From contig CM030335.1 in the NCBI GenBank assembly GCA_017654855.1, forward strand, positions 558,001 to 622,000: a stretch of DNA of 64,000 bases. The letters run 5' to 3'. A model generated the notes under the pieces. The model made no database searches. It saw only the letters and a list, made by a program, of their open reading frames with translations, and was not told the DNA's origin. The translations under genes and the position numbers were made by a program. Source of the DNA: Podospora anserina. Lineage: Eukaryota. Positions 1-64,000 of the stretch are shown here, in pieces; the stretch's first letter is position 1, and every line of letters starts with the position of its first letter.

Positions 1-556
1 CGTCGGTGTTGGCGAAGACTGAAATGTAGCAACCGAAGTCGCTCCCACTCGAGAACAAATTCCCCGCACGTGCGGCTCAACTGTGAGTGGTAAACAGTTT
101 TGATTGGGGACATGGAACGGGCGCCACCCCCTCCTTTTTGTTCGACGCAGTACGGTCCCCCCATAATCGACGCACAGCTTGACAGCAGAAGTCGGTGTGG
201 CTTGGGGCTCCTGGTCGGTAGAGCGGGCTTAGATATGCGGGGTCCCAAGGTCGGCATACCAGGCCATAAGGCGCCCAACTTCGAGCCCAAAGCAGGTGGT
301 TCGCGCACTTTGCTCGTTGCAAAGCCTCTCAAGCCAGCCAACCTGTCAACCACTTTCATCATCAAGAACGCCCAATCTTTTAGATACCCCGGCAAGTTCG
401 TACGTTACCTCTGATCAGGCATCCTGCTCCATCCCTCATTGTTTCCTTCCCGATTGACAATCCTGGTGTGGATCATTGTCCACAGTACCATACTAAATAT
501 TTCGACTGTGCCACACTGGCCACGTTGGTTTGTGCTGGGCTTTGAACTGAGAGGAG

Positions 557-1729
557 ATGCGGCCCCTCCGTCCCGGCTTATCTATCCGACCTCCCGCACA
601 TCAGCCTCACTCGGCGTATGTCACAGACGGTAGTGAAGAAGATTCTGTCTACTATAGCGAGGACGAGGACGACCATCACGGGAGCCACTCCATGGTATAT
701 GAGAGAGAACCAGCACCATACGGGCCTGGCCTTCCAAATACCCCATTACGTTCACCCAGTACAGAATACACAGCTTCAACCATCCCGCCGTCTCCCACTT
801 ATCGCCTCCCACCGGCGGGGACACCCTTGTCCAGTCCAGGCTTTATGAGCGGATTCCCACCACGACCTCACCCAGGATACCGGCCGGGGCCGCCGCCACC
901 TCCTCCTCCCCCGGCAGGTTATGGGAGACCACACATCCCATATCAGCAACCACAACCGTACCCGATTGCTTCTATGTGGGGAACATGGACTCTTCCTCCA
1001 GCCTATCCTCCTACACCCAACACCCCCTTCAACGAACCAAGAAGGCCTGTTCCCCATGCCCCAAACCTACCCAATAATCGTTGGATGCCACATCCCGATG
1101 AAGACCCCATCCCACACCGCCCTCACCGAAACCGGTCTCCCGGGCCTACACTACAGTTTCGACGCTCCCGGAGCAACATGCGAAAGCGCAGTTCGTCCGA
1201 GACCCGAAAGCCCCGTCCGCTAGACCCCCAAATAGCAGCGGCGTTAAAGGGGAAGGAGCATGAGAACATGGTCCTTCGAGAAGAACTCAAGAGGGCAAAG
1301 ACGAAAGAGGCCAAGAGGGAGGCCAAGGAAAAGGAGGCCGAGTTCCAAAGGTTAAAAGGTCTCGAGGAGGAGCTGAGAAGGTATAAATTGTTCGAACAAA
1401 AGAACCAGATGAAGCAGGAAATAAAGAACGAGATATATGCAGAGTTTCACCAGGGGATATCGACATCACCTACGACGTTGGCTGGTCAGCTGGGGCCTAG
1501 CTCTGGGTTCTCGTCGGAGGCGACACCGTCGTCTAATGCTTGGACGCAGGGGGGGTTGATTATTGGGCGACAGCCTGCTCCAAGGGCCATTGCAGGGGGG
1601 GTGTCTTTGGGTGATTACTTGTTTGATCGGTATGGGAATCCACAGCTGGAGGTGTACGCGAGGCCATTGGAGACACAAGATGTTGGTGTGAGGGGACGGC
1701 AACCAGGTCCCCACGTGCGGTTTCCATGA
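557..1729 (+). CDS. Proline-rich, low-complexity hypothetical protein with a central charged coiled-coil segment
   Basis: 390-aa ORF; poly-Pro stretches and an E/K/R-rich helical segment (ELKRAKTKEAKREAKEKEAEFQRLKGLEEELRR). No family recognised. Confidence 0.65.
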   Translation: MRPLRPGLSIRPPAHQPHSAYVTDGSEEDSVYYSEDEDDHHGSHSMVYEREPAPYGPGLPNTPLRSPSTEYTASTIPPSPTYRLPPAGTPLSSPGFMSGFPPRPHPGYRPGPPPPPPPPAGYGRPHIPYQQPQPYPIASMWGTWTLPPAYPPTPNTPFNEPRRPVPHAPNLPNNRWMPHPDEDPIPHRPHRNRSPGPTLQFRRSRSNMRKRSSSETRKPRPLDPQIAAALKGKEHENMVLREELKRAKTKEAKREAKEKEAEFQRLKGLEEELRRYKLFEQKNQMKQEIKNEIYAEFHQGISTSPTTLAGQLGPSSGFSSEATPSSNAWTQGGLIIGRQPAPRAIAGGVSLGDYLFDRYGNPQLEVYARPLETQDVGVRGRQPGPHVRFP

Positions 1730-2929
1730 TTGCGGATTGTGCTGTAGATATATTGTATGACTTTCATAGGGCAGGCACCCACATATTACGATAGTTTCCA
1801 TTAAGGGTGACAGTGATTGGCAATAACTGCCATCATGTGAGCCATTATCTGGACCACCATGATCCCTAGCCTACGAGACCTATCAATCAAATGAAAGACT
1901 TTCATGTCGTGTTGTTAAGACATTCCTCGAAAGCCCGTCCAGGGACATTCTAGAGTATCCGGCATACAACAACAATTATCTTAAGATTTGCATTGTTGTC
2001 AAGTTACCTAGATCAAGGGTTTGATCAAACAATGCTAAGTCCGAGAATCAGGAAAGATATCCGCGGTAGGCCCGCATCTTCCACTTTCTGTATTACCACT
2101 ACATCACGAAGCATTCACGACAAATTGGCCATCACCTTCCTCACGCCATCGTCCATCTCGCCAAGCCCTCTTTCCTCTGCATACTTCAACAAGCGTCCTT
2201 CTTCTGTTGCCGCATGAATTTCCACCTCATTACCGCCGTCGAGCAACTATCTGCAGAAACTTAAAAGCTCCAGCTTTATCCTGGCTTTTAACTTGACCGC
2301 AAAACCATACCCCTTGGCAGCCGCTTGCACCTCTGGAAAATCTTTCAAGTTCAAATTGTCACGGAGAGCGAGGAAGTGCGTCAATCTTCAGATATAGTGC
2401 CAAGGTTGGTTAAGTGGCCATGATAGGAACTGCCGTAGATTATCAGAGACTTCAGGTTTGGAGGATGCCGGAGACTATCAAGAGTGCAAGCGTAGAATAA
2501 ACAGCTGTACTGTTTGGCAAATGGCTGGCAGGGCCCAAAAGGCGTGTGACAGTCTTCCGGATCCAGGTAATCCTTGGCCAACTCCAGTGAACGCTCCACA
2601 AGATCCCCCTTGCGGGTGTTGTCCAGGATCGGCGCTGCAGGATCCAGAACGTGCTTGTGGCTGGCAAACGATTGGAAATATTTCCTATTCACTAAGGCCA
2701 GCTGCGTCTCCCGGGAGCCCCAATCCGAAAAGATGGTATTGTGTGTATAAATGGCAGTCTACAGGCCTCGCGAGACAAGGCGATCAACCAGTCTCGAAAA
2801 TAACTTGTAATACGTCAAGTTCACTATCTTCTTCGACAATAGCCTCTGGATACAAGCCATCCAGTCTTGTAACAACGTCCATCCAAAGTATGTCACCATA
2901 TTTCCCTCTCAAATCCAAAATCCCACCCC

Positions 2930-4665
2930 TCACTCGTGTGAATGACCCGGCAAAGCCTTGAGCCCTATTGTTTGTTTCGCAAAAATTAGTAACCAATCCA
3001 TGCCTGCCATTCAGAACGCAGACTTACAGCCGTCGATATCCTCCTTAACCACTCTCTTGACCTGGCACTGGTTAGCCTTATCAAAGGTCTGCGTCGTTAA
3101 ACCACGGCATGTGGCAGCAAAGCAGCGGTTGTCCATGGCGTGCTGGAGAGTGTCATCCTTCCAGCCAAAGACATAGTCGCCATGTTGGCCGTAGCCGGTC
3201 CTAATTTGATGTTAGCGCTCTGCTGGCAACCTTTAGAATGGGATAAAGGGCCTACGGGTCTCCCTGGCTCAGTACAAAAGGCTGAGAGCCATCGGCGGGC
3301 CATTCAGCCTTGTTGTTGAAGGCACGGGTATCCCAGACGATCTATTCACAGCGTCAGCGTAAGCCAGACATCAAAGCCACGACAACAACCACTTGCCTCG
3401 TAGTGGACCTGTGGGATCTTGACCGGATGGCTCGCAGGGCAGGCAGCATCGACAACGGCAAAGGTGGCAGGCCCGGACGTAGGGTGAGCAATGTGGTCCA
3501 TGTGGTTCGGAGTGTCGAGGTTCTTCCCGTCCCAGCAGCTTGGGGGGTCGTCAGCACTGTCAACGTACATTGACGTAGGCTTAAGAAAAAACGTACATGG
3601 GGAAGATAACACTGCTGCGGATGCCTCCGGGGCATGGAGTTGTTGGAAAGCTCTCGGTGTCAAGCTTGGGATCCATGCAGGGGCTCATGGTGTTGCCCTG
3701 GAAGTTGGGACCTGTACAAGGTGAGAAACTGTCATTTAAAGACCAAATGGACCAGAAACCAGGCCTATGTTTGCCCCTGCGTACCTGTGTAGCAACGATA
3801 GCAGCTCTGCATCTTGCGACCAAGGCCAGTCGAGGTGCGGCGTGCTGCATCGCCAGTGAACATTCTGAAGCCTGGCTTGAAGGCAGTAACGGTTTTAGGA
3901 CCAGGAGCCGTATAGTATACGGTGATGCCAGCTGTGTAAGAGCTCTGTTAGCTGCCTTGTCTTCAAAGAATCACGAAGAAGCGATGTGGTGGATGATGTT
4001 TGGTTCGGGCTCAGGGGTCACTCAGGGGTCCCGCATAGCCCTAACCCTAGAATGATGATATGATGTGTCGAGACAGAGAATGTGAAGAAAGTCGTCATAC
4101 CGTTGGCATTTCCAATGGCCTAGAACAAAGACGTCAGCATCATGTCTCATTGTTGATCGATGTTTGGTGTTGGAAAACTCAAAAGCCGACACGAGGAAGT
4201 AAACGGGGCACCCACATCATTGACCATCTGGGGAACACGCTTGTAGGTTCCATTTCGAGCCTTAAAGTACACGTTGGCAGTCCAGTAGTTGCTCAAATCT
4301 TGATCAAACGAGCATGTTGTGCATGTCGCGAGCTTGGAAATATCGCTGTAGGGCATGGTAACGTTGAACGCATTCTAGAGGGCAACGATCAGCGAGGGTG
4401 ACGGCGTTTCGTTGAAAATATGATTCGACGCACTCCTCCGACAACCTGATGGACGTGAGCAGAGGGAATACCGCCGGGCTCGACGAGAGGATCAATGCGA
4501 TCGAGGACGACCTGGGATAAAGATTGTCAGTATTGTGGAAGGAACCTGAACTCAGTGGCGGGTGGAAGAGGTGCTCACCTCGGAGCAACCGAATCGAAGC
4601 ATGGTCGTGCTAAAGCCCTGGCCGTAAACGGCCGGGAGAGAAAAAAGGCCATACAAGACCTTCAT
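2930..4665 (-). CDS. Secreted DUF1996-domain protein, multi-exon
   Basis: Spliced translation MKVLYGLFSLPAVYGQGFSTTMLRFGCSE..TIDRIDPLVEPG..HVHQVVGG..CTTCSFDQDLSNYWTANVYFKARNG..CWDGKNLDTPNHMDHIAHP..CPASHPVKIPQV..GYGQHGDYVFGWK..WLKALPGHSHE*. These are typical DUF1996 motifs. Confidence 0.85.
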
Positions 4666-5815
4666 GGTGGAGTGAGAGACACCGAATAGCTTTGTCGATC
4701 TTGGCTTTGCAGGACGGATTGAGAACCACGAGGCGGCCTGGGGTCGTCGGCGGGCCGTCGCGCTCTTTTAAAAGTTTCGTGTGTACTCCATGCCAACCTC
4801 ACCTCTCCCGTCTTGGAAAGAGTGAAGCTAAAGGAGGCAATGCTGTGGCAAGTCAAGTGCCGGGCATACTGTGCATTGATTGTGGGGTTGATTAAATGTG
4901 ATTAACCACGGCCTATCAAATGCACGACATGTTGATAGCACTTGTCAATCCTTCGCTTTTAACCGATCCTCTGTCCAACAGGATGGCTCGGCCGAACCTT
5001 TTGGTTATTTTGGTGATAGCTGAATATATCAAGGCGGCAATACTCATCGGCTCCGACATAAGACTTGACTGGAGCGCATCGTCTTCATCAACCAAGATGA
5101 TTGCACCTGACGTAATGTCGGCATCGGAAAGATACCCTTACAAAGCTTCGCAGACATGTTTAATGTCCGGCCGTCTTTCTCACGTGGCCGATGTTTCTCT
5201 CAGCCTGTCAACAACAATCTTGGCTGGACGACACCACAGAGAAAGGTTTGGATAGATTACTTTGTTTGTTTCAGCATGCCCAGCCTACTAGAACCACTCC
5301 TATACCGAACCTCAAATGGGACCTCACTCGATCCGCGCAAATCAGGTGCCTGGAATCCATGCGAATACACCTCAAGTACCTTACCTACTCCGGTGTGCGA
5401 GGCTCAGAGTCCGGCTTCCAGGCTCAACGTCACGTCCCTCAAACGATCTACGTGCGCATTTTCTCAGCAAAAGGACCGCATTTCTGACTTGCTGATGAAG
5501 TTGTGTTTCACAGTCATGCCTGTATCATGTGATCCCCTCTCCATGCAAAGTGTCTGCGGTCCGGTCAGCTTCGGAGTTAAAGCACCAAACCCTTATACCA
5601 ACCTCAGCTCTAAACGCCAAGCCCTATAAAACGATGGTAGGCGCCAACCATGATTCCGAGTCAGACCGGTGCTCAGTAAAATGCTCTACTTAAAAAGCCG
5701 TCCATCATCAGGACTTGAAATATGTCTGCTGTTCTTCTTGTCCTCACGGACCTTGACCTTGAAACGATCCCAGCGCTCAATTTAAAATCTTGCACAAGTA
5801 TCAACCCTTTCAAAC

Positions 5816-6452
5816 ATGAGTTCAAACTGCTCTCATTTCCTGTCAGCTTTGCCGCCTCTTCACCTACTGTGTTTCTCCTTTTTGCTTGGGGCAACCCTAT
5901 ACCAAAGCTTCATCATGACCAAGATCAGCTACCGAGCCCTCCCAAAGTCCGCTTTCCGAAGCCTTCAGAAACAGGCCTGGCCGTTTTATTTCCGATCCCA
6001 ATCATTATTGGTCGTTATCACTGCTGTGACTATCCCGCGAGATGATCTTGTTCCCTTCGAGGCAAGCCCCATGAGCTGGGTTCCCCACGCCGTTGCGTTC
6101 ACCTCAGCAATGTTGAATACATTCATCTTTGAACCTGCTATACGAAAGGCCATGGTTCAAGTTACTCATCAAGGTTCGCTTGATCTCATCATGATTCGAT
6201 ATCCTCTGACTTTCGGACATGGTCTTTGCTGACATAGCCGCGACCTTAGAAACGAGAGATGGGCTTAGCTGCAACATGACGCAATACGATGAGAACAAGG
6301 TGATGGAGGGTGCTAGTGTCAGCCCATCGTCGGGGATGGTGGTGGTGAAAAGACGGTTTTCATTCAGCCACGCAATGTGCATCCACCTCAACCTGTTGAC
6401 ACTGGGCGCTGTGTTGGCTTATGGTTGGACATTGGCCGCGAGGATCCAGTGA
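5816..6452 (+). CDS. DUF4149/TMEM205-like small membrane protein (1 intron)
   Basis: PLHLLCFSFLLGATLYQSFIMTKISYRALPKSAFRSLQKQAWPFYF ... KRRFSFSHAMCIHLNLLTL; intron at about 6173-6249. Confidence 0.8.
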
Positions 6453-6896
6453 AGGAGGACTGAGGCTGAGAACTGCGTCTCGGTATAGTGTCCAGTCGCG
6501 GATGCTACTCTTTGTTATGATGACGGAACTGGGACAAGCTCTAGACTTGATGCTATTGTCGATCATTAAGCTGATCTTGGCTGCAATGATATCAAAGTTT
6601 GAGTGCGGCAGTGATGTTCGGATTGGGCTTGTTCCGATGGAGTGGCTCACTACATGCCAAAGACGTGAATACCCAGCTGTGTCTATTTTGGGAGTCGTCT
6701 AGATGTTTCGTTATATAGCAATAGACCATTATTGCTACCCATATTCTCTCGTCAATGTCTTCATACATCGGCAGTAGAGCTTCCCTGTTCCTCTTTGCTG
6801 GCTCCATCGGCTCAGCCAGTCGTAGCTGGTCGACCCCAGATCACTTCTGACATCCTCCGTTCCCTTTAGACCATTCACCCAGTGCATAAGCCGCAC

Positions 6897-8102
6897 TCAC
6901 TTCTTCTCCCGAATATCTGGATTCCCAGGAAGCGTATCAAGCCCTATAACCATGTCAGCTCACATTCCCCTCTCACGAAACAAAGACTCACATCCATCCA
7001 CCTCCTCCCCCACTCTCGAAGACACACTACACCTCTTTGCCTCCTCCAAAGACTGGCTCTCCAGCACGTGACAATTAGCCCCAAAGCACACCCCGTCCAT
7101 CGCCCGTTGCAGAGAATCCCCTTTCCACCCAAACACATAATCCCCATGCTGCCCATACCCCGTAGTATCACCCGTGCTCAAAACAAAAGGCTGCGACCCA
7201 TCCTCCGGCCACTCATCCGGGTCATTAAACAAACTCGTATCCCACACAATCTACACCCCGTTAGCATTTCCCAAACAGCACACACTCCCAAAAGACGATT
7301 AACCCACCTCAAGCATCAACTGCGGTATCCTAACAGGATGACTCTCCGGACACTGTCCTCCCGTCCCCAACCCAGTAAACGTATGCGGCCCGGTTTCAAC
7401 CGGATACGCCACATGGCTCTTATGATCAGGACTGTCCAAGTTCTTCCCATCCCAACAAGTCGGATAAAGCACATTACTCCTAATCCCCCAGCACATTTTA
7501 TTGGGTAACCCCTCAAAGTCCACCGCATCATCCACACAAGGCGCTTTATCATCCCCCCCAAAGTCAGGCCCGGTATAACACCGGAAGCAAGTTTGATTCC
7601 TCAACCCCTGCGGTTCCCTCCTCCCGGCATCCCCAACCAACATCCGGAATCCAGGCCGAAAGGCAGTCACGTCCCCTATCCCACCGCTGACGTAGTACAC
7701 CACGAAGCCACCATCCGTTTTGGTAGTGAAATCATCGCCGAATAATAGCCTGTTGGGTATTTGGGGGACACGTTTGTAGGAACCATTTCGTGCGCGGAAG
7801 TAGAGGTTGGCGGTCCAGTAGTTTGAGAGGTCTTCAGAGTAGGAGCAGGTGGTGCAGTTGGCGAGGGAGGAGATGTCGGTGTTGTGTGGCATGGAGATAT
7901 CGAAGGCGTTGCCGCCCACGATTTGGTGGAGGTGTGGGGAGGGTAGGGAGCCTGGGTTGACGAGGGGGTCGATTCGGTCGATTACGAGCTGGTGGCAGCC
8001 GAAGCGGAGCATGGTTGATGAGACGTTCGGGCCCCAGGGGGAGGTGCCCAGTTGGGGGGCGGCGAGGCCGAGGGTTGAGAGGAGGGATAGGAGGAGGAGC
8101 AT
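6897..8102 (-). CDS. Secreted DUF1996-domain protein (paralogue of 2930-4665), 2 introns
   Basis: Signal peptide; MLRFGCHQLVIDRIDPLVNPG, HLHQIVGGNAF, DLSNYWTANLYF, CWDGKNLDSPDHKSHVAYP, GYGQHGDYVFGWKGD; last exon WLDTLPGNPDIREKK*. Confidence 0.9.
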
Positions 8103-8998
8103 CGTGGTTGCTAGATCAGTGGAGTATTGGTCGGTGAAGTTGGGGAGGGCGGTGAGTGGAGGGAGGCTGTAGATATCTGTTGACCATCATGGCACAGTCT
8201 CAGCAGATGAATCAGCAAGCTGCAGATACCTAATCAATTGTTCGGATGGTTCCAACCTATGGATTGTTATGTGCGCGCCGAGCCGCCCGGTTGATAGTAG
8301 AAGACTTATTTTGCCAATCTTCCGGGCAATGGTGACTGGATGGATTGTTATCGTCTTGATGAAGAGGCAGCCATCATCGCAGTACCGAGATTGCGACCAC
8401 GTGGCAGACAAGACGTTCCTCGATCTTGATCTTGGGAGGCTTCGAAAGATATGCGAGATGCATCATGGCTCGCGTGGTGGACGAGCAGAGCGGTTGCCTT
8501 CTTGCGCCGTAAATCGAAGGGCAAGGAACTGAAAATATGGAGCACGCGGGAGAGTTATACTACAGTGGACGGTGGACGGTGGACGGTGGTGGGTCGTCGG
8601 CAAAATTGGATGGCGACCTGAAAGTCCGAGGAGCGGAGGAAGGCGGGCATAGCAGTCTCAAGAACCTTCCATCACACTTTCCACCCTCGCATTGAGCTAC
8701 GAGAATAGCATGAGATATGCAATCTGTGGATATCTCGAAAGAAGCAACCAGTGAGAATCGAGGGGGGAATGTTGGTTAATTTGTTCAACTATTTATCATC
8801 CACCTGTCTTTGCGGTACCTGGTCCTCCACAAGAATACCTCGCGATGCACCGCGATACTTTTGGTGCTGAATGTGGCATGTACCAGGTTCAGAGCTCCCT
8901 CGACGAAGGTTATAAGTCCCACACACTTCCCGTATCGAGAACCAGTCGATAACCAAAGACAACGTGTTGTCCAACACACATAGGCAAACGCCGGCAAA

Positions 8999-9649
8999 AT
9001 GAAGCTTTCATTTTCTCTTCTACTTCCTTGGCTCGTGATAGCCCAGGAGACAACCCTGGGAACAGGAGCGCATTTCCGGCTAACAAGATACTCAGGCACT
9101 GGCTGCCCGGAAGGCTCGAGCAACATAACAATCTCAGAAACAGGTGAGTGGATCATTATTACCTACAGCCAATTTCGAACCTACCTTGGGCCAGAATATG
9201 CTCGAGCGGAGAGGGGCAAGACCTGTCATGTTTATCTCGCTATCATTGCCCCGAGCGTCGACCATTTCCCTCAAGAGGTTCAAAGGGTGCAGCACACGCT
9301 TGCGGACAGCGTATATGAAGGATACTACACTCAGCTCGATGATGGAGTGACAGCTCTTCACCACAGCACATACTACACCCATGATTTGGGCCCCTTCAAC
9401 GTGGTCGCGACGGCAACATTCGATAATGGTGAGACGTGGAAAGCACCTTGCAAATCGTACAGCGAGACCAGAGAGATCCCTCACAGCTCCCTGGAGTATG
9501 GCCGCTGTGTCCAACCAGGTGCTAGAATGTCGGTGTTCTATGCCCACGATCAGATCACCATGAGCAGCTCGAATCCAGAAGCCCGTGGCGTTTCGGTTGC
9601 GGGCGACACGGCCGACTTGTTGTATACGCGCCGTATCAGAGTCCTGTAA
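8999..9649 (+). CDS. Secreted DUF4360-like protein
   Basis: Signal peptide followed by YSGTGCPEGS...YSQFRTYLGP...KTCHVYLAI, the DUF4360 N-terminal pattern. Confidence 0.75.
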   Translation: MKLSFSLLLPWLVIAQETTLGTGAHFRLTRYSGTGCPEGSSNITISETGEWIIITYSQFRTYLGPEYARAERGKTCHVYLAIIAPSVDHFPQEVQRVQHTLADSVYEGYYTQLDDGVTALHHSTYYTHDLGPFNVVATATFDNGETWKAPCKSYSETREIPHSSLEYGRCVQPGARMSVFYAHDQITMSSSNPEARGVSVAGDTADLLYTRRIRVL

Positions 9650-10284
9650 GTGGAATGATTAAATTTGCAGTGAGATTGGGAGAAAACCACGAATGCTAAT
9701 TCGGAATATCATATGGTAGATGGCGAGCGTGTTCTCCGTAAGCCACATCTTTGAGGAAATTCGGAATTGGTCCGGAAAAGCGCTAGTCCAGAGTCGGGAG
9801 GTGGGGCTATGATCCCGAGGAGGGGTGGTGGGGCTGTGGGGTGATTGCCGTTTGGATCTTGGCAGAAAGCTTCAACTGTCTTGACTCTTGCTACCAACTT
9901 GGAATCCGGGACCAACGACAGATAGGACAAATGCACTTGTTCTTGCCATTAAAACCTATCTACTCTTTCGCTGTCATTGAAGTAGAATCCCCTTCCTTGC
10001 CAGCAATAATAATCGATTTTCAACCCTTTGAAGGCCATGATTTCAACCCGCGGATAAATCGGGCATGATGCTCAGGTTCGCATTTTCCAGTTTGGTGTCG
10101 CACAACGGTGCGAGAATGCAGCTCGCTATGCAACCCATGATATTGGGCGACGGCCATGCTGCCTTTTCGACCGGGGGTCGAGCCTTGCCAACCTGCGCAA
10201 ACATGTTTAATATCTACTGCCTGGTCGCGCTTTCGAGCTGAACGTGTTCATCATCCCCAGTAAAATCTTCCCGTCAACGACTCG

Positions 10285-13200
10285 ATGATGGAGAGCGAAC
10301 AACCGATAGACTTGGAATGGCTTGCTGACTTATCCAAAGGTAAGTACATACCATTTGCTCCAATATTCCATCTAATGTTTAACACACATATCAGGTCAAT
10401 CATTTACAACCTTTGGACAATCCCAATCTGCAAAGACTTTCGATTTCGGAGACGATGGCTTTACTGCTTCTCTGTCAGAAGGGAATGAGCTGCTCCAACT
10501 CACTCGGCCAGACCCTACTTGTGGTCTCATTTTCGTCAGAGGAAACTATCCTGACAGCGCAGCCTCCATGCTAGCCCGAGCTCAAAACCAGCAGCTGCAT
10601 GAGGCTCAGAGCAACGACACCTTTGGAACCAATCTGGTTCCAGAGAGTCCCGAGACGCCATCTTCGCCCTGGGCCGTGAGTGCCGCAGACCGAAAAAGTC
10701 AGGGATGGGTCAACTTTCGTTGGCCTTACGCCCAATATGTGCTTTTCCATTTGGATGCTACCAAGGGTTTCAATCGTGAGATTGGAAACTGGGACACCAT
10801 ATCATTTGTTAAAAACAAAATCTTCTTTCAGATTCACCGTCTGAGTTTGGGGGTTGGCAGTTCAGCCACCAGTGATGACCACCAAGACGACGTGGCACGC
10901 GCGAGGTTCAAAAGAGGAGGACCAGTTCGATTCGGGTGCCCATGTTCTCAGAATGATATTCATCGACAAGTTGACACATATACCATCACGAACAATGCCA
11001 ACATTGTGTCCTGCAGAAGCAGCAACTATCGCACAAGAATCGAAATGACATTTTCGGTCAATGGCATACTCCAACCTCCCACCTTCCTCAACCCCTGCGA
11101 CACAGCTGCCGACGTTGAATGGGTTGACATGACGAGTGAGGTCGAAGTTGACGTTCGAGTCGGAGAGCCCACATATGTTGTGTCAACCTACGCCATACGT
11201 ACTGAGGATGGGGTTGAGCACGACCCTTCGCTTCCGGCCGACCTCGCAGACTATCTGGGCGTCAGCCGTGGGTCGGTCAACATGACCGACAGACTCTTCA
11301 CAAGCCTATGCGCAGCGAACTACGAAGCGATTGAAGCGGTGGAATTTTGCGTCATCGGCAGGGGCGTGGAACAGATACTGGGTGTCACATCAATTCCGAC
11401 CTCGAGTTCGCGTCCCACGAGCCCAAGTTTCTCACATGAACTAGGAGAAAAAGCTCTGATAGGGAATATCATGACATGTCAGTTTGTCGACGTGGAAAGC
11501 GCCTTGTATCTCAACCCAATCCTTCTGATTTACTCGATATCCAGACTAACACCGTTCTAGTTATCAAATACGGCTTCTCGCCAAACTGCATAGATTCATT
11601 GACTCTAGAGACTTGAAAAGGGATTTCTTGAACCAGTATCTGGAGCTGGAAAAGATCCGGCAGGCCTACCTTGACAAGCTCACAGCTGCCATTCAGGGTG
11701 CACTTGCTTGGTTGTTCGCCACAGATCTCAAGCCAGGGAGACTCCTTCTCGCAGTCCACAGTGAGCCCTCCAATATTTCTGACGGCCCAGTTTTTGAACG
11801 GTTCAAAAGGTGCGCTGGGAAACGATCCGCCTTCAGCTGGGACACGACATACAACCGTGGCTGCTATGCCACCATGGCCGCCTGGTACGCCTACAGGGCA
11901 TGTCCTTCTGCATTTCATACAAGGTTCATCAGTGAGATCATCGTCCCCAGGTTACCTGTAGCATACCACCTCGGCATGGAGCGGGCAAACCGCGATAAGC
12001 AACCGACTCCCAAAAGCAATGTGCTGCAATGGCTACATCTCAGCTCTATCTTGCTGCTCTATGACGAGCTGGGTTGTGCGGAATACGATCTCGACATTGA
12101 TGTTGACGAGGTAAGAGAGACCCAAGAAAGAGCTGAAAAAAATGTCTCGCGTCTCAAAACCAACCAGCACGGTGGATGGAAAGCACATCATGACGAGCTT
12201 GACAGGGCTCTCCTCCTGGCCGAGGAGATGCAGCTGGACCGATTGAGGCACAGCAGCCGGTCCTACAATTTAGCGGTTTCTCGAGCCAAACAAACCAGGC
12301 AAAGGATCCGCGACCGCAAACGGACGGCAAAATTCTTGCCCGGACCAAAGCCGTGGATGGCTATAAGAGGACTTGGCAACGGGCCATGGGAGCTACACAG
12401 CACCAACCACGAAGCATACCTGAGAGTCGCCGATATCACCAACGTCCCATCTGCCCGAGACAGGCTGTTTGAATTTCTGTTGTCGGATTACTCCTTCATG
12501 ACCTCTTGGGACTGGGCAGATGGCAACATGGTAGGCCGATGGTGGGACATCCAGCCTATCGCGATGATATGCGCCACCTTGCTGGATTTGAAATATGAAG
12601 GTATCTCCAACTCTGAGAAGCCATTTTCCAACGGGTTAGCTGATCTGTTGACACTTTGCTAGGGAAGCTGCAGGCTGCGCAAGCCAAGAAACCAGTCGGG
12701 GATGATGAGCACCCTCAATCTCTCGACCGCCGAACGGACACACTCAGATCCGACGATCTAAACAGCAGCGAGATTTTGCCACGACAGCCCAAAATATCCG
12801 GCGAGATTGTTAACATGGAAGCCATGTTATTCAAGCTTATTCAGTCGGTGGAGGAGTCGCGTGGAAGTGAAATGGCCAAGTCTTTCGACTGGATATCGCA
12901 ACGACCACCAAACCCTTGCTTTCCTGTAAGCTGCCCCATGTCTACCTCCCTACCTTGTTTTTATTGTCTGAGGAGCTCCGAGTCGTCAATGAGTTCATAT
13001 GCACATTGTTATTCTTGAAATATCGTGGCGTTTAAATTTTTTTTTTTGGTTTACATTCTCACATTCCCTCTCATATTCTAGGGCTGGTATACCTTACCTC
13101 GTTCACCACCTTCCTCGCCAACAACACAACTTCCACTCGTTACCCTGATACCGGAGCTAAAGGCTTATCTTCCTGGCCATGGGCCCGAATCGTCATCCAT

Positions 13201-15026
13201 TCAAAAAGTAGTGACCGACACGATGACCTCTGATGACGACTGTGTAGCCTTGCGTATGATTTGTTTGTGGGATATCACCCATGGGTCTCCGTTGGATTTC
13301 AGCTTCCAAGTCAAACCCGTCACCTGGACGACTATCCCCAGGTCAACCTATTCATCTCGGGACAGATCCTTGAAACAGCGTCTAAACAGTCGTGTAAGCT
13401 CTATTCGCCTCGCCCAGCTCAGATTGCAAGCAGACACGGCTAATCATATGCTATTCGAGGGATCTCAGCTCGTCGATCTAGGAATAAGGCACAGAATCCT
13501 GTAGGACCCCGCACCTCAAGGATCATGTAGTCAAGATGGTTGCTAATCTCCCTAGTCTATTCCCCATACTTACACTTTTTAACGCAGCTGGACTCTGCTA
13601 TCTCTGGCACGATGCCGCGGCTTTTCACTTGAGAGATCACTTTGGCTCAGTGTCACGGTTCACTGACAGTAAGAAGGGACCCACGGGGTGGATTACAAGC
13701 ATTAATATCTCGCAGTACGTTAATTCTCCTTGGAGGTTGGCTGTCGTACTCGTGTCACTAATAACAGGGAAAAGCTGGACTCTTCGGTCTCAGGCTGAAG
13801 TGAAGGAAGATCCGTATCGTGAACGTCACCGCCAGCACGGCAACTTCCCACCTGACAACATTGCTGAGCTCGGGGTTGGTATCGACACAAAATACATGGT
13901 CGAAGAGAGATCATCGTCCATAATCTTTACGGGACATCCTTCTGGTCGTCTGTGGGTCTGCTCGATCATCTCACCAACGGTCAAATGGAATTATCTCGAA
14001 AGTCTCATCTCCAATTACACCCAACCACTCCTGGCCAACTTTGTTCATCAGCCATCGACCGCAAGGTGTCTGGTGTTCCTGATGTTCCTAGGACATCTGT
14101 GCGAGACGTTGGCGGATGAGTATGAGAAGCTTCTCTTGCAACTCGATGGCATAATCGAAATCAGGGTGCGTTATTGAGTCAAGCGGGGCTTTTTATGTGG
14201 AATCGGCTGACAAGGATGAACCTGCAGGACCGTACGCTGTTTGAAGGCCCCGAAGACTGGTGGGGAACGGCGGAAGCAATCAACAAGCTCAAAAAGATGC
14301 TCTGGGGTTGGGACGCACTCAGAATCTTTAATGACAAGCTCTCCACCTCTTTGACACAAGTCCAGAGGGCACACGACACCATGGATAATATTATCAAGCA
14401 GGTATGTTCTGACCGCGGTCGCACTCTCGGACCGTAGAGTAATAACATTAGGTCAGGAGACATCGTATCAAGATGCAGAACTTGTCCAAGAGGCGAATAC
14501 TGTCGTGGATGAGTTTCGAAAACGGCATGGCTTGCTTATTGACGTCCACGACAAGACGCAGTTGAAGATCAAACAGGTCACCGGTCTACGCGACGGCATC
14601 TCCACCATCACCAATGTGGTTGACGCCCAAACCGCCTTGGAGGACAACAAGACGACGATACAGCAAGGGAACAACATCAGGACCCTGACCTATATCACGA
14701 TTGGTTATTTACCGCTTGGATTTGTCACGGTAAGCGTTGACAATGCTTCCCAAAGGCCTCACTAACAACACATACAGGGTCTGTATTCTGTACAACATGG
14801 CACCTTCATGAACTCGGCCACAGACTGGCAGTTTGGCGTCATGATTGTTTTGTTCTCCCTTGGCACCTGGATACTCGCGTACGCCCTCGAAAAAGCACTT
14901 GTGCGCGTCGACTGGAACATCATCAGGGGACACTTTGACCTGAATCAACTGCGATGGGCGTTCAAGTGGCCCGCCAAACCCACTCGAGATGGCGGCCAGG
15001 ATCAAGGTCCGTCTGGTCTGGCATGA
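10285..15026 (+). CDS. Very large multi-exon protein with a C-terminal CorA/ZntB-like coiled-coil plus 2-TM domain
   Basis: ORF segments at 10568, 11613, 12656, 13211, 13536, 14505 and 14808 can be joined through GT..AG introns. The C-terminus TTIQQGNNIRTLTYITIGYLPLGFVT-GLYSV..WQFGVMIVLFSLGTWILAY resembles fungal CorA-like tails. Confidence 0.7.
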
Positions 15027-15844
15027 AGCAACGAGATCTCCCAGGGAAACTTCCCGAGTTGGCAGCTGATGGGAGGTTGAGGAAAGGCTCTTTGTCACTG
15101 CACAAACAGGAGTGAAGATCGCAATGCATGGAATGCTGCGCTGCAGCAGGAGAAGCAACCGAGCTTGGTAGCGGCTCCGCCGAAGGGGAACATGCACAAA
15201 AGCACGTGGATCACTGCTTGGCGGGTCTCTCTCCACTCGCACATGAAAGACTTATCCGAAGGCAGGGTTGAAAGTGGGGGACTGGTTCACAACGCTCCGC
15301 CCGAGTGGATGTCAAACAGGGGGGCCGGACCAAACATTCCCGCCCTGATCGACCGAACACATCCAGACTCGGCCAGGCGGCCCACTGCTTGGCCCCTGAA
15401 GCTAGCAAAAACAATGATCGACCTCCCCTGCGGAAACAGCGAGCATATAGCGTGCATGGCGGTTTTATGGGAGTGGAGACGGCAAAAATCACCCTTGGCC
15501 TTTTGCGCGCGCTTTTTCCGCCTTCAAGAGTGCGCCACCGGCCAGCAACCATGTCTTCTCGGTTCCCGCGATCCGACCTCCCTCGCTCGTCAAGTGAACC
15601 ACCAACGTCACCTCACCACCCCCCTTTCGTCCCAGCGTGCCAGCCTGTGAGGGTTGACACGGTACCTCACCCCCTCCTCCCACCAGCTATTAGGCAGGAC
15701 AGGCCAGGGGACATGGGCAAGCTGGTGGCATTTTGACTAAGCGAATCTGAGATTTCCCTCCCCCCTTCTTCGACCGACGACAGATATCCCCATCCTTCAC
15801 CACACTCGTTTCTGTCCTTCGCAGCCAATTTGCACATATACGCC

Positions 15845-17136
15845 ATGACCGATGTACCAAATCGTGGCCCGGTACTGCTGGCCGTTAACACGACGGGTGC
15901 TGTCCTCGCCGGCATCACTTGCCTGCTACGATGCTTTGTTCGAACCAGAGTTGTGAAAGGGTTTGGGCTGGATGACTGGTTGATGGCGGCTTCAACGGTA
16001 CGGACATTCTCTTGGCTCCCCAGACAAAAAAGCAACGAGAGAATCGCTCGGCTAACCCTTGACCATCTTGATTGTGTCACGCATAGGGTGCATACATCGC
16101 TTTCTGCTGCTTTTCCAACGTGGGGGTCACTCATGGCACAGGGAAACACAAGTCGGATGTCGACCCAGAGAATTACAAGATTGCAATGAACCGGTAATGC
16201 GCGAAACTGTCTGGCGTGACAGGATGTTTGTTTGGCTGATTGTTGACTCTCAGATGGTACTACTGCTACCTCCTCTACGCCTGGTCCATGATTCTCGTCA
16301 AGCTCTCCATCGGCTACTTTTTGCTCCGAGTCACCATCACCCGCCTTCACAAATGGATCATTTACGCCGCGGGCGCCATCACGTGCGTCAGCTGCCTGAC
16401 GTTTTTCTTCCTCGCCATGTTCCAGTGCTACCCGATCAGCTTCTTTTGGAACAAGGACCAGGACGGCAGATGCATCAACATGAACATCCTGACGGCGTTG
16501 GGTATCCTCTATTCGATCTTCTCCGTCATCACCGATCTGACGTACGCCCTGCTGCCCGCGTGGGTGGTGGCTCAGCTCAACATGGACAAAAAGTCGAAAG
16601 TGGCGGTGATTGGTCTGATGGGGATGGGATGCGTGGCCAGCGCGGCGGTTATTGTTCGTGGGCCGTATCTTCGACACATGGGGAGTGAGGATTTCTTGTG
16701 GGATACGGCGCCGATTGCGATTTGGTCGTCTGTCGAAGCTGCGCTTGCTATCACGGCTGGGTGCCTTGCTTGTTTGCAGCCTCTCGTCAAGATGATCGGT
16801 GTGAAGCTTGGTCTCGCGGCTTTCACGACGGCCTCCAAATCTGGGGGGCGGGGGAGTAACCTCAAGATGACGGGCGATATCTCGGTGAGGCGATCTTTTA
16901 CCCGACGAACCGATTTGTTTTCGAGCGCCAACTATCGTGAGCAGCAGGCGGCTGGGGAGCTGAAGCTTCAGCCGGGGTTGTCGGGGTACACGGCCAAGTG
17001 CTACGGCAACACGAGCGAGGAGGAGTTGAGGCCGGTGACAAAGGATACGGATGCAACGCTGAGGGGGGATAGGGACAATGAGAGCAAGGAGAGCATGAAT
17101 GGGGTGGTGAAGGCGAGGGAGAGGGAGTCAGTATGA
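15845..17136 (+). CDS. Pth11-like / rhodopsin-domain integral membrane protein
   Basis: LLRCFVRTRVVKGFGLDDWLM, LVKLSIGYFLLRV, QCYPISFFWNK, DLTYALLP, IWSSVEAALAITAGCL; 2 introns; no CFEM domain. Confidence 0.9.
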
Positions 17137-17684
17137 TGATGGCTGGCAATATGTTGGAGAAGCCTCTTTTATGTTTGCATAAAGAAAGTGTGATGACGAC
17201 TTGGATACGGATGGATACCCCCTCACCCCCCAACACACCCCAGAGCACCCCATTTTCTGAGCAATTATTCAGCGTTTCGATGGTCGGTTTTGGTGTTTCT
17301 TTTTTTTTATATTGGGCGGAATATTTGTTGCTTCATCATTGAGCCTTTTTGGGGGGGCGTGATGGAAAGTTCTTTTGTTTGCTTGGAAAAGCAAGGTACA
17401 TGTATAGATTTGGGTACACGCGTAGATATATGCTAGCGATAGGTTTTGATAAAATTTAATTCGAGTTTGAGCGATGAAATGAGATAGACTCTTGATGAAT
17501 GAGTGAATGCTACCTAAATATTCCAGTTCTTTTCTTCCCTTTAGAAATCCCCTCTATGAAGCAGCAGATCCGGACCAAGACTTGTTTTATCCCATCCCCC
17601 ACCTCACGACACAGCCACAGAGCCACCGGGAAAGGGTGAGTTTGGCCGACAAGTCACGGCATGACAGTGGAGGTATGAATGGAA

Positions 17685-18308
17685 CTACCACTTGGTGGTA
17701 ACAACCCTTCTGGTGGTGACGGCTGGCACGCTGGTGGCAATCCAGGTGGTTGTCACTCCGGGGATGCTGGTAGCAGTCCACGTCACGGTCACGCCCGGAG
17801 CAGACAACGTGCTGGCTGCCACTGTACCGCCCGGAACGGATAGGGTGCTCCCCACAGAGGTGGGGATTCCGGGAGCGCTCGCCGTGACTGTTCCGGGGAC
17901 ACCGGGAACTGCACATGCGGAGGTGCCAGGAACAACAGAAGTTGCAGTCACCGTGCCGGGGACACTGGTCGCGATCCTAGTGGCGGTTACGGTGCCGGGA
18001 GCGCTGGTAGCTGTGACAGTGCCCGGAACACTGGTGGCGACTCTAGTGGCGGTCACGGTGCCGGGAACGCTGGTGGTGACCCTCGTGGCGGTCACGGTGC
18101 CGGCAGCGCTGGTAGCTGTGACGGTGCCGCGGACACTGGTGGCGCCCCTAGTGGCTGTCACGGTGCCGGGGGTACCAGGAAAGCCGACAGGAGTGCTGGT
18201 TGCGATGGGGAGGTTGATGGGGAAGCCGGTACTGATGCCGATGGGGATGGCAGCTGCCGTTGCGGTCGAGGCGAGGCTTGCGAGGGTTGAGATGGTGGAG
18301 AGCTTCAT
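17685..18308 (-). CDS. Secreted Thr/Val/Pro-rich repeat protein
   Basis: Signal peptide MKLSTISTLASLASTATAAAIP followed by about 10 imperfect (V/A)PGTVTAT(R)(V)ATS repeats, which are also visible as DNA repeats. Confidence 0.75.
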   Translation of the reverse strand: MKLSTISTLASLASTATAAAIPIGISTGFPINLPIATSTPVGFPGTPGTVTATRGATSVRGTVTATSAAGTVTATRVTTSVPGTVTATRVATSVPGTVTATSAPGTVTATRIATSVPGTVTATSVVPGTSACAVPGVPGTVTASAPGIPTSVGSTLSVPGGTVAASTLSAPGVTVTWTATSIPGVTTTWIATSVPAVTTRRVVTTKW

Positions 18309-18344
18309 TGTCAGGGTAGTATGGAGGGCTTGTTGATATGAAGA

Positions 18345-18375
18345 TGTGATGATGATGATGATGATGATGATGATG
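18345..18375. repeat. (GAT)n microsatellite
   Basis: gatgatgat... run just upstream of the Thr-rich gene's start codon. Confidence 0.9.
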
Positions 18376-19181
18376 GTGAGGATGCTGTTTACTTTTGATT
18401 CGGGAGGGAATGATGACTTTATAGTACTTCACTTGACGAGAATAACCCCCTTCCGTCTTTCCTTGAATCACATCATATCACCTACCTAGGTACCTAACCA
18501 GCAACGAAGTCATATCGCCAAGTATCTCGCTGCACCTAAGATCCCTGAACAGCATATCATACCGCCGAACGTATAAACCCCGAACATGCTTACACTGAGG
18601 AGCCTGAAACAAAACAACATGGGAGGTGATTGGATAATTGAAGATGGTGCATCTGTCCGCGTCGCTATACGAGCCAAAAGGATCTTACCCTACCAAGTTT
18701 CTGTAAGGCAGATGGCTAGAGAAAAGCAATATCGTTGAAAGAGATGCATGTCGAGTAGTTGATATTTGCTCACAAGGGACGCGTGGTGTGCAGATACGAG
18801 GGTGCATTGGGAGAAGGCAGGAATATGTCTGGAAGGAGGATCGAGTGATTCGTCACCACTACAGGGGTGAGCTTATGGGTGCAGCAAGGCCAAGGCGGCT
18901 GTGGGCAGGGGAAGGGGAAAACATGGAGATGTCAGCCCTACCGAGTATATGAGAACTTTTGTTCAAGAAAGACACGGCTATAAGGTACAAGAACGTCGTG
19001 CTGGCATTCGGCGACGGAGATATTCACAAAAGTTCAAAGAGGGGTTGAAGCCGAGAGGGATAGGAACTTGAATACAGCTAATAACAAAGATCTTGAATGC
19101 ACATCATCAACTCCTCATCAGTGCCAGTCAAAGCACAGCATCTGTCCGTGAGAATAACATCCAGAGCCCTTCCAATGCCTC

Positions 19182-19684
19182 CTAGGCACCAGCCTTACCC
19201 TTGCCCTCCTCCTTCAACTCCCGAATCCTCCTATGCACCTCCACAAAAACCAACCCATCCAAAATCTCCGTCACCTCCGTAACCTTCTCCCCGTTCTCAT
19301 TAAACTTCACAAACCACGAGACATCCAGCTTTACCTCCTCGTTCTCCCCATTCGCCAGGTGCAAATTGTCAACGTACACCGTCGTCGCGGCCCAGTCATT
19401 GTCTCTGCGTCGACAACCAAATGCGTGATATCTACCGATTTGGTCCGGATGAACCGGGATTCACTCGCGTATTGAGCCTCCCATGTCGCCACGTCAAAGG
19501 TAAAGTCTGGCGGTGCGCCTATGCTAGCGAGGAAAGATGCGGGGGCGATGTAGCGGAGGCAGTCGGGGGAGAGGACGGAAGAGAGGAGGGAGGGGTTTTT
19601 CTGGGTTGTTGCTTCGATGGGGCCGTGGAGGAAGGTTTTGAGGGTGAGGCGGAGGGTTTGGTGGAGGTTGGGGGTTGTTGCCAT
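19182..19684 (-). pseudogene. SnoaL/NTF2-like (AusJ/Trt14-type) protein with a 1-bp frameshift
   Basis: ORFs 19331-19684 and 19182-19379 join into ...LVVDAETMTGAATTVYVDNLHL...KFNENGEKVTEVTEILD if one G is restored in actgggccg near 19390. There is no room for an intron. Confidence 0.6.
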
Positions 19685-20018
19685 TGTGGTGGATTGGGGG
19701 GTGTTTATGGTGTCAACAAGGAAGAATGGCGGGCAAGGTCAACAAAGATCTGCTTTTACGGGAAATGTTGAGTTATATCATGCTCTTACCCCTCTTTTGA
19801 GGGTGAAAAGTGTCAACGTTCATGACGTGCCATAGGTGCATGATGCTGTTGGTTGTTGGTGGTAGTTTGAATCTTACTGCCCTTTTGGGTGTGTGTGTGT
19901 CTTGGTGGAGTTGACAGAAGGGATGTGATTATTGTTAAGTATTTACAAATCAAGGCACCTTGCTAAGTAACTATAGACATACTTTGTTTCCTTCCCGACA
20001 GATAAACCGACACATAAA

Positions 20019-21311
20019 CTACACAGTAATAGCCTTGGGATACATCCTCGTGCAGCTCAACCCAGTGTCGGACCCATCCCCACTCGACAGGAACACCTGA
20101 TTGTTGCCACACAACAAAATATTCTTCCTGCCGCCCACATCAAGCGTGAGCTCGCCAGTCGCCGTGCTAACACACCCCTTCACCCTGATATAATTGGCAG
20201 GACTATACTCGGCACCCGTCCTCGCCTGAAGCCGAACAGACGCAACGTTCCCTGGGCTCACCCAAGCACTGACCTTGTAGGTAGACTGCCCAACAAGGTA
20301 AAGAGTTGCCAGGTACCCCTCCTCGTCCAAGACCCATTTGTACATCTTGTAGACGTCGATGACAGGCTCGACTGGCGCTGATGCCCAATCCATACTGCCG
20401 TACAAGCCGGCCATGCCGTTGTTCAGCTGGGAAAAGAGGTAGCGCTGGCTGTTGGCGGAATCAGTCGCGACGGCGTTGAAGTTGGCGACGTTACTGCATC
20501 TTTCTGCTGGGGCGACCACGGTGGAGGTGATGGTTGATGTAACGGTGGTTGTTGAACCTATGACCAAGACGTTGCCTGTTATCGTAGTCACGGCGGTGGC
20601 AGTGACCGAGGCCGTTTCAGTCTGGGTATTGTATTCTGTGGCAGTTACTACGTCGATGACCGTGGTGGTGGTGGAAAGAGTAACGGGAATCGGGATCGTT
20701 GTGGCAGCCACGCTGTCGGTGAAGGTGACGGTCACTGTGGCGGCCGAGGGTGAAACGGTAATAGTCTCCTGGGCGGCTCCTGCGCACTTGCAGACCGAAA
20801 TATACTTCTCCCATGATGGACAATGTGCTGAGGCGTAGCTTGGAATGGATGGCGCCAGGGTGCCACTCGTGGGTGCCAGGTCGGTATCGGCGGCGCGCGC
20901 CACGATTTGAGTCGCAGCACTCGGCAGGACTGTCGTGGTGGATGTGACCAAGACTGTAACGGTGTTATATGCGCGGGTAACGTAGACCAGGGAGCGCTGA
21001 GTCGTCGTGCCAGTCACCGTGGTGCTGATGGTGTTGAGCAATGTTTCGGTCTCGACAGTCGAATAAACTGTTGCCGTCGTGGCATCTGTCTCGACCACGC
21101 TGACATACTCGGTCGGAACTTCCGTCACAGTCTCGGTAGCAGTGGTGACTTGGGGCGTGACTGTTACTATCTCGAGAGCCAATGAGCAATCCTGTAGGCC
21201 ATCAACCAGGGGATCAGCGACGGCCTTGAAGCATTTGTTTGTGCGGCAGCAGGCGGCAGATGCCAGTTGAAGTAACCCAAAGGCCGAAGCGAACGCAAGT
21301 CCCTGCTTCAT
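20019..21311 (-). CDS. Secreted Thr-rich (mucin-like) protein with Cys-containing N- and C-terminal domains
   Basis: 430-aa single-exon ORF; signal peptide, ACCRTNKC, long T/V-rich stalk, IPSYASAHCPSWEKYISVCKC motif. Confidence 0.85.
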   Translation of the reverse strand: MKQGLAFASAFGLLQLASAACCRTNKCFKAVADPLVDGLQDCSLALEIVTVTPQVTTATETVTEVPTEYVSVVETDATTATVYSTVETETLLNTISTTVTGTTTQRSLVYVTRAYNTVTVLVTSTTTVLPSAATQIVARAADTDLAPTSGTLAPSIPSYASAHCPSWEKYISVCKCAGAAQETITVSPSAATVTVTFTDSVAATTIPIPVTLSTTTTVIDVVTATEYNTQTETASVTATAVTTITGNVLVIGSTTTVTSTITSTVVAPAERCSNVANFNAVATDSANSQRYLFSQLNNGMAGLYGSMDWASAPVEPVIDVYKMYKWVLDEEGYLATLYLVGQSTYKVSAWVSPGNVASVRLQARTGAEYSPANYIRVKGCVSTATGELTLDVGGRKNILLCGNNQVFLSSGDGSDTGLSCTRMYPKAITV

Positions 21312-22448
21312 CGTTTACGATAATGATGATGGGACGAAAAGAGTGACTAAAGTGAGTGTGGCAAAAGACAACAATAACCTTCGGCCAGCCCGCAACCGGG
21401 GCATTTTGCTTTTCAATGTTCCTACCATGATTCTAGATCTCCTTGGCGCTGTCAATGGTCTGAACTGTTTGGATTTGTGTGGAAATTGCGCATTGATATG
21501 GTCATGTCTGATTGGCCCCCTTTCCTCAGCTGAACTCCATGCTGCCGCATCCTTTGAGCCGCAACCCGAAATATGCTCGATGATCTGCTAGCGTCCAGCT
21601 GAGGTCCGAGAATCCTTGTCATCTCAGGATACCTAACCCATCATCGTGAATCATAGATGTCAGCTGAGTTGTTGTGAAGCGTGCCAGCAGAACTGTGAGA
21701 AAAGTGATGGTATTGTACGGCACTGGAAAATCGGCTCCGGAGAGCAGAAATCTATCTATATCAACAGCTAACCTGTGACCCACAGGGCAGAAGCCCTAGG
21801 AGCAACCTGCCTGAAATATCACAGTTGTCCTCCGAGGAATACTGACATGACATCACAAGAAATCCCCATGAGCCCTACCCGTACAATATGCGTTTATAGA
21901 TATGACCGAGATGGAGGAGAAAAGTTGGTGTGGTGATGATAAGAAGAGATGCATGACTTTCACCGGATGGAAGGAAAGCTTCAGCAATTAAGATAAACCA
22001 CCAGTCAGCATGAATATGGGATCGAAGACCTGCGTTTGTCAACAGTCATTTCTTATATACCTATTTAACCTTTCCCTTCTAGAAAAGGAGCAGCAGATGA
22101 AAACAATCATCACATATTCGCACGAAACAACAGTATATCATGGGCACAGGGACTAGTGAAACGGTTCATCTTGAGTAATACCTGAGTGTATTCGATATCG
22201 GTCGAATCTCAAGCACAGCAGGAAACCGCCCTCCCTCTGGATTTGTATTTTCCAAGGCCTTAACTACGAGCCAAAACTTTACAATAAATGAGAGCCCTAT
22301 TCTTTCTTTCAGTCAAGCTAGAATATATGTGGCCGGATGACTCGCGTCTCCCTACAACATGCCTCATGAGAAGAAAGCTTGCTAGGGCATGTTCCTCAGC
22401 CAAAAGACCAGCATGATGACGCATGGAACCTTGACATCACAGTCTCCG

Positions 22449-22644
22449 TGTGATTGCTCCCAGTTCACCTGGTCCCACCTTTTCTGTCAGGTCCACATGT
22501 TGGTTGCTCTGGATTGGGGTTTTGTTGCGTATATCACACACTTTGTAGTTTTCTTTTCTCTCTCTGTTAAATTTCACCATTATCACTTTTCTCACCACCT
22601 TTTGCCTCACTTTGCGCGCCAGTGATCACTTTCACTGTCCCAAC
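22449..22644 (+). repeat. Diverged solo-LTR-like relic
   Basis: Starts with TGTG; shares the exact 16-mer CTGGTCCCACCTTTTC and other colinear blocks with 36728-36910. TTTGCCTCACTTTGCGCGCCAGTGA resembles TTAGCCTCATTTTCGCAGCCAGTGA of the copia LTR. Confidence 0.5.
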
Positions 22645-23632
22645 CCCCGCCTGTTCGCTAACCGACCTGGACACTGAGGACGTTTGGAGATGCGACCAGC
22701 TCGCCAACACTGGAAAACGGGTTGCCTAAGATACTATCTACTTGGCGAACGCCGACGTGTTCGTTTTGGCCTTGATTTGACTCAACCGTGGCTTCATGGA
22801 TTGTCCGATAAGGTCCGTTAATCGGCGTGAGAGTCACGCTACCCCGTCACGGCCTTTGCCGGCTTGCATACAATGGAGCCAATATGACTTTTGGATCGCG
22901 AGCAGTTTGGCCCCCGCGCAGCTAGCCTCAATCAATTTGTCAAGGCTTCACAGATCCGTATCTCCGAGTCCATTAACATTGACGGCGGTGAGTTGCAAAG
23001 GTTGAAGCTGAATAGGGGATCTGTTCGGTTATGCAAGAAACCTGTTTGCATGTCGCATTCCGGAGGTGTAGGTAAGCCCTACGAGCCGTCTCAACACGAG
23101 CCTTTCCCGTGTTGTGTAGGCGAACCGGAGGATGTCAGCAGAGTGTCGTCGCGATGCGACGTGGACGCATGTGTCCTATGCTTGTCTCTACATGAAAAGC
23201 TTGGTTATCACGAGCCTGCATGCTAGGCATCAGGAAAATTGTACAAGAAACTTCTAGCATGAGACTTGGCACAGGAACGGTGCCGAGTGCGCCCAATGAT
23301 AGCTGCTGCCATGCTCACTACAATCCTGGAAAGTGGGTTTAGAAGTGTCGATAGTTCGTTTCGCTTACACGTTGTATCCCCGTCGGCATATTGCTGGGCA
23401 AGAGCCACGGCATCCGCCTTGGCGGACGTGGACAGATGTGAACAAGGCTGAAGATATCATTAACTGTCGTCGTGAATAGAGAAAGAGAGAGAAAAAAAGG
23501 TATAAAGGGGAGGCCATCGACCCTCAACCATCTGGATTCTCTCCTCACCCCCACCAGCATCCTCATCTCCATCCTCACCAGCATCATCAACTTCACTTCC
23601 ACCTTCAAATCTTCTTCCCTTCAACCCTCAAG

Positions 23633-24253
23633 ATGAAGTTCACTCTCTCCACCGCCATCCTCACCGGGCTCGCCACCCTGGTCTCGGCCCAGTCCCCTCA
23701 AATGCCCGGCCTCGCCCCCAACTGCAACCGCTACCACTACGTCCAAAGCGGCGACACCTGCGCCGTCATCGCCGCCGCCAACGGCATCTCGGTCGCCCAG
23801 TTCCTCTCCTGGAACTCCGAAGTCAACGCGGGCTGCACCAACCTCTGGCTCAACTACTTTGTCTGCACCGGCGTCTCCTCGAGCGGCGGCACCACCACCG
23901 CCACCGTGACCAGCACCGCTGACAACGGCGGCACAACAACAACCAACACTGTCACGAGCACCAATGACAATGGCGGCACAACAACAACCGCTACTGTTAC
24001 CAGCACCGCTGGGAACGGCGGCACCACCACCACCTCTGGTGGCCCTACCAGCACCCCTACCAACACCTCCCCTCAGATGCCCGGGTTGCCTTCTACCTGC
24101 TGGTTGTTCCACACTGTTGAGACCGGGGATACTTGCGAGATTATTGCTGCCAGCTATGGGGTCACGCTTGCGCAGTTTTATGCTTGGAATCCCGAGATCA
24201 ACTCTACTTGCACCAACTTGTGGTTGGGATTTGCTGTTTGCGTTGGGGCGTAA
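23633..24253 (+). CDS. Secreted LysM-domain protein (2 LysM domains, Thr-rich repeat linker)
   Basis: Signal peptide; CNRYHYVQSGDTC..ISVAQFLSWNSEVNAGCTNLWLNYFVC and CWLFHTVETGDTC..FYAWNPEINSTCTNLWLGFAVCVG. Confidence 0.95.
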   Translation: MKFTLSTAILTGLATLVSAQSPQMPGLAPNCNRYHYVQSGDTCAVIAAANGISVAQFLSWNSEVNAGCTNLWLNYFVCTGVSSSGGTTTATVTSTADNGGTTTTNTVTSTNDNGGTTTTATVTSTAGNGGTTTTSGGPTSTPTNTSPQMPGLPSTCWLFHTVETGDTCEIIAASYGVTLAQFYAWNPEINSTCTNLWLGFAVCVGA

Positions 24254-24808
24254 GGAGAAGACCGAGCGGGACGGCTTTAGAGTCAGGGGATAGTCTTTAC
24301 TGCTAGCTTGGGGAGTGTAGATAGCCAAATGGAATGTCAATGTTTGGTGAACCAACGGTCCGGGTTACCATGACAACTTGTGATTATCATGTGAAATGCA
24401 TAGTCCAGATTGCATAAACTGTGGTGCACTGTAACATCAATAAGGTATGGAAAAGGTTCCGTGGAAATCATAATGTCAAGCTAGATGGGTACCTGATCTG
24501 TACAACACCTATTTATCTCATGTGCTTTTCATACTTTTGTGGGCAGGGCTGTTGGCAAGCTTTCAATCCGGCACCAAGAACAAGTGACAAGGACTCACCT
24601 CGCGGGACTGGATCTCAAACATTCATAACATCACATCACATCTGTGCAGGAACCTCAATGTCACAAAAAGAGAGCAAAAGTTGAACATCACGATAGTCAA
24701 TTTATCCCACAGTCGACAAGGTGGTAGCAAAGATCCTCCTCTATATCATCCATCTGCAGTACATTTGGCCTATCACGTCCTTCCATCATCCCTCACATGC
24801 AGCTACAT

Positions 24809-25181
24809 TTAGCAGTTGAGAACAGCGTTGCCGCAGCCAGTGACGACCTTGTTGACACCAGCAGAGGAGACGGCCTTGCGGGCGCTGCCGCAGTAGCGGC
24901 CCTGAGAGGTGGAGCCCTTGCAGAAGTTCACGCTGGGGCATCATTTGTGTTAGCACAGGGGAAGCTGAGCTGGTCTTGTTGGAGGGGGGTTCGTCTCACC
25001 AGCAGCCATCACCGAGCTTGGACTCCCAGATCCAGGACTTGACAGTGAAGCCGACGTTGCGGGAGCCGGCGGTGGAGTAGCTCTTCTGGGTGCCCTGGTA
25101 GTTGTCGGCGCTGTAGACGGAGAGGGTGTAGGCGGAGGAGGTGCCAGCGAGGGCGGCGACGAGGAGGGTGGAGAGCTGCAT
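24809..25181 (-). CDS. Small secreted Cys-rich protein (about 100 aa, 1 intron)
   Basis: MQLSTLLVAALAGTSSAYTLSVYSADNYQGTQKSY..KSWIWESKLGDGCC / VNFCKGSTSQGRYCGSARKAVSSAGVNKVVTGCGNAVLNC*; intron GTGAGA..CTAAC..CAG; strong codon bias. Confidence 0.85.
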
Positions 25182-27068
25182 TTTGATGGTTTTGGTTGGT
25201 TGGTTGGAAAGTGAAGATTTGTCTTGAGTAGATGGCTTGTCTGAAGGCTTGATGGTGAGGATGATGAGAAAAGGCGGCTCGATGTCGTGATGATGGCTCT
25301 CTTTTATAGACAAAATCTCGAGATGATCCTTCACAAGCAAACGGTCTCGAGTCTTTCCGTCTTACTCCTCGGTGTAGTCGATCTGTGGAGCTCATGATGT
25401 GTTTTAGGATGCTGTTGTCATCAGTACTACCTGCTACAGGTGCATGTTGTGTGAGATGATTCGATGGGAGTGGGTGGCCAATGGTTGAGGCGGGCGGGTA
25501 GCTGTGTAGCCGTTGTAACGTTGAGGGTGCAAGCTGTCTCTGTTCAGCTAGAGCCTCACTTTTGGGGTTGCACCGAACCGCAGGATCTGCAAAGTGGTTG
25601 AGATCATGCCTACAGAGGGTCTAATCGGGCGACCTGGACCCCTCTCCAGATTCGAGTGCCTCTCCTGAACTGATCGAGAACTTTGATGTTGGAAGTGTCA
25701 GAGTTGACCTACTCGTTTGGATATTTCAGCTATCTATAAGGCATCTACTACAAAGCACTGGCTTGATCTGAAGTCAATTTCACGATAGAAGTGACTGCTG
25801 CTCAGATCTGTGCTCCTGAATCGCACGGTCAAACCGGGTAACCGGAGGCCATCGAATGATGCGGAGGGGTGGCGGAGAGCCTCCGGGAGCATGGTCTTGG
25901 CTACCGTCGTATTGTCGCTTGTCTACCTTATTTTTCCCAGGGAATTGTGGGCTTCTCACGTTGAGGCTCTCGGCTATATGCAGGAACGTCAAAAATGGAA
26001 TGGCTCTCGGTCAGCGATTTGGTCGTTGGCGTCGCCGTTGAGATCTAGATCGTAGTAGCCCAAGAAGCTTGTGCCGTATACCCAGTTCACACAAAAGAAG
26101 TTTCACTAATACCTATCGAGAACACATATTCGTTTGCAGTTGCCTGTTGTAGCTCTCTCCATGTGCTTCGAAGCCTGTCAAGTTGTCCATCAAAGCGTCC
26201 GTCAAGGTGCTCGCCAAGCTGCTCGCCAAACCTTGACAGTGGCTGGTCGCGGGATAGGACAGCACGTAGACCCTTAATGATCGGCGCATATAGACATACA
26301 CTTCTCTGTATCAGGCAGGTCAAGATCATTGACGTCGGATCTCTCGTTGTTTTGTTCCTGACAGTTCGCCATCCCCATTCGATATTGTAACCGTCACGGC
26401 GTCAGCACTGTGGAGTGCGCTAACCCCGTTGAAGCAGCTACGACAAGCCTCCCCCAGATCGTCCTCTTGTCTGACGGGAAGGAACACGGGAAGTGGACCC
26501 TGGATCGGCGAAATCTATCCGTAGTCGATGTCAGAACGCCATCTAGACTGCGATATGTCGTAGCACTTGTGTTGAAGCTTGCCCTAGATAGGGCTGGTAC
26601 GCCCCGCCTTCGAAAACATCTCCAGTCTACGGAGGAACTGGAGTGAATAAGAAAAGGAGAAGCGCGTGTTGATCGTGCCACAGCCGAGGGAATTAAGCGA
26701 AAAGCAGGCGCTTGTCGCTTGATTTGTGCAGGAGCAAACACGGAGGAATTTTCCGTGGAGCCCGAAACAGCAAAAGTGAACGTCTCACGAGCAAGCAGCA
26801 TCACCTGATTTACCTTCTTCTTTCGTGTGGGAGCAATCATCAGATTCAAAACTGCTCTACATCAAAATAAGCACCAGACTTGATTCCAGGTTACAATCTT
26901 AAGATCTTCATCATACGGAGCAATCTTTCTCCTGATCTTTGCCACAAAAACATCTTGACATAGCTCAGCCAAGGCCTCGGCTACGACTCTCTCCGCTTCT
27001 CCCCCGCACCCAACACTGATGTCCATCTCCACCAGCCACTCTGCCACTTCAGTTTCTTTTACAAACTT

Positions 27069-28401
<1,333 letters not shown>

Positions 28402-30510
28402 TTTTGGTGTTGTGGAACGTGAGATAGGTATGGTAGGTGCTAGGTTCGTTATTGTTTCTGATCAGATCTGAAGGGTGAAGTCAAATCTTTGAACACAGGA
28501 TGTAGAAGATGGAGCCTTTCAACGACACACCGACGCAGCTATTTATCCACCGCGTCATCTCCTCTGACCGAATTCCGCAAAGACACCACGGATGTCGCCG
28601 CGGACAGGAAGGCCAAGGCAGCCATGTCTCTCGACCGTCACCTCCACGATCATTCGTCGTTTCTTGGGATCTGCGTTTCGTCTTTTATCGCAATGGCTTG
28701 CGTAACTCAGCCCTGTACCGACACTCTGCTCTAGCGGCAGCCAAACAGAAGCCAAGATGCTGCCAAAGTCCAGCTGGAACCAAACATTTCACGGCTAGAC
28801 ATGCAGAAGAGGAGGGGTCTAGATCATTAACGTGCCCGGTACTGGTGGAGGGCATGCGTAGGGCTGAGTTGATGAATGCTACATTATGCAGCCACTATGC
28901 GGTTGACTCCCGCTCATGACCAATGCTACCTGCCGTGGCTTGCCTGGCGCACTGTTTATTGATTCTCGGTGCGTTTTGGCAAGAGGTGTAGGGTGAAATG
29001 TCACATTCACACCGAGGACTTTTCACCATCAGTAGAGAGGGACCATGGTTCATCATGTTGATGGTGAAGGATCAATGTTTGAATGATATATTGACCGCTT
29101 ATGCGCCACAGATCATGGGATAGTAGAGCTTCACCTGGTTGGGCGACGTACGAGCTGAGGACAAACGCCACATTTTCCCGTCTTTTGTGTAACTTTTAGA
29201 TAACAACCTGGAGCACAACTACCTACCCCACGCGGCAGAAACAAGCCCCCCTTGATGTCTGGGGAGGTGGAGGGCGACAACACTCTCACTGTGAAGATCT
29301 GTCTCAGCAGTTTTCGTGGTTCCCGCAATCACCGAGGTGGCTTTTGAGAAGAGTCACAGTCTTCAGAATGTGAACTTGACAAAGAAAGAGAGAGGTCGAG
29401 CTCCGACGCCACTAGCGGTGATGCGTCAAGGGATTCAGGGGTAGCTTGGCTCACGTGATCTTTGAAACTTGTTTTCACTGCCATCAATGTTGGATTTAAG
29501 AGGAGAAAAGATGGAGTACAAGAGGACGATGCCGTATTATAAAGTTAAGGAGTCTGTTTCATGGGAATGCAACGGAGGATGTGGGGAGAGAGGGTGGCTG
29601 GAGCGACATTTGTTTGGTGGATAAAATCCATCCAACTGAGACAGCACGGGGCCCACCTGCGGGGGTGCCATGCGGAGAACGGCCCCGAGTCCATGGTTTG
29701 AGATGCTCCGGTTCGCGGGGATCATGGTGCAGGGTTGATGAATGGTAAGTTTGCACAGACATTGACGGCGGCGTTGTTGATACCATCGAACTAGGTAGTC
29801 GAAGACTTGGTAGCATTTTTTCCCACCAAGCTAAAAGCTGCCTTCCGGTGGGGTTGGACGTTCACTAGAATTTGGAAAGTGAATATTCTCAACTAATCCT
29901 ACACCTCGGTACGCTCTCACTGTCGGCCTAGTTGATCTTCGGTAGCGGAGGACTTTCCGGATTAGGAGCTAGGAAGCTCAGGGGCTCTCAACTCCCGACG
30001 CCAACCCAGGCGGAGAAATCAAATCCGGGGTGCAGCTTGACGTCGACACTTGCCAAGCCATGTCGGTGACAGCTTCATCAAGGAAGCAGGGCCGCACCTC
30101 GGCCAACTCCTCATTCTTGGACGAGGCCGAGATGGTCTCCATCGTAACGGTCTCGTCGTGACACATGGCAGGAAAATACGAAACACCGTGGATCTCCCGT
30201 TCACAATTATCCGGGGTTCTCTGAGCGTATGGAGGATCTCCGTCCTTCCGTGGATCAGAACAGGGAGCATCGCCGGGTGCCAATACCTGCACCTAACTGT
30301 ATGCAGACTCTAGTCCTTTTCTGACCGAGATATGGCTCGTATGACATGGAGTTACGGGGAAAGGTAGAACGGGTTGTTCCGTAAGGTAGGTATGCTTGCG
30401 AGAATCAAGTTGAATGACAGGTTTCGTCTGATCTATAAAGCAACTGTCAACAGCCCATATGTTTCGAGATTGTGGTCGGTCAATCATTCATCGACAGTAA
30501 ACCGCCCAAA

Positions 30511-31375
30511 ATGTTCTCCAACGCCGGACAGATTGCTCTCACCCTTCTCGCCGCTGCCCCTACGGCATTGGCCTGCCTGGGCTACACCGGCGGCCTTCCC
30601 AAGGCCACTGGGAATGTGGCTCTGACTGCGCCCATCTACGTCAAGGCTGGTCAGGTCTACGACGGTGGCTGGCGCAAGTTTGACAGAAACCCCAGCAGCT
30701 GCAATGGCCAGAGTGAAGGTGGTGAGAAGGACACCGCTTTCGTTGTTGAGCGTGGTGGTACTCTCCGCAACGTCATCATCGGTAAGACCGTCGGTGAGGG
30801 TGTCTACTGCAAGGGTGGCGGCTGCAACCTCGAGTTCATCTGGTTCGAGGACGTCTGCGAGGATGCCATCTCCATCGTAAGTGGACCGGTCTCCGACCGC
30901 CAGATTTCTACGGTCCGATCTAACCCCAATTACAGAAGGACGACCGTCCGGGAGATGTCACCAACATTATTGGTGGTGGTGCCTACCACGCCTCTGACAA
31001 GGTGATCCAGCACAACGGCTGCGGCCGTGTCAACGTGAGTGTTCTTCGAAGCACCCCTCATGGAACGTCCAACTCTAACATCCTCGGTAGATCATCAACT
31101 TCTATGCCGAGAACTACGGCAAGGTCTATCGCTCGTGCGGAACAGTAGGTTAACCCGATTCGGCATGGTTTGCGAGACGTGTACTAACAGCCTCGCAGTG
31201 CCAGAAGTGCGCCCGCGAAGTCTACGTCGAGGGTGTCACCGCCCGCAAGGGTGGCGAGGTTGTCGGCATCACCAAGGCCAACGGTGACAAGGCCACCTTG
31301 GTGAATGTCTGCACTGATGCCAAGACCCCGTGCCAGAACTACAGCGGTCCTGGTGCCAAGGACGGCGCTTGCTAG
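30511..31375 (+). CDS. Pectate lyase, family PL3
   Basis: Signal peptide; [54 protein letters not shown]; 3 introns. Confidence 0.95.
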
Positions 31376-31629
31376 GGGCTGGGCAAAAAAGTATGTCTTT
31401 TCCTCGGGTTCAACACCAACTCCGAGACTCGAAATAAAACGTTTCCATTTCTGGACTTTTCCATCAAAGAGTAAATATCGTGTTTAACATTACTTGATAC
31501 ATGCTGCATGTCCTCATCATACATACACAAAACCCGTGGTGTACAACCATCGCCCCCCAGCCCCAGGATATCATCACACACGAAAGAAAGAAACAAAAGC
31601 CTATTAGACACCTCCCTCCCACTTTCGAC

Positions 31630-32935
31630 TCAAGAAAACCCCCCATCCCCCTTCCCCCTCCCCCTCTCCCCCTGCCTATCACCCACCAACTCCTCCCCAG
31701 ACTCCCTCTCCAACCCCATCGCATCAATAGCCTGCATCTCCATATCAAACTCACTCGGCAGCGTCCTCAAGCTCCCATCCCTCCCCTGTCCGCCCCTATC
31801 ATACAACCTCGTGAACCCCTCCCTCTTCTGCCAGTGCTGACCCGGCACCATCGGCAGCGGCTTCTGCCCTCTGGTGATAGTACTGGCGGTATTCTGCGAC
31901 GTCCCACTAGCAAGTGGATCAACCTTCAGATTCCTAGCATAGTATTCTTCCCTCGTCGACAAAGCAGGCATATGCGACTTCCTCGTCGGCCCGACACACC
32001 CCAGCAGGGGAGCCAAGAAGGGGAGGTTCCCGCAGGTGATGCCGACCGACATTTCGAGGTAGGTCCACACGCCGGTTTGGACCTGGGACGAGTTGAAGAT
32101 GTCCCTGTCGGAGCCGATGAGGGCTATCCAGCGGAAGAAGCTGGCTACGAGGACGCTGGTTTGGTTAGTTCCTGGGAGTAGTGGTGGTGGAAAGGGAGGG
32201 GGAACGACGTACAAAATACCGAGACTAAAGACCCCCACTAAGCCGATTTTTGTCCTCCTCGGCACCCGAAGTTTCATCAACGGCGGGATGGGCATCACGA
32301 AAATGATGACGTCCCCTAGCGAGCTGATGATTGCGTTGGGGACACCCATCCTGTGGACTGGGTCTTGGAGGCAGGAGCCGGTTTGGTCCTTGTCCCAGAA
32401 GAAGGAAGGGGGTTTGCACTGGAGGGTTGTGCCCAAAACGTTGGCGACTGCCCAGCAGCCTGTGAGGATGGCGACGATCCAGGAGATGCGCCGGAAGGTG
32501 GCGCCTTGGAAGATTGTCATGTGGAAGATGATGAAGGAGAGTTTGATGAGGAAGAGGGTTGGGGGTTGGAGTTTCTGGATGATCCAGATCATGAGGAGGA
32601 ATTCTTTGAACCGTTCTTTCCCGAGGACAGGGATTGGGACGCCTTGGTTGGGTAGACCTGTTGTTTTTGTTAGTCCCAGAGTGTGATTAAAGGATACCTA
32701 ATTCAAGTATGTGGAAAGAGGATGTCGTACCGTAGAGCAAACATGCCACTGTTCCATAGCTCAGTATTAGACCACCCGTCATGCACCAGTCTTCCCTTCG
32801 TAACTCCTTTATGATCTTTAGCCGCGCGTATATTCTCGCTACATGTGACCCAGTTGACAGGATCAGGCCGATGACCACGGTGGCGAGGATGTACTGTTGT
32901 TTTTGCTCCGTGCTGAAGTTGTCCAGTTGGACCAT
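31630..32935 (-). CDS. Pth11-like / rhodopsin-domain integral membrane protein
   Basis: ARIYARLKIIKELRREDW, IKLSFIIF, QCKPPSFFWDK, DVIIFVMPIP, WTYLEMSVGITCGNLP; 2 introns. Confidence 0.88.
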
Positions 32936-34832
32936 CTTGGCGATCTTGTAGGGCAGTGCCCAAATGTAGCGGTCAAGGATGGGAAGCAAATCCTTTGACA
33001 TTCACTGGCATCTCAAACGAGTGCTGGGGTGAGGTGGATAAATTGCGTCGAACCGAAGAGTAGGATCTGTGGATGATGAATGCGGAGAATTAAGAGGGAA
33101 AAGCTTTGACAACGAGAAAGGTGAACTTGGAAGACGAACACTGGGACCCCGGAGTTATCTGTGTCCTGGTACCAACGGGAAGGATTTATGTTTTGCATGC
33201 TTCAGTGCTACATCAAGTGAAGTTGTACGTGCCTCATGGTGGTCAAGAACGGCAGATGTGCCACTGAGGTTTCTGGGGCATGACAGGGGAGGGGTCGACG
33301 GTTACCAGGATCCCGGGGATCCCATTGCAGCAGTAGGGTGTAGGAGGTTGGTTACACAGGACCTGCAAAGAAAGGAGAGGAATCACGGCCCCTGGTGTAC
33401 ATCAAGCAGCAACGGTGGACCAGATTGGTGGCCAAGCCCTGGTAGGGCCAAGTCAGACCGCAAGGCCAAGAGCCAAACATCACCAACAAGACGATAGTCC
33501 TAGTCAGAAAGCTGCTGGTGGTGTGTGGGAAAAGAGTGCTTTAGTCCCAAGAGACGCAAGGTCAGCAAAGTCAACATGCAGATCAGCATCTTCTTTTCCC
33601 AAGCGATGTAATGGTGGCACAAATAAACACTGCCGCCTGTCAGCTTGTGACACCCTGTTGGCGTCTAATTTCTGGTGTAAGGTTGTAGTACTAATCGCCA
33701 GAACTACCGGACAGCCGCGATCCTCCTGTCTTTTCTGGCTGTTCTTGCTTGAAGGATCTGCCCCAGCTGGGGAGAGATGGTTTTGTGATACACCAAATCA
33801 TGGAACTTTGTGACATGTTGGGAGATCGAGATGACATTCCCGATGACATGCAGACATGAGTTCATCTCACAGTAGGTAGGCCATCACATTGGAGGTTGAT
33901 ATCACAGGGGCACAAGAACGATAGCACAAGTTGCCAAAGTTCGGGAAGGATTTTACGTAGCGTCCCTCCCCGCCCCCGAGTTACTTGCATACACACAAGT
34001 GCTATCCACTTGCGGGTCGACCCTTGAACCCCCCCGAGGCATAGCGTGGGGAGGCACAGTCAGCACCCTCCCAGCCGGCTTCACGGATTTCAGCGGACTT
34101 GCTACCCTATCTATCAAAGAAAAAGAAGGTTCGGCAGTCTCCCGCCCGAGAGAGATACGGCAGAAACGAAAACTTGGGACCGAGACAGATGGGGAGTGGA
34201 ACAGGTGCCATTCTGCATGTCTGGGCCCCGAAAACTGACGGGATGTCAGTGGATGATGGGTGGGTGGGCGAGGCCGCTATTGGTCTGTTCAAGATGCGGT
34301 TGGCCCTTAGCAGTCCCGGTTTTGGGACTTGTTTTAACTTCTTAAGGCCATGCCGCCCCCCTCCCTTCTTTGTGCCTCTTTAAGACTTTGGACTTGGAGT
34401 AACACAACAGCGCGGAAGTTATTCCTATATGCTTTGCCGGCCTGAAAGAGGAATTCGTGAAATCCTCGGTGAGATGTTGCAGCGAAAGAATCGCTGCGTA
34501 CCTTAGGTGTCTTGGCACGTGATGATAGCCCGTTGGTATTACGTGATGTTTAGTACTGTAGAAGCCCCCCACGTGCGCCACAGACATGCAGACGTGCCCA
34601 GCCAACGGCCACGGCCGCCTCGGGCGAGTTGACAAAGTCCCGGCCGGGTACGAAGGGACCGCACCGAGCCGATTCGGGGCCGGGAGGATCAGGGTCCAAG
34701 CTGCATGTCATCGCATCCGATCAAATGACTCGGGGCCGGTCAATCTGATAGATTTTGGGCAAGTTCCGATTTCTTATTTGTATGATATTCCCTTTGTTTC
34801 TCGTACAATCGTCGTTCAGTGATCTTGCCTTC

Positions 34833-35927
34833 TCAGAGATCTGCAGCCGCCTTAGTATACAAGCCGTTCAACTCTTCCACCTTGTGGTTCTGGAGGAACT
34901 CCTTGAATGTCAGCGGCTTGACATCTGGATAGCGCCCATTATCCAGTTTGGTTGGAACATAGGTCTGTCCGTTCATGATATAAGTCTGGTAGTTACTACA
35001 ACACTGTTAGCTTTCCCACCCATCAAAAAACTCGAATGTCTACAAAAAACATACTCAGCCAACCAAGCAAAGATATTTTGCGGCTCTTTCTCGCGCGTGG
35101 TCTCCATCTTGGTCTGCAACTCCTCCACCGTACCCAAACAATCCAACCTCGGAGCTACTCCATAAACCTCCTCAAACTCGGCCGCAAGCTGCTTCGTACT
35201 CTTCCTGTCACCAAGAACTGATCCATCATTAGCCACCTGCTCTCTCTCTCTCACACACACACACATACACACACAACTGGCTTAGTTGCCATCACTCACA
35301 AGTCACAACCCCAACCGCCTCCTCATCCAGCGCCACGTTGGCAGAATACCTAGCAGCATCATCATAACTCAACCCCTCCCAAACCTCCTCCCCAGTCCCC
35401 CAATACCTCATCACCACCCCCTCCCCCTCCCCCGGCCTAAAAACCCCAAAATAATCACTCCAAAGCGTCTCGTAAAAAATTCCAATCAACATATGCACCC
35501 CCTTGACCTTCCTCCCGTCCTCCTGGAGAAACTCCTTCACTCTCTTCTGGCAATCCTTCTGAGGGTGCTCCCCATACTGAAGTTTATCATAATCCAGCGT
35601 CCAATCCCCCGCGACATACCTTTCCACCCCTTCAGCTTCGCACGCCTCAATGAGGAGTTTCTGCCCCTCAGTCATGAGGCGGGGGTCGCCGAAAAAGCCG
35701 CAGATCACCACGTCACATCCCGAGACGAAATGACGTAGGGCGGTGGGGTTGTATGGGTCGCCTTGGGTGATGGTGATGTTTTTGAGGGTTGGGTAGGAGG
35801 TGGCTTTGGAGAGGTCGCGGCAGTAACCTTTGATGGTGAGGGTGGGGGAGAGCGCGAGGAGGTGATGGGTTATTAGGCGGGCGAGGCGGCCGGTTATGCC
35901 TGCTATTCCGACTGTGGTGACGGGCAT
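34833..35927 (-). CDS. NmrA-like NAD(P)-binding oxidoreductase
   Basis: VGIAGITGRLA Rossmann motif, GQKLLIEACEAEGVERYVAGDW; 2 introns, the first containing a CA/CT microsatellite; ends YTKAAADL*. Confidence 0.88.
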
Positions 35928-36727
35928 GATGGCGTCGGGGCCGTATGAGATTGATGGCTAGAGTGGAAGGATGAGTCTGAAAAAAGAGGAGTCGATGTAG
36001 GAGAATAAATGGTGAGTTTGAGGGAATAAACGAGGAGTGCTCCGTGGTGATCGGCGAGGTCCGCCTGCTGTTAACGACGCTGGGTTGAGGTTGGCTTCGA
36101 GTTCGAACTTGCGCCAATGCTGGTTTATACGAGTCGGGAAGTTGGAAACAACCTGGATTGGCGTGGCAAGTTCACGGAGAGTGGTGAAACTTTGTTACGG
36201 TGTTGCGTGGTTGTGATGTTGAGAGAGAGAAATGAGGGGTTGAAGGCCAGGCCGACATGACCCCAGTCCATATCAGGAGAGAAGCTATCGCACCATACCT
36301 GTTACTGTTTTTCGCTGGGGTTGTGATTGGAAAGTGACAATAGCCAAGATGATAAATCAAGCTTGGAGGTGTCAAAACGTATATGGGGCCGTTGTTGTAC
36401 CAGGGTGACTTGCCCGGGTGGCTGGGAAAGGCCGGACCCAGTGGCCCAGGTCCCACTGCCAAGATATTAATTCCTTAACAGTGGGCCCGGTTGACGATTT
36501 TGACAGGAGGTAGAACCCCGGTCATAAATGGTGGTGCGTGCTGGAAAAGAAGCAATTCAGAGAGACGATGCCAAGAGCCGGCTAACTTACTGCGGGTTAC
36601 TTTCCGTGGAAACATCCTCACGTCTGAAATCGTAGTTGGAGAAGACAAGGTACCTTCATTGAGTCATAGTTTTGATGGTATTGGATATAAGCTCTCTCTA
36701 CAGTTATCTTCCGAACAACTTGAAACA

Positions 36728-36910
36728 TATGGTTGCTCTCAGGGCTCTGGTCCCACCTTTTCCAGGCCCGCGTACACAGGTTGCTCCCAGGGCTTGTATT
36801 TTGCACACTTTTCTGTAGTTATTCTCTGCTGGTTAGATTTGCTCATTATAATCACCTTCACCATATTCTGCTTTACCTTTTGGCCCAGTGTCCTACGTCC
36901 CAGAGAACTA
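36728..36910 (+). repeat. Diverged solo-LTR-like relic related to the copia LTR
   Basis: Blocks colinear with the reverse complement of the 43549-43734 LTR: AGGGCyCwGGT, TTTTCC(C)AGrCCC, ACACmGGTT(T)GCTC, ATTTGCTyA, CCAGTG, TCCTAsGTC. Similar length (about 183 bp). Confidence 0.55.
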
Positions 36911-37808
36911 GACCAAGTTACTAGTTGGAATAAAACCAGGCTAGCAGGCAAAACGACAGTCTAAATGACATGGGCCATCTCGTTCCGCTGTAACCTAGAA
37001 AGGATCAAAGCTCAGGTAATTTGAAGTGGTATCAGACACTCAATACCACATTTGCAGGACCGAAGGAACGACAGTTCATCAATGTTCTTTGAACTCGTAA
37101 TCTTTTCTGCTAGGCACAAAATCTCTCCAACCTGACAATAGGTATCATCGGTTGAAACAGACAGGGAAGTAAAAAGTCACCGACCGCCAGGCAGGAAACA
37201 GGAATAGCGGACATGGCCGGCTTCATGCCCTTCCCATCACCCCCCCTCGGGTCGGCTAAAGAAAGAGAAGTAAAAGAGAGAGTGTTGTTGTCCACCATGC
37301 TACCCCATTGTCTTCAGATCATCACGCCCAGTAGCTTGGTCATCCTCATTACCCGTTGGCACATATCTTCTTACGGCGCCGCCGCCGCAGCAGCAGCAAC
37401 GTCAAGAATCCCACCAACCGTGGCTTTGGGCTCGACCGTACCGACGCGACCTTGCTCTAGCCGCACCTGATGGAGCTGATCCGGTCATTGAAGTACCCGT
37501 CGCCGTCACCGAGATGGTCGTCCACCTGGTTGGCGTATGAACGACCACTGCAGCCGCCATGCCTGAATGTCTTTTGTTAGAGCTGTAAAAGCAGTGATCG
37601 CAAGACGGGGAAGTACTTACTCGAACCACACGCAGCGGAAGAGGTTTCTGTCCTGGTTGATGATCGTGCTGATCCTGTCGTTCCAGGCTGCGGGGACGTT
37701 GACTAAGTGATGGGATCAGTATGTCAGCACTGCCCTGGCACCCCCAGAAAGTTGGTGTCACTCACAGCATTGAGCGATAGGAGCATTGAACGTGATGCAG
37801 GCACCTTG

Positions 37809-37993
37809 TGTTGGGCTGGCGACCTAGGAAAGTCACTGGCTGCGAAAATGAGGCTAAAATGGCCAAAAAAAATGGTAAGCAAATTGGTATTACAGTAGTT
37901 GGTTGTTGGTTAAAAAGTAAACAGTAAGAAAATCCAGCCCCAAAAGCAAACCGGTGTGGGTCTGGGAAAACCTGGGCCCTTTAGTGCCCCACA
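37809..37993 (-). repeat. 3' LTR of the copia element (185 bp)
   Basis: Direct repeat of 43549-43734; preceded on the minus strand by a short G-run (putative PPT, plus-strand cccccc at 37994-37999). Confidence 0.95.
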
Positions 37994-40900
37994 CCCCCCC
38001 ACAGACAGCACACCGCCGTCCAAAATGAAGCCATCGCCAATATCCTCCGAAGCCCAATATACGCCCAGATTCTTCCACTTCCTTTGACTCCTTTGCCCAA
38101 TGCCCTAGTGGCCTTTTTCCCATACAAATACACGTTCTCCTACATATCTCAAACCGGAAAATCTCGCATTCCCAACAGCTACACAAACTTTGCGTGCTTC
38201 TCCCTTTATAGTGCCTTTGTAAATCCATCCGCCGGCATCTCCAACCCAGAGATGTATTGAATACCAAATCTTCCTTCCTTCACTTATTCACCCACCCACT
38301 TATACCGTATATCGATACACCGGGTCCTAGCGATATTCTAAGGGTTCAGAACTGTAATTTCGGCGTTCTTACTATCGGTGTACAGCATGTATAGCCTTGG
38401 CTATGGCACACCACAGTCTTCCAATATCTTTAACACCCACTACAGTAAATACCCTATAGGCGTCAGGTTAGCAAACTCTACCTCCGTCGTACTCAGGGCG
38501 ACGAAGGTCTACTTCTTACTCTTCCACAATACTGGCCCACTAGCCACGAAAACGATGTGGCCGCCAGTGGAATATCTCTAAGGTAAGACATCCGCGTGTA
38601 AGGCATCTACGAATCCCACAAGCTTCATATCTTCTACCGAGAACTCGGAGCCTCCCAGTATAATACACAGCTTCCTAGTGGCAGCCAAGTACCGGAAAAA
38701 GTACTTCATCAACTCCAAGTGACGTAGTAAAGGCCCAGAATTACCCCCGCAAAGGCGGTTAACGGTGAAAGTAATATCGGGCCGAGTGCCGGTAAATAAC
38801 TAGTTCAACGCACCGGTCTTCCGAATATATTCCTTCACTTCCGCGGTCATTTTCTCCCACGTAAAAGGGAGCTCCAGCTTAGCTGGCCACGGCGTAGCCA
38901 CGCCGGCCATATCTTTATAGCCAAACTTCTTAAGTAAGGCGTCGATATAGGCCACCTAGGATAGATAGACCTACCTCTTCCCGCGGTTCCTCACAATATC
39001 AAAACCCAAAAACCTCTTCGGCTCGCCTAGTTTCTTAATACTATACTTACTTTTTAGCCCGGTAGCGATATCTTTAATAATTTTCGTCGTAGGCGTTAAT
39101 ATAAGTAAGTTATTTACGTACAGGACTATTAGGGTACCTATCTCTTTATAACGGAACAGGTAGAGGTCTAATAAGAGGGTATCGAAGCCCAGTTTAACTA
39201 TTACAGGTTTTACTATCTCGTACCAGTAGATAAGTAATTTCCTTAGGCCGTATAATACCCTTTTAAGCCGGCATACTTTACTTAATAGCTTACTTAAGCT
39301 ATCTAGTAGTCGTACGTAGTACTGTACGGTGTTAGGGATTTTAGCGTTAAGAAATGCTATCTTAAAGTCGTATTAAAGGTACTCCTAATTATTTACGGTT
39401 ATAATAGCCTAAAAGTATTTAACTGCCACGTTACTTATAACGGCGGTATAAACGTCCTGTGTGGCCCAGAAGTCCCTATTAAAGTTGCTATATACTACCC
39501 ACCTTACCCTAGCCTTTACTTTACTAATTTAAGGGTCTATCTTCTTATCGTATATTTATTTACTCGGTAAAACGTTATAGCCTTTCGGCGTATCTACTAG
39601 CTTATAAATATCCTTTTCTAATAGACCGGCGTCCTGCTCCTTTATAATAAGTAACTAATACTTATAATAATTCTCGAACTTCTTTACTTACCGGTAATTT
39701 CTAGGTATATAGGATTTATTAATAGTTTATAGAAGGTAATCGATTTTAACCGTAGATAGGGCGTAAGTTATTATTTTATATAGTCGTAGGTTATCGAAAT
39801 ATACTATAAAAAAACTTTAGTAAGGGTATTTACCTTACTATAGTTTTTTATAAAAGTCTAATCCTTAATTTTTTATTATTACTCTACGAGGCCGCTCCTA
39901 AGCCGGCGGAGAAGCTACCGCTTCCTCTATATAGCCTATATTAAGCTCGAAATCGTTATTAAAATCTTTAATTAAACTTTCCGTACTTAAATCTAGTAGC
40001 TTACTATTAGCTTAATTATTATTAGGCCCCCCTATAGCCTTACCCTCTTCCCCCCTTATTAGCCTCGTAAGGAAAATAAACTTTTTTATAGTAGGAAAGT
40101 TAGTAGTATAGAGCGCTTAATTATAGTTTAGTAAGATAGGTACCTCGGACCGTATATCCTTTACTTTTTCGGCGTTAAAAAAGTTTTTTACGTTTAAAGC
40201 CTTAAGTAATAAAAATAATATTAATAACGGCGTAACTTTCGGAGTAAGTAGAATGGTTTACCTAGGGTCTTTGGCCTTCCCTATTTTAATTATTAAAGTA
40301 TTTTACTATAGATCGGGCTCTAGTATAATAATAAATTTATTATTAAAAGTAACTTTCCTCTTTAAGGATACCGTTTTATTAATAATAGTATTTTCTTTTT
40401 CGGCTATAGTATTATTAATAAAGATTACCTCGTACTTAATATCTATATATTTATTATCGTTAGGCCTATAAAAATCGCCTTCGTTAAACTTTATAGTATT
40501 AACTTTTATAATTTTATTAGTAATTAAGTTCTAAACTTAGTATATTTTACTGTATATATTTATATAACCGATAAGCTTTCTTTTCTTCGCCCTAATAATA
40601 AACTTATCCGAATTAGCCCGGTAAGCCGGCTTAACGTAGTAATACGCGTCGCAAAAGTACGAACGTAAATACCGAATATATAGCTTTTACTTACCCTCGG
40701 GTATATTAAGCTTTATAGTATACTTTTCGTAAATACTAATATTTCCCTCGTTAACCTTCGAGGGTAGTAGGTTACTTACGTAAACTATAGACTATATAAT
40801 AAATGGAAATAGCTTCTCTAATACCTTATAGGTTAGTATAATAGCCCTAGTACGGTTAAGCGTAGTTTTCGCGGCTCTCTTTACCTTTCTATTTATCTAC

Positions 40901-43538
40901 GGTAAGTGAGGTACGGTCTTAAGGATAGTAATACCCTCCTGGTCGGCCTAAACGGCTATATAGTTATCGTTAAAGGTCTTAGAGCTTTAAGTAAATTCCG
41001 TACTACCGTTAAGGCCGATAATATTAATTTTATACCCGGTTTAGCGCACGATCTTCGTTTCGAAATCCTTAACTTTATTAAATACCTACTTTTTCTTTAT
41101 TATAAAGTTAATTTACTTATAATTACTTTATATATTTATATATTGGATAGAGTATTTATAATTTAAATATTTAGGGTTTTTATAGGTAACGACGTTAATA
41201 CGGATAAAGTCGAACGGATTATTAATTTACGAAGGGGTCGATAAACTTAATTAATTTATTATTTTTACTATTACGTAAGGCTCGTAAAAAAAGTTATTAC
41301 CGACGAGCTTAATACCTACTTACGTATAAGCTTTATAAATATCGTCCTTATTAGTATATATTAAGCGGCGATATATTACCCGGTAATTAATAAATATTAT
41401 TACGGCTTTAATAAGAATTTTCGTTAAAGATATTTTATTAAAATCGGCGCCGGGCATCGTATTTATTTAATATATATTATTATTTTTAATTAACTTATAT
41501 ACTACCTATTTAATACCTTTAAGGATTAAGTTATAGCTCTTTTAATCCTAGAAAATACCTTTATCGAATAATTTACTCGCCGATATTAGATTAACGGGCG
41601 CCTATAGGTAGTATATTACTTTTTTAAGCTTTAAAGTAATAGCCTAGCTATTTAAAAGGGTAGATTATAGCGCTACGGTACCCTAGTAACTATATTTTAT
41701 AATATCTTTTAACGACGAAAGGAATTTCTTTTCTTTCCTCTTAAATAATAAGTGGAGCTCGGTAAACTACTTTAGTTTATTAAATATAAAATCCGCGTAT
41801 CCGGAGTCGTAGTATATGTGGTTTTTAAATACCTCGACGGCCTGTTAGACTTTAGGGGTATTTATTAAGGAGAGTATTACCTTTAGGGGCCGAGACGAAA
41901 ATCCGATTAATTATCGTTATAGTAAGTAGGGAACAATATATTAACGAAGTTATTGGATAGTATTAGGGTACTATAGGTAGGTCGGTCCCTCGAAGACCTA
42001 GTATTAGTAACGCCACTAGTATAGCCTTAAAGAGTCCCTATTGACGAACTAGTACTTTACTGCCTCTCTTGCCTATCCGCTTATATTTTTTCCTTATACT
42101 CCTAATCCTTTAGAGCTTTATTAAGGTTATACCACTAATAGGCCTTGCCCTTCGGGTAGTAACGACTATAGCCTATATAGTACTAATTACTTTTCTTTAA
42201 GCCTTTAATATATTAATCGCACTTCTTTATTAAGGTTAATAATATAGTAGGTAAAGGTATAGTCGCGGCCGGGGCCTTAGTAGTCTCGATAGTAATTTTA
42301 AAGTAAGCCGGCGTAGTCTCCTCCGTAACGGCTTTAGCGCTATACTCCTGGCAAAGAAGCGACCAGGTTATAGTACCGTCTTCCATCTTCCTTACTAGCC
42401 GGTCGTATAAATCGGGGTACGCGGTCTTGATGCCGTTCAGGGCAGCCCAGAGGTAAGCCACGTAACCGATCTTAATTTCCATTATATTAAAACGACGGTA
42501 AAGGACCTCGAGCCGGCTAAAGTAGGCTTAGAATAAAGCGAAGTTAGTACGCTTAAGAGTAAAATACTTCTCCAAAAGTATACCAGCGATATCGAAAGTG
42601 CCGCGCTATAAGGCTTGGATAATCTTCTAGTATAGACCATAGGCACCAATACCGTCGGCCTTTTAACCTAGGTTAAAAATTCGTTATCGGATCTCGGGCT
42701 TCTTAACGGAAGCCATTATTAGGTTCTAGATATCTAGGTTATTAGTACGCTATTAGTCGAAGACAGGTATCCCTTCTTCCGCTAGTAGCTATATATTAGC
42801 CTTAATGTAGTCCTCCAAGCCATAGTACATAAGGGACTGGGTTAACTAAAATTCCTAGCCGGAAAGATCGGTCTCTGAGTTTAAAGCCGGCAAGGCTTAA
42901 AAGGTTCGTTACCTAACCGTAGCGACGGTATTAGCATTCCCTATAGCTTTCACAAGCTCCAAGAGCTAGGCTATAGTAACGTTAGTGCTAGCTATTTTAA
43001 AAGAAAAACTGGTTAAAGAGAAGTCGTAAGAAAGACGCTGTGAGAAAGACGTCGAAAGAAAGACTCAAAGAAAGGCGCCACCTAACTTTGTGGCCGCCAA
43101 CAGTGGGTTGAATTGACTTGGGCAGAGGGCGAGATGCTTGCTCCGCTATCGGTCTCCTGATAAGGCAGGACAGAGTTCTCGACTGCTGCCGGAAAATAGT
43201 AATTTCCCAGCCAAAAGGTCGCAAAAATGGCAGAACCAAGGAAACTTGGCCAGGAGAAGGTTGGCGCCGTAAACCACACTCTTATCGGTGAGGGGTGGTC
43301 GGTCGCTTTAACTCTTCGTCAAGATGAGGGTCAGGGTTAAAACCAGGCTTCCGTTGATTGGGAAGTTGGTTAACTCTCTCAACGCTTCCAAAATCGCCGT
43401 CGAAAGGTCCAATTGCGTGATATTGGCCTGACAAGGGTCGAAAAGTCGTAAGGTCCGGTGTGGTATTCGGCCTTGCGAGGTCGGGTTGTCGACGAGGGCG
43501 TCGACTTCGGTTTGCTTGGTGATTTAAGCGTCAAAAGA

Positions 43539-43548
43539 GCTCATAACC
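43539..43548 (-). other. Putative primer-binding site GGTTATGAGC
   Basis: Immediately follows the 5' LTR on the minus strand; resembles the internal initiator-tRNA(Met) half-molecule PBS of copia/Ty5-type elements. Confidence 0.65.
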
Positions 43549-43734
43549 TGTTGGGCTGGCGACCTAGGAAAGTCACTGGCTGCGAAAATGAGGCTAAAAT
43601 GGCCAAAAAAAAATGGTAAGCAAATTGGTATTACAGTAGTTGGTTGTTGGTTAAAAAGTAAATAGTAAGAAAATCCAGCCCCAAGAGCAAACCGGTGTGG
43701 GTCTGGGAAAACCTGGGCCCTTTGGTGCCCCACA
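43549..43734 (-). repeat. 5' LTR of the copia element (186 bp)
   Basis: Differs from the other LTR by 3 transitions and 1 A-run indel. Confidence 0.95.
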
Positions 43735-44541
43735 CCTTGACTCCGGATGTGCTCGCAGGCGAACACCCGGGCACTGATCTGGCGATCGACAAGCGCGGGT
43801 TCAGCCTCGGCCACCGGGACATCAGCAGCGGGAGCAGCGCTGGCGGAGAGAACTCCGACGGCGAGCAGAGTGATGATGTTCTTGAGGTTGAACATTTTGT
43901 CTGTGGGCTGGAGGCAAGGTGGTGGTGAAGACAAGAGTCAAGGTTGCGGTGATGGAGTGAATCAAGAGGCTTTGATGGGGCAGGCAGGCCCCTTTTATAA
44001 GTTGTATTGGCTCTTTGAACCGGCAACCTTTAGTGTTGCGGTTCTGCTCAGCTGAAGACTCTTTGGGCAACCACTTCGGGCTCACGACGTTCCGCTGCAT
44101 GTAACAACATGGATCTAGATCGCTTAACCTAAAGGGAAATTGTGTTCAGTCCTTGCTTCAGTGGTTATGCTACGTAGTTTCGCATCCCGCGGCAGACAAA
44201 GTCACACAGTGTCAGGCCATGCTTCTAGTGCGAGGTGGCCCTCTAAGTCCGAGTCTCTGTGATGCGAGGGCCTTGTGTTGCCAGGGCTTCTCACCCAAAG
44301 GTCTTTAGTTGCGATTCCTCTAAAGCCCGAGGTGTCGACTAGCTCTGACTAAGATGATCATCAATCATTGGTAATTATCTACAGGTGCCTGGTACGACAT
44401 ATCTTGCCATACCTTGCCTTCGCATTCACTTGAAGTTTCTATAGTGGCAATATGACATGCCACTATGTGCTTATCCCCATTGGTCCAAATTGACATGGGG
44501 AGTTCAAGACAAAAAGCTGTCAGGATTCCCTTCCCGGTCTA

Positions 44542-46833
44542 TCAACGAGAAATAAACATGTCATCGAAGCCGATCACTTCCCACTTCTTCGTCTCAGTGT
44601 TCAAAGTCAGGTTGGTCCCCGTGGTAGTTCCCCCCTTTGCAAACCCAGCCTCTACCTTCCCGCCAGCTACAGGGCGGGAGAGTTTGTTTTCTCCCGAAAG
44701 AATAGTCAAATTCGCCAGGGGTAGTTCCCAAGGATTCCTCGTTGCAACCGTGGGTGATCCTAGCGATCCAATGTCAGCACTTGGCGTTACCGAGGAGATT
44801 CAAAGTTTGGTTGCACAAACCAAAGAAACCAGCCGTAACCTTGTCCTTTTGCACAGACAAGACAAAATATCCCCTATAGTACCCCTCATGCCACTGAAGC
44901 ACGTCGGTATCCCTCACTCTATTTCGGGCGTAAGTGTTGGCAGCACTGATCGGACCGGCCCGACCACTTGAGCTGACAGCTGTACCAGCGAATTCTACAC
45001 CTAGGGAGCCTGACCCGGTGGCAGGGTTGTAATCCAACTCGCCTAGCCATGTGACGTCGGCGACCTGATTACCTCCCCTGTCAATATCGGAGCAACGGAC
45101 GTGGCCGGGGTTAAACTCACCCAATTACGATGGCTATCACCGGCGAGGAAGACATTGTTGTCGATGTCATTGTCGATGAGAGTTTGCAGAGTGCGGTTAC
45201 GGTTGGCGGTATATCCCTGTCCAACCGCCATTGTCAGTCAGGCAGGGTTGTGATTCGCTTCCATAAGGAGATATACTCACGCCCCAAGTGTCAGCACCAG
45301 CTCCATCCGCACCAGAAAAAATAACTTGGCTGCCTATGATCCTCCACTTGGCACCCCTATCCTTGGACTCTTTCAGAGTACGATAGAACCAGCTCTCCTG
45401 TCTTCCGCCCATGAGAGACCGGGAGGCCTCATCGCGGATGAGCTCAATGTAGGCGTCGTTCCAGCCGAGGGAAGTGATGCTCCGGTCGTAGTTTCTCGTG
45501 TCCAAAATGAGAAGATCTGCGAGGTTGCCCAGTTCAAACGACCGCCAGATGCGGAGATTGTCGTCTAGATCTACCTGTCTATCATTTTCAGGTCAGCACA
45601 TGTAGGGTAAGACATGGTAACACCACTTCTCACCTGATAGGTATCCACTCAAAATACGCCCTGACAGCATTTATCTTTCTCTGGTCGATACTAACCATCC
45701 GGCCACCTTGGCGGAACGAAGCCTCGGTGTTGTTGAGCGCACTGAACCCATCTCGGTAGCCATTATTCGCCACCTCGTGATCATCCCATGTAGGAATCCA
45801 GGGGTGATTTGTTGCTAAGAGCTGGAGATCCGGGTCGGTTCGGTACTAATGATTCCTTATCAGCAACACTCGAGAAACTTGATCTAAACAGGCGCTTTAC
45901 CTGGCCATGACGAGTCCGATAGTCACCTAACGTAAAGGTCACGCGCGGGGGATCATGTGCCCTCTCGCCGCCACCGGCACTCTCGTAGATGTAATCTCCA
46001 AGATGGATCTGGAACCTTCAGCATTTCTCTTCCCGTTCCAAATGCGAGGATCACAAGCACTAACCACATAGTCCAACCCTCCCTTCCTCGCAGCATTCCC
46101 ATACGCGTTAAAGTACCCGTTTGCTATCGATGGTAGGTATTTAGCCCCCTTTTCACCCCTGAATAAAAAGGTAAATAAAGCTAAAAGAAAACCATCACTC
46201 ACGAAAGTTGCTGCAACTGAACACGGCCAACTTCACCTCGCTAATATTGTTATTTTTATCCGGCGTCGTCTTTGTTTTGCCAATCCTACTCTTCTTGTCC
46301 GACCCACAAATGGTGAACTGGTAGTTATACTCAGTAAACGGGCTCAAACCCCCAGCCTCGACTTTGATAGTGAAGTCAATGTCGCTCGTGGTGTACGCCC
46401 TGCCGCTGGTAACTATAGTCTCATTCCCTTGACGCTTCCACCCGGTAGTATTGGAGGATGTGGTAGGCCAAACAGCCCAATCGACATAGATGGGATTGGG
46501 ATCAGCTTTGATGTATCGCTTTGTCTCGTGAGAGTAGAGTAGGACGTTGCCTTCGACCGTGATGTTGCCGAGGTCGGACGCTAAAGACGGAGCGACGCGG
46601 GTCCAGAGGATGACACTTGTTGGGTAGGGGTCTCCAGAGGCTATACCGTGGGTGAAGTTCAGATCATCGGGAGAGTACGGGACCGAGTCGCGCTTGAGGG
46701 TGCGGCGCTGGACGGTGGGGAGGTCGATCCCGAGGTTGGAGTGACGGGTAGAGGGACTGTGGTAGTTGAGGTTGGTCGAGAGTTCAACGGCGGTCGCTAC
46801 GGCCGCAAGAGCGGAGAGAATGACGACTTTCAT
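44542..46833 (-). CDS. Secreted PhoD-family alkaline phosphatase, multi-exon; frame open but with RIP-like missense changes
   Basis: FTHGIASGDPYPTSVILWTR, AVFSCSN, IHLGDYIYE, PWIPTWDDHEVANN, AYFEWIPIR, LDTRNYDRS, FLAGDSHRNW, GVEFAGTAVSS. Confidence 0.9.
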
Positions 46834-47653
46834 GATCGGAATGACGACTGATTGATCTCCGACTTGCTCGGTCTGGAAAGGGCAAAGACGAAAGCCGTAA
46901 TAAATCCATGCTAGAAAGAAACATATTTCCTTTTAACAACCCTGGGAACCATTAGAGAATGGTAGCCATCGTGTGCTGGTACGTCATTGTCAGGAACACG
47001 CACTCTCAGAAATGTAGTTTATTGGCCGGGTAATTCTATCTCAGTATGCAAGAGATCTTGCAACCTGTCCTGCGTCGATGGTGAAATGTTGACAAACTTA
47101 GGAGTGATCATCTCCGGGCCTCAGTTCCTGTCCGTGATACATCGACATTTTTCCAGTTATTGCGCCCACGTGCTGGCCGGCAGCGAATTCATTGCTGCCC
47201 ACGCCGATCACCAAACGTGTGCAAATTTCACCTCTGATGGAGACATGCCAGGGGAGCTACACCACCTTCCAATCCGAGAACCAGGTCGAGTGGGGGACGA
47301 AGAGGGGCAGATCCGATGCATGGATGGGGCACGTGTTTTTGCCAATTGCCATCCAAGGGGCAGCATCGGCCTTGTGCTGGCCGCTCACCTTGGCTTCACC
47401 GATATTGCCCCGAGGTGAGCGTTATTGCCGAAGAAATCCACTACGTGTAACCTCAAGGTGAAGTCAGCCCTAAAGCTCCCAGCTTATCTCTGGGGGTGTC
47501 ATGGCCCAATCATGGTGTCTTCCTCGTTGGACTGTTGGTGCTTGGCGGGGGAAAATGTGAACGTGAACCAACAGCTTCCCAGTGTCCAGACCCAACTCCC
47601 AAGTCTTGCAAGTCCTCGCAAATTCTTTTCTGGTCGTCCCCAAACTCAACCAA

Positions 47654-49241
47654 CGATGATGATGGCACTTCAACATGCCCTTACTTGGCTGCCACCCAGC
47701 TTCCCCGTTGCCGCGGCGATAGCTGCCATCGTCCTCGCCGTCTTCATTAACACGCTTGCGACACCAAGAAGAGCAGACCCGCGGGACCACCTCTTCTAAA
47801 ACCCACCATCCCGTTCATCGGACACATCATCGGGTTGATCCGACACCAGGCAGATTACCACCGAATTCTACAGCGCAAATCCAAGCAGCCAATCGTTACA
47901 CTTCCTATACTTACAGGAAAGCTGTACGCCATCTTTGACCCCTCCTTAATCTCAGCCGGCCTCAAGAACAAGCACCTCTCAACGAAACCCCAGGTCAGAG
48001 CTGCCGTCGCGCCGTTGATAAAAGCCAGCAAAGGCACCGTCGACCTCATGATGAGCGAGCAGGGCGACGTGCTTCAAGACCGCATAATGCTACACGCCAT
48101 CCCGACTAGTTTCTCTAGGGAGCTACAGCAAAGTTTTATCGAGGCCGCCTTGCAAAAAGTATCCCGGCAATTCACCTCCTTCTCTAAGTCCAACTAATAA
48201 CAAAATATCCCTAGTATTTGGCTTTGGATCAGGAATATTGTCGCAAAGGCCACGACACCACCGGTATATGGCAAGCACCAGGACCCTTTCTCCCAGGACC
48301 CGAGCCTGCTACAATCTTTCTAGGACTACAACGAATCTATCATGGTACTAATGATAGACATCCTGCCGTCCTTCATCGCCAAGAAAAGCCACCTCGGGCG
48401 TATAAAGCTAGCCCAAGCCTTGACTCCTTACTACTCCTCCCAGGCAGAACAGTACCCTGCCGCCTCTGCCCTTATTCGTCTTCGTGCGCAGGAAATGCGC
48501 AACGCCGGTCTCCCAGTGGAGGATATCGCTAAGATTGAAACCCTCCTCCCTCTCGCAGCAATAACTAATACCGTCCCGACTTTGTTCTGGTTCTTTAGCC
48601 ATGTCTTCACACGGCCGGCTCTCGTTAAGCAACTCAGGAAAAAAGTAGAAGACAACTTACTCACCAGAGACGGCCCCAAAGCAAAACTGACCGTCTCGTT
48701 AGCTATGCTCGAAGAGAAAACACCTTTCCTGTGGAGCTGCTATAGAGAAACCCTCCGTCTTACTGTCCACCAAATCGCCACGAGGATAGTAATGCAAAAC
48801 ACGACTATCACGTCCCCCAAAACGGGACAAATATATTTTCTTGCAAAGGGAACCGTAGTTCAAATATCGATTGGGGCATCTCACTTTCTTCCGGAATACT
48901 GGGGGGAGAAGTACCTAGATTTCAAACCTGATCGGTTTTTGGGGTTAACGAAGGAAGAGGAGAGGGCGTTTAAGGTGGCTTATCAGCCGTTTGGCGGTGG
49001 ATTGCATCTCTGTCCGGGGAGGCATTTTGCCTTGGCGGAGATGATGGCTGTCATAACGATATTGCTGGTTGGGTTTAAGGTTAGGGGTTTGGATGGGGAG
49101 GGGGAGTGGAGGGAGCCTGGGAGGGGGACGGCGAGTATTATTGATGCGGCTACCAGGCCAAAGGATTATGGGGCGGGTTTTGGGGCGAAGGTTCGGAGGA
49201 GGGAGGGGTGGGAGGATGTTGTCTGGGAGTATAAGTTTTAA
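47654..49241 (+). pseudogene. Cytochrome P450 pseudogene (CYP7-like, Asn-type I-helix)
   Basis: N-terminal TM plus PPLLKPTIPFIGH hinge after a 1-bp deletion at ~47787; in-frame TAA TAA (48195-48200) and TAG (48321-48323); AAITNTVP, RETLR, FKPDRF, heme motif FGGGLHLCPG. Confidence 0.9.
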
Positions 49242-49583
49242 GTAAGGGAGGTTGCTCCCCAGGTAGGTTGACTATGGAGGCGGTAAGAGATGCGTGCCCG
49301 TTATGGCCAATTCAGAGTTTTCGACACTCATTGGGCTCTTATTATTCACTTTGTTGAGTGGCCATCTTGGCGAGCAAGTCGTCGTGGAAACAAGCTTCGA
49401 GCCATTTGAGCCACGAATCCTCGCCAGGAGCAAGTGGGTCTTGAGACAGACTTTTTACATGGGTGCGCTTTGCTATAAATAGAAACCTTTTCACTTACAC
49501 CTTTTTTTTCTCTTCTTTTTTCACACCACATTTCACACACCACATTTCACAGCACCGACACCGTTTCGGTATACCTCACAACA

Positions 49584-50603
49584 ATGGCTGAAACATTTCC
49601 TCGCTTCCCTCGGCTACCCTATGAGCTTCGGTATATAATCTGGGAATTCGCTATCCGACCGGCCGCACCTGGAGCGCACATTTTCACTATCTCCGACAGT
49701 ACAAACACAACCTCGGATGATTCTCGAGAAAATAAAGGTCATGTTTTAGTCTGCCAGCCGCGTTGCGATCAGACTCGGGGTGGAAAAGCCGACGGACAAC
49801 TCAACAACCCGTCAACCTATATTGCCGATAGCGGACTATGGACGGCGTGCAGGGAGTCCAGGAATATTATGGAACGAAAGTTGCTACAGCGCGAGGATCG
49901 TCCGATCTTATTTTGGGGCGACTCGAGTGATGGGCCGTCGCCTGTTAACCCTGAATGCTGGACGAATCGGCAGATCGCCCTCTTCCCCACGCGAGATCTC
50001 ATCATCCTCCAGTCTCAAATTTTCACTCCTTTTCGATGGACGGTGATGCCTGGGTCTCTTGATTGGGACAAGCCTACCTACCGCCAGTCACAGCTACCGT
50101 CGTGCGCTTTCTGGTCAGCAATGAAGAACGTGACAAGCCAAGCAGCACGACACATTGCCGTGGAGTACAATCCTGCCTGGGACTCCATGTCACTTCACTG
50201 GGGAGAAGTCACCAGGTTTGTGGACCTACTCTTAGGCCCGTCACGCGCCGAACTGGATTCCGGGCCGACATATGTGTGGTTTATCGACTACCGCCTTAAG
50301 AGAAGAAACCGCGTTCCAACCGAGAAACAACTTCGAACCGAGAGTGAAAGGGAGGAGCCGAGAGTGTATTATGGGGATGGCTGTCGCTACGTGGAGGTGT
50401 CTGAGCAGGATTCAGGGGAATCTGGAGATGGAGAGTGGAATGACGCCTTTGGGGCAGACCGCTGGCACCCTTTTAACAACAAGCCCATGTTCTCTAGGAA
50501 TGGAGTGCGTGGCTGCGTCAAAAGGGCAAAGGCGTTGCTTTACAAGGATGAGGAGTATGTTGACCGAGTCAACATTGGTATTTTGGCTTGTGAATCCTTG
50601 TGA
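49584..50603 (+). CDS. 2EXR-domain protein
   Basis: N-terminal FPRFPRLPYELRYIIWEFAIRP and GLWTACRESR. Confidence 0.85.
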   Translation: MAETFPRFPRLPYELRYIIWEFAIRPAAPGAHIFTISDSTNTTSDDSRENKGHVLVCQPRCDQTRGGKADGQLNNPSTYIADSGLWTACRESRNIMERKLLQREDRPILFWGDSSDGPSPVNPECWTNRQIALFPTRDLIILQSQIFTPFRWTVMPGSLDWDKPTYRQSQLPSCAFWSAMKNVTSQAARHIAVEYNPAWDSMSLHWGEVTRFVDLLLGPSRAELDSGPTYVWFIDYRLKRRNRVPTEKQLRTESEREEPRVYYGDGCRYVEVSEQDSGESGDGEWNDAFGADRWHPFNNKPMFSRNGVRGCVKRAKALLYKDEEYVDRVNIGILACESL

Positions 50604-51045
50604 TGAGTACATAAACTAATGCGGGTAGGCGTTTGGAGGGCACAGATTTACAGCGGTTTCAAAAGATAGATGTTGATTTTCGATAGAAACAAAATTAGAA
50701 TTCACTTTGTCTTACTATCTGCCCGGTGATATGGGTGTAGCGCTTTGGCGTTTCATTCGTCGAGACTGACGTTTATCTGCGGTCTCGTATCATATAGAAC
50801 GCATCTATCCCGCAGTGAAATAACACCTAGCGCCCTAAGCGCGGAAAGCATTCTGAATACTGCCTCGCTGGATGCCTTGTTTTGCCTTGTCCGCGCGACC
50901 CCAAAGTTCGCAGATTTTGGAGCAAATCTGCCGATTCTCCTGTAAAGAATCTATCAACTTGTCTATCTGTGATATATCACTGCTTCCCTAGAGTTTGACA
51001 GCACAGAGAGGCACATGCCAGCGTCTGCTTAATTTTTCCAACGCC

Positions 51046-52846
51046 ATGGCTGAAGTTGTAGAACTAGTGGTTGCCGCAAACTCTCTTGCAAAGACTTGTT
51101 CGACTTTTTGGAAACTTGGAGCTGATGGTTGAAATAGGCCGAGAGACCCCCGAGACGGTAGAAAGGGAGATCAGAAACTACGGCCTTATGTTGACGACCT
51201 GTTTCACGGCTGTTGAATGTGAGCAAAACTCTCTCGAGGCGCGCTGGCCAAAGGAAGAGTCTTCTTGTACGCCCGCCATGAAGTACTTGAGGAAAAACAA
51301 TTCCCTGCGCGACATCAGACGTCTCACTCGAGCGATAAGACACAAGATTGATGATCTTGCGGACAAGACCGCACAATTCCCAAGCAGTCTGCAGCTGATG
51401 TTGAATTTCAAATGGCATCTCCTCAAGCCGAATTTCACTGCCCTCTTACCATTCATGGAAACCCTCAAGTCAGACCTGATATTGGCTCAGAATACCTTGA
51501 AGCTGGAATCCCTCTTTGCAAGAGTGGAAACCAGAAAGGAAGAATATGCACGGGCACCGAGCGGTGAAATGATGTTCATTGAGGAAGAAATGTATGTTCC
51601 TCCCACCCATCTATTTCTCACTGTCGGGCCGGTTACTAACGAAAAGGATATCCAACAGCAGAGAAATAAAAAGGTCATATGGCTCAGTTGGTTTCCATGA
51701 TCCATGACCCTCAAGAGCATCCTGATATTACCGATGCGAGGAAGAGGCGGAGTGTCAGCCAGAATAAAGTCCTGGCGTTTTTAGCAGATTCCATGATTGC
51801 AAAGGGCATAGTGCTAGGGTCCCCGCCGCCAAGAGACTACAGAATTCCAAAGCAACCAGTTCTAGATCCCGGGCGCCGGTCAGGGCACCGCGCCGACAAT
51901 ACCTATAACCACATCCCGCATCGATACGGAGACATGGAGGTATCGCCACCGTCATCAGGGCTAACAACACCGCCCTCGTCCGAGCCGCCAACACCGAGCT
52001 CAACCAGCTCCCACATGATATCACCCCGGAGAAAAGACCCATATCAGTCCAGCTCCTCAAGATTCCGTACCGAATCTCCAGAAACTTTATCGAGAGAAGA
52101 AGCTCGTTCCATCCCTGCGAATCCGCCTCCTCCGCCCAAAAGAATTCCCTCAGCAGCACGACCATCACGGAAGGACAACATATCTAGCATACAAAACGAC
52201 CCAGCTTCTCGAATAGACGTGAAATCCAGCGTTTCACGGCAAGTGGAAGACAAGCGAAAGACAGTGGCAGTGAAAGGGAAACGCGAGACAACAGCATCCA
52301 GCTCAAAGTCCACCCCAACAAAGCTCAGGTTACAATTCGAACTGGAATCACCACACACCCAAATCCTCACCTCCCGCCACCGCGCCAACAAGCCTGTCTA
52401 TGGCCACATTAGTAGCCAGACTGAGAAATACCTCCAGGATGCACACCTCCACTCAGATAGAAAGATCAACATCATCTCGGTGGACCTGGCAGAACAACTG
52501 GGGTGGCGACCAGACAGCAGTCAGAAGAGAAAACCGCTGTATACCGCGTATGGAGAGGATGCAACGGTAGACGTGGTGGGCGCAGTTGAGATTGCAATTG
52601 TAATTCCCGGAAGGGTGGAACTTCGGAAGGAGTTTGATTTTCAAGTGTGCGAAAGGGGTCATGGAGTTGTTTTACCTGATTTTGGGGGTGAGAGTTCAGG
52701 AGTGGTTGATGCGCTGGGGTGAGGAGCAAGCTAAGGCACGGGCATGCTATCGAACGGGGCCGGGCATGAAGAAGGTGGGAGCAGCAACAAGTTGGAGGGA
52801 GAGAAGACTCAGAAGGTTGGTGATAATGTTGGTAAAGGGCACGTGA
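51046..52846 (+). pseudogene. HeLo-like (fungal N-terminal) domain + Ser/Pro-rich linker + retropepsin-like domain; three +1 frameshifts
   Basis: MAEVVELVVAANSLA..REIRNYGLML..NFKWHLLKPNFTALLPFMETLKSDLILAQNTL (HeLo-like pattern); intron 51592-51658; C-terminus DAHLHSDRKINIISVDLAEQLG..VVGAVEIAI..FDFQVCE / FYLILG (retropepsin-like). Confidence 0.55.
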
Positions 52847-53021
52847 GAGGTCCAAAGACGGGAAACACATCAGGTCAGCAAAGGAAATAACTAGGATGGG
52901 TTGAAATGGAGAAACGATGCCGGTTATAGGGAAGGAAAGGACAGATCGGAAGTGGGTGCACTTGGGGTCAGGAGTCAAGGGAGATTCAGGGGTAACAAAA
53001 CAACTACGTTATCTAACAAAA

Positions 53022-55265
53022 TTAAACAATATCCACCACTGTCTTGACTGCCTCTCCGAATAACACTTCCCTCGCGGCAAATACCAACCCTATTCTAGTA
53101 TATTCCTCAACACCATCCGTGGTGATGCCCGTGGCTCGCAGTGCCAATGCTGCTGTCGTGACGCGTTGAGTGCCGACCAACTTCAAGTCTTCGTCGCCCG
53201 ACGTGTCTTCGTCCGCAAACGCAACCAACAAACAGTGAAAGTGTTTGTATGGGAAAATGTATCTTTCACCGTCTGCATGGCGGTCGACCAGACTGTCGAG
53301 ATGTATCCGAAGCTTGTGCTCTTCGCCCGAGCTACTTGTCCTGAAAAATTCAAAAATATGGCCGCGATCAGAGGGAGTCATCTCCCTTTCAACCCCATTT
53401 ACACGGGCTAACATTCCGTTGACCCGGAGCTTTCCATAGCTCACGCCTCCCATCGGATCGGGCCCGGTATGTTCAACCTTGATGTCCATGATTTCAAGTG
53501 GAAACTTCCACTCTGTACATATCTTACGTGGGCCCTCGTCATCGTACACCGCAAAGCCAGGCTGATGGCTTTGGGCAAAGCGAACTTGCAGGTGGTCATC
53601 CCGAAGGCAAGCCCAGGACCAGGAGGGGGCAATATATCCGTCCCTTTGGTGTGAACGATGGGCGTATCTGAGAGTACGGTTGACACGCCAAACGCTGTAC
53701 CATGCAATGGCGCGCTGGATAGTGCCCTCCCATAACCCAGCATAGTACTTGGGTTGCTGTAAACAAAGGTTCGCCTCGGGACCTTCAGCACACATGGCCC
53801 AGACTTTCTTTGCCATGCCAGATAGTGCTGGAAGCCGGTCGGAAGGAAAGGTGAACTGGCAACCAGAGTAAAAAACAGCCAAATCGTACCAGGAGTTGTG
53901 GAGCCGCTGTTCGGCTGATTGCTCTGATAGCCAACACTGGCTGAGGAGTTCCTCACCCGGAAGACGTGGCCATCCAATGCGGCTGCTCAACTTTTCTGTT
54001 TGAAATTCATTGGCGCTGAGCTCGGCACACTCCCAGAAAACGGCATGTACTGTGAAGTGAAGAATTCTCGGTGACATGGCGCGTTCCTGCATGGCCCACC
54101 CACGCGATGTCAAGGGCCCCTTACTGATACACGAGATCCAGCTGGGGAGCGATGGTTCAATCACCAATGACTCCGGTTGACCGGTTTGGGTGTGACGCTG
54201 TATTGTGTAGGTGTTTGCCGGGTAGTCGAGGCCCGGTCTGTCCAAGAACAAGCCCTCTTCTGATGACATTGAGCCCGTGGCGGCCAGCGTGCACAAGGAG
54301 CCGGTGTAATACCGGCCAAAGTTGGCACATTCCAACGCCCAATCTGCTTTATGAGTATGGTCGTCTGAGGCGTCGTTGCTTTGCTGAATTATACAGAGAG
54401 CATCAACCCATAGGTAATGTACCAGACCCATTTTCTTTGTAAAGATGATGGCGTCTTGGATGGTCTTGGGGAGGCTTGCCATATCGATCCCTTGCTGCAT
54501 GGTCTCGAGATTACTTGGAGTCAGTTTTGTCCCGGCTGCTACTCCACCACCCCAACTGTAACTCAACGTAAAGTATTCCGCTTGGATCGGAGTGCCGTCC
54601 TGGACTACCAGTCGAGGCTTTGGAGCCCCTGGTTTACCTCCCACATCGATCACCCGGGTAGGTAGTATTGGCACAGCACGGTGACCGGACTGATCCAAGG
54701 TAGCCAGCATAGAGCAGCGCATGTGACGGTTCAAGCAGTTCGAGATCCAGTCACGCGCTATAGCAGCCACGGCTTCCAGCCCCTCATCGTTCTGAAGCGA
54801 GTGTATCATGCCATTTCCCGTATCATCAATCTCCCTTTCAGGCTTCAGACGGAGATCGTCCACACCATCATCGGATTTTTCTTCTGGCCTGCGGTACAAA
54901 GTAGCCTGTACCGTGTAACCAAGTTCATCTTGGGCCGGTGAGTATACCCAGATCGTATTTTCATCAAACTCGACATGAATCGGCGAAGAGACAGAGCGAA
55001 AGTCTTGAAAGCGTTTGGTGGTCGTGAATGCGTCATGCACAAGCTTTTGTCGGATAAGTCTGCACAGTGGGCATTCGGCCGCGCAAGCGTCTTCGAGTTT
55101 GAGGAAGCTTTCAGCTACCACGGCGTAGTCCTCGGGCTCAGTCCTAGGCTCGGTGGCCAAACGATGGACAAGGCCCTTACAGGCAGTGCAAAGAGATGGT
55201 TCTGAGGACATTGTTGACAGCCCACATCTCGCGGGTGAGTGGGACTCGAGAGATATTCCACACAC
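53022..55265 (-). CDS. Heterokaryon incompatibility (HET) domain protein
   Basis: LPTRVIDV, YFTLSYSWGG, LPKTIQDAI..YLWVDALCIIQ, PLTSRGWAMQERAMSPRILHF, DRLPALSGMA, APSWSWA. 747-aa single ORF; the start may be the ATG at 55211. Confidence 0.95.
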   Translation of the reverse strand: MCGISLESHSPARCGLSTMSSEPSLCTACKGLVHRLATEPRTEPEDYAVVAESFLKLEDACAAECPLCRLIRQKLVHDAFTTTKRFQDFRSVSSPIHVEFDENTIWVYSPAQDELGYTVQATLYRRPEEKSDDGVDDLRLKPEREIDDTGNGMIHSLQNDEGLEAVAAIARDWISNCLNRHMRCSMLATLDQSGHRAVPILPTRVIDVGGKPGAPKPRLVVQDGTPIQAEYFTLSYSWGGGVAAGTKLTPSNLETMQQGIDMASLPKTIQDAIIFTKKMGLVHYLWVDALCIIQQSNDASDDHTHKADWALECANFGRYYTGSLCTLAATGSMSSEEGLFLDRPGLDYPANTYTIQRHTQTGQPESLVIEPSLPSWISCISKGPLTSRGWAMQERAMSPRILHFTVHAVFWECAELSANEFQTEKLSSRIGWPRLPGEELLSQCWLSEQSAEQRLHNSWYDLAVFYSGCQFTFPSDRLPALSGMAKKVWAMCAEGPEANLCLQQPKYYAGLWEGTIQRAIAWYSVWRVNRTLRYAHRSHQRDGYIAPSWSWACLRDDHLQVRFAQSHQPGFAVYDDEGPRKICTEWKFPLEIMDIKVEHTGPDPMGGVSYGKLRVNGMLARVNGVEREMTPSDRGHIFEFFRTSSSGEEHKLRIHLDSLVDRHADGERYIFPYKHFHCLLVAFADEDTSGDEDLKLVGTQRVTTAALALRATGITTDGVEEYTRIGLVFAAREVLFGEAVKTVVDIV

Positions 55266-55489
55266 AGGTATATATGTGCTTTCACTTTATTATTGCCTGG
55301 AGTATTGACCAAAAAGCAACAGCGACCACCGCCTGACCAACTGCATAGATATCACGCGCAGCTGCCAGCATCTGGCATTGCTTGGCGGTAGGTTGCCAAC
55401 CAACCAACATGTTATTTCCGAACCCCGCCTCACAAAGAAGCCTTGACAACAACCTCACCAGTTTCAGCCACCAACAACTCGGCCTCGCT

Positions 55490-55951
55490 TTACTTCCCAC
55501 CCTCAGGCGCCCCCCCAGTGGCAGCAAATACCTTCCCCATAAAACCCAACATCCCCGCACTATCAACAAAAGAATCAAACACCCTCACCAATTTGGCGTC
55601 CTCGGTCAAGGTCAGCTTGTGCACATACTGGTTCTTGTACGGCTCGGTGACACCGGGCACGGCCGCGGTGCCGTTGCTGTTGAGGTAGACCACCGCCTTG
55701 AGCTGGGTCTCGTCAACCACAGTGTCGACGAGCTCGGCGTGGTAAGTCGCGAAGAGAGGGAAGGCCTGGGCCTGGAAGGCGGCGTACCCTTCTGCGTCTT
55801 TGTCGCCCTGGGGAGGGAGCGAGGCAGGATGGAAGTGGGCGGTGAAGTCGGGGGAGGCGAGGGACTTGATGGCCTGGGCGTCACGGTCGTTATGAGCCTT
55901 TACCCAGGCTTTGGCTGTGGTGATGATTTGCTCGCGGAGGGGGGATGACAT
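55490..55951 (-). CDS. SnoaL/NTF2-like protein (AusJ/Trt14-like)
   Basis: TAKAWVKAHNDRD..FHPASL..TVVDETQLKAVVY..PYKNQYVHKLTLTEDAKLVRVFDSFVDS. Confidence 0.8.
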   Translation of the reverse strand: MSSPLREQIITTAKAWVKAHNDRDAQAIKSLASPDFTAHFHPASLPPQGDKDAEGYAAFQAQAFPLFATYHAELVDTVVDETQLKAVVYLNSNGTAAVPGVTEPYKNQYVHKLTLTEDAKLVRVFDSFVDSAGMLGFMGKVFAATGGAPEGGK

Positions 55952-56424
55952 TTTGGGTGGTGGGTGAGCTTGAGGGATGTCACTTGGGTTGTGAGTGTAG
56001 GTATGCTGATATGGTATGTGTAGGTATATGTGTATGATGTGTTTATGTGTAGCGTGGAGAGGTGTGTGGGAGGGAGCTACCGGTGGTGGCCAGGAGTCTT
56101 AAATAGGTAAGCGTGGGGCAGTGTGGTGCAAGGACAGCGGGGTTGGGCGGCTGGGGGGTATGAGCATCTCTCACTGTGCGGGCGGTTACTTGCCCATCGG
56201 TGTGTTGTACAGCATGCAGCTGCTCTGGCCGTTGCGACGTTCCTGTGGCCGGTGTCCCACTTCTCTTTGGGGGCCGCAGTGGAAAAGGACGGGGTGAAAG
56301 CAAAGCCAGCAAAGACTGCAGGAATTTGGTTTTGTCTCGGAAACTTAGAGTCGAAGTAGCTGATATTGATTTGTGGTTTGATCATATCATCATGTTGAGC
56401 TATCATTACCTACGTGCCCGCCTC

Positions 56425-57357
56425 CTAGCCGCTATAGGCGAGCTTCACCAGCTCCTCTTGCTTCTCCAAAAATCCCTTGAAGCTAGTCAGGTCGGCCATG
56501 GACCTTAACTCATCAAGGTCAATGTTATCGGCCATGTGACGCAAAGACCTTTCAGCAACGGTAAAACACAGGGACTCCTTCTGCTCCTCAATCTCATCAT
56601 CTGACATGTAATACGGCGTGTAAGACCGCTTTGTTTTGCCCCCCAGCTGGGTCAACGCGTCCTCCACCGTGAGCACGTCGCCCGCAACACCCAAGACTCG
56701 GCCATGATACTTTTCGTCTTGCCCAAACACTGCGACGGCAATCTTGGCAATATCTTCGGGGAGGACAAGGGCAAGTGGTGTCTCCGATGTCATGGTGCTT
56801 CGCCAAACACCCGATGCCCGGAATCCTGGACTGAAATAGTCGACCTGAGGGGCGAGGAAATTGGTCATGAAGATGGCTGGACGAAGTATCGTCCACTTCC
56901 AGGGAGAGTCTTCGGTGACTGCTCGCTCGCCGGCCCTCTTTGCCGTCATGACCTTGTCGAAGAATGTGCTGTGCTGCGCCTTGTCCCCCTCCTGGTGAGA
57001 GAAGACACCGACCGATGTACATATGACAACCTGCTTGATGCTGCCGACGGACTGAGCAGCGCGCACAATATTGACGGCGTGGACCTGCTCCAGGCCTGGA
57101 TCCTCAACGTGTGTTGCTGTGCAGACAAACAACTTGTCGATGCCAGACATGGCATCCACCAAAGAGGGAATATCGTCCCAGCTGCCTGGAAGAAGTTGCA
57201 CACCAAGGGCTGCCAGAGCCTTTGCTCCAGGAGAATCGGGATCGCGAACTGTGGACTTGACGTCCCATCCATACAGTTCTCGCAGCAGTTTTGCCACAGC
57301 GCCTCCAATATTGCCGGTGACGCCGGAAACAAAAACGGAATATGTCTGTGATGCCAT
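56425..57357 (-). CDS. NmrA-like family protein
   Basis: MASQTYSVFVSGVTGNIGGAVA, WTILRPAIFMTNF, EDIAKIAVAVF. Confidence 0.9.
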   Translation of the reverse strand: MASQTYSVFVSGVTGNIGGAVAKLLRELYGWDVKSTVRDPDSPGAKALAALGVQLLPGSWDDIPSLVDAMSGIDKLFVCTATHVEDPGLEQVHAVNIVRAAQSVGSIKQVVICTSVGVFSHQEGDKAQHSTFFDKVMTAKRAGERAVTEDSPWKWTILRPAIFMTNFLAPQVDYFSPGFRASGVWRSTMTSETPLALVLPEDIAKIAVAVFGQDEKYHGRVLGVAGDVLTVEDALTQLGGKTKRSYTPYYMSDDEIEEQKESLCFTVAERSLRHMADNIDLDELRSMADLTSFKGFLEKQEELVKLAYSG

Positions 57358-58295
57358 GGTGCAGCTTGTAAAGGGTCGGTATGCGTTGTGTCTAGAACAA
57401 GAGTGCCTGAGGTATTGTGTTCTGTTTTTCCACTGACTACAACATATAGCGGGTTGGTTGCATTCAATACCGTAGGTAAGCTTCCAGGTTAATCGATATG
57501 CGGTTAGGGGGGACACTAACCACCGAGGAGGGGCCTAGACTCTACCGCATGATGGTTGGCTTATCAGGGTGCCCCGTTGGCGCATCCCAGCCTTACCAGA
57601 CCAAGGCCATCGCTCTGAAACACACACACCCCTCACCCAAGTACCTTTCCAGGCGATTTTGTACCCTGATAGAAACGCCGTCGGTAGATAGAGTGGGTGG
57701 CGCGGTTCAGCACGGTTACCTTGCATTCTCGCTGGTAAGCACCATGCATGGGTAGCGGTCGCTGTAATCGACCACGATGACATCCGATCCAGCAAATACA
57801 TCGAGAATCGACTGTGCCACTCAGTGGAACAACGCTGAATGAGATTTGAACCGGCAAGAGAATATCACAGTGGGGAAAATGCACGTATTTACTGAACCAG
57901 CTCTGCACTTTCTTCCCGACCTGCCGTATGGGGACGGCGTTGGGTGGTAATATGCGAGTTTCACTCTTCAGATGCTGGCTGACTCTCGGCTTCACGCGTT
58001 GGAGCGGCGCGGACCGGTAGAATGCGCCACATATCATGCATTCCGACAACCCACCTGCACATTAAGCGCCAGTCAATAGTTTCCAATCAACTACAACCGC
58101 AGCTGGTTCCAAGAGGTTCTATCGTAGGGCTTTCAGTCCGAATCTTGGGCAAGCCCCTCCCCCCTTTCTCCCCTCCCCCCCCCTCTCCCTCCTGTTCCTC
58201 TTTCACCCTTTGTCATCGGTTGTTTCCCGCATCTTGCAAACAAAACGCCACAAACGCCAAATGCGAACTAGGTTGAGAGTGGCAGCCCCGTCATC

Positions 58296-60584
58296 ATGGA
58301 GAAGCAGCATGTCATGGTGGACCCTGAGTATTCCGCCGAGCCACATACCGACCCGTCACTTGACGACAAGTCTCCAGACACGACGACAGTTGATGTCGCC
58401 AAGGGGACTTTGGCCAACAATGGCTCCAAGCCACCTTCTTTGGCCGACGAAAACAATCACAACACACCATGGGATGAGAAAAGTCAGTATCTAACAGGCC
58501 TCAAGCTTGTTATGGTGGTTTCTTGTATGTGTTTGGCGTGTTTTCTCATGTTGATCGATACAATGGTGGTTAGCACCGTAAGTAAACAACCCCCTTTTTA
58601 TCACTACTCCACTCTTTGGTCTCCAGGGCAGGGGAAAATAGCTTTTCAGAAACTTACCGGCAGCCACCTACCTATGCAGGCTATACCTCGCATAACAGAT
58701 GAGTTCAACTCGCTCGCAGACATTGGCTGGTATGCGACGGCGTACCAGTTCGGGAGGTATGTCTCTCTTCAACTATGGACTTGACCTGCTTTGGCTAAAC
58801 AAGCTCACAGCGCAGCTCCACAGCCTCTGTCAGGCAAAGTGTTTGCACACTTCAACAACAGATTCTCGTTCCTTGCCTTTTTTCTCATCTTTGAGCTTGG
58901 ATCGGCCCTCTGTGGTGCAGCGGTGTCTTCGACCATGTTGATTGTTGGCCGTGCAATCGCTGGTGTAGGGGCAGCCGGGATCATCAATGGTGCACTGATC
59001 ATCATCTCTTGTTCCGTTCCCATGGAAAAACGCCCTGGTATGTTGGTCCATTGGGCGGGAGAGAGGGATTGTTTACTAACAACATGTTCTTACCACGTAT
59101 ACAGGCCTCATTGGAATTGTCATGGGATGTACGAGAGCAATCACCCATTCCACATGCGAGTTACCTGAGTACCTAGTCTAATCTTGTCCACAGTCAACCA
59201 ACTTGGTCTGGTAATCGGACCTCTCATTGGGGGAGCGTTCACCTCTTACTCCACATGGCGATGGTGTCAGTAACAAGCCAACACACAACCTCTCTCGGCA
59301 CAGGCTGCTAACAAGGGCCTACTGACAGGTTTCTACATCAACCTACCCATCGGCGCCCTGGTTGTTCTCGCGCTGTTCCTCTTCCCCGTTCCCGAACAGA
59401 GTGCCAAACCCCCAGCCATGAAGGTGCTTGTCAAGCTTCACAAATATCTCGACCTGGTAGGCTTCTGTCTGTTTGCACCAGCAGTCCTGCAGTTGATCTT
59501 GGCACTCAGCTTCGGCGGGGTGACATATCCCTGGAACTCCTCCCAAGTCATCGGGCTCTTCTGTGGCGCGGCGGCAACGTTTCTTGTCTGGCTGTTGTGG
59601 AACCGACACAAAGGACCTGACGCGTTACTGCCCCCCGCCATGCTGGCACGCACAGCAGTTTGGACTTCGGGTTTGTACCAGGCCTTTTTGATGGCGGCAG
59701 TGTACGGGGCCATATTCTTTCTGCCCATATACTTTCAGGCCATCAACAACGCCTCGCCTCTCCTGAGCGGGGTGTACCTCTTGCCGACCATCTTGCCGCA
59801 GCTGCTCATGGCGGCGTCTTCGGGAGCGTTGAGTAAGTAACCATTGCCTTGGCCTGGCTCCCCATGCTCTGGTGTGCGCTGACCTTTTCTCCGCGGTTCA
59901 GTCATGGCTATCGGGTACGTGATACCTCTGGCCACAATGTCCACAGTCTTGCTTTCCATAGCCAGTGGGCTGTACTCTCTTCTCAGGCCGGGCAGCCTGA
60001 CAGGCTGGTGGGTCGGCTTCCAAGTGCTGGCTGGTGTTGGGTCGGGTCTGGGACTGCAAGTGGTTCGTCATCACCCCTCCCCGCAGCTTTGAGTTTGCCT
60101 CGCTGATCTCTTGCTAACTGCGTCGATGTGTTGCAATGGAATCCAGGCCATCATCGCGATCCAAGCCGTCGTGACCGGGGAGGAACTCTCCTCGGCGATG
60201 GCCTTCATCGTCTTCACCCAATCGCTGGGCCCGGCCATCGTGCTCACACTCTGTCAACTGATCTTCTACTCGAGTCTACGGGTGGAAATCCCCAGGGAGG
60301 CGCCCGACGCCGACACGGAAGCGGTCATTGCCGCAGGCGCCACCGGGTTCCGCGCGATAGTACCGCCTGACGTTCTTCCGGGTGTGCTTGAGGCATATGC
60401 GAACAGTATTAACAAAGTATTCTACTTGGTTGCCGCCATAGCAGCTTCTTGCGGCTTGGTTCTGTGGGGAATGGGGTGGAAAGATCTACGGAAGAAGCCG
60501 GACGGTGATAGTGAGACTGCCGATAAGGAAATGGGAGCTCCTGAGAGCCAGGCTTCAGGGGGTGACAATAAAGGTGTTGAATAG
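58296..60584 (+). CDS. MFS drug/toxin efflux transporter (DHA14-like), multi-exon
   Basis: [88 protein letters not shown]. Confidence 0.93.
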
Positions 60585-62000
60585 AGAGGTAAGGTAATCA
60601 GAGAGCCATCAGGATCGCGCCCAACTTCTGCTTCGCACATTTCTTTCTCAATTGTTTAGCACCTTGTCCAGGTAGCTAGGTGGCTAGGTAGCTATATCGT
60701 TTGATCGGCCAGTAGAGAGTACCTACCTTTGATGGTCATGTTAACGGGAACGATTTACCGAGGTAGGTATCCATAACTCTAGGTAATGGTATGGTGTCCA
60801 TTGATGGTCCGCATATTGCGCTGAACGGCATCACATGGGTGGGATATCTTTTGGCACTTGAGGCAAGATAATGCGGTGTTGAGCGCCCTCTCCGTGCCGT
60901 GTAGGAAATAAGGTGAACTTATCACGCGCGGACAATTGTCTCGTTTTGGCAAGTAGTAGTGAAAGGATCGTGTTGCTATTCCCAGATATACCTACGCATT
61001 CAGTATTGAGGTGCCTGAAGAAGCATTTAACTCCGGACAGGGCCGTTGGCAATGGCCAACATGGAGTGTGCGGCCTGTGCATTTAAGAGTGCCCAAGGTA
61101 GGTATCATTCAACGGTGCCTAGAACACAATAGGCAACCCCGCATTATTACCTACGGGAGTAGCAGACTCGTGGCAGGTTAAGGTGGGAGGGAGCGCGGGT
61201 GCCACACCTCGGCTCTTCTTTCGGCGGCGTGCCACACAGCTGGAACACTATAGGGCCCAGATCCGCACATGGATCGAAAGACGTTTTGGACGGCTCGAGT
61301 GTATCGTGAGGCGCAATAAATGAGCCCGTAGGTAGGTAGGTAGCATCGACAAGCCAACACACCTACCTCCCGCCAACCCGTGATAGGCAAACCTGGCGAC
61401 GTCTCATCAAGGTCACAGCCTCCTGAGGGGTATGTTGCAAAGAGCTGATTAATTGGAATATCTTACATGACAGGGCACTATTTCCTCACCATCTCACAGC
61501 AGCAGGAGACAGCCGGATCTCTGAGTGCTCGGCGCTTTACCTTATCCAGAGTTCTGCCGCACTGTGCCACCATGGACGCGGCTGGAGACTGCAGACACGT
61601 TCAACCTCTGGCTTAAAGTTGCGGCGTGGCCAGCACAGCACCGTGCCACCGAGCTGCTGCTCTTCAATCCCGTGCTTCTTAATTGTATGACAGTAATCCA
61701 GTAGTCCGTTCCTCCGAGCAAGCTGATGGCTTTGCCGCACACCCAGCAGTCCCAGCACGCGCCCAACTCGACCATGTTTGCACTCTGGGCAAAAATAGTA
61801 GACGCCGTCTCATGAGGCACAGGACGCCGAGGGTAAGGTAGGTAGGTAGGTGTTGTCTCGATTGTTCTCGAGAGTGATCTAGATTCCCACATTGATAATC
61901 TCTGTGTCGTCCAAACCTTGCCTCCCACGTTGTGACACTTGTCGCTTTCCAACTTCTTTTTTCATTTTTCATTTTGTATTGTCTGCGTCAGCGTATCGCC

Positions 62001-63332
62001 ATGTCCGACTCCGTCCCAACCGGCCCCCCTCAGTTTCCCCCGCCCATCGACCCGGATGATCCCGGCCGTGGCCCGCTGGTCATGGGCCTCAACTACGGCT
62101 TTACCATTGTGGCCATGATGGCCGTCGCCCTCCGCTTCTACGTGCGCAGGAAGGTTGGGAACCGGGCATGGGGGTGGGACGACTGGCTGATGCTGGTCGC
62201 CGTCATCTTCCAGGTCGTCTGCGAGTGCCTGTTTGCACTGTCGTTCAAGCACGGCTTCGGCAAACATGACTACAGCATCCAGAAGCCAGACCAGTTTGTC
62301 GAGATCATGAAGTGGGCCTGGATTGCCCAGGGGTTCGGCCAGGTCACGTCGATCGTGGCGCGCCTGTCCATCACCATTTCGCTCATCACCCTCTTTGGCG
62401 TCCACCGATGGTTCAAGTGGTTCCTGATCGTGCTGACCACAGTGCAAACCATGCTTGGCACCGCCATGCTCGTTCTTTCGTACGCTCAGGTGCGCCCGCT
62501 GGAGGCCCTGTGGAATGTCTTTATGGACCCTGCCAAGGTCTGGCGCCTCGACACAAAATACTTTATCAACCTCGGCTACCTCACACAGTCTGTGTACACC
62601 TTTTCCGACGTGGCTTATGTCGTCATCCCGGTCGGCATCATCTGGCGGCTCAACATGACACTGCACCGCCGGCTGGGCCTGATCGCCCTCCTGGCCGCCA
62701 TGCTCTTCACCGCCGCCATGTCCATCCTCAAGACCTACACCATCCACTGGCAGGGAGACCCAACCATCACGGATCCGCTCTACCGCAACAGTTTGCAGGT
62801 GCTCTATGCCAACCTCGAGCAGACTAGCGTCATCATCATGGGTTGCGTCCCGTCCCTGCGCGCCATTGTCAACGTTGAATTGCCGTTTGGGCTGTCCCGC
62901 CTCGGCCAGTCGGTGGCCAGTTTTCTGGGAAGCCGACGGTCGGCCACAAGCAAGGGCAGCGGCTTGTCCTTTCAGAAAGGGACCGGGAGCGGCGGCAGCG
63001 GGGGGGTCAGCTCCAAGCTCAAATCATTTGGCTCGTCGACGGTGGCGTCGAGGTATGATCATGACGCGACATATGCCGGGGGCTTCTACCAGGATCTGGA
63101 ACTCGGAACGCACAGTCTCGGGAACCATCACAGGTTCGGCACCAAAGTCCCGGTGGTCATGTCTGTCAGCCACAATGTCGGCAGCCCCGGGGCTCCAACG
63201 CCCCCTTCCAGCGGAGGGCATCATGGAGGCAGCACCGATCATCTTGTGCCGCCTGGTGGTGGGAACTACGTTGTGCGGACAGATCAGTTTTCGGTTCAGG
63301 AGTCATATCAAGGTCCAGGAAAGGCGCAGTGA
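62001..63332 (+). CDS. Pth11-like / rhodopsin-domain integral membrane protein
   Basis: ALRFYVRRKVGNRAWGWDDWLM, HGFGKH, VRPLEALWN, DVAYVVIP, LEQTSVIIMGCVPSLR. Confidence 0.9.
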   Translation: MSDSVPTGPPQFPPPIDPDDPGRGPLVMGLNYGFTIVAMMAVALRFYVRRKVGNRAWGWDDWLMLVAVIFQVVCECLFALSFKHGFGKHDYSIQKPDQFVEIMKWAWIAQGFGQVTSIVARLSITISLITLFGVHRWFKWFLIVLTTVQTMLGTAMLVLSYAQVRPLEALWNVFMDPAKVWRLDTKYFINLGYLTQSVYTFSDVAYVVIPVGIIWRLNMTLHRRLGLIALLAAMLFTAAMSILKTYTIHWQGDPTITDPLYRNSLQVLYANLEQTSVIIMGCVPSLRAIVNVELPFGLSRLGQSVASFLGSRRSATSKGSGLSFQKGTGSGGSGGVSSKLKSFGSSTVASRYDHDATYAGGFYQDLELGTHSLGNHHRFGTKVPVVMSVSHNVGSPGAPTPPSSGGHHGGSTDHLVPPGGGNYVVRTDQFSVQESYQGPGKAQ

Positions 63333-63491
63333 TGGGCACCTCATCTTTATTGAGAGTGCTTACCTACCATGTATCCTTCATGTAGAGCGACCACCCACCT
63401 TATCTAAACTATACCAACCCTCTGTTATGAATAATGACCATGTTGTTGAAGCAAGAACCACCTCGTCATGAGCTTGTCTGTGCCAACCGCT

Positions 63492-64000
63492 TCAAAGCAA
63501 CCGAACATCCATCACGCTCTCATAACTAGCTTCATTGTACACATATGTCCTGACCAACCGCAGCCCAACCTCCCCAAACAGTCCCTTCCACTGCTCCTCG
63601 GACCTCTCGGCACCAGCAAACGCCGCAAGCATCGTGATATCATGAGCTGCCGCGTCCAGCCCTGTGCCGATCGCAGGGGGGATGATCTCGTCAATCAACA
63701 TGATCGACTCCTCCGTCATCGCGTCCATTGTCTGCTTCAGCAGCAGCTTGACCTTGTGGTCCGGGTGGTTGTGGAACACGCCACGCAAAAAGTAAAACTT
63801 GGCCCCCCTGACGGGCTGCGGCTTGAAAAAGTCATGGACCATGTTTTCGACACCGGGCGTCGCAAGGGCGGCCGCGATGGAGTGCGGAAGGTCCTGCAGG
63901 ATGACCCGGCCGGGGAGGACGTCGGCCGGGAACTTGTCGCGGAACTCGGCGCACTGGTGCCCGATGTTGCCGCCGATGTTGACGTAGAGCGGCCGGTCTG
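63492..64000 (-). CDS. SAM-dependent O-methyltransferase (Methyltransf_2), C-terminal part; truncated by the window edge
   Basis: LYVNIGGNIGHQC..GRVILQDLP..HDFFKPQPVRGAKFYFLRGVFHNHPD..LIDE..ERSEEQW. Confidence 0.92.
   Translation of the reverse strand, partial: DRPLYVNIGGNIGHQCAEFRDKFPADVLPGRVILQDLPHSIAAALATPGVENMVHDFFKPQPVRGAKFYFLRGVFHNHPDHKVKLLLKQTMDAMTEESIMLIDEIIPPAIGTGLDAAAHDITMLAAFAGAERSEEQWKGLFGEVGLRLVRTYVYNEASYESVMDVRLL

What the first reader, a model, noticed from the sequence alone, without database searches (positions are those of the whole stretch)
51046..55265. Candidate cell-death/allorecognition module: HeLo-like/retropepsin-like fusion convergent with a HET-domain gene
Seen: a + strand gene with an N-terminal helical domain (MAEVVELV.. 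KW..K....L...E.LKS.L), a disordered linker, and a C-terminal segment with retroviral-type aspartic-protease spacing (HLHSDRKINIISVDLAEQLG...G.VEI...F.V...LILG) in which the catalytic D[ST]G is replaced by HSD. It ends about 180 bp from the stop of an intact HET gene, and a 2EXR gene lies on its other side. Known: HeLo/HELL domains are membrane-permeabilising death effectors, HET domains are TIR-like death effectors, and protease-controlled death pairs exist in fungi (het-Q). Inference: this may be an undescribed sensor/decoy-effector pair, with the pseudo-protease acting as a dimerisation or sensing domain.
Basis: partly seen in the sequence, partly recalled or inferred. Interest (0 to 1): 0.7.

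Follow-up and report, generated by a model that had tools for sequence, protein, structure and literature searches.

The report
Broken HeLo-like/pseudo-protease gene beside HET
A fungal gene that once joined a cell-death-type helical domain to an inactive retrovirus-type protease fold sits next to a HET incompatibility gene, but in this genome it is broken by three frameshifts; the undescribed protein family it belongs to is the more interesting part.

Summary
Window 51046-52846 (+) encodes an N-terminal all-helical domain related to HeLo-like/PigL_N (PF17111), a disordered Ser/Pro-rich linker, and a C-terminal retropepsin-fold domain with H-S-D where D[ST]G should be. An intact HET gene lies convergent to it, 175 bp from the frame-corrected stop, and a 2EXR gene lies upstream.

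The gene is not intact. Against full-length relatives of 563-601 aa it needs one 67-nt intron and three frame corrections. Contigs from two other studies carry the identical sequence. The third frameshift is shared by all six related ORF variants, including two named sister species of the Podospora anserina complex. At this locus it is a decayed relic, at most a 347-aa remnant ORF.

The family is real and apparently undescribed: 65 representative proteins at E<=1e-3, and 0 of 18 full-length members keep D[ST]G.

In Cercophora samala an intact member and the orthologous HET gene have consecutive accessions on one contig, so the pairing is old. Nothing I could run shows that the linkage is functional or that the locus is polymorphic. 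The domain calls are supported; an active sensor/effector pair here is not.

The parts
51046..51117 (+). Exon 1, first piece: ATG frame, MAEVVELVVAANSLAKTCSTFWKL (first half of helix 1 of the HeLo-like domain)
   Evidence: 22 of 24 residues identical to P0002 and 17 of 24 to P0003. Left uncorrected, this frame stops at 51130-51132.
51118..51118 (+). Frameshift 1: a lone G where relatives have one codon (KL-[A/V]-[E/K]LM), which looks like a 2-nt loss
   Evidence: tblastn switches frame between 51117 and 51119. Sequence read. The same sequence is present in contigs of two other studies.
51119..51591 (+). Exon 1, second piece: the rest of the N-terminal helical (HeLo-like/PigL_N-related) domain, ELMVEIGRE...GEMMFIEEE
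   Evidence: 103 of 159 residues identical to P0002 and 97 of 158 to P0003. The family profile hits the corresponding ORF, P0005, at E 2.8e-66. AF2 models are all-helical with pLDDT about 90.
51592..51658 (+). Intron, 67 nt (GTATGT ... TACTAAC ... CAG)
   Evidence: Sequence read. Relatives are continuous across this point. Many database 'short' family members stop just after this position, ending '..EM'.
51668..51672 (+). Frameshift 2: a run of five A where four would keep the frame (I-R-E-I-K | G-H-M-A)
   Evidence: The frame changes between REIK (51660-51671) and GHMAQ (from 51673). By my hand-reading, no alternative AG acceptor restores the frame.
51679..52722 (+). Remnant ORF of 347 aa: coiled-coil end, the LAFLADSMI..PPPRDY motif, the disordered linker, and a retropepsin-like domain lacking its last strand and helix
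   Evidence: Identical to P0204. Annotated as a hypothetical protein in two sister species, under tags ending 401547. P0001 differs at 1 aa.
51830..52320 (+). Disordered Ser/Pro/Arg-rich linker (approximate limits)
   Evidence: pLDDT below 50 over residues 256-425 of the P0002 model. This is also the region of low conservation in the alignments.
52375..52674 (+). Retropepsin-like domain, in-frame part. His at 52450-52452 occupies the catalytic-Asp position (H-S-D at 52450-52458)
   Evidence: Foldseek's top hits are retropepsin-like: APRc, Ddi1 RVP, EIAV and HIV protease. VIA gives 3s8i Z 9.0, rmsd 2.6 over 94 residues. The family profile aligns with DDI2 (4rgh_A) at E 0.054, placing the family Asp on the Asp of DSGA.
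52675..52684 (+). Frameshift 3: an insertion of 7 or 10 nt within 52670-52684 (VVL | ... | GVRVQEW)
   Evidence: tblastn changes frame here. Sequence read. The resulting tail ..VVDALG is shared by all 6 related ORF variants, including two named sister species.
52685..52846 (+). Out-of-frame tail that still reads as the last strand and C-terminal helix of the domain (GVRVQEWLMRWGEEQ...). The ancestral stop is at 52844-52846
   Evidence: 15 of 22 residues identical to P0003 in the shifted frame. ORF 52604-52846.
53022..55211 (-). Intact HET-domain gene (729 aa), convergent with the broken gene
   Evidence: PF06985 E 5.4e-21. 710 of 729 residues identical to named sister species, and 444 of 721 to the C. 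samala orthologue.
49584..50603 (+). 2EXR-family gene upstream
   Evidence: PF20150 E 2.3e-10, 41.9 bits against a cutoff of 24.8.

Best explanation
The + strand locus 51046-52846 is a decayed copy of a member of an uncharacterised ascomycete protein family.

Intact members are 440-760 aa long and have four parts:
1. An N-terminal helical bundle of about 160 aa, distantly related to the HeLo-like/PigL_N (PF17111) and SesA domains.
2. A coiled-coil segment and a conserved 'LCHLA..MVE.G.VP..PPE.F.F' motif.
3. A long disordered Ser/Pro/Arg-rich linker.
4. A C-terminal retropepsin-fold domain of about 110-120 aa that never carries the D[ST]G catalytic signature, i.e. a pseudo-protease.

In this genome, which belongs to the Podospora anserina species complex, three frameshifts break the gene. 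No full-length protein can be made; at most a 347-aa remnant ORF survives. The convergent HET gene is intact and conserved.

The two genes were already neighbours in the common ancestor of Podospora and Cercophora samala, where the family member is still intact. The pairing is therefore inherited. The locus as it stands today is a relic, not a working two-gene module.

For intact relatives I infer the following; none of it is shown. The N-terminal bundle is a membrane-acting executioner of the HELLP/MLKL type. The C-terminal pseudo-enzyme is its regulatory or oligomerisation handle, much as the pseudokinase is for MLKL.
For: Breaks in the gene:
- tblastn of P0002 and P0003 needs four frame segments plus one intron.
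- The read-through with X at each join is 576 aa with 0 stops.
- Contigs from two other studies are identical over the region.
- The frameshift-3 tail is shared by 6 of 6 related ORF variants, two of them named sister species.
- The gene model in those species starts at the internal ATG.

Family:
- 65 representatives at E<=1e-3, 22 at E<=1e-10.
- The architecture is visible in 18 full-length members.
- Named members are Sordariales, plus Phialocephala and Zalerion.

N-terminal domain:
- ESM-atlas leads to PigL_N/SesA clusters at 0.94-0.95.
- PF17111 subthreshold in 9 of 64 members, E 4.3e-4 to 0.072.
- P0073 scores 25.6 bits on PF17111 and E 6e-4 on SesA, and matches the family profile at probability 97.7%, E 1.3e-12.
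- Four members are named 'Fungal N-terminal domain-containing protein' by UniRef.
- PF17111 is the 'HeLo-like' domain according to passages of PMC9815663.
- Structural matches: Rx CC Z 10.7, MLKL N-terminal domain Z 9.0 (two entries), NRG1 CC-R 7.1, MLA13 7.1, AtMLKL3 7.0.

C-terminal domain:
- Model pLDDT 80-94.
- All of Foldseek's top 10 are retropepsin-like.
- DDI1/Ddi1 RVP Z 8.1-9.0; EIAV and M-PMV protease Z 7-7.5.
- Family profile against DDI2, E 0.054, collinear.
- ESM leads to RVP_2/Asp_protease_2 at 0.91.
- Residue at the catalytic position in 18 members: D 11, E 2, H 3, N 1, S 1. D[ST]G in 0 of 18.

Linkage:
- P0003 is KAK0666041.1 and the HET orthologue is KAK0666042.1, on one 141,549-bp contig.
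- The same consecutive-accession pattern holds for the remnant and HET in two sister species, where the window itself shows that the two genes are adjacent.

Relaxed constraint:
- Remnant 323/347 and 317/347 identical, against HET 710/729 and 689/729, in the same two species pairs.
- One lineage yields only a 61-aa ORF, P0044.
Against: Pfam and structure:
- No Pfam family reaches its threshold for either domain in the window pieces, P0002, P0003 or any of 64 relatives.
- The best structural matches of the N domain are generic helical bundles (IncA Z 13.1, dynactin 12.6). The MLKL and CC matches (Z 7-10.7) lie below the tool's stated caution level for helical proteins. HET-s HeLo is not among the 50 rows shown.
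- Foldseek E-values for the C domain are weak (best 0.018; 0 at E<=0.001), and the profile hit to DDI2 is only E 0.054.

Against 'mere relic':
- Apart from the three frameshifts there is no in-frame stop.
- The 347-aa ORF length is kept in two annotated sister species, and one variant has an in-frame 16-aa insertion.
- Three short, low-depth contigs from runs guessed to be RNA lie on the region.
- Together these leave room for a retained, shortened product.

Other limits:
- Faster evolution of the remnant may simply reflect its disordered content.
- Whether frameshifts 1 and 2 are shared with sister species was inferred from gene models, not seen in DNA.
Confidence: 0.78

Rival explanations
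1. The HeLo-like/pseudo-protease gene and the convergent HET gene form a working two-gene death or allorecognition module in this genome, with the pseudo-protease acting as the sensing or dimerising part.
For: - Both domain assignments are supported.
- The same gene pair is adjacent in Cercophora samala, at 60% HET identity.
- The HET gene is intact and conserved.
Against: - The partner gene carries three frameshifts, confirmed in independent contigs. The third is shared across sister species.
- The first 24 codons of the executioner-type domain are cut off from the rest.
- No divergent alleles were seen: 17 runs of 5 studies hold the 2-kb stretch at word share 1.00, and among Logan variants that are otherwise identical to the window's ORF only one amino-acid difference was seen. 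Some of these runs may be the same strain.
- Adjacency in one related genus is what inherited synteny alone would give.
- Neighbours of the other family members could not be examined.
Confidence: 0.07
2. The 347-aa remnant ORF (51679-52722) is a retained, shortened gene with a function of its own. It comprises the linker plus a truncated pseudo-protease and has lost the death-type N domain. It might, for instance, act as a regulator or antagonist of intact paralogues such as the 601-aa copy on another chromosome of a sister species.
For: - The ORF is open and of equal length (347 aa) in two annotated sister species.
- A third variant keeps the frame through a 16-aa insertion.
- It contains no in-frame stops.
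- Small contigs from runs guessed to be RNA lie on it.
- An intact paralogue exists in P. pseudopauciseta under locus tag 608110.
Against: - It diverges faster than the HET neighbour: 93.1% against 97.4%, and 91.4% against 94.5%.
- The frameshift removes the last strand and helix of the fold, while the out-of-frame DNA still encodes them recognisably. That looks like recent decay rather than a new design.
- One lineage yields only a 61-aa ORF here.
- Three other named sister species with an annotated HET orthologue have no protein in this cluster.
- The RNA status of the runs is a guess and depth is only 2-3.
Confidence: 0.12
3. The frameshifts are errors of the assembly, and the gene is intact in the organism.
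For: Frameshift 2 lies in a run of five A, a typical place for long-read indel errors.
Against: - Contigs assembled from two other studies' runs, at depth about 40, are identical over 50950-52950 with 0 gaps.
- Frameshifts 1 and 3 are not in homopolymers.
- Frameshift 3 is seen in proteins of two separately sequenced and annotated sister species and in several Logan variants.
- The neighbouring 729-aa HET ORF is uninterrupted.
Confidence: 0.02

Closest known systems
HeLo-like (HELL) domain proteins, Pfam PF17111 (now named PigL_N), e.g. HELLP of Chaetomium/Podospora. That HELLP is a cell-death executioner activated by an amyloid motif templated from an NLR is recalled knowledge. The equation PF17111 = HeLo-like was read in passages of PMC9815663.
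   Same: - An N-terminal, all-helical domain of about 150-160 aa that starts at residue 1-3 with the MAE[VA]xGL pattern.
- Collinear subthreshold PF17111 hits from profile position 1.
- A profile link through P0073.
- MLKL-type bundles among the structural matches.
   Different: - No member reaches the Pfam cutoff.
- There is no C-terminal amyloid motif; a retropepsin-fold domain sits there instead.
- No NLR gene was found among the 42 window ORFs scanned.
- Death activity is untested.
MLKL (four-helix bundle + brace + pseudokinase)
   Same: - The overall logic: an N-terminal helical bundle, a helical 'brace' (helices 170-201 and 213-227 of the P0002 model), then a catalytically dead enzyme fold.
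- The MLKL N-terminal domain matches the N-domain model at Z 9.0, rmsd 2.9 over 116 residues (6ux8) and over 100 residues (4btf).
   Different: - The dead enzyme is a retropepsin fold, not a kinase.
- A disordered linker of about 170 aa separates the parts.
- The similarity is structural and weak for a helical protein.
- No functional data exist.
DDI1/Ddi1 retroviral-protease-like (RVP) domain and other retropepsin-like domains (Rickettsia APRc, retroviral proteases)
   Same: - Fold: 3s8i Z 9.0, 4rgh Z 8.8, 5yq8 8.8, 7d66 8.6, 2i1a 8.4; EIAV 7.5; APRc 7.2-7.5.
- A collinear profile alignment to DDI2, including the strand-loop-'NLIS'-helix region and the terminal 'hhhG' motif.
   Different: - D[ST]G is absent in 0 of 18 members (D-R/Q/S/T/P-x at best). 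His occupies the position in the window's clade.
- No UBL or UBA domains.
- No Pfam aspartic-protease hit at E<=0.1 in 64 relatives.
- Dimerisation is untested.
het-Q1/het-Q2 and other protease-controlled fungal death pairs (gasdermin-like protein cleaved by an adjacent S8 or CHAT protease; recalled knowledge)
   Same: A death-type domain and a protease-type fold at one locus in a Podospora genome.
   Different: - Here both folds lie in one polypeptide.
- The protease fold lacks catalytic residues.
- The death-type domain is HeLo-like, not gasdermin-like.
- The neighbour is a HET gene, not a protease.
- No polymorphism was seen.

Membership tests
HeLo-like / PigL_N (Pfam PF17111) | Match to the PF17111 profile at or above its gathering score (27.2 bits) | tested here: not met
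   - Window pieces, P0002 and P0003: no hit at E<=1 or E<=10.
- 9 of 64 relatives hit below the cutoff, at 12.9-20.2 bits.
- The bridging proteins P0073 and P0072 score 25.6 and 23.4 bits.
HeLo-like / PigL_N (Pfam PF17111) | Remote homology by profile comparison to proteins carrying the domain | tested here: inconclusive
   - Family N-domain profile (A5) against P0073: hhalign probability 97.7%, E 1.3e-12 over 148 columns.
- P0073 is itself only near threshold for PF17111 (E 9e-6) and SesA (E 6e-4).
- UniRef names 4 of 10 looked-up members 'Fungal N-terminal domain-containing protein'.
- ESM-atlas leads at 0.94-0.95.
HeLo-like / PigL_N (Pfam PF17111) | N-terminal all-helical bundle resembling the MLKL/HeLo four-helix bundle | tested here: inconclusive
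   - The models are confidently helical: pLDDT about 90 and 91.6.
- Matches: MLKL N-terminal domain Z 9.0 (6ux8, 4btf), Rx CC 10.7, NRG1 CC-R 7.1, MLA13 7.1, AtMLKL3 7.0.
- Generic bundles score higher (IncA 13.1), and the tool warns that Z below about 13 is common for helical proteins.
HeLo-like / PigL_N (Pfam PF17111) | Membrane-targeting or cell-death activity of the isolated domain | not testable with these tools
   Needs expression assays.
HELLP-type amyloid-controlled effector | A C-terminal amyloid signalling motif and an adjacent NLR gene | tested here: not met
   - The C-terminus is a folded retropepsin-like domain.
- No NACHT or NB-ARC family appears among the Pfam hits of 42 window ORFs at E<=1e-5.
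- No dedicated amyloid-motif search was run.
Retropepsin-like aspartic peptidases (DDI1 RVP, RVP_2, Asp_protease_2) | Retropepsin fold | tested here: met
   - Foldseek ranks 1-10 are all retropepsin-like, at probability 0.95-1.00 but E 0.018-0.069.
- VIA Z 8.1-9.0 to five Ddi1/DDI1 entries, rmsd 2.6-3.2 over 86-104 residues.
- These were shown on the P0002 model, not on the window's broken copy.
Retropepsin-like aspartic peptidases (DDI1 RVP, RVP_2, Asp_protease_2) | Catalytic D-[ST]-G motif | tested here: not met
   - Window: H-S-D at 52450-52458.
- 18 full-length members: D 11, E 2, H 3, N 1, S 1 at the Asp position, and 0 of 18 with [ST]G after it.
- The register is fixed by the profile alignment to DDI2.
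Retropepsin-like aspartic peptidases (DDI1 RVP, RVP_2, Asp_protease_2) | Match to a Pfam aspartic-protease profile | tested here: not met
   No such family at E<=0.1 in 64 relatives, nor at E<=1 or E<=10 in the window pieces, P0002 and P0003. The only sequence-level link is DDI2 in the PDB at E 0.054.
Retropepsin-like aspartic peptidases (DDI1 RVP, RVP_2, Asp_protease_2) | Homodimer formation | not tested
   No usable result was obtained; see Tried and rejected.
HET domain (PF06985), the neighbouring gene | Match to PF06985 above its gathering score, in an intact ORF | tested here: met
   E 5.4e-21, 75.9 bits against a cutoff of 22.5, profile positions 1-146 of 146. The ORF is an uninterrupted 729 aa.
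Allorecognition (het) locus | Two or more divergent alleles kept within the species | tested here: inconclusive
   - 17 runs of 5 studies hold the 2-kb stretch at word share 1.00, and two laid contigs are identical.
- The HET protein identical to the window's was seen on 17 contigs.
- Many of these runs may be one laboratory strain, so this is no population sample.

The most novel reading that the evidence does not exclude
Intact members of this family, such as the 563-aa Cercophora samala and 601-aa Podospora pseudopauciseta proteins, would be a new class of fungal cell-death executioner built like MLKL: a HeLo-like bundle held in check or switched on by a C-terminal pseudo-protease instead of an amyloid motif or pseudokinase. 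On this reading the conserved convergent HET gene is its working partner, and the P. anserina complex has recently lost the chromosome-4 copy of the pair.
Probability: 0.1. Interest if true: 0.75.

Novelty: new variant of a known kind. Interest (0 to 1): 0.4.

Why it matters
HeLo-like domains are among the commonest predicted death effectors of fungi. Those understood so far are switched on by amyloid templating from an NLR.

This family couples such a domain to a catalytically dead retropepsin fold, which would be a second way of controlling these bundles and a fungal parallel to MLKL's pseudoenzyme control. I found no paper describing the combination:
- 0 papers hold both 'HeLo-like' and 'aspartic protease'.
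- The two papers holding 'retropepsin', 'HeLo' and 'fungal' appear unrelated by title and abstract.
- The survey of fungal NLR-associated domains, PMC9815663, has 0 mentions of retropepsin, aspartyl or RVP.

For this particular locus the result is sobering. The gene is a relic, so it is not a place to look for a working incompatibility system. It does point to intact relatives that can be tested.

Tried and rejected
- **Own genome search:** no genome is held for this window, so paralogues in the same genome could not be sought. tblastn of all 73 fetched proteins against the window found no second copy outside 50900-52950.
- **Synteny in other genomes:** the first metagenome scan with the 18-sequence alignment gave an error because it had no conserved stretch. 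The second, with 5 sequences, matched 203 pattern stretches but none encoded a relative. No tool here reads eukaryote genome records. Linkage could therefore only be inferred from consecutive accessions and shared contig lengths.
- **Homodimer prediction of the C domain** (2 copies of residues 425-575 of P0002): no verdict, score 0.00, alignment not used. This counts neither for nor against dimerisation.
- **Expression:** no RNA holder is listed for the stretch. Three contigs of 155-210 nt at depth 2-3, from runs only guessed to be RNA, lie on 51171-51325, 51988-52197 and 52757-52911. This is too little to call transcription, and none crosses the intron or a frameshift.
- **PDB sequence search** with the 2-sequence profile: 0 matches at E<=10.
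- **Pfam on window pieces and orthologues:** nothing meaningful.
- **Mobile-element origin:** no direct or inverted repeats of 25 nt or more in 49000-56000. The only ORFs flanking the gene (49479-55286) give 2EXR and HET hits. G+C is ordinary, 0.45-0.54.
- **Earlier notes of this scan:** nothing by place, sequence or words.
- **Literature on locus tags:** 0 papers.
- **Alternative splicing to rescue frameshift 2:** rejected by hand from the sequence. No AG gives an intron of the needed length, and a TAA at 51667-51669 closes the downstream frame.
- **Orthology of the window copy:** the tree leaves the four-member clade unresolved, so I cannot say which of P0002 and P0003 is the orthologue.

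Full report
**What is in the sequence**

The window is fungal DNA. On the + strand an ATG at 51046 opens MAEVVELVVAANSLAKTCSTFWKL, but this frame stops after 28 codons, at 51130-51132. The sequence continues in another frame from 51119 (ELMVEIGRETPE...GEMMFIEEE).

- A textbook fungal intron lies at 51592-51658 (GTATGT...TACTAAC...CAG, 67 nt).
- After the intron the reading needs a second frame change, in a run of five A (51668-51672).
- A 350-codon open frame (51670-52722) follows.
- A third frame change within 52670-52684 leads to a tail that runs to a stop at 52844-52846.

An intact 729-aa HET-domain gene lies convergent to this gene on the minus strand, at 53022-55211 (PF06985 E 5.4e-21). 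Upstream is a 2EXR gene at 49584-50603 (PF20150 E 2.3e-10).

**The gene is broken, and the breaks are real**

A search of 5.8 billion proteins with the long ORF gave two full-length relatives: P0002 (601 aa, Podospora pseudopauciseta) and P0003 (563 aa, Cercophora samala). A full HMMER scan later added P0004 (589 aa, Triangularia verruculosa).

tblastn of P0002 and P0003 against the window gives four collinear pieces in alternating frames:
- residues 1-24: 22 of 24 identical to P0002;
- residues 25-179: 103 of 159 identical;
- residues 183-549: 169 of 377 identical;
- the C-terminal 'LILGVRVQEWLMRWGEEQ' piece: 15 of 22 identical to P0003.

Frameshift 1 is a lone G at 51118 where the relatives have one codon. 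Frameshift 3 is an insertion of 7 or 10 nt. Neither lies in a homopolymer. No alternative acceptor rescues frameshift 2; I checked this by hand. Read through with X at each join, the gene gives 576 aa and no in-frame stop.

Contigs assembled from runs of two other studies, at depth about 40, match 50950-52950 with 0 differences and 0 gaps, so this is not an assembly error.

All six related ORF variants end in the frameshift-3 tail ...VVDALG. They include proteins annotated in P. pseudopauciseta and P. bellae-mahoneyi under tags ending 401547. That break is therefore older than the split of these species. Their gene models start at the internal ATG (51679 here), which suggests that the upstream breaks are shared too. 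That last point is inference; I did not see the DNA.

**Which organism and locus**

The HET protein is 710/729 identical to proteins of four named species of the Podospora anserina complex (tags ending 401550) and 689/729 identical to a fifth. Its next relative is the C. samala protein at 444/721, and after that 37-39% identity in other classes.

The window therefore comes from that species complex. P0002 (tag 608110) is an intact paralogue elsewhere in a sister genome, not the orthologue at this position. The tree joins the window copy, P0002, P0003 and P0004 at 100/100 support but does not resolve them. The window branch (0.58) is longer than those of P0002 (0.20) and P0003 (0.37) and shorter than that of P0004 (0.87).

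**The family**

A profile of P0002 and P0003, run against 1.84 billion representative proteins, found 65 at E<=1e-3, 22 at E<=1e-10 and 5 at E<=1e-30. Eighteen full-length members (442-755 aa) share one plan:
- a helical N domain of about 160 aa with an invariant Trp;
- a coiled-coil 'ETIRQLRE' stretch;
- a 'LCHLA.SMVE.G.VP..PPE.F.F' motif;
- a long Ser/Pro/Arg-rich stretch;
- a C-terminal domain of about 110 aa, 'A.IDR.L..NLIS...A..LGL ... G.V.L.W ... C.VCE.L..PLIFG'.

Two members (P0007, P0066) carry the C domain twice.

The many 165-185-aa 'stand-alone' hits end at '...EM', exactly where the window has its intron. I read them as exon-1 read-throughs by ORF callers that ignore introns, as P0005 is for this window.

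Named members come from Sordariales, one Leotiomycete (Phialocephala) and Zalerion.

**N-terminal domain**

No Pfam model reaches its cutoff. The evidence for a link to the HeLo-like group is indirect:
- PF17111 (PigL_N) appears below threshold, collinear from profile position 1, in 9 of 64 relatives (E 4.3e-4 to 0.072).
- The family's N-domain profile finds P0073 and P0072 at about E 1e-10. These score 25.6 and 23.4 bits on PF17111 (cutoff 27.2) and also touch SesA.
- hhalign of the family profile against P0073 gives probability 97.7%, E 1.3e-12.
- UniRef calls four members 'Fungal N-terminal domain-containing protein'.
- The language-model atlas points to PigL_N/SesA clusters at 0.94-0.95.
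- Passages of PMC9815663 equate PF17111 with the 'HeLo-like' pore-forming domain and relate it to MLKL.

AF2 models are confidently helical: P0002 residues 1-230 at pLDDT about 90, and P0010 at 91.6.

In an all-against-48,161-chain comparison the best matches are generic bundles (IncA Z 13.1, dynactin p150 12.6). The list also holds Rx CC (Z 10.7, rmsd 2.4 over 102 of 107 residues), the MLKL N-terminal domain twice (Z 9.0), Sw-5b (8.3), NRG1 CC-R (7.1), MLA13 (7.1) and AtMLKL3 (7.0). These values lie below the tool's caution line for helical proteins. I count them as consistent with a HeLo-like/MLKL-type bundle, not as proof of one.

**C-terminal domain**

The P0002 model has pLDDT 80-94 over residues 447-573.
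- Foldseek's ten best PDB matches are all retropepsin-like (Rickettsia APRc, Ddi1/DDI1 RVP domains), with EIAV and HIV proteases further down. E-values are weak: 0.018 at best, and none at or below 0.001.
- VIA-align gives Z 9.0 (3s8i, rmsd 2.6 over 94 residues), 8.8 (4rgh), 8.8 (5yq8), 8.6 (7d66), 8.4 (2i1a) and 7-7.5 for retroviral proteases.
- The 18-member profile finds human DDI2 in the PDB at E 0.054. The alignment is collinear and puts the family's Asp on the Asp of DSGA, and the terminal 'LIFG' on the protease's 'LLG'.
- The atlas gives RVP_2, Asp_protease_2 and gag-asp_proteas at 0.91.

At the catalytic position the 18 members have D 11, E 2, H 3, N 1 and S 1. None has [ST]G after it; the closest are 'DTS' and 'DSQ'. 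The window has H-S-D at 52450-52458.

The fold is therefore retropepsin-like and the chemistry is gone throughout the family.

**Linkage to HET**

In C. samala the intact family member is KAK0666041.1 and the orthologous HET protein is KAK0666042.1, both on a 141,549-bp contig. The same consecutive-accession pattern holds for the remnant and HET in two sister species, where the window itself shows that the two genes are adjacent. I take this to mean that the genes are neighbours in C. samala as well.

The pairing therefore predates the Podospora-Cercophora split. That is what inherited gene order would give, and I could not examine the neighbours of any other member.

No NLR gene and no other death-type domain appear among the 42 further window ORFs scanned. 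The surroundings are ordinary accessory genes: P450, SnoaL, NmrA, an MFS transporter, LysM, subtilase and pectate lyase.

**Relic or retained fragment?**

For decay:
- There are three independent frameshifts.
- The first 24 codons are cut off from the domain.
- The last strand and helix of the C domain are out of frame yet still recognisable.
- The remnant is 93.1% and 91.4% identical to its counterparts in two sister species, where HET is 97.4% and 94.5%.
- One lineage yields only a 61-aa ORF (P0044).
- Three named sister species with an annotated HET have no protein in the remnant's cluster.

For retention of the 347-aa ORF:
- The length is unchanged in two annotated species.
- One variant has an in-frame 16-aa insertion.
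- There are no stops.
- A few low-depth contigs come from runs only guessed to be RNA.

**How intact members may work (inference only)**

By analogy with HELLP, HET-S and MLKL (recalled knowledge), the N-terminal bundle would act on membranes once released or oligomerised. Retropepsin folds normally pair up, so the C-terminal pseudo-protease is a natural oligomerisation or ligand-binding handle, with the long disordered linker as tether or cleavage target. The homodimer prediction gave no verdict, so this remains untested.

**Novelty**

I found no description of a HeLo-like domain joined to a retropepsin-like domain. I read only search listings, abstract starts and passages of PMC9815663. Supplements were not opened, and they could list such architectures.

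I rate this a new variant of a known kind. The locus itself is of modest interest because it is broken; the family is of more interest.

Noticed in passing
P0010-P0067 (database proteins); window 51590-51700: Most 'stand-alone' 165-185-aa relatives of the N domain end at '...EM', exactly at the window's intron donor. They look like exon-1 read-throughs from intron-blind ORF calling, so the domain is probably rarely or never free-standing in this family.
   Followed up: partly
P0007 (676 aa, Podospora fimiseda) and P0066 (659 aa, Zalerion maritima): Each of these members carries two copies of the retropepsin-like C domain in one chain. A tandem pair could form the two-lobed pepsin-like arrangement within a single molecule.
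   Followed up: no
P0002 (locus tag 608110) versus P0202 (locus tag 401547), both P. pseudopauciseta: One sister species has both an intact 601-aa paralogue, whose tag suggests another chromosome, and the broken copy next to HET. I could not check whether the window's own genome also keeps an intact paralogue.
   Followed up: no
P0207 (357 aa, unnamed Logan variant of the remnant ORF): It carries an in-frame 16-aa expansion of the PPSS[EG]P.TPPSS repeat in the disordered linker, compared with the window's ORF.
   Followed up: no
window 53022-55211 (-), N-terminal about 230 aa of the HET protein: The region ahead of the HET domain carries paired Cys motifs (C..C ... C..C) and has no Pfam match. 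The whole protein has close full-length relatives only down to 37-39% identity outside Sordariales.
   Followed up: no
window 27589-28461 (-), 23480-24250 (+), 30439-31002 (+): Subtilase S8, LysM and pectate-lyase ORFs, which look like typical secreted-protein genes. The S8 gene is about 23 kb from the HET locus, and nothing links the two.
   Followed up: no
window 31633-32697 (-) and 61899-63329 (+): Two ORFs with the fungal rhodopsin domain (PF20684), at E 4e-39 and 3e-34, within one 64-kb window.
   Followed up: no
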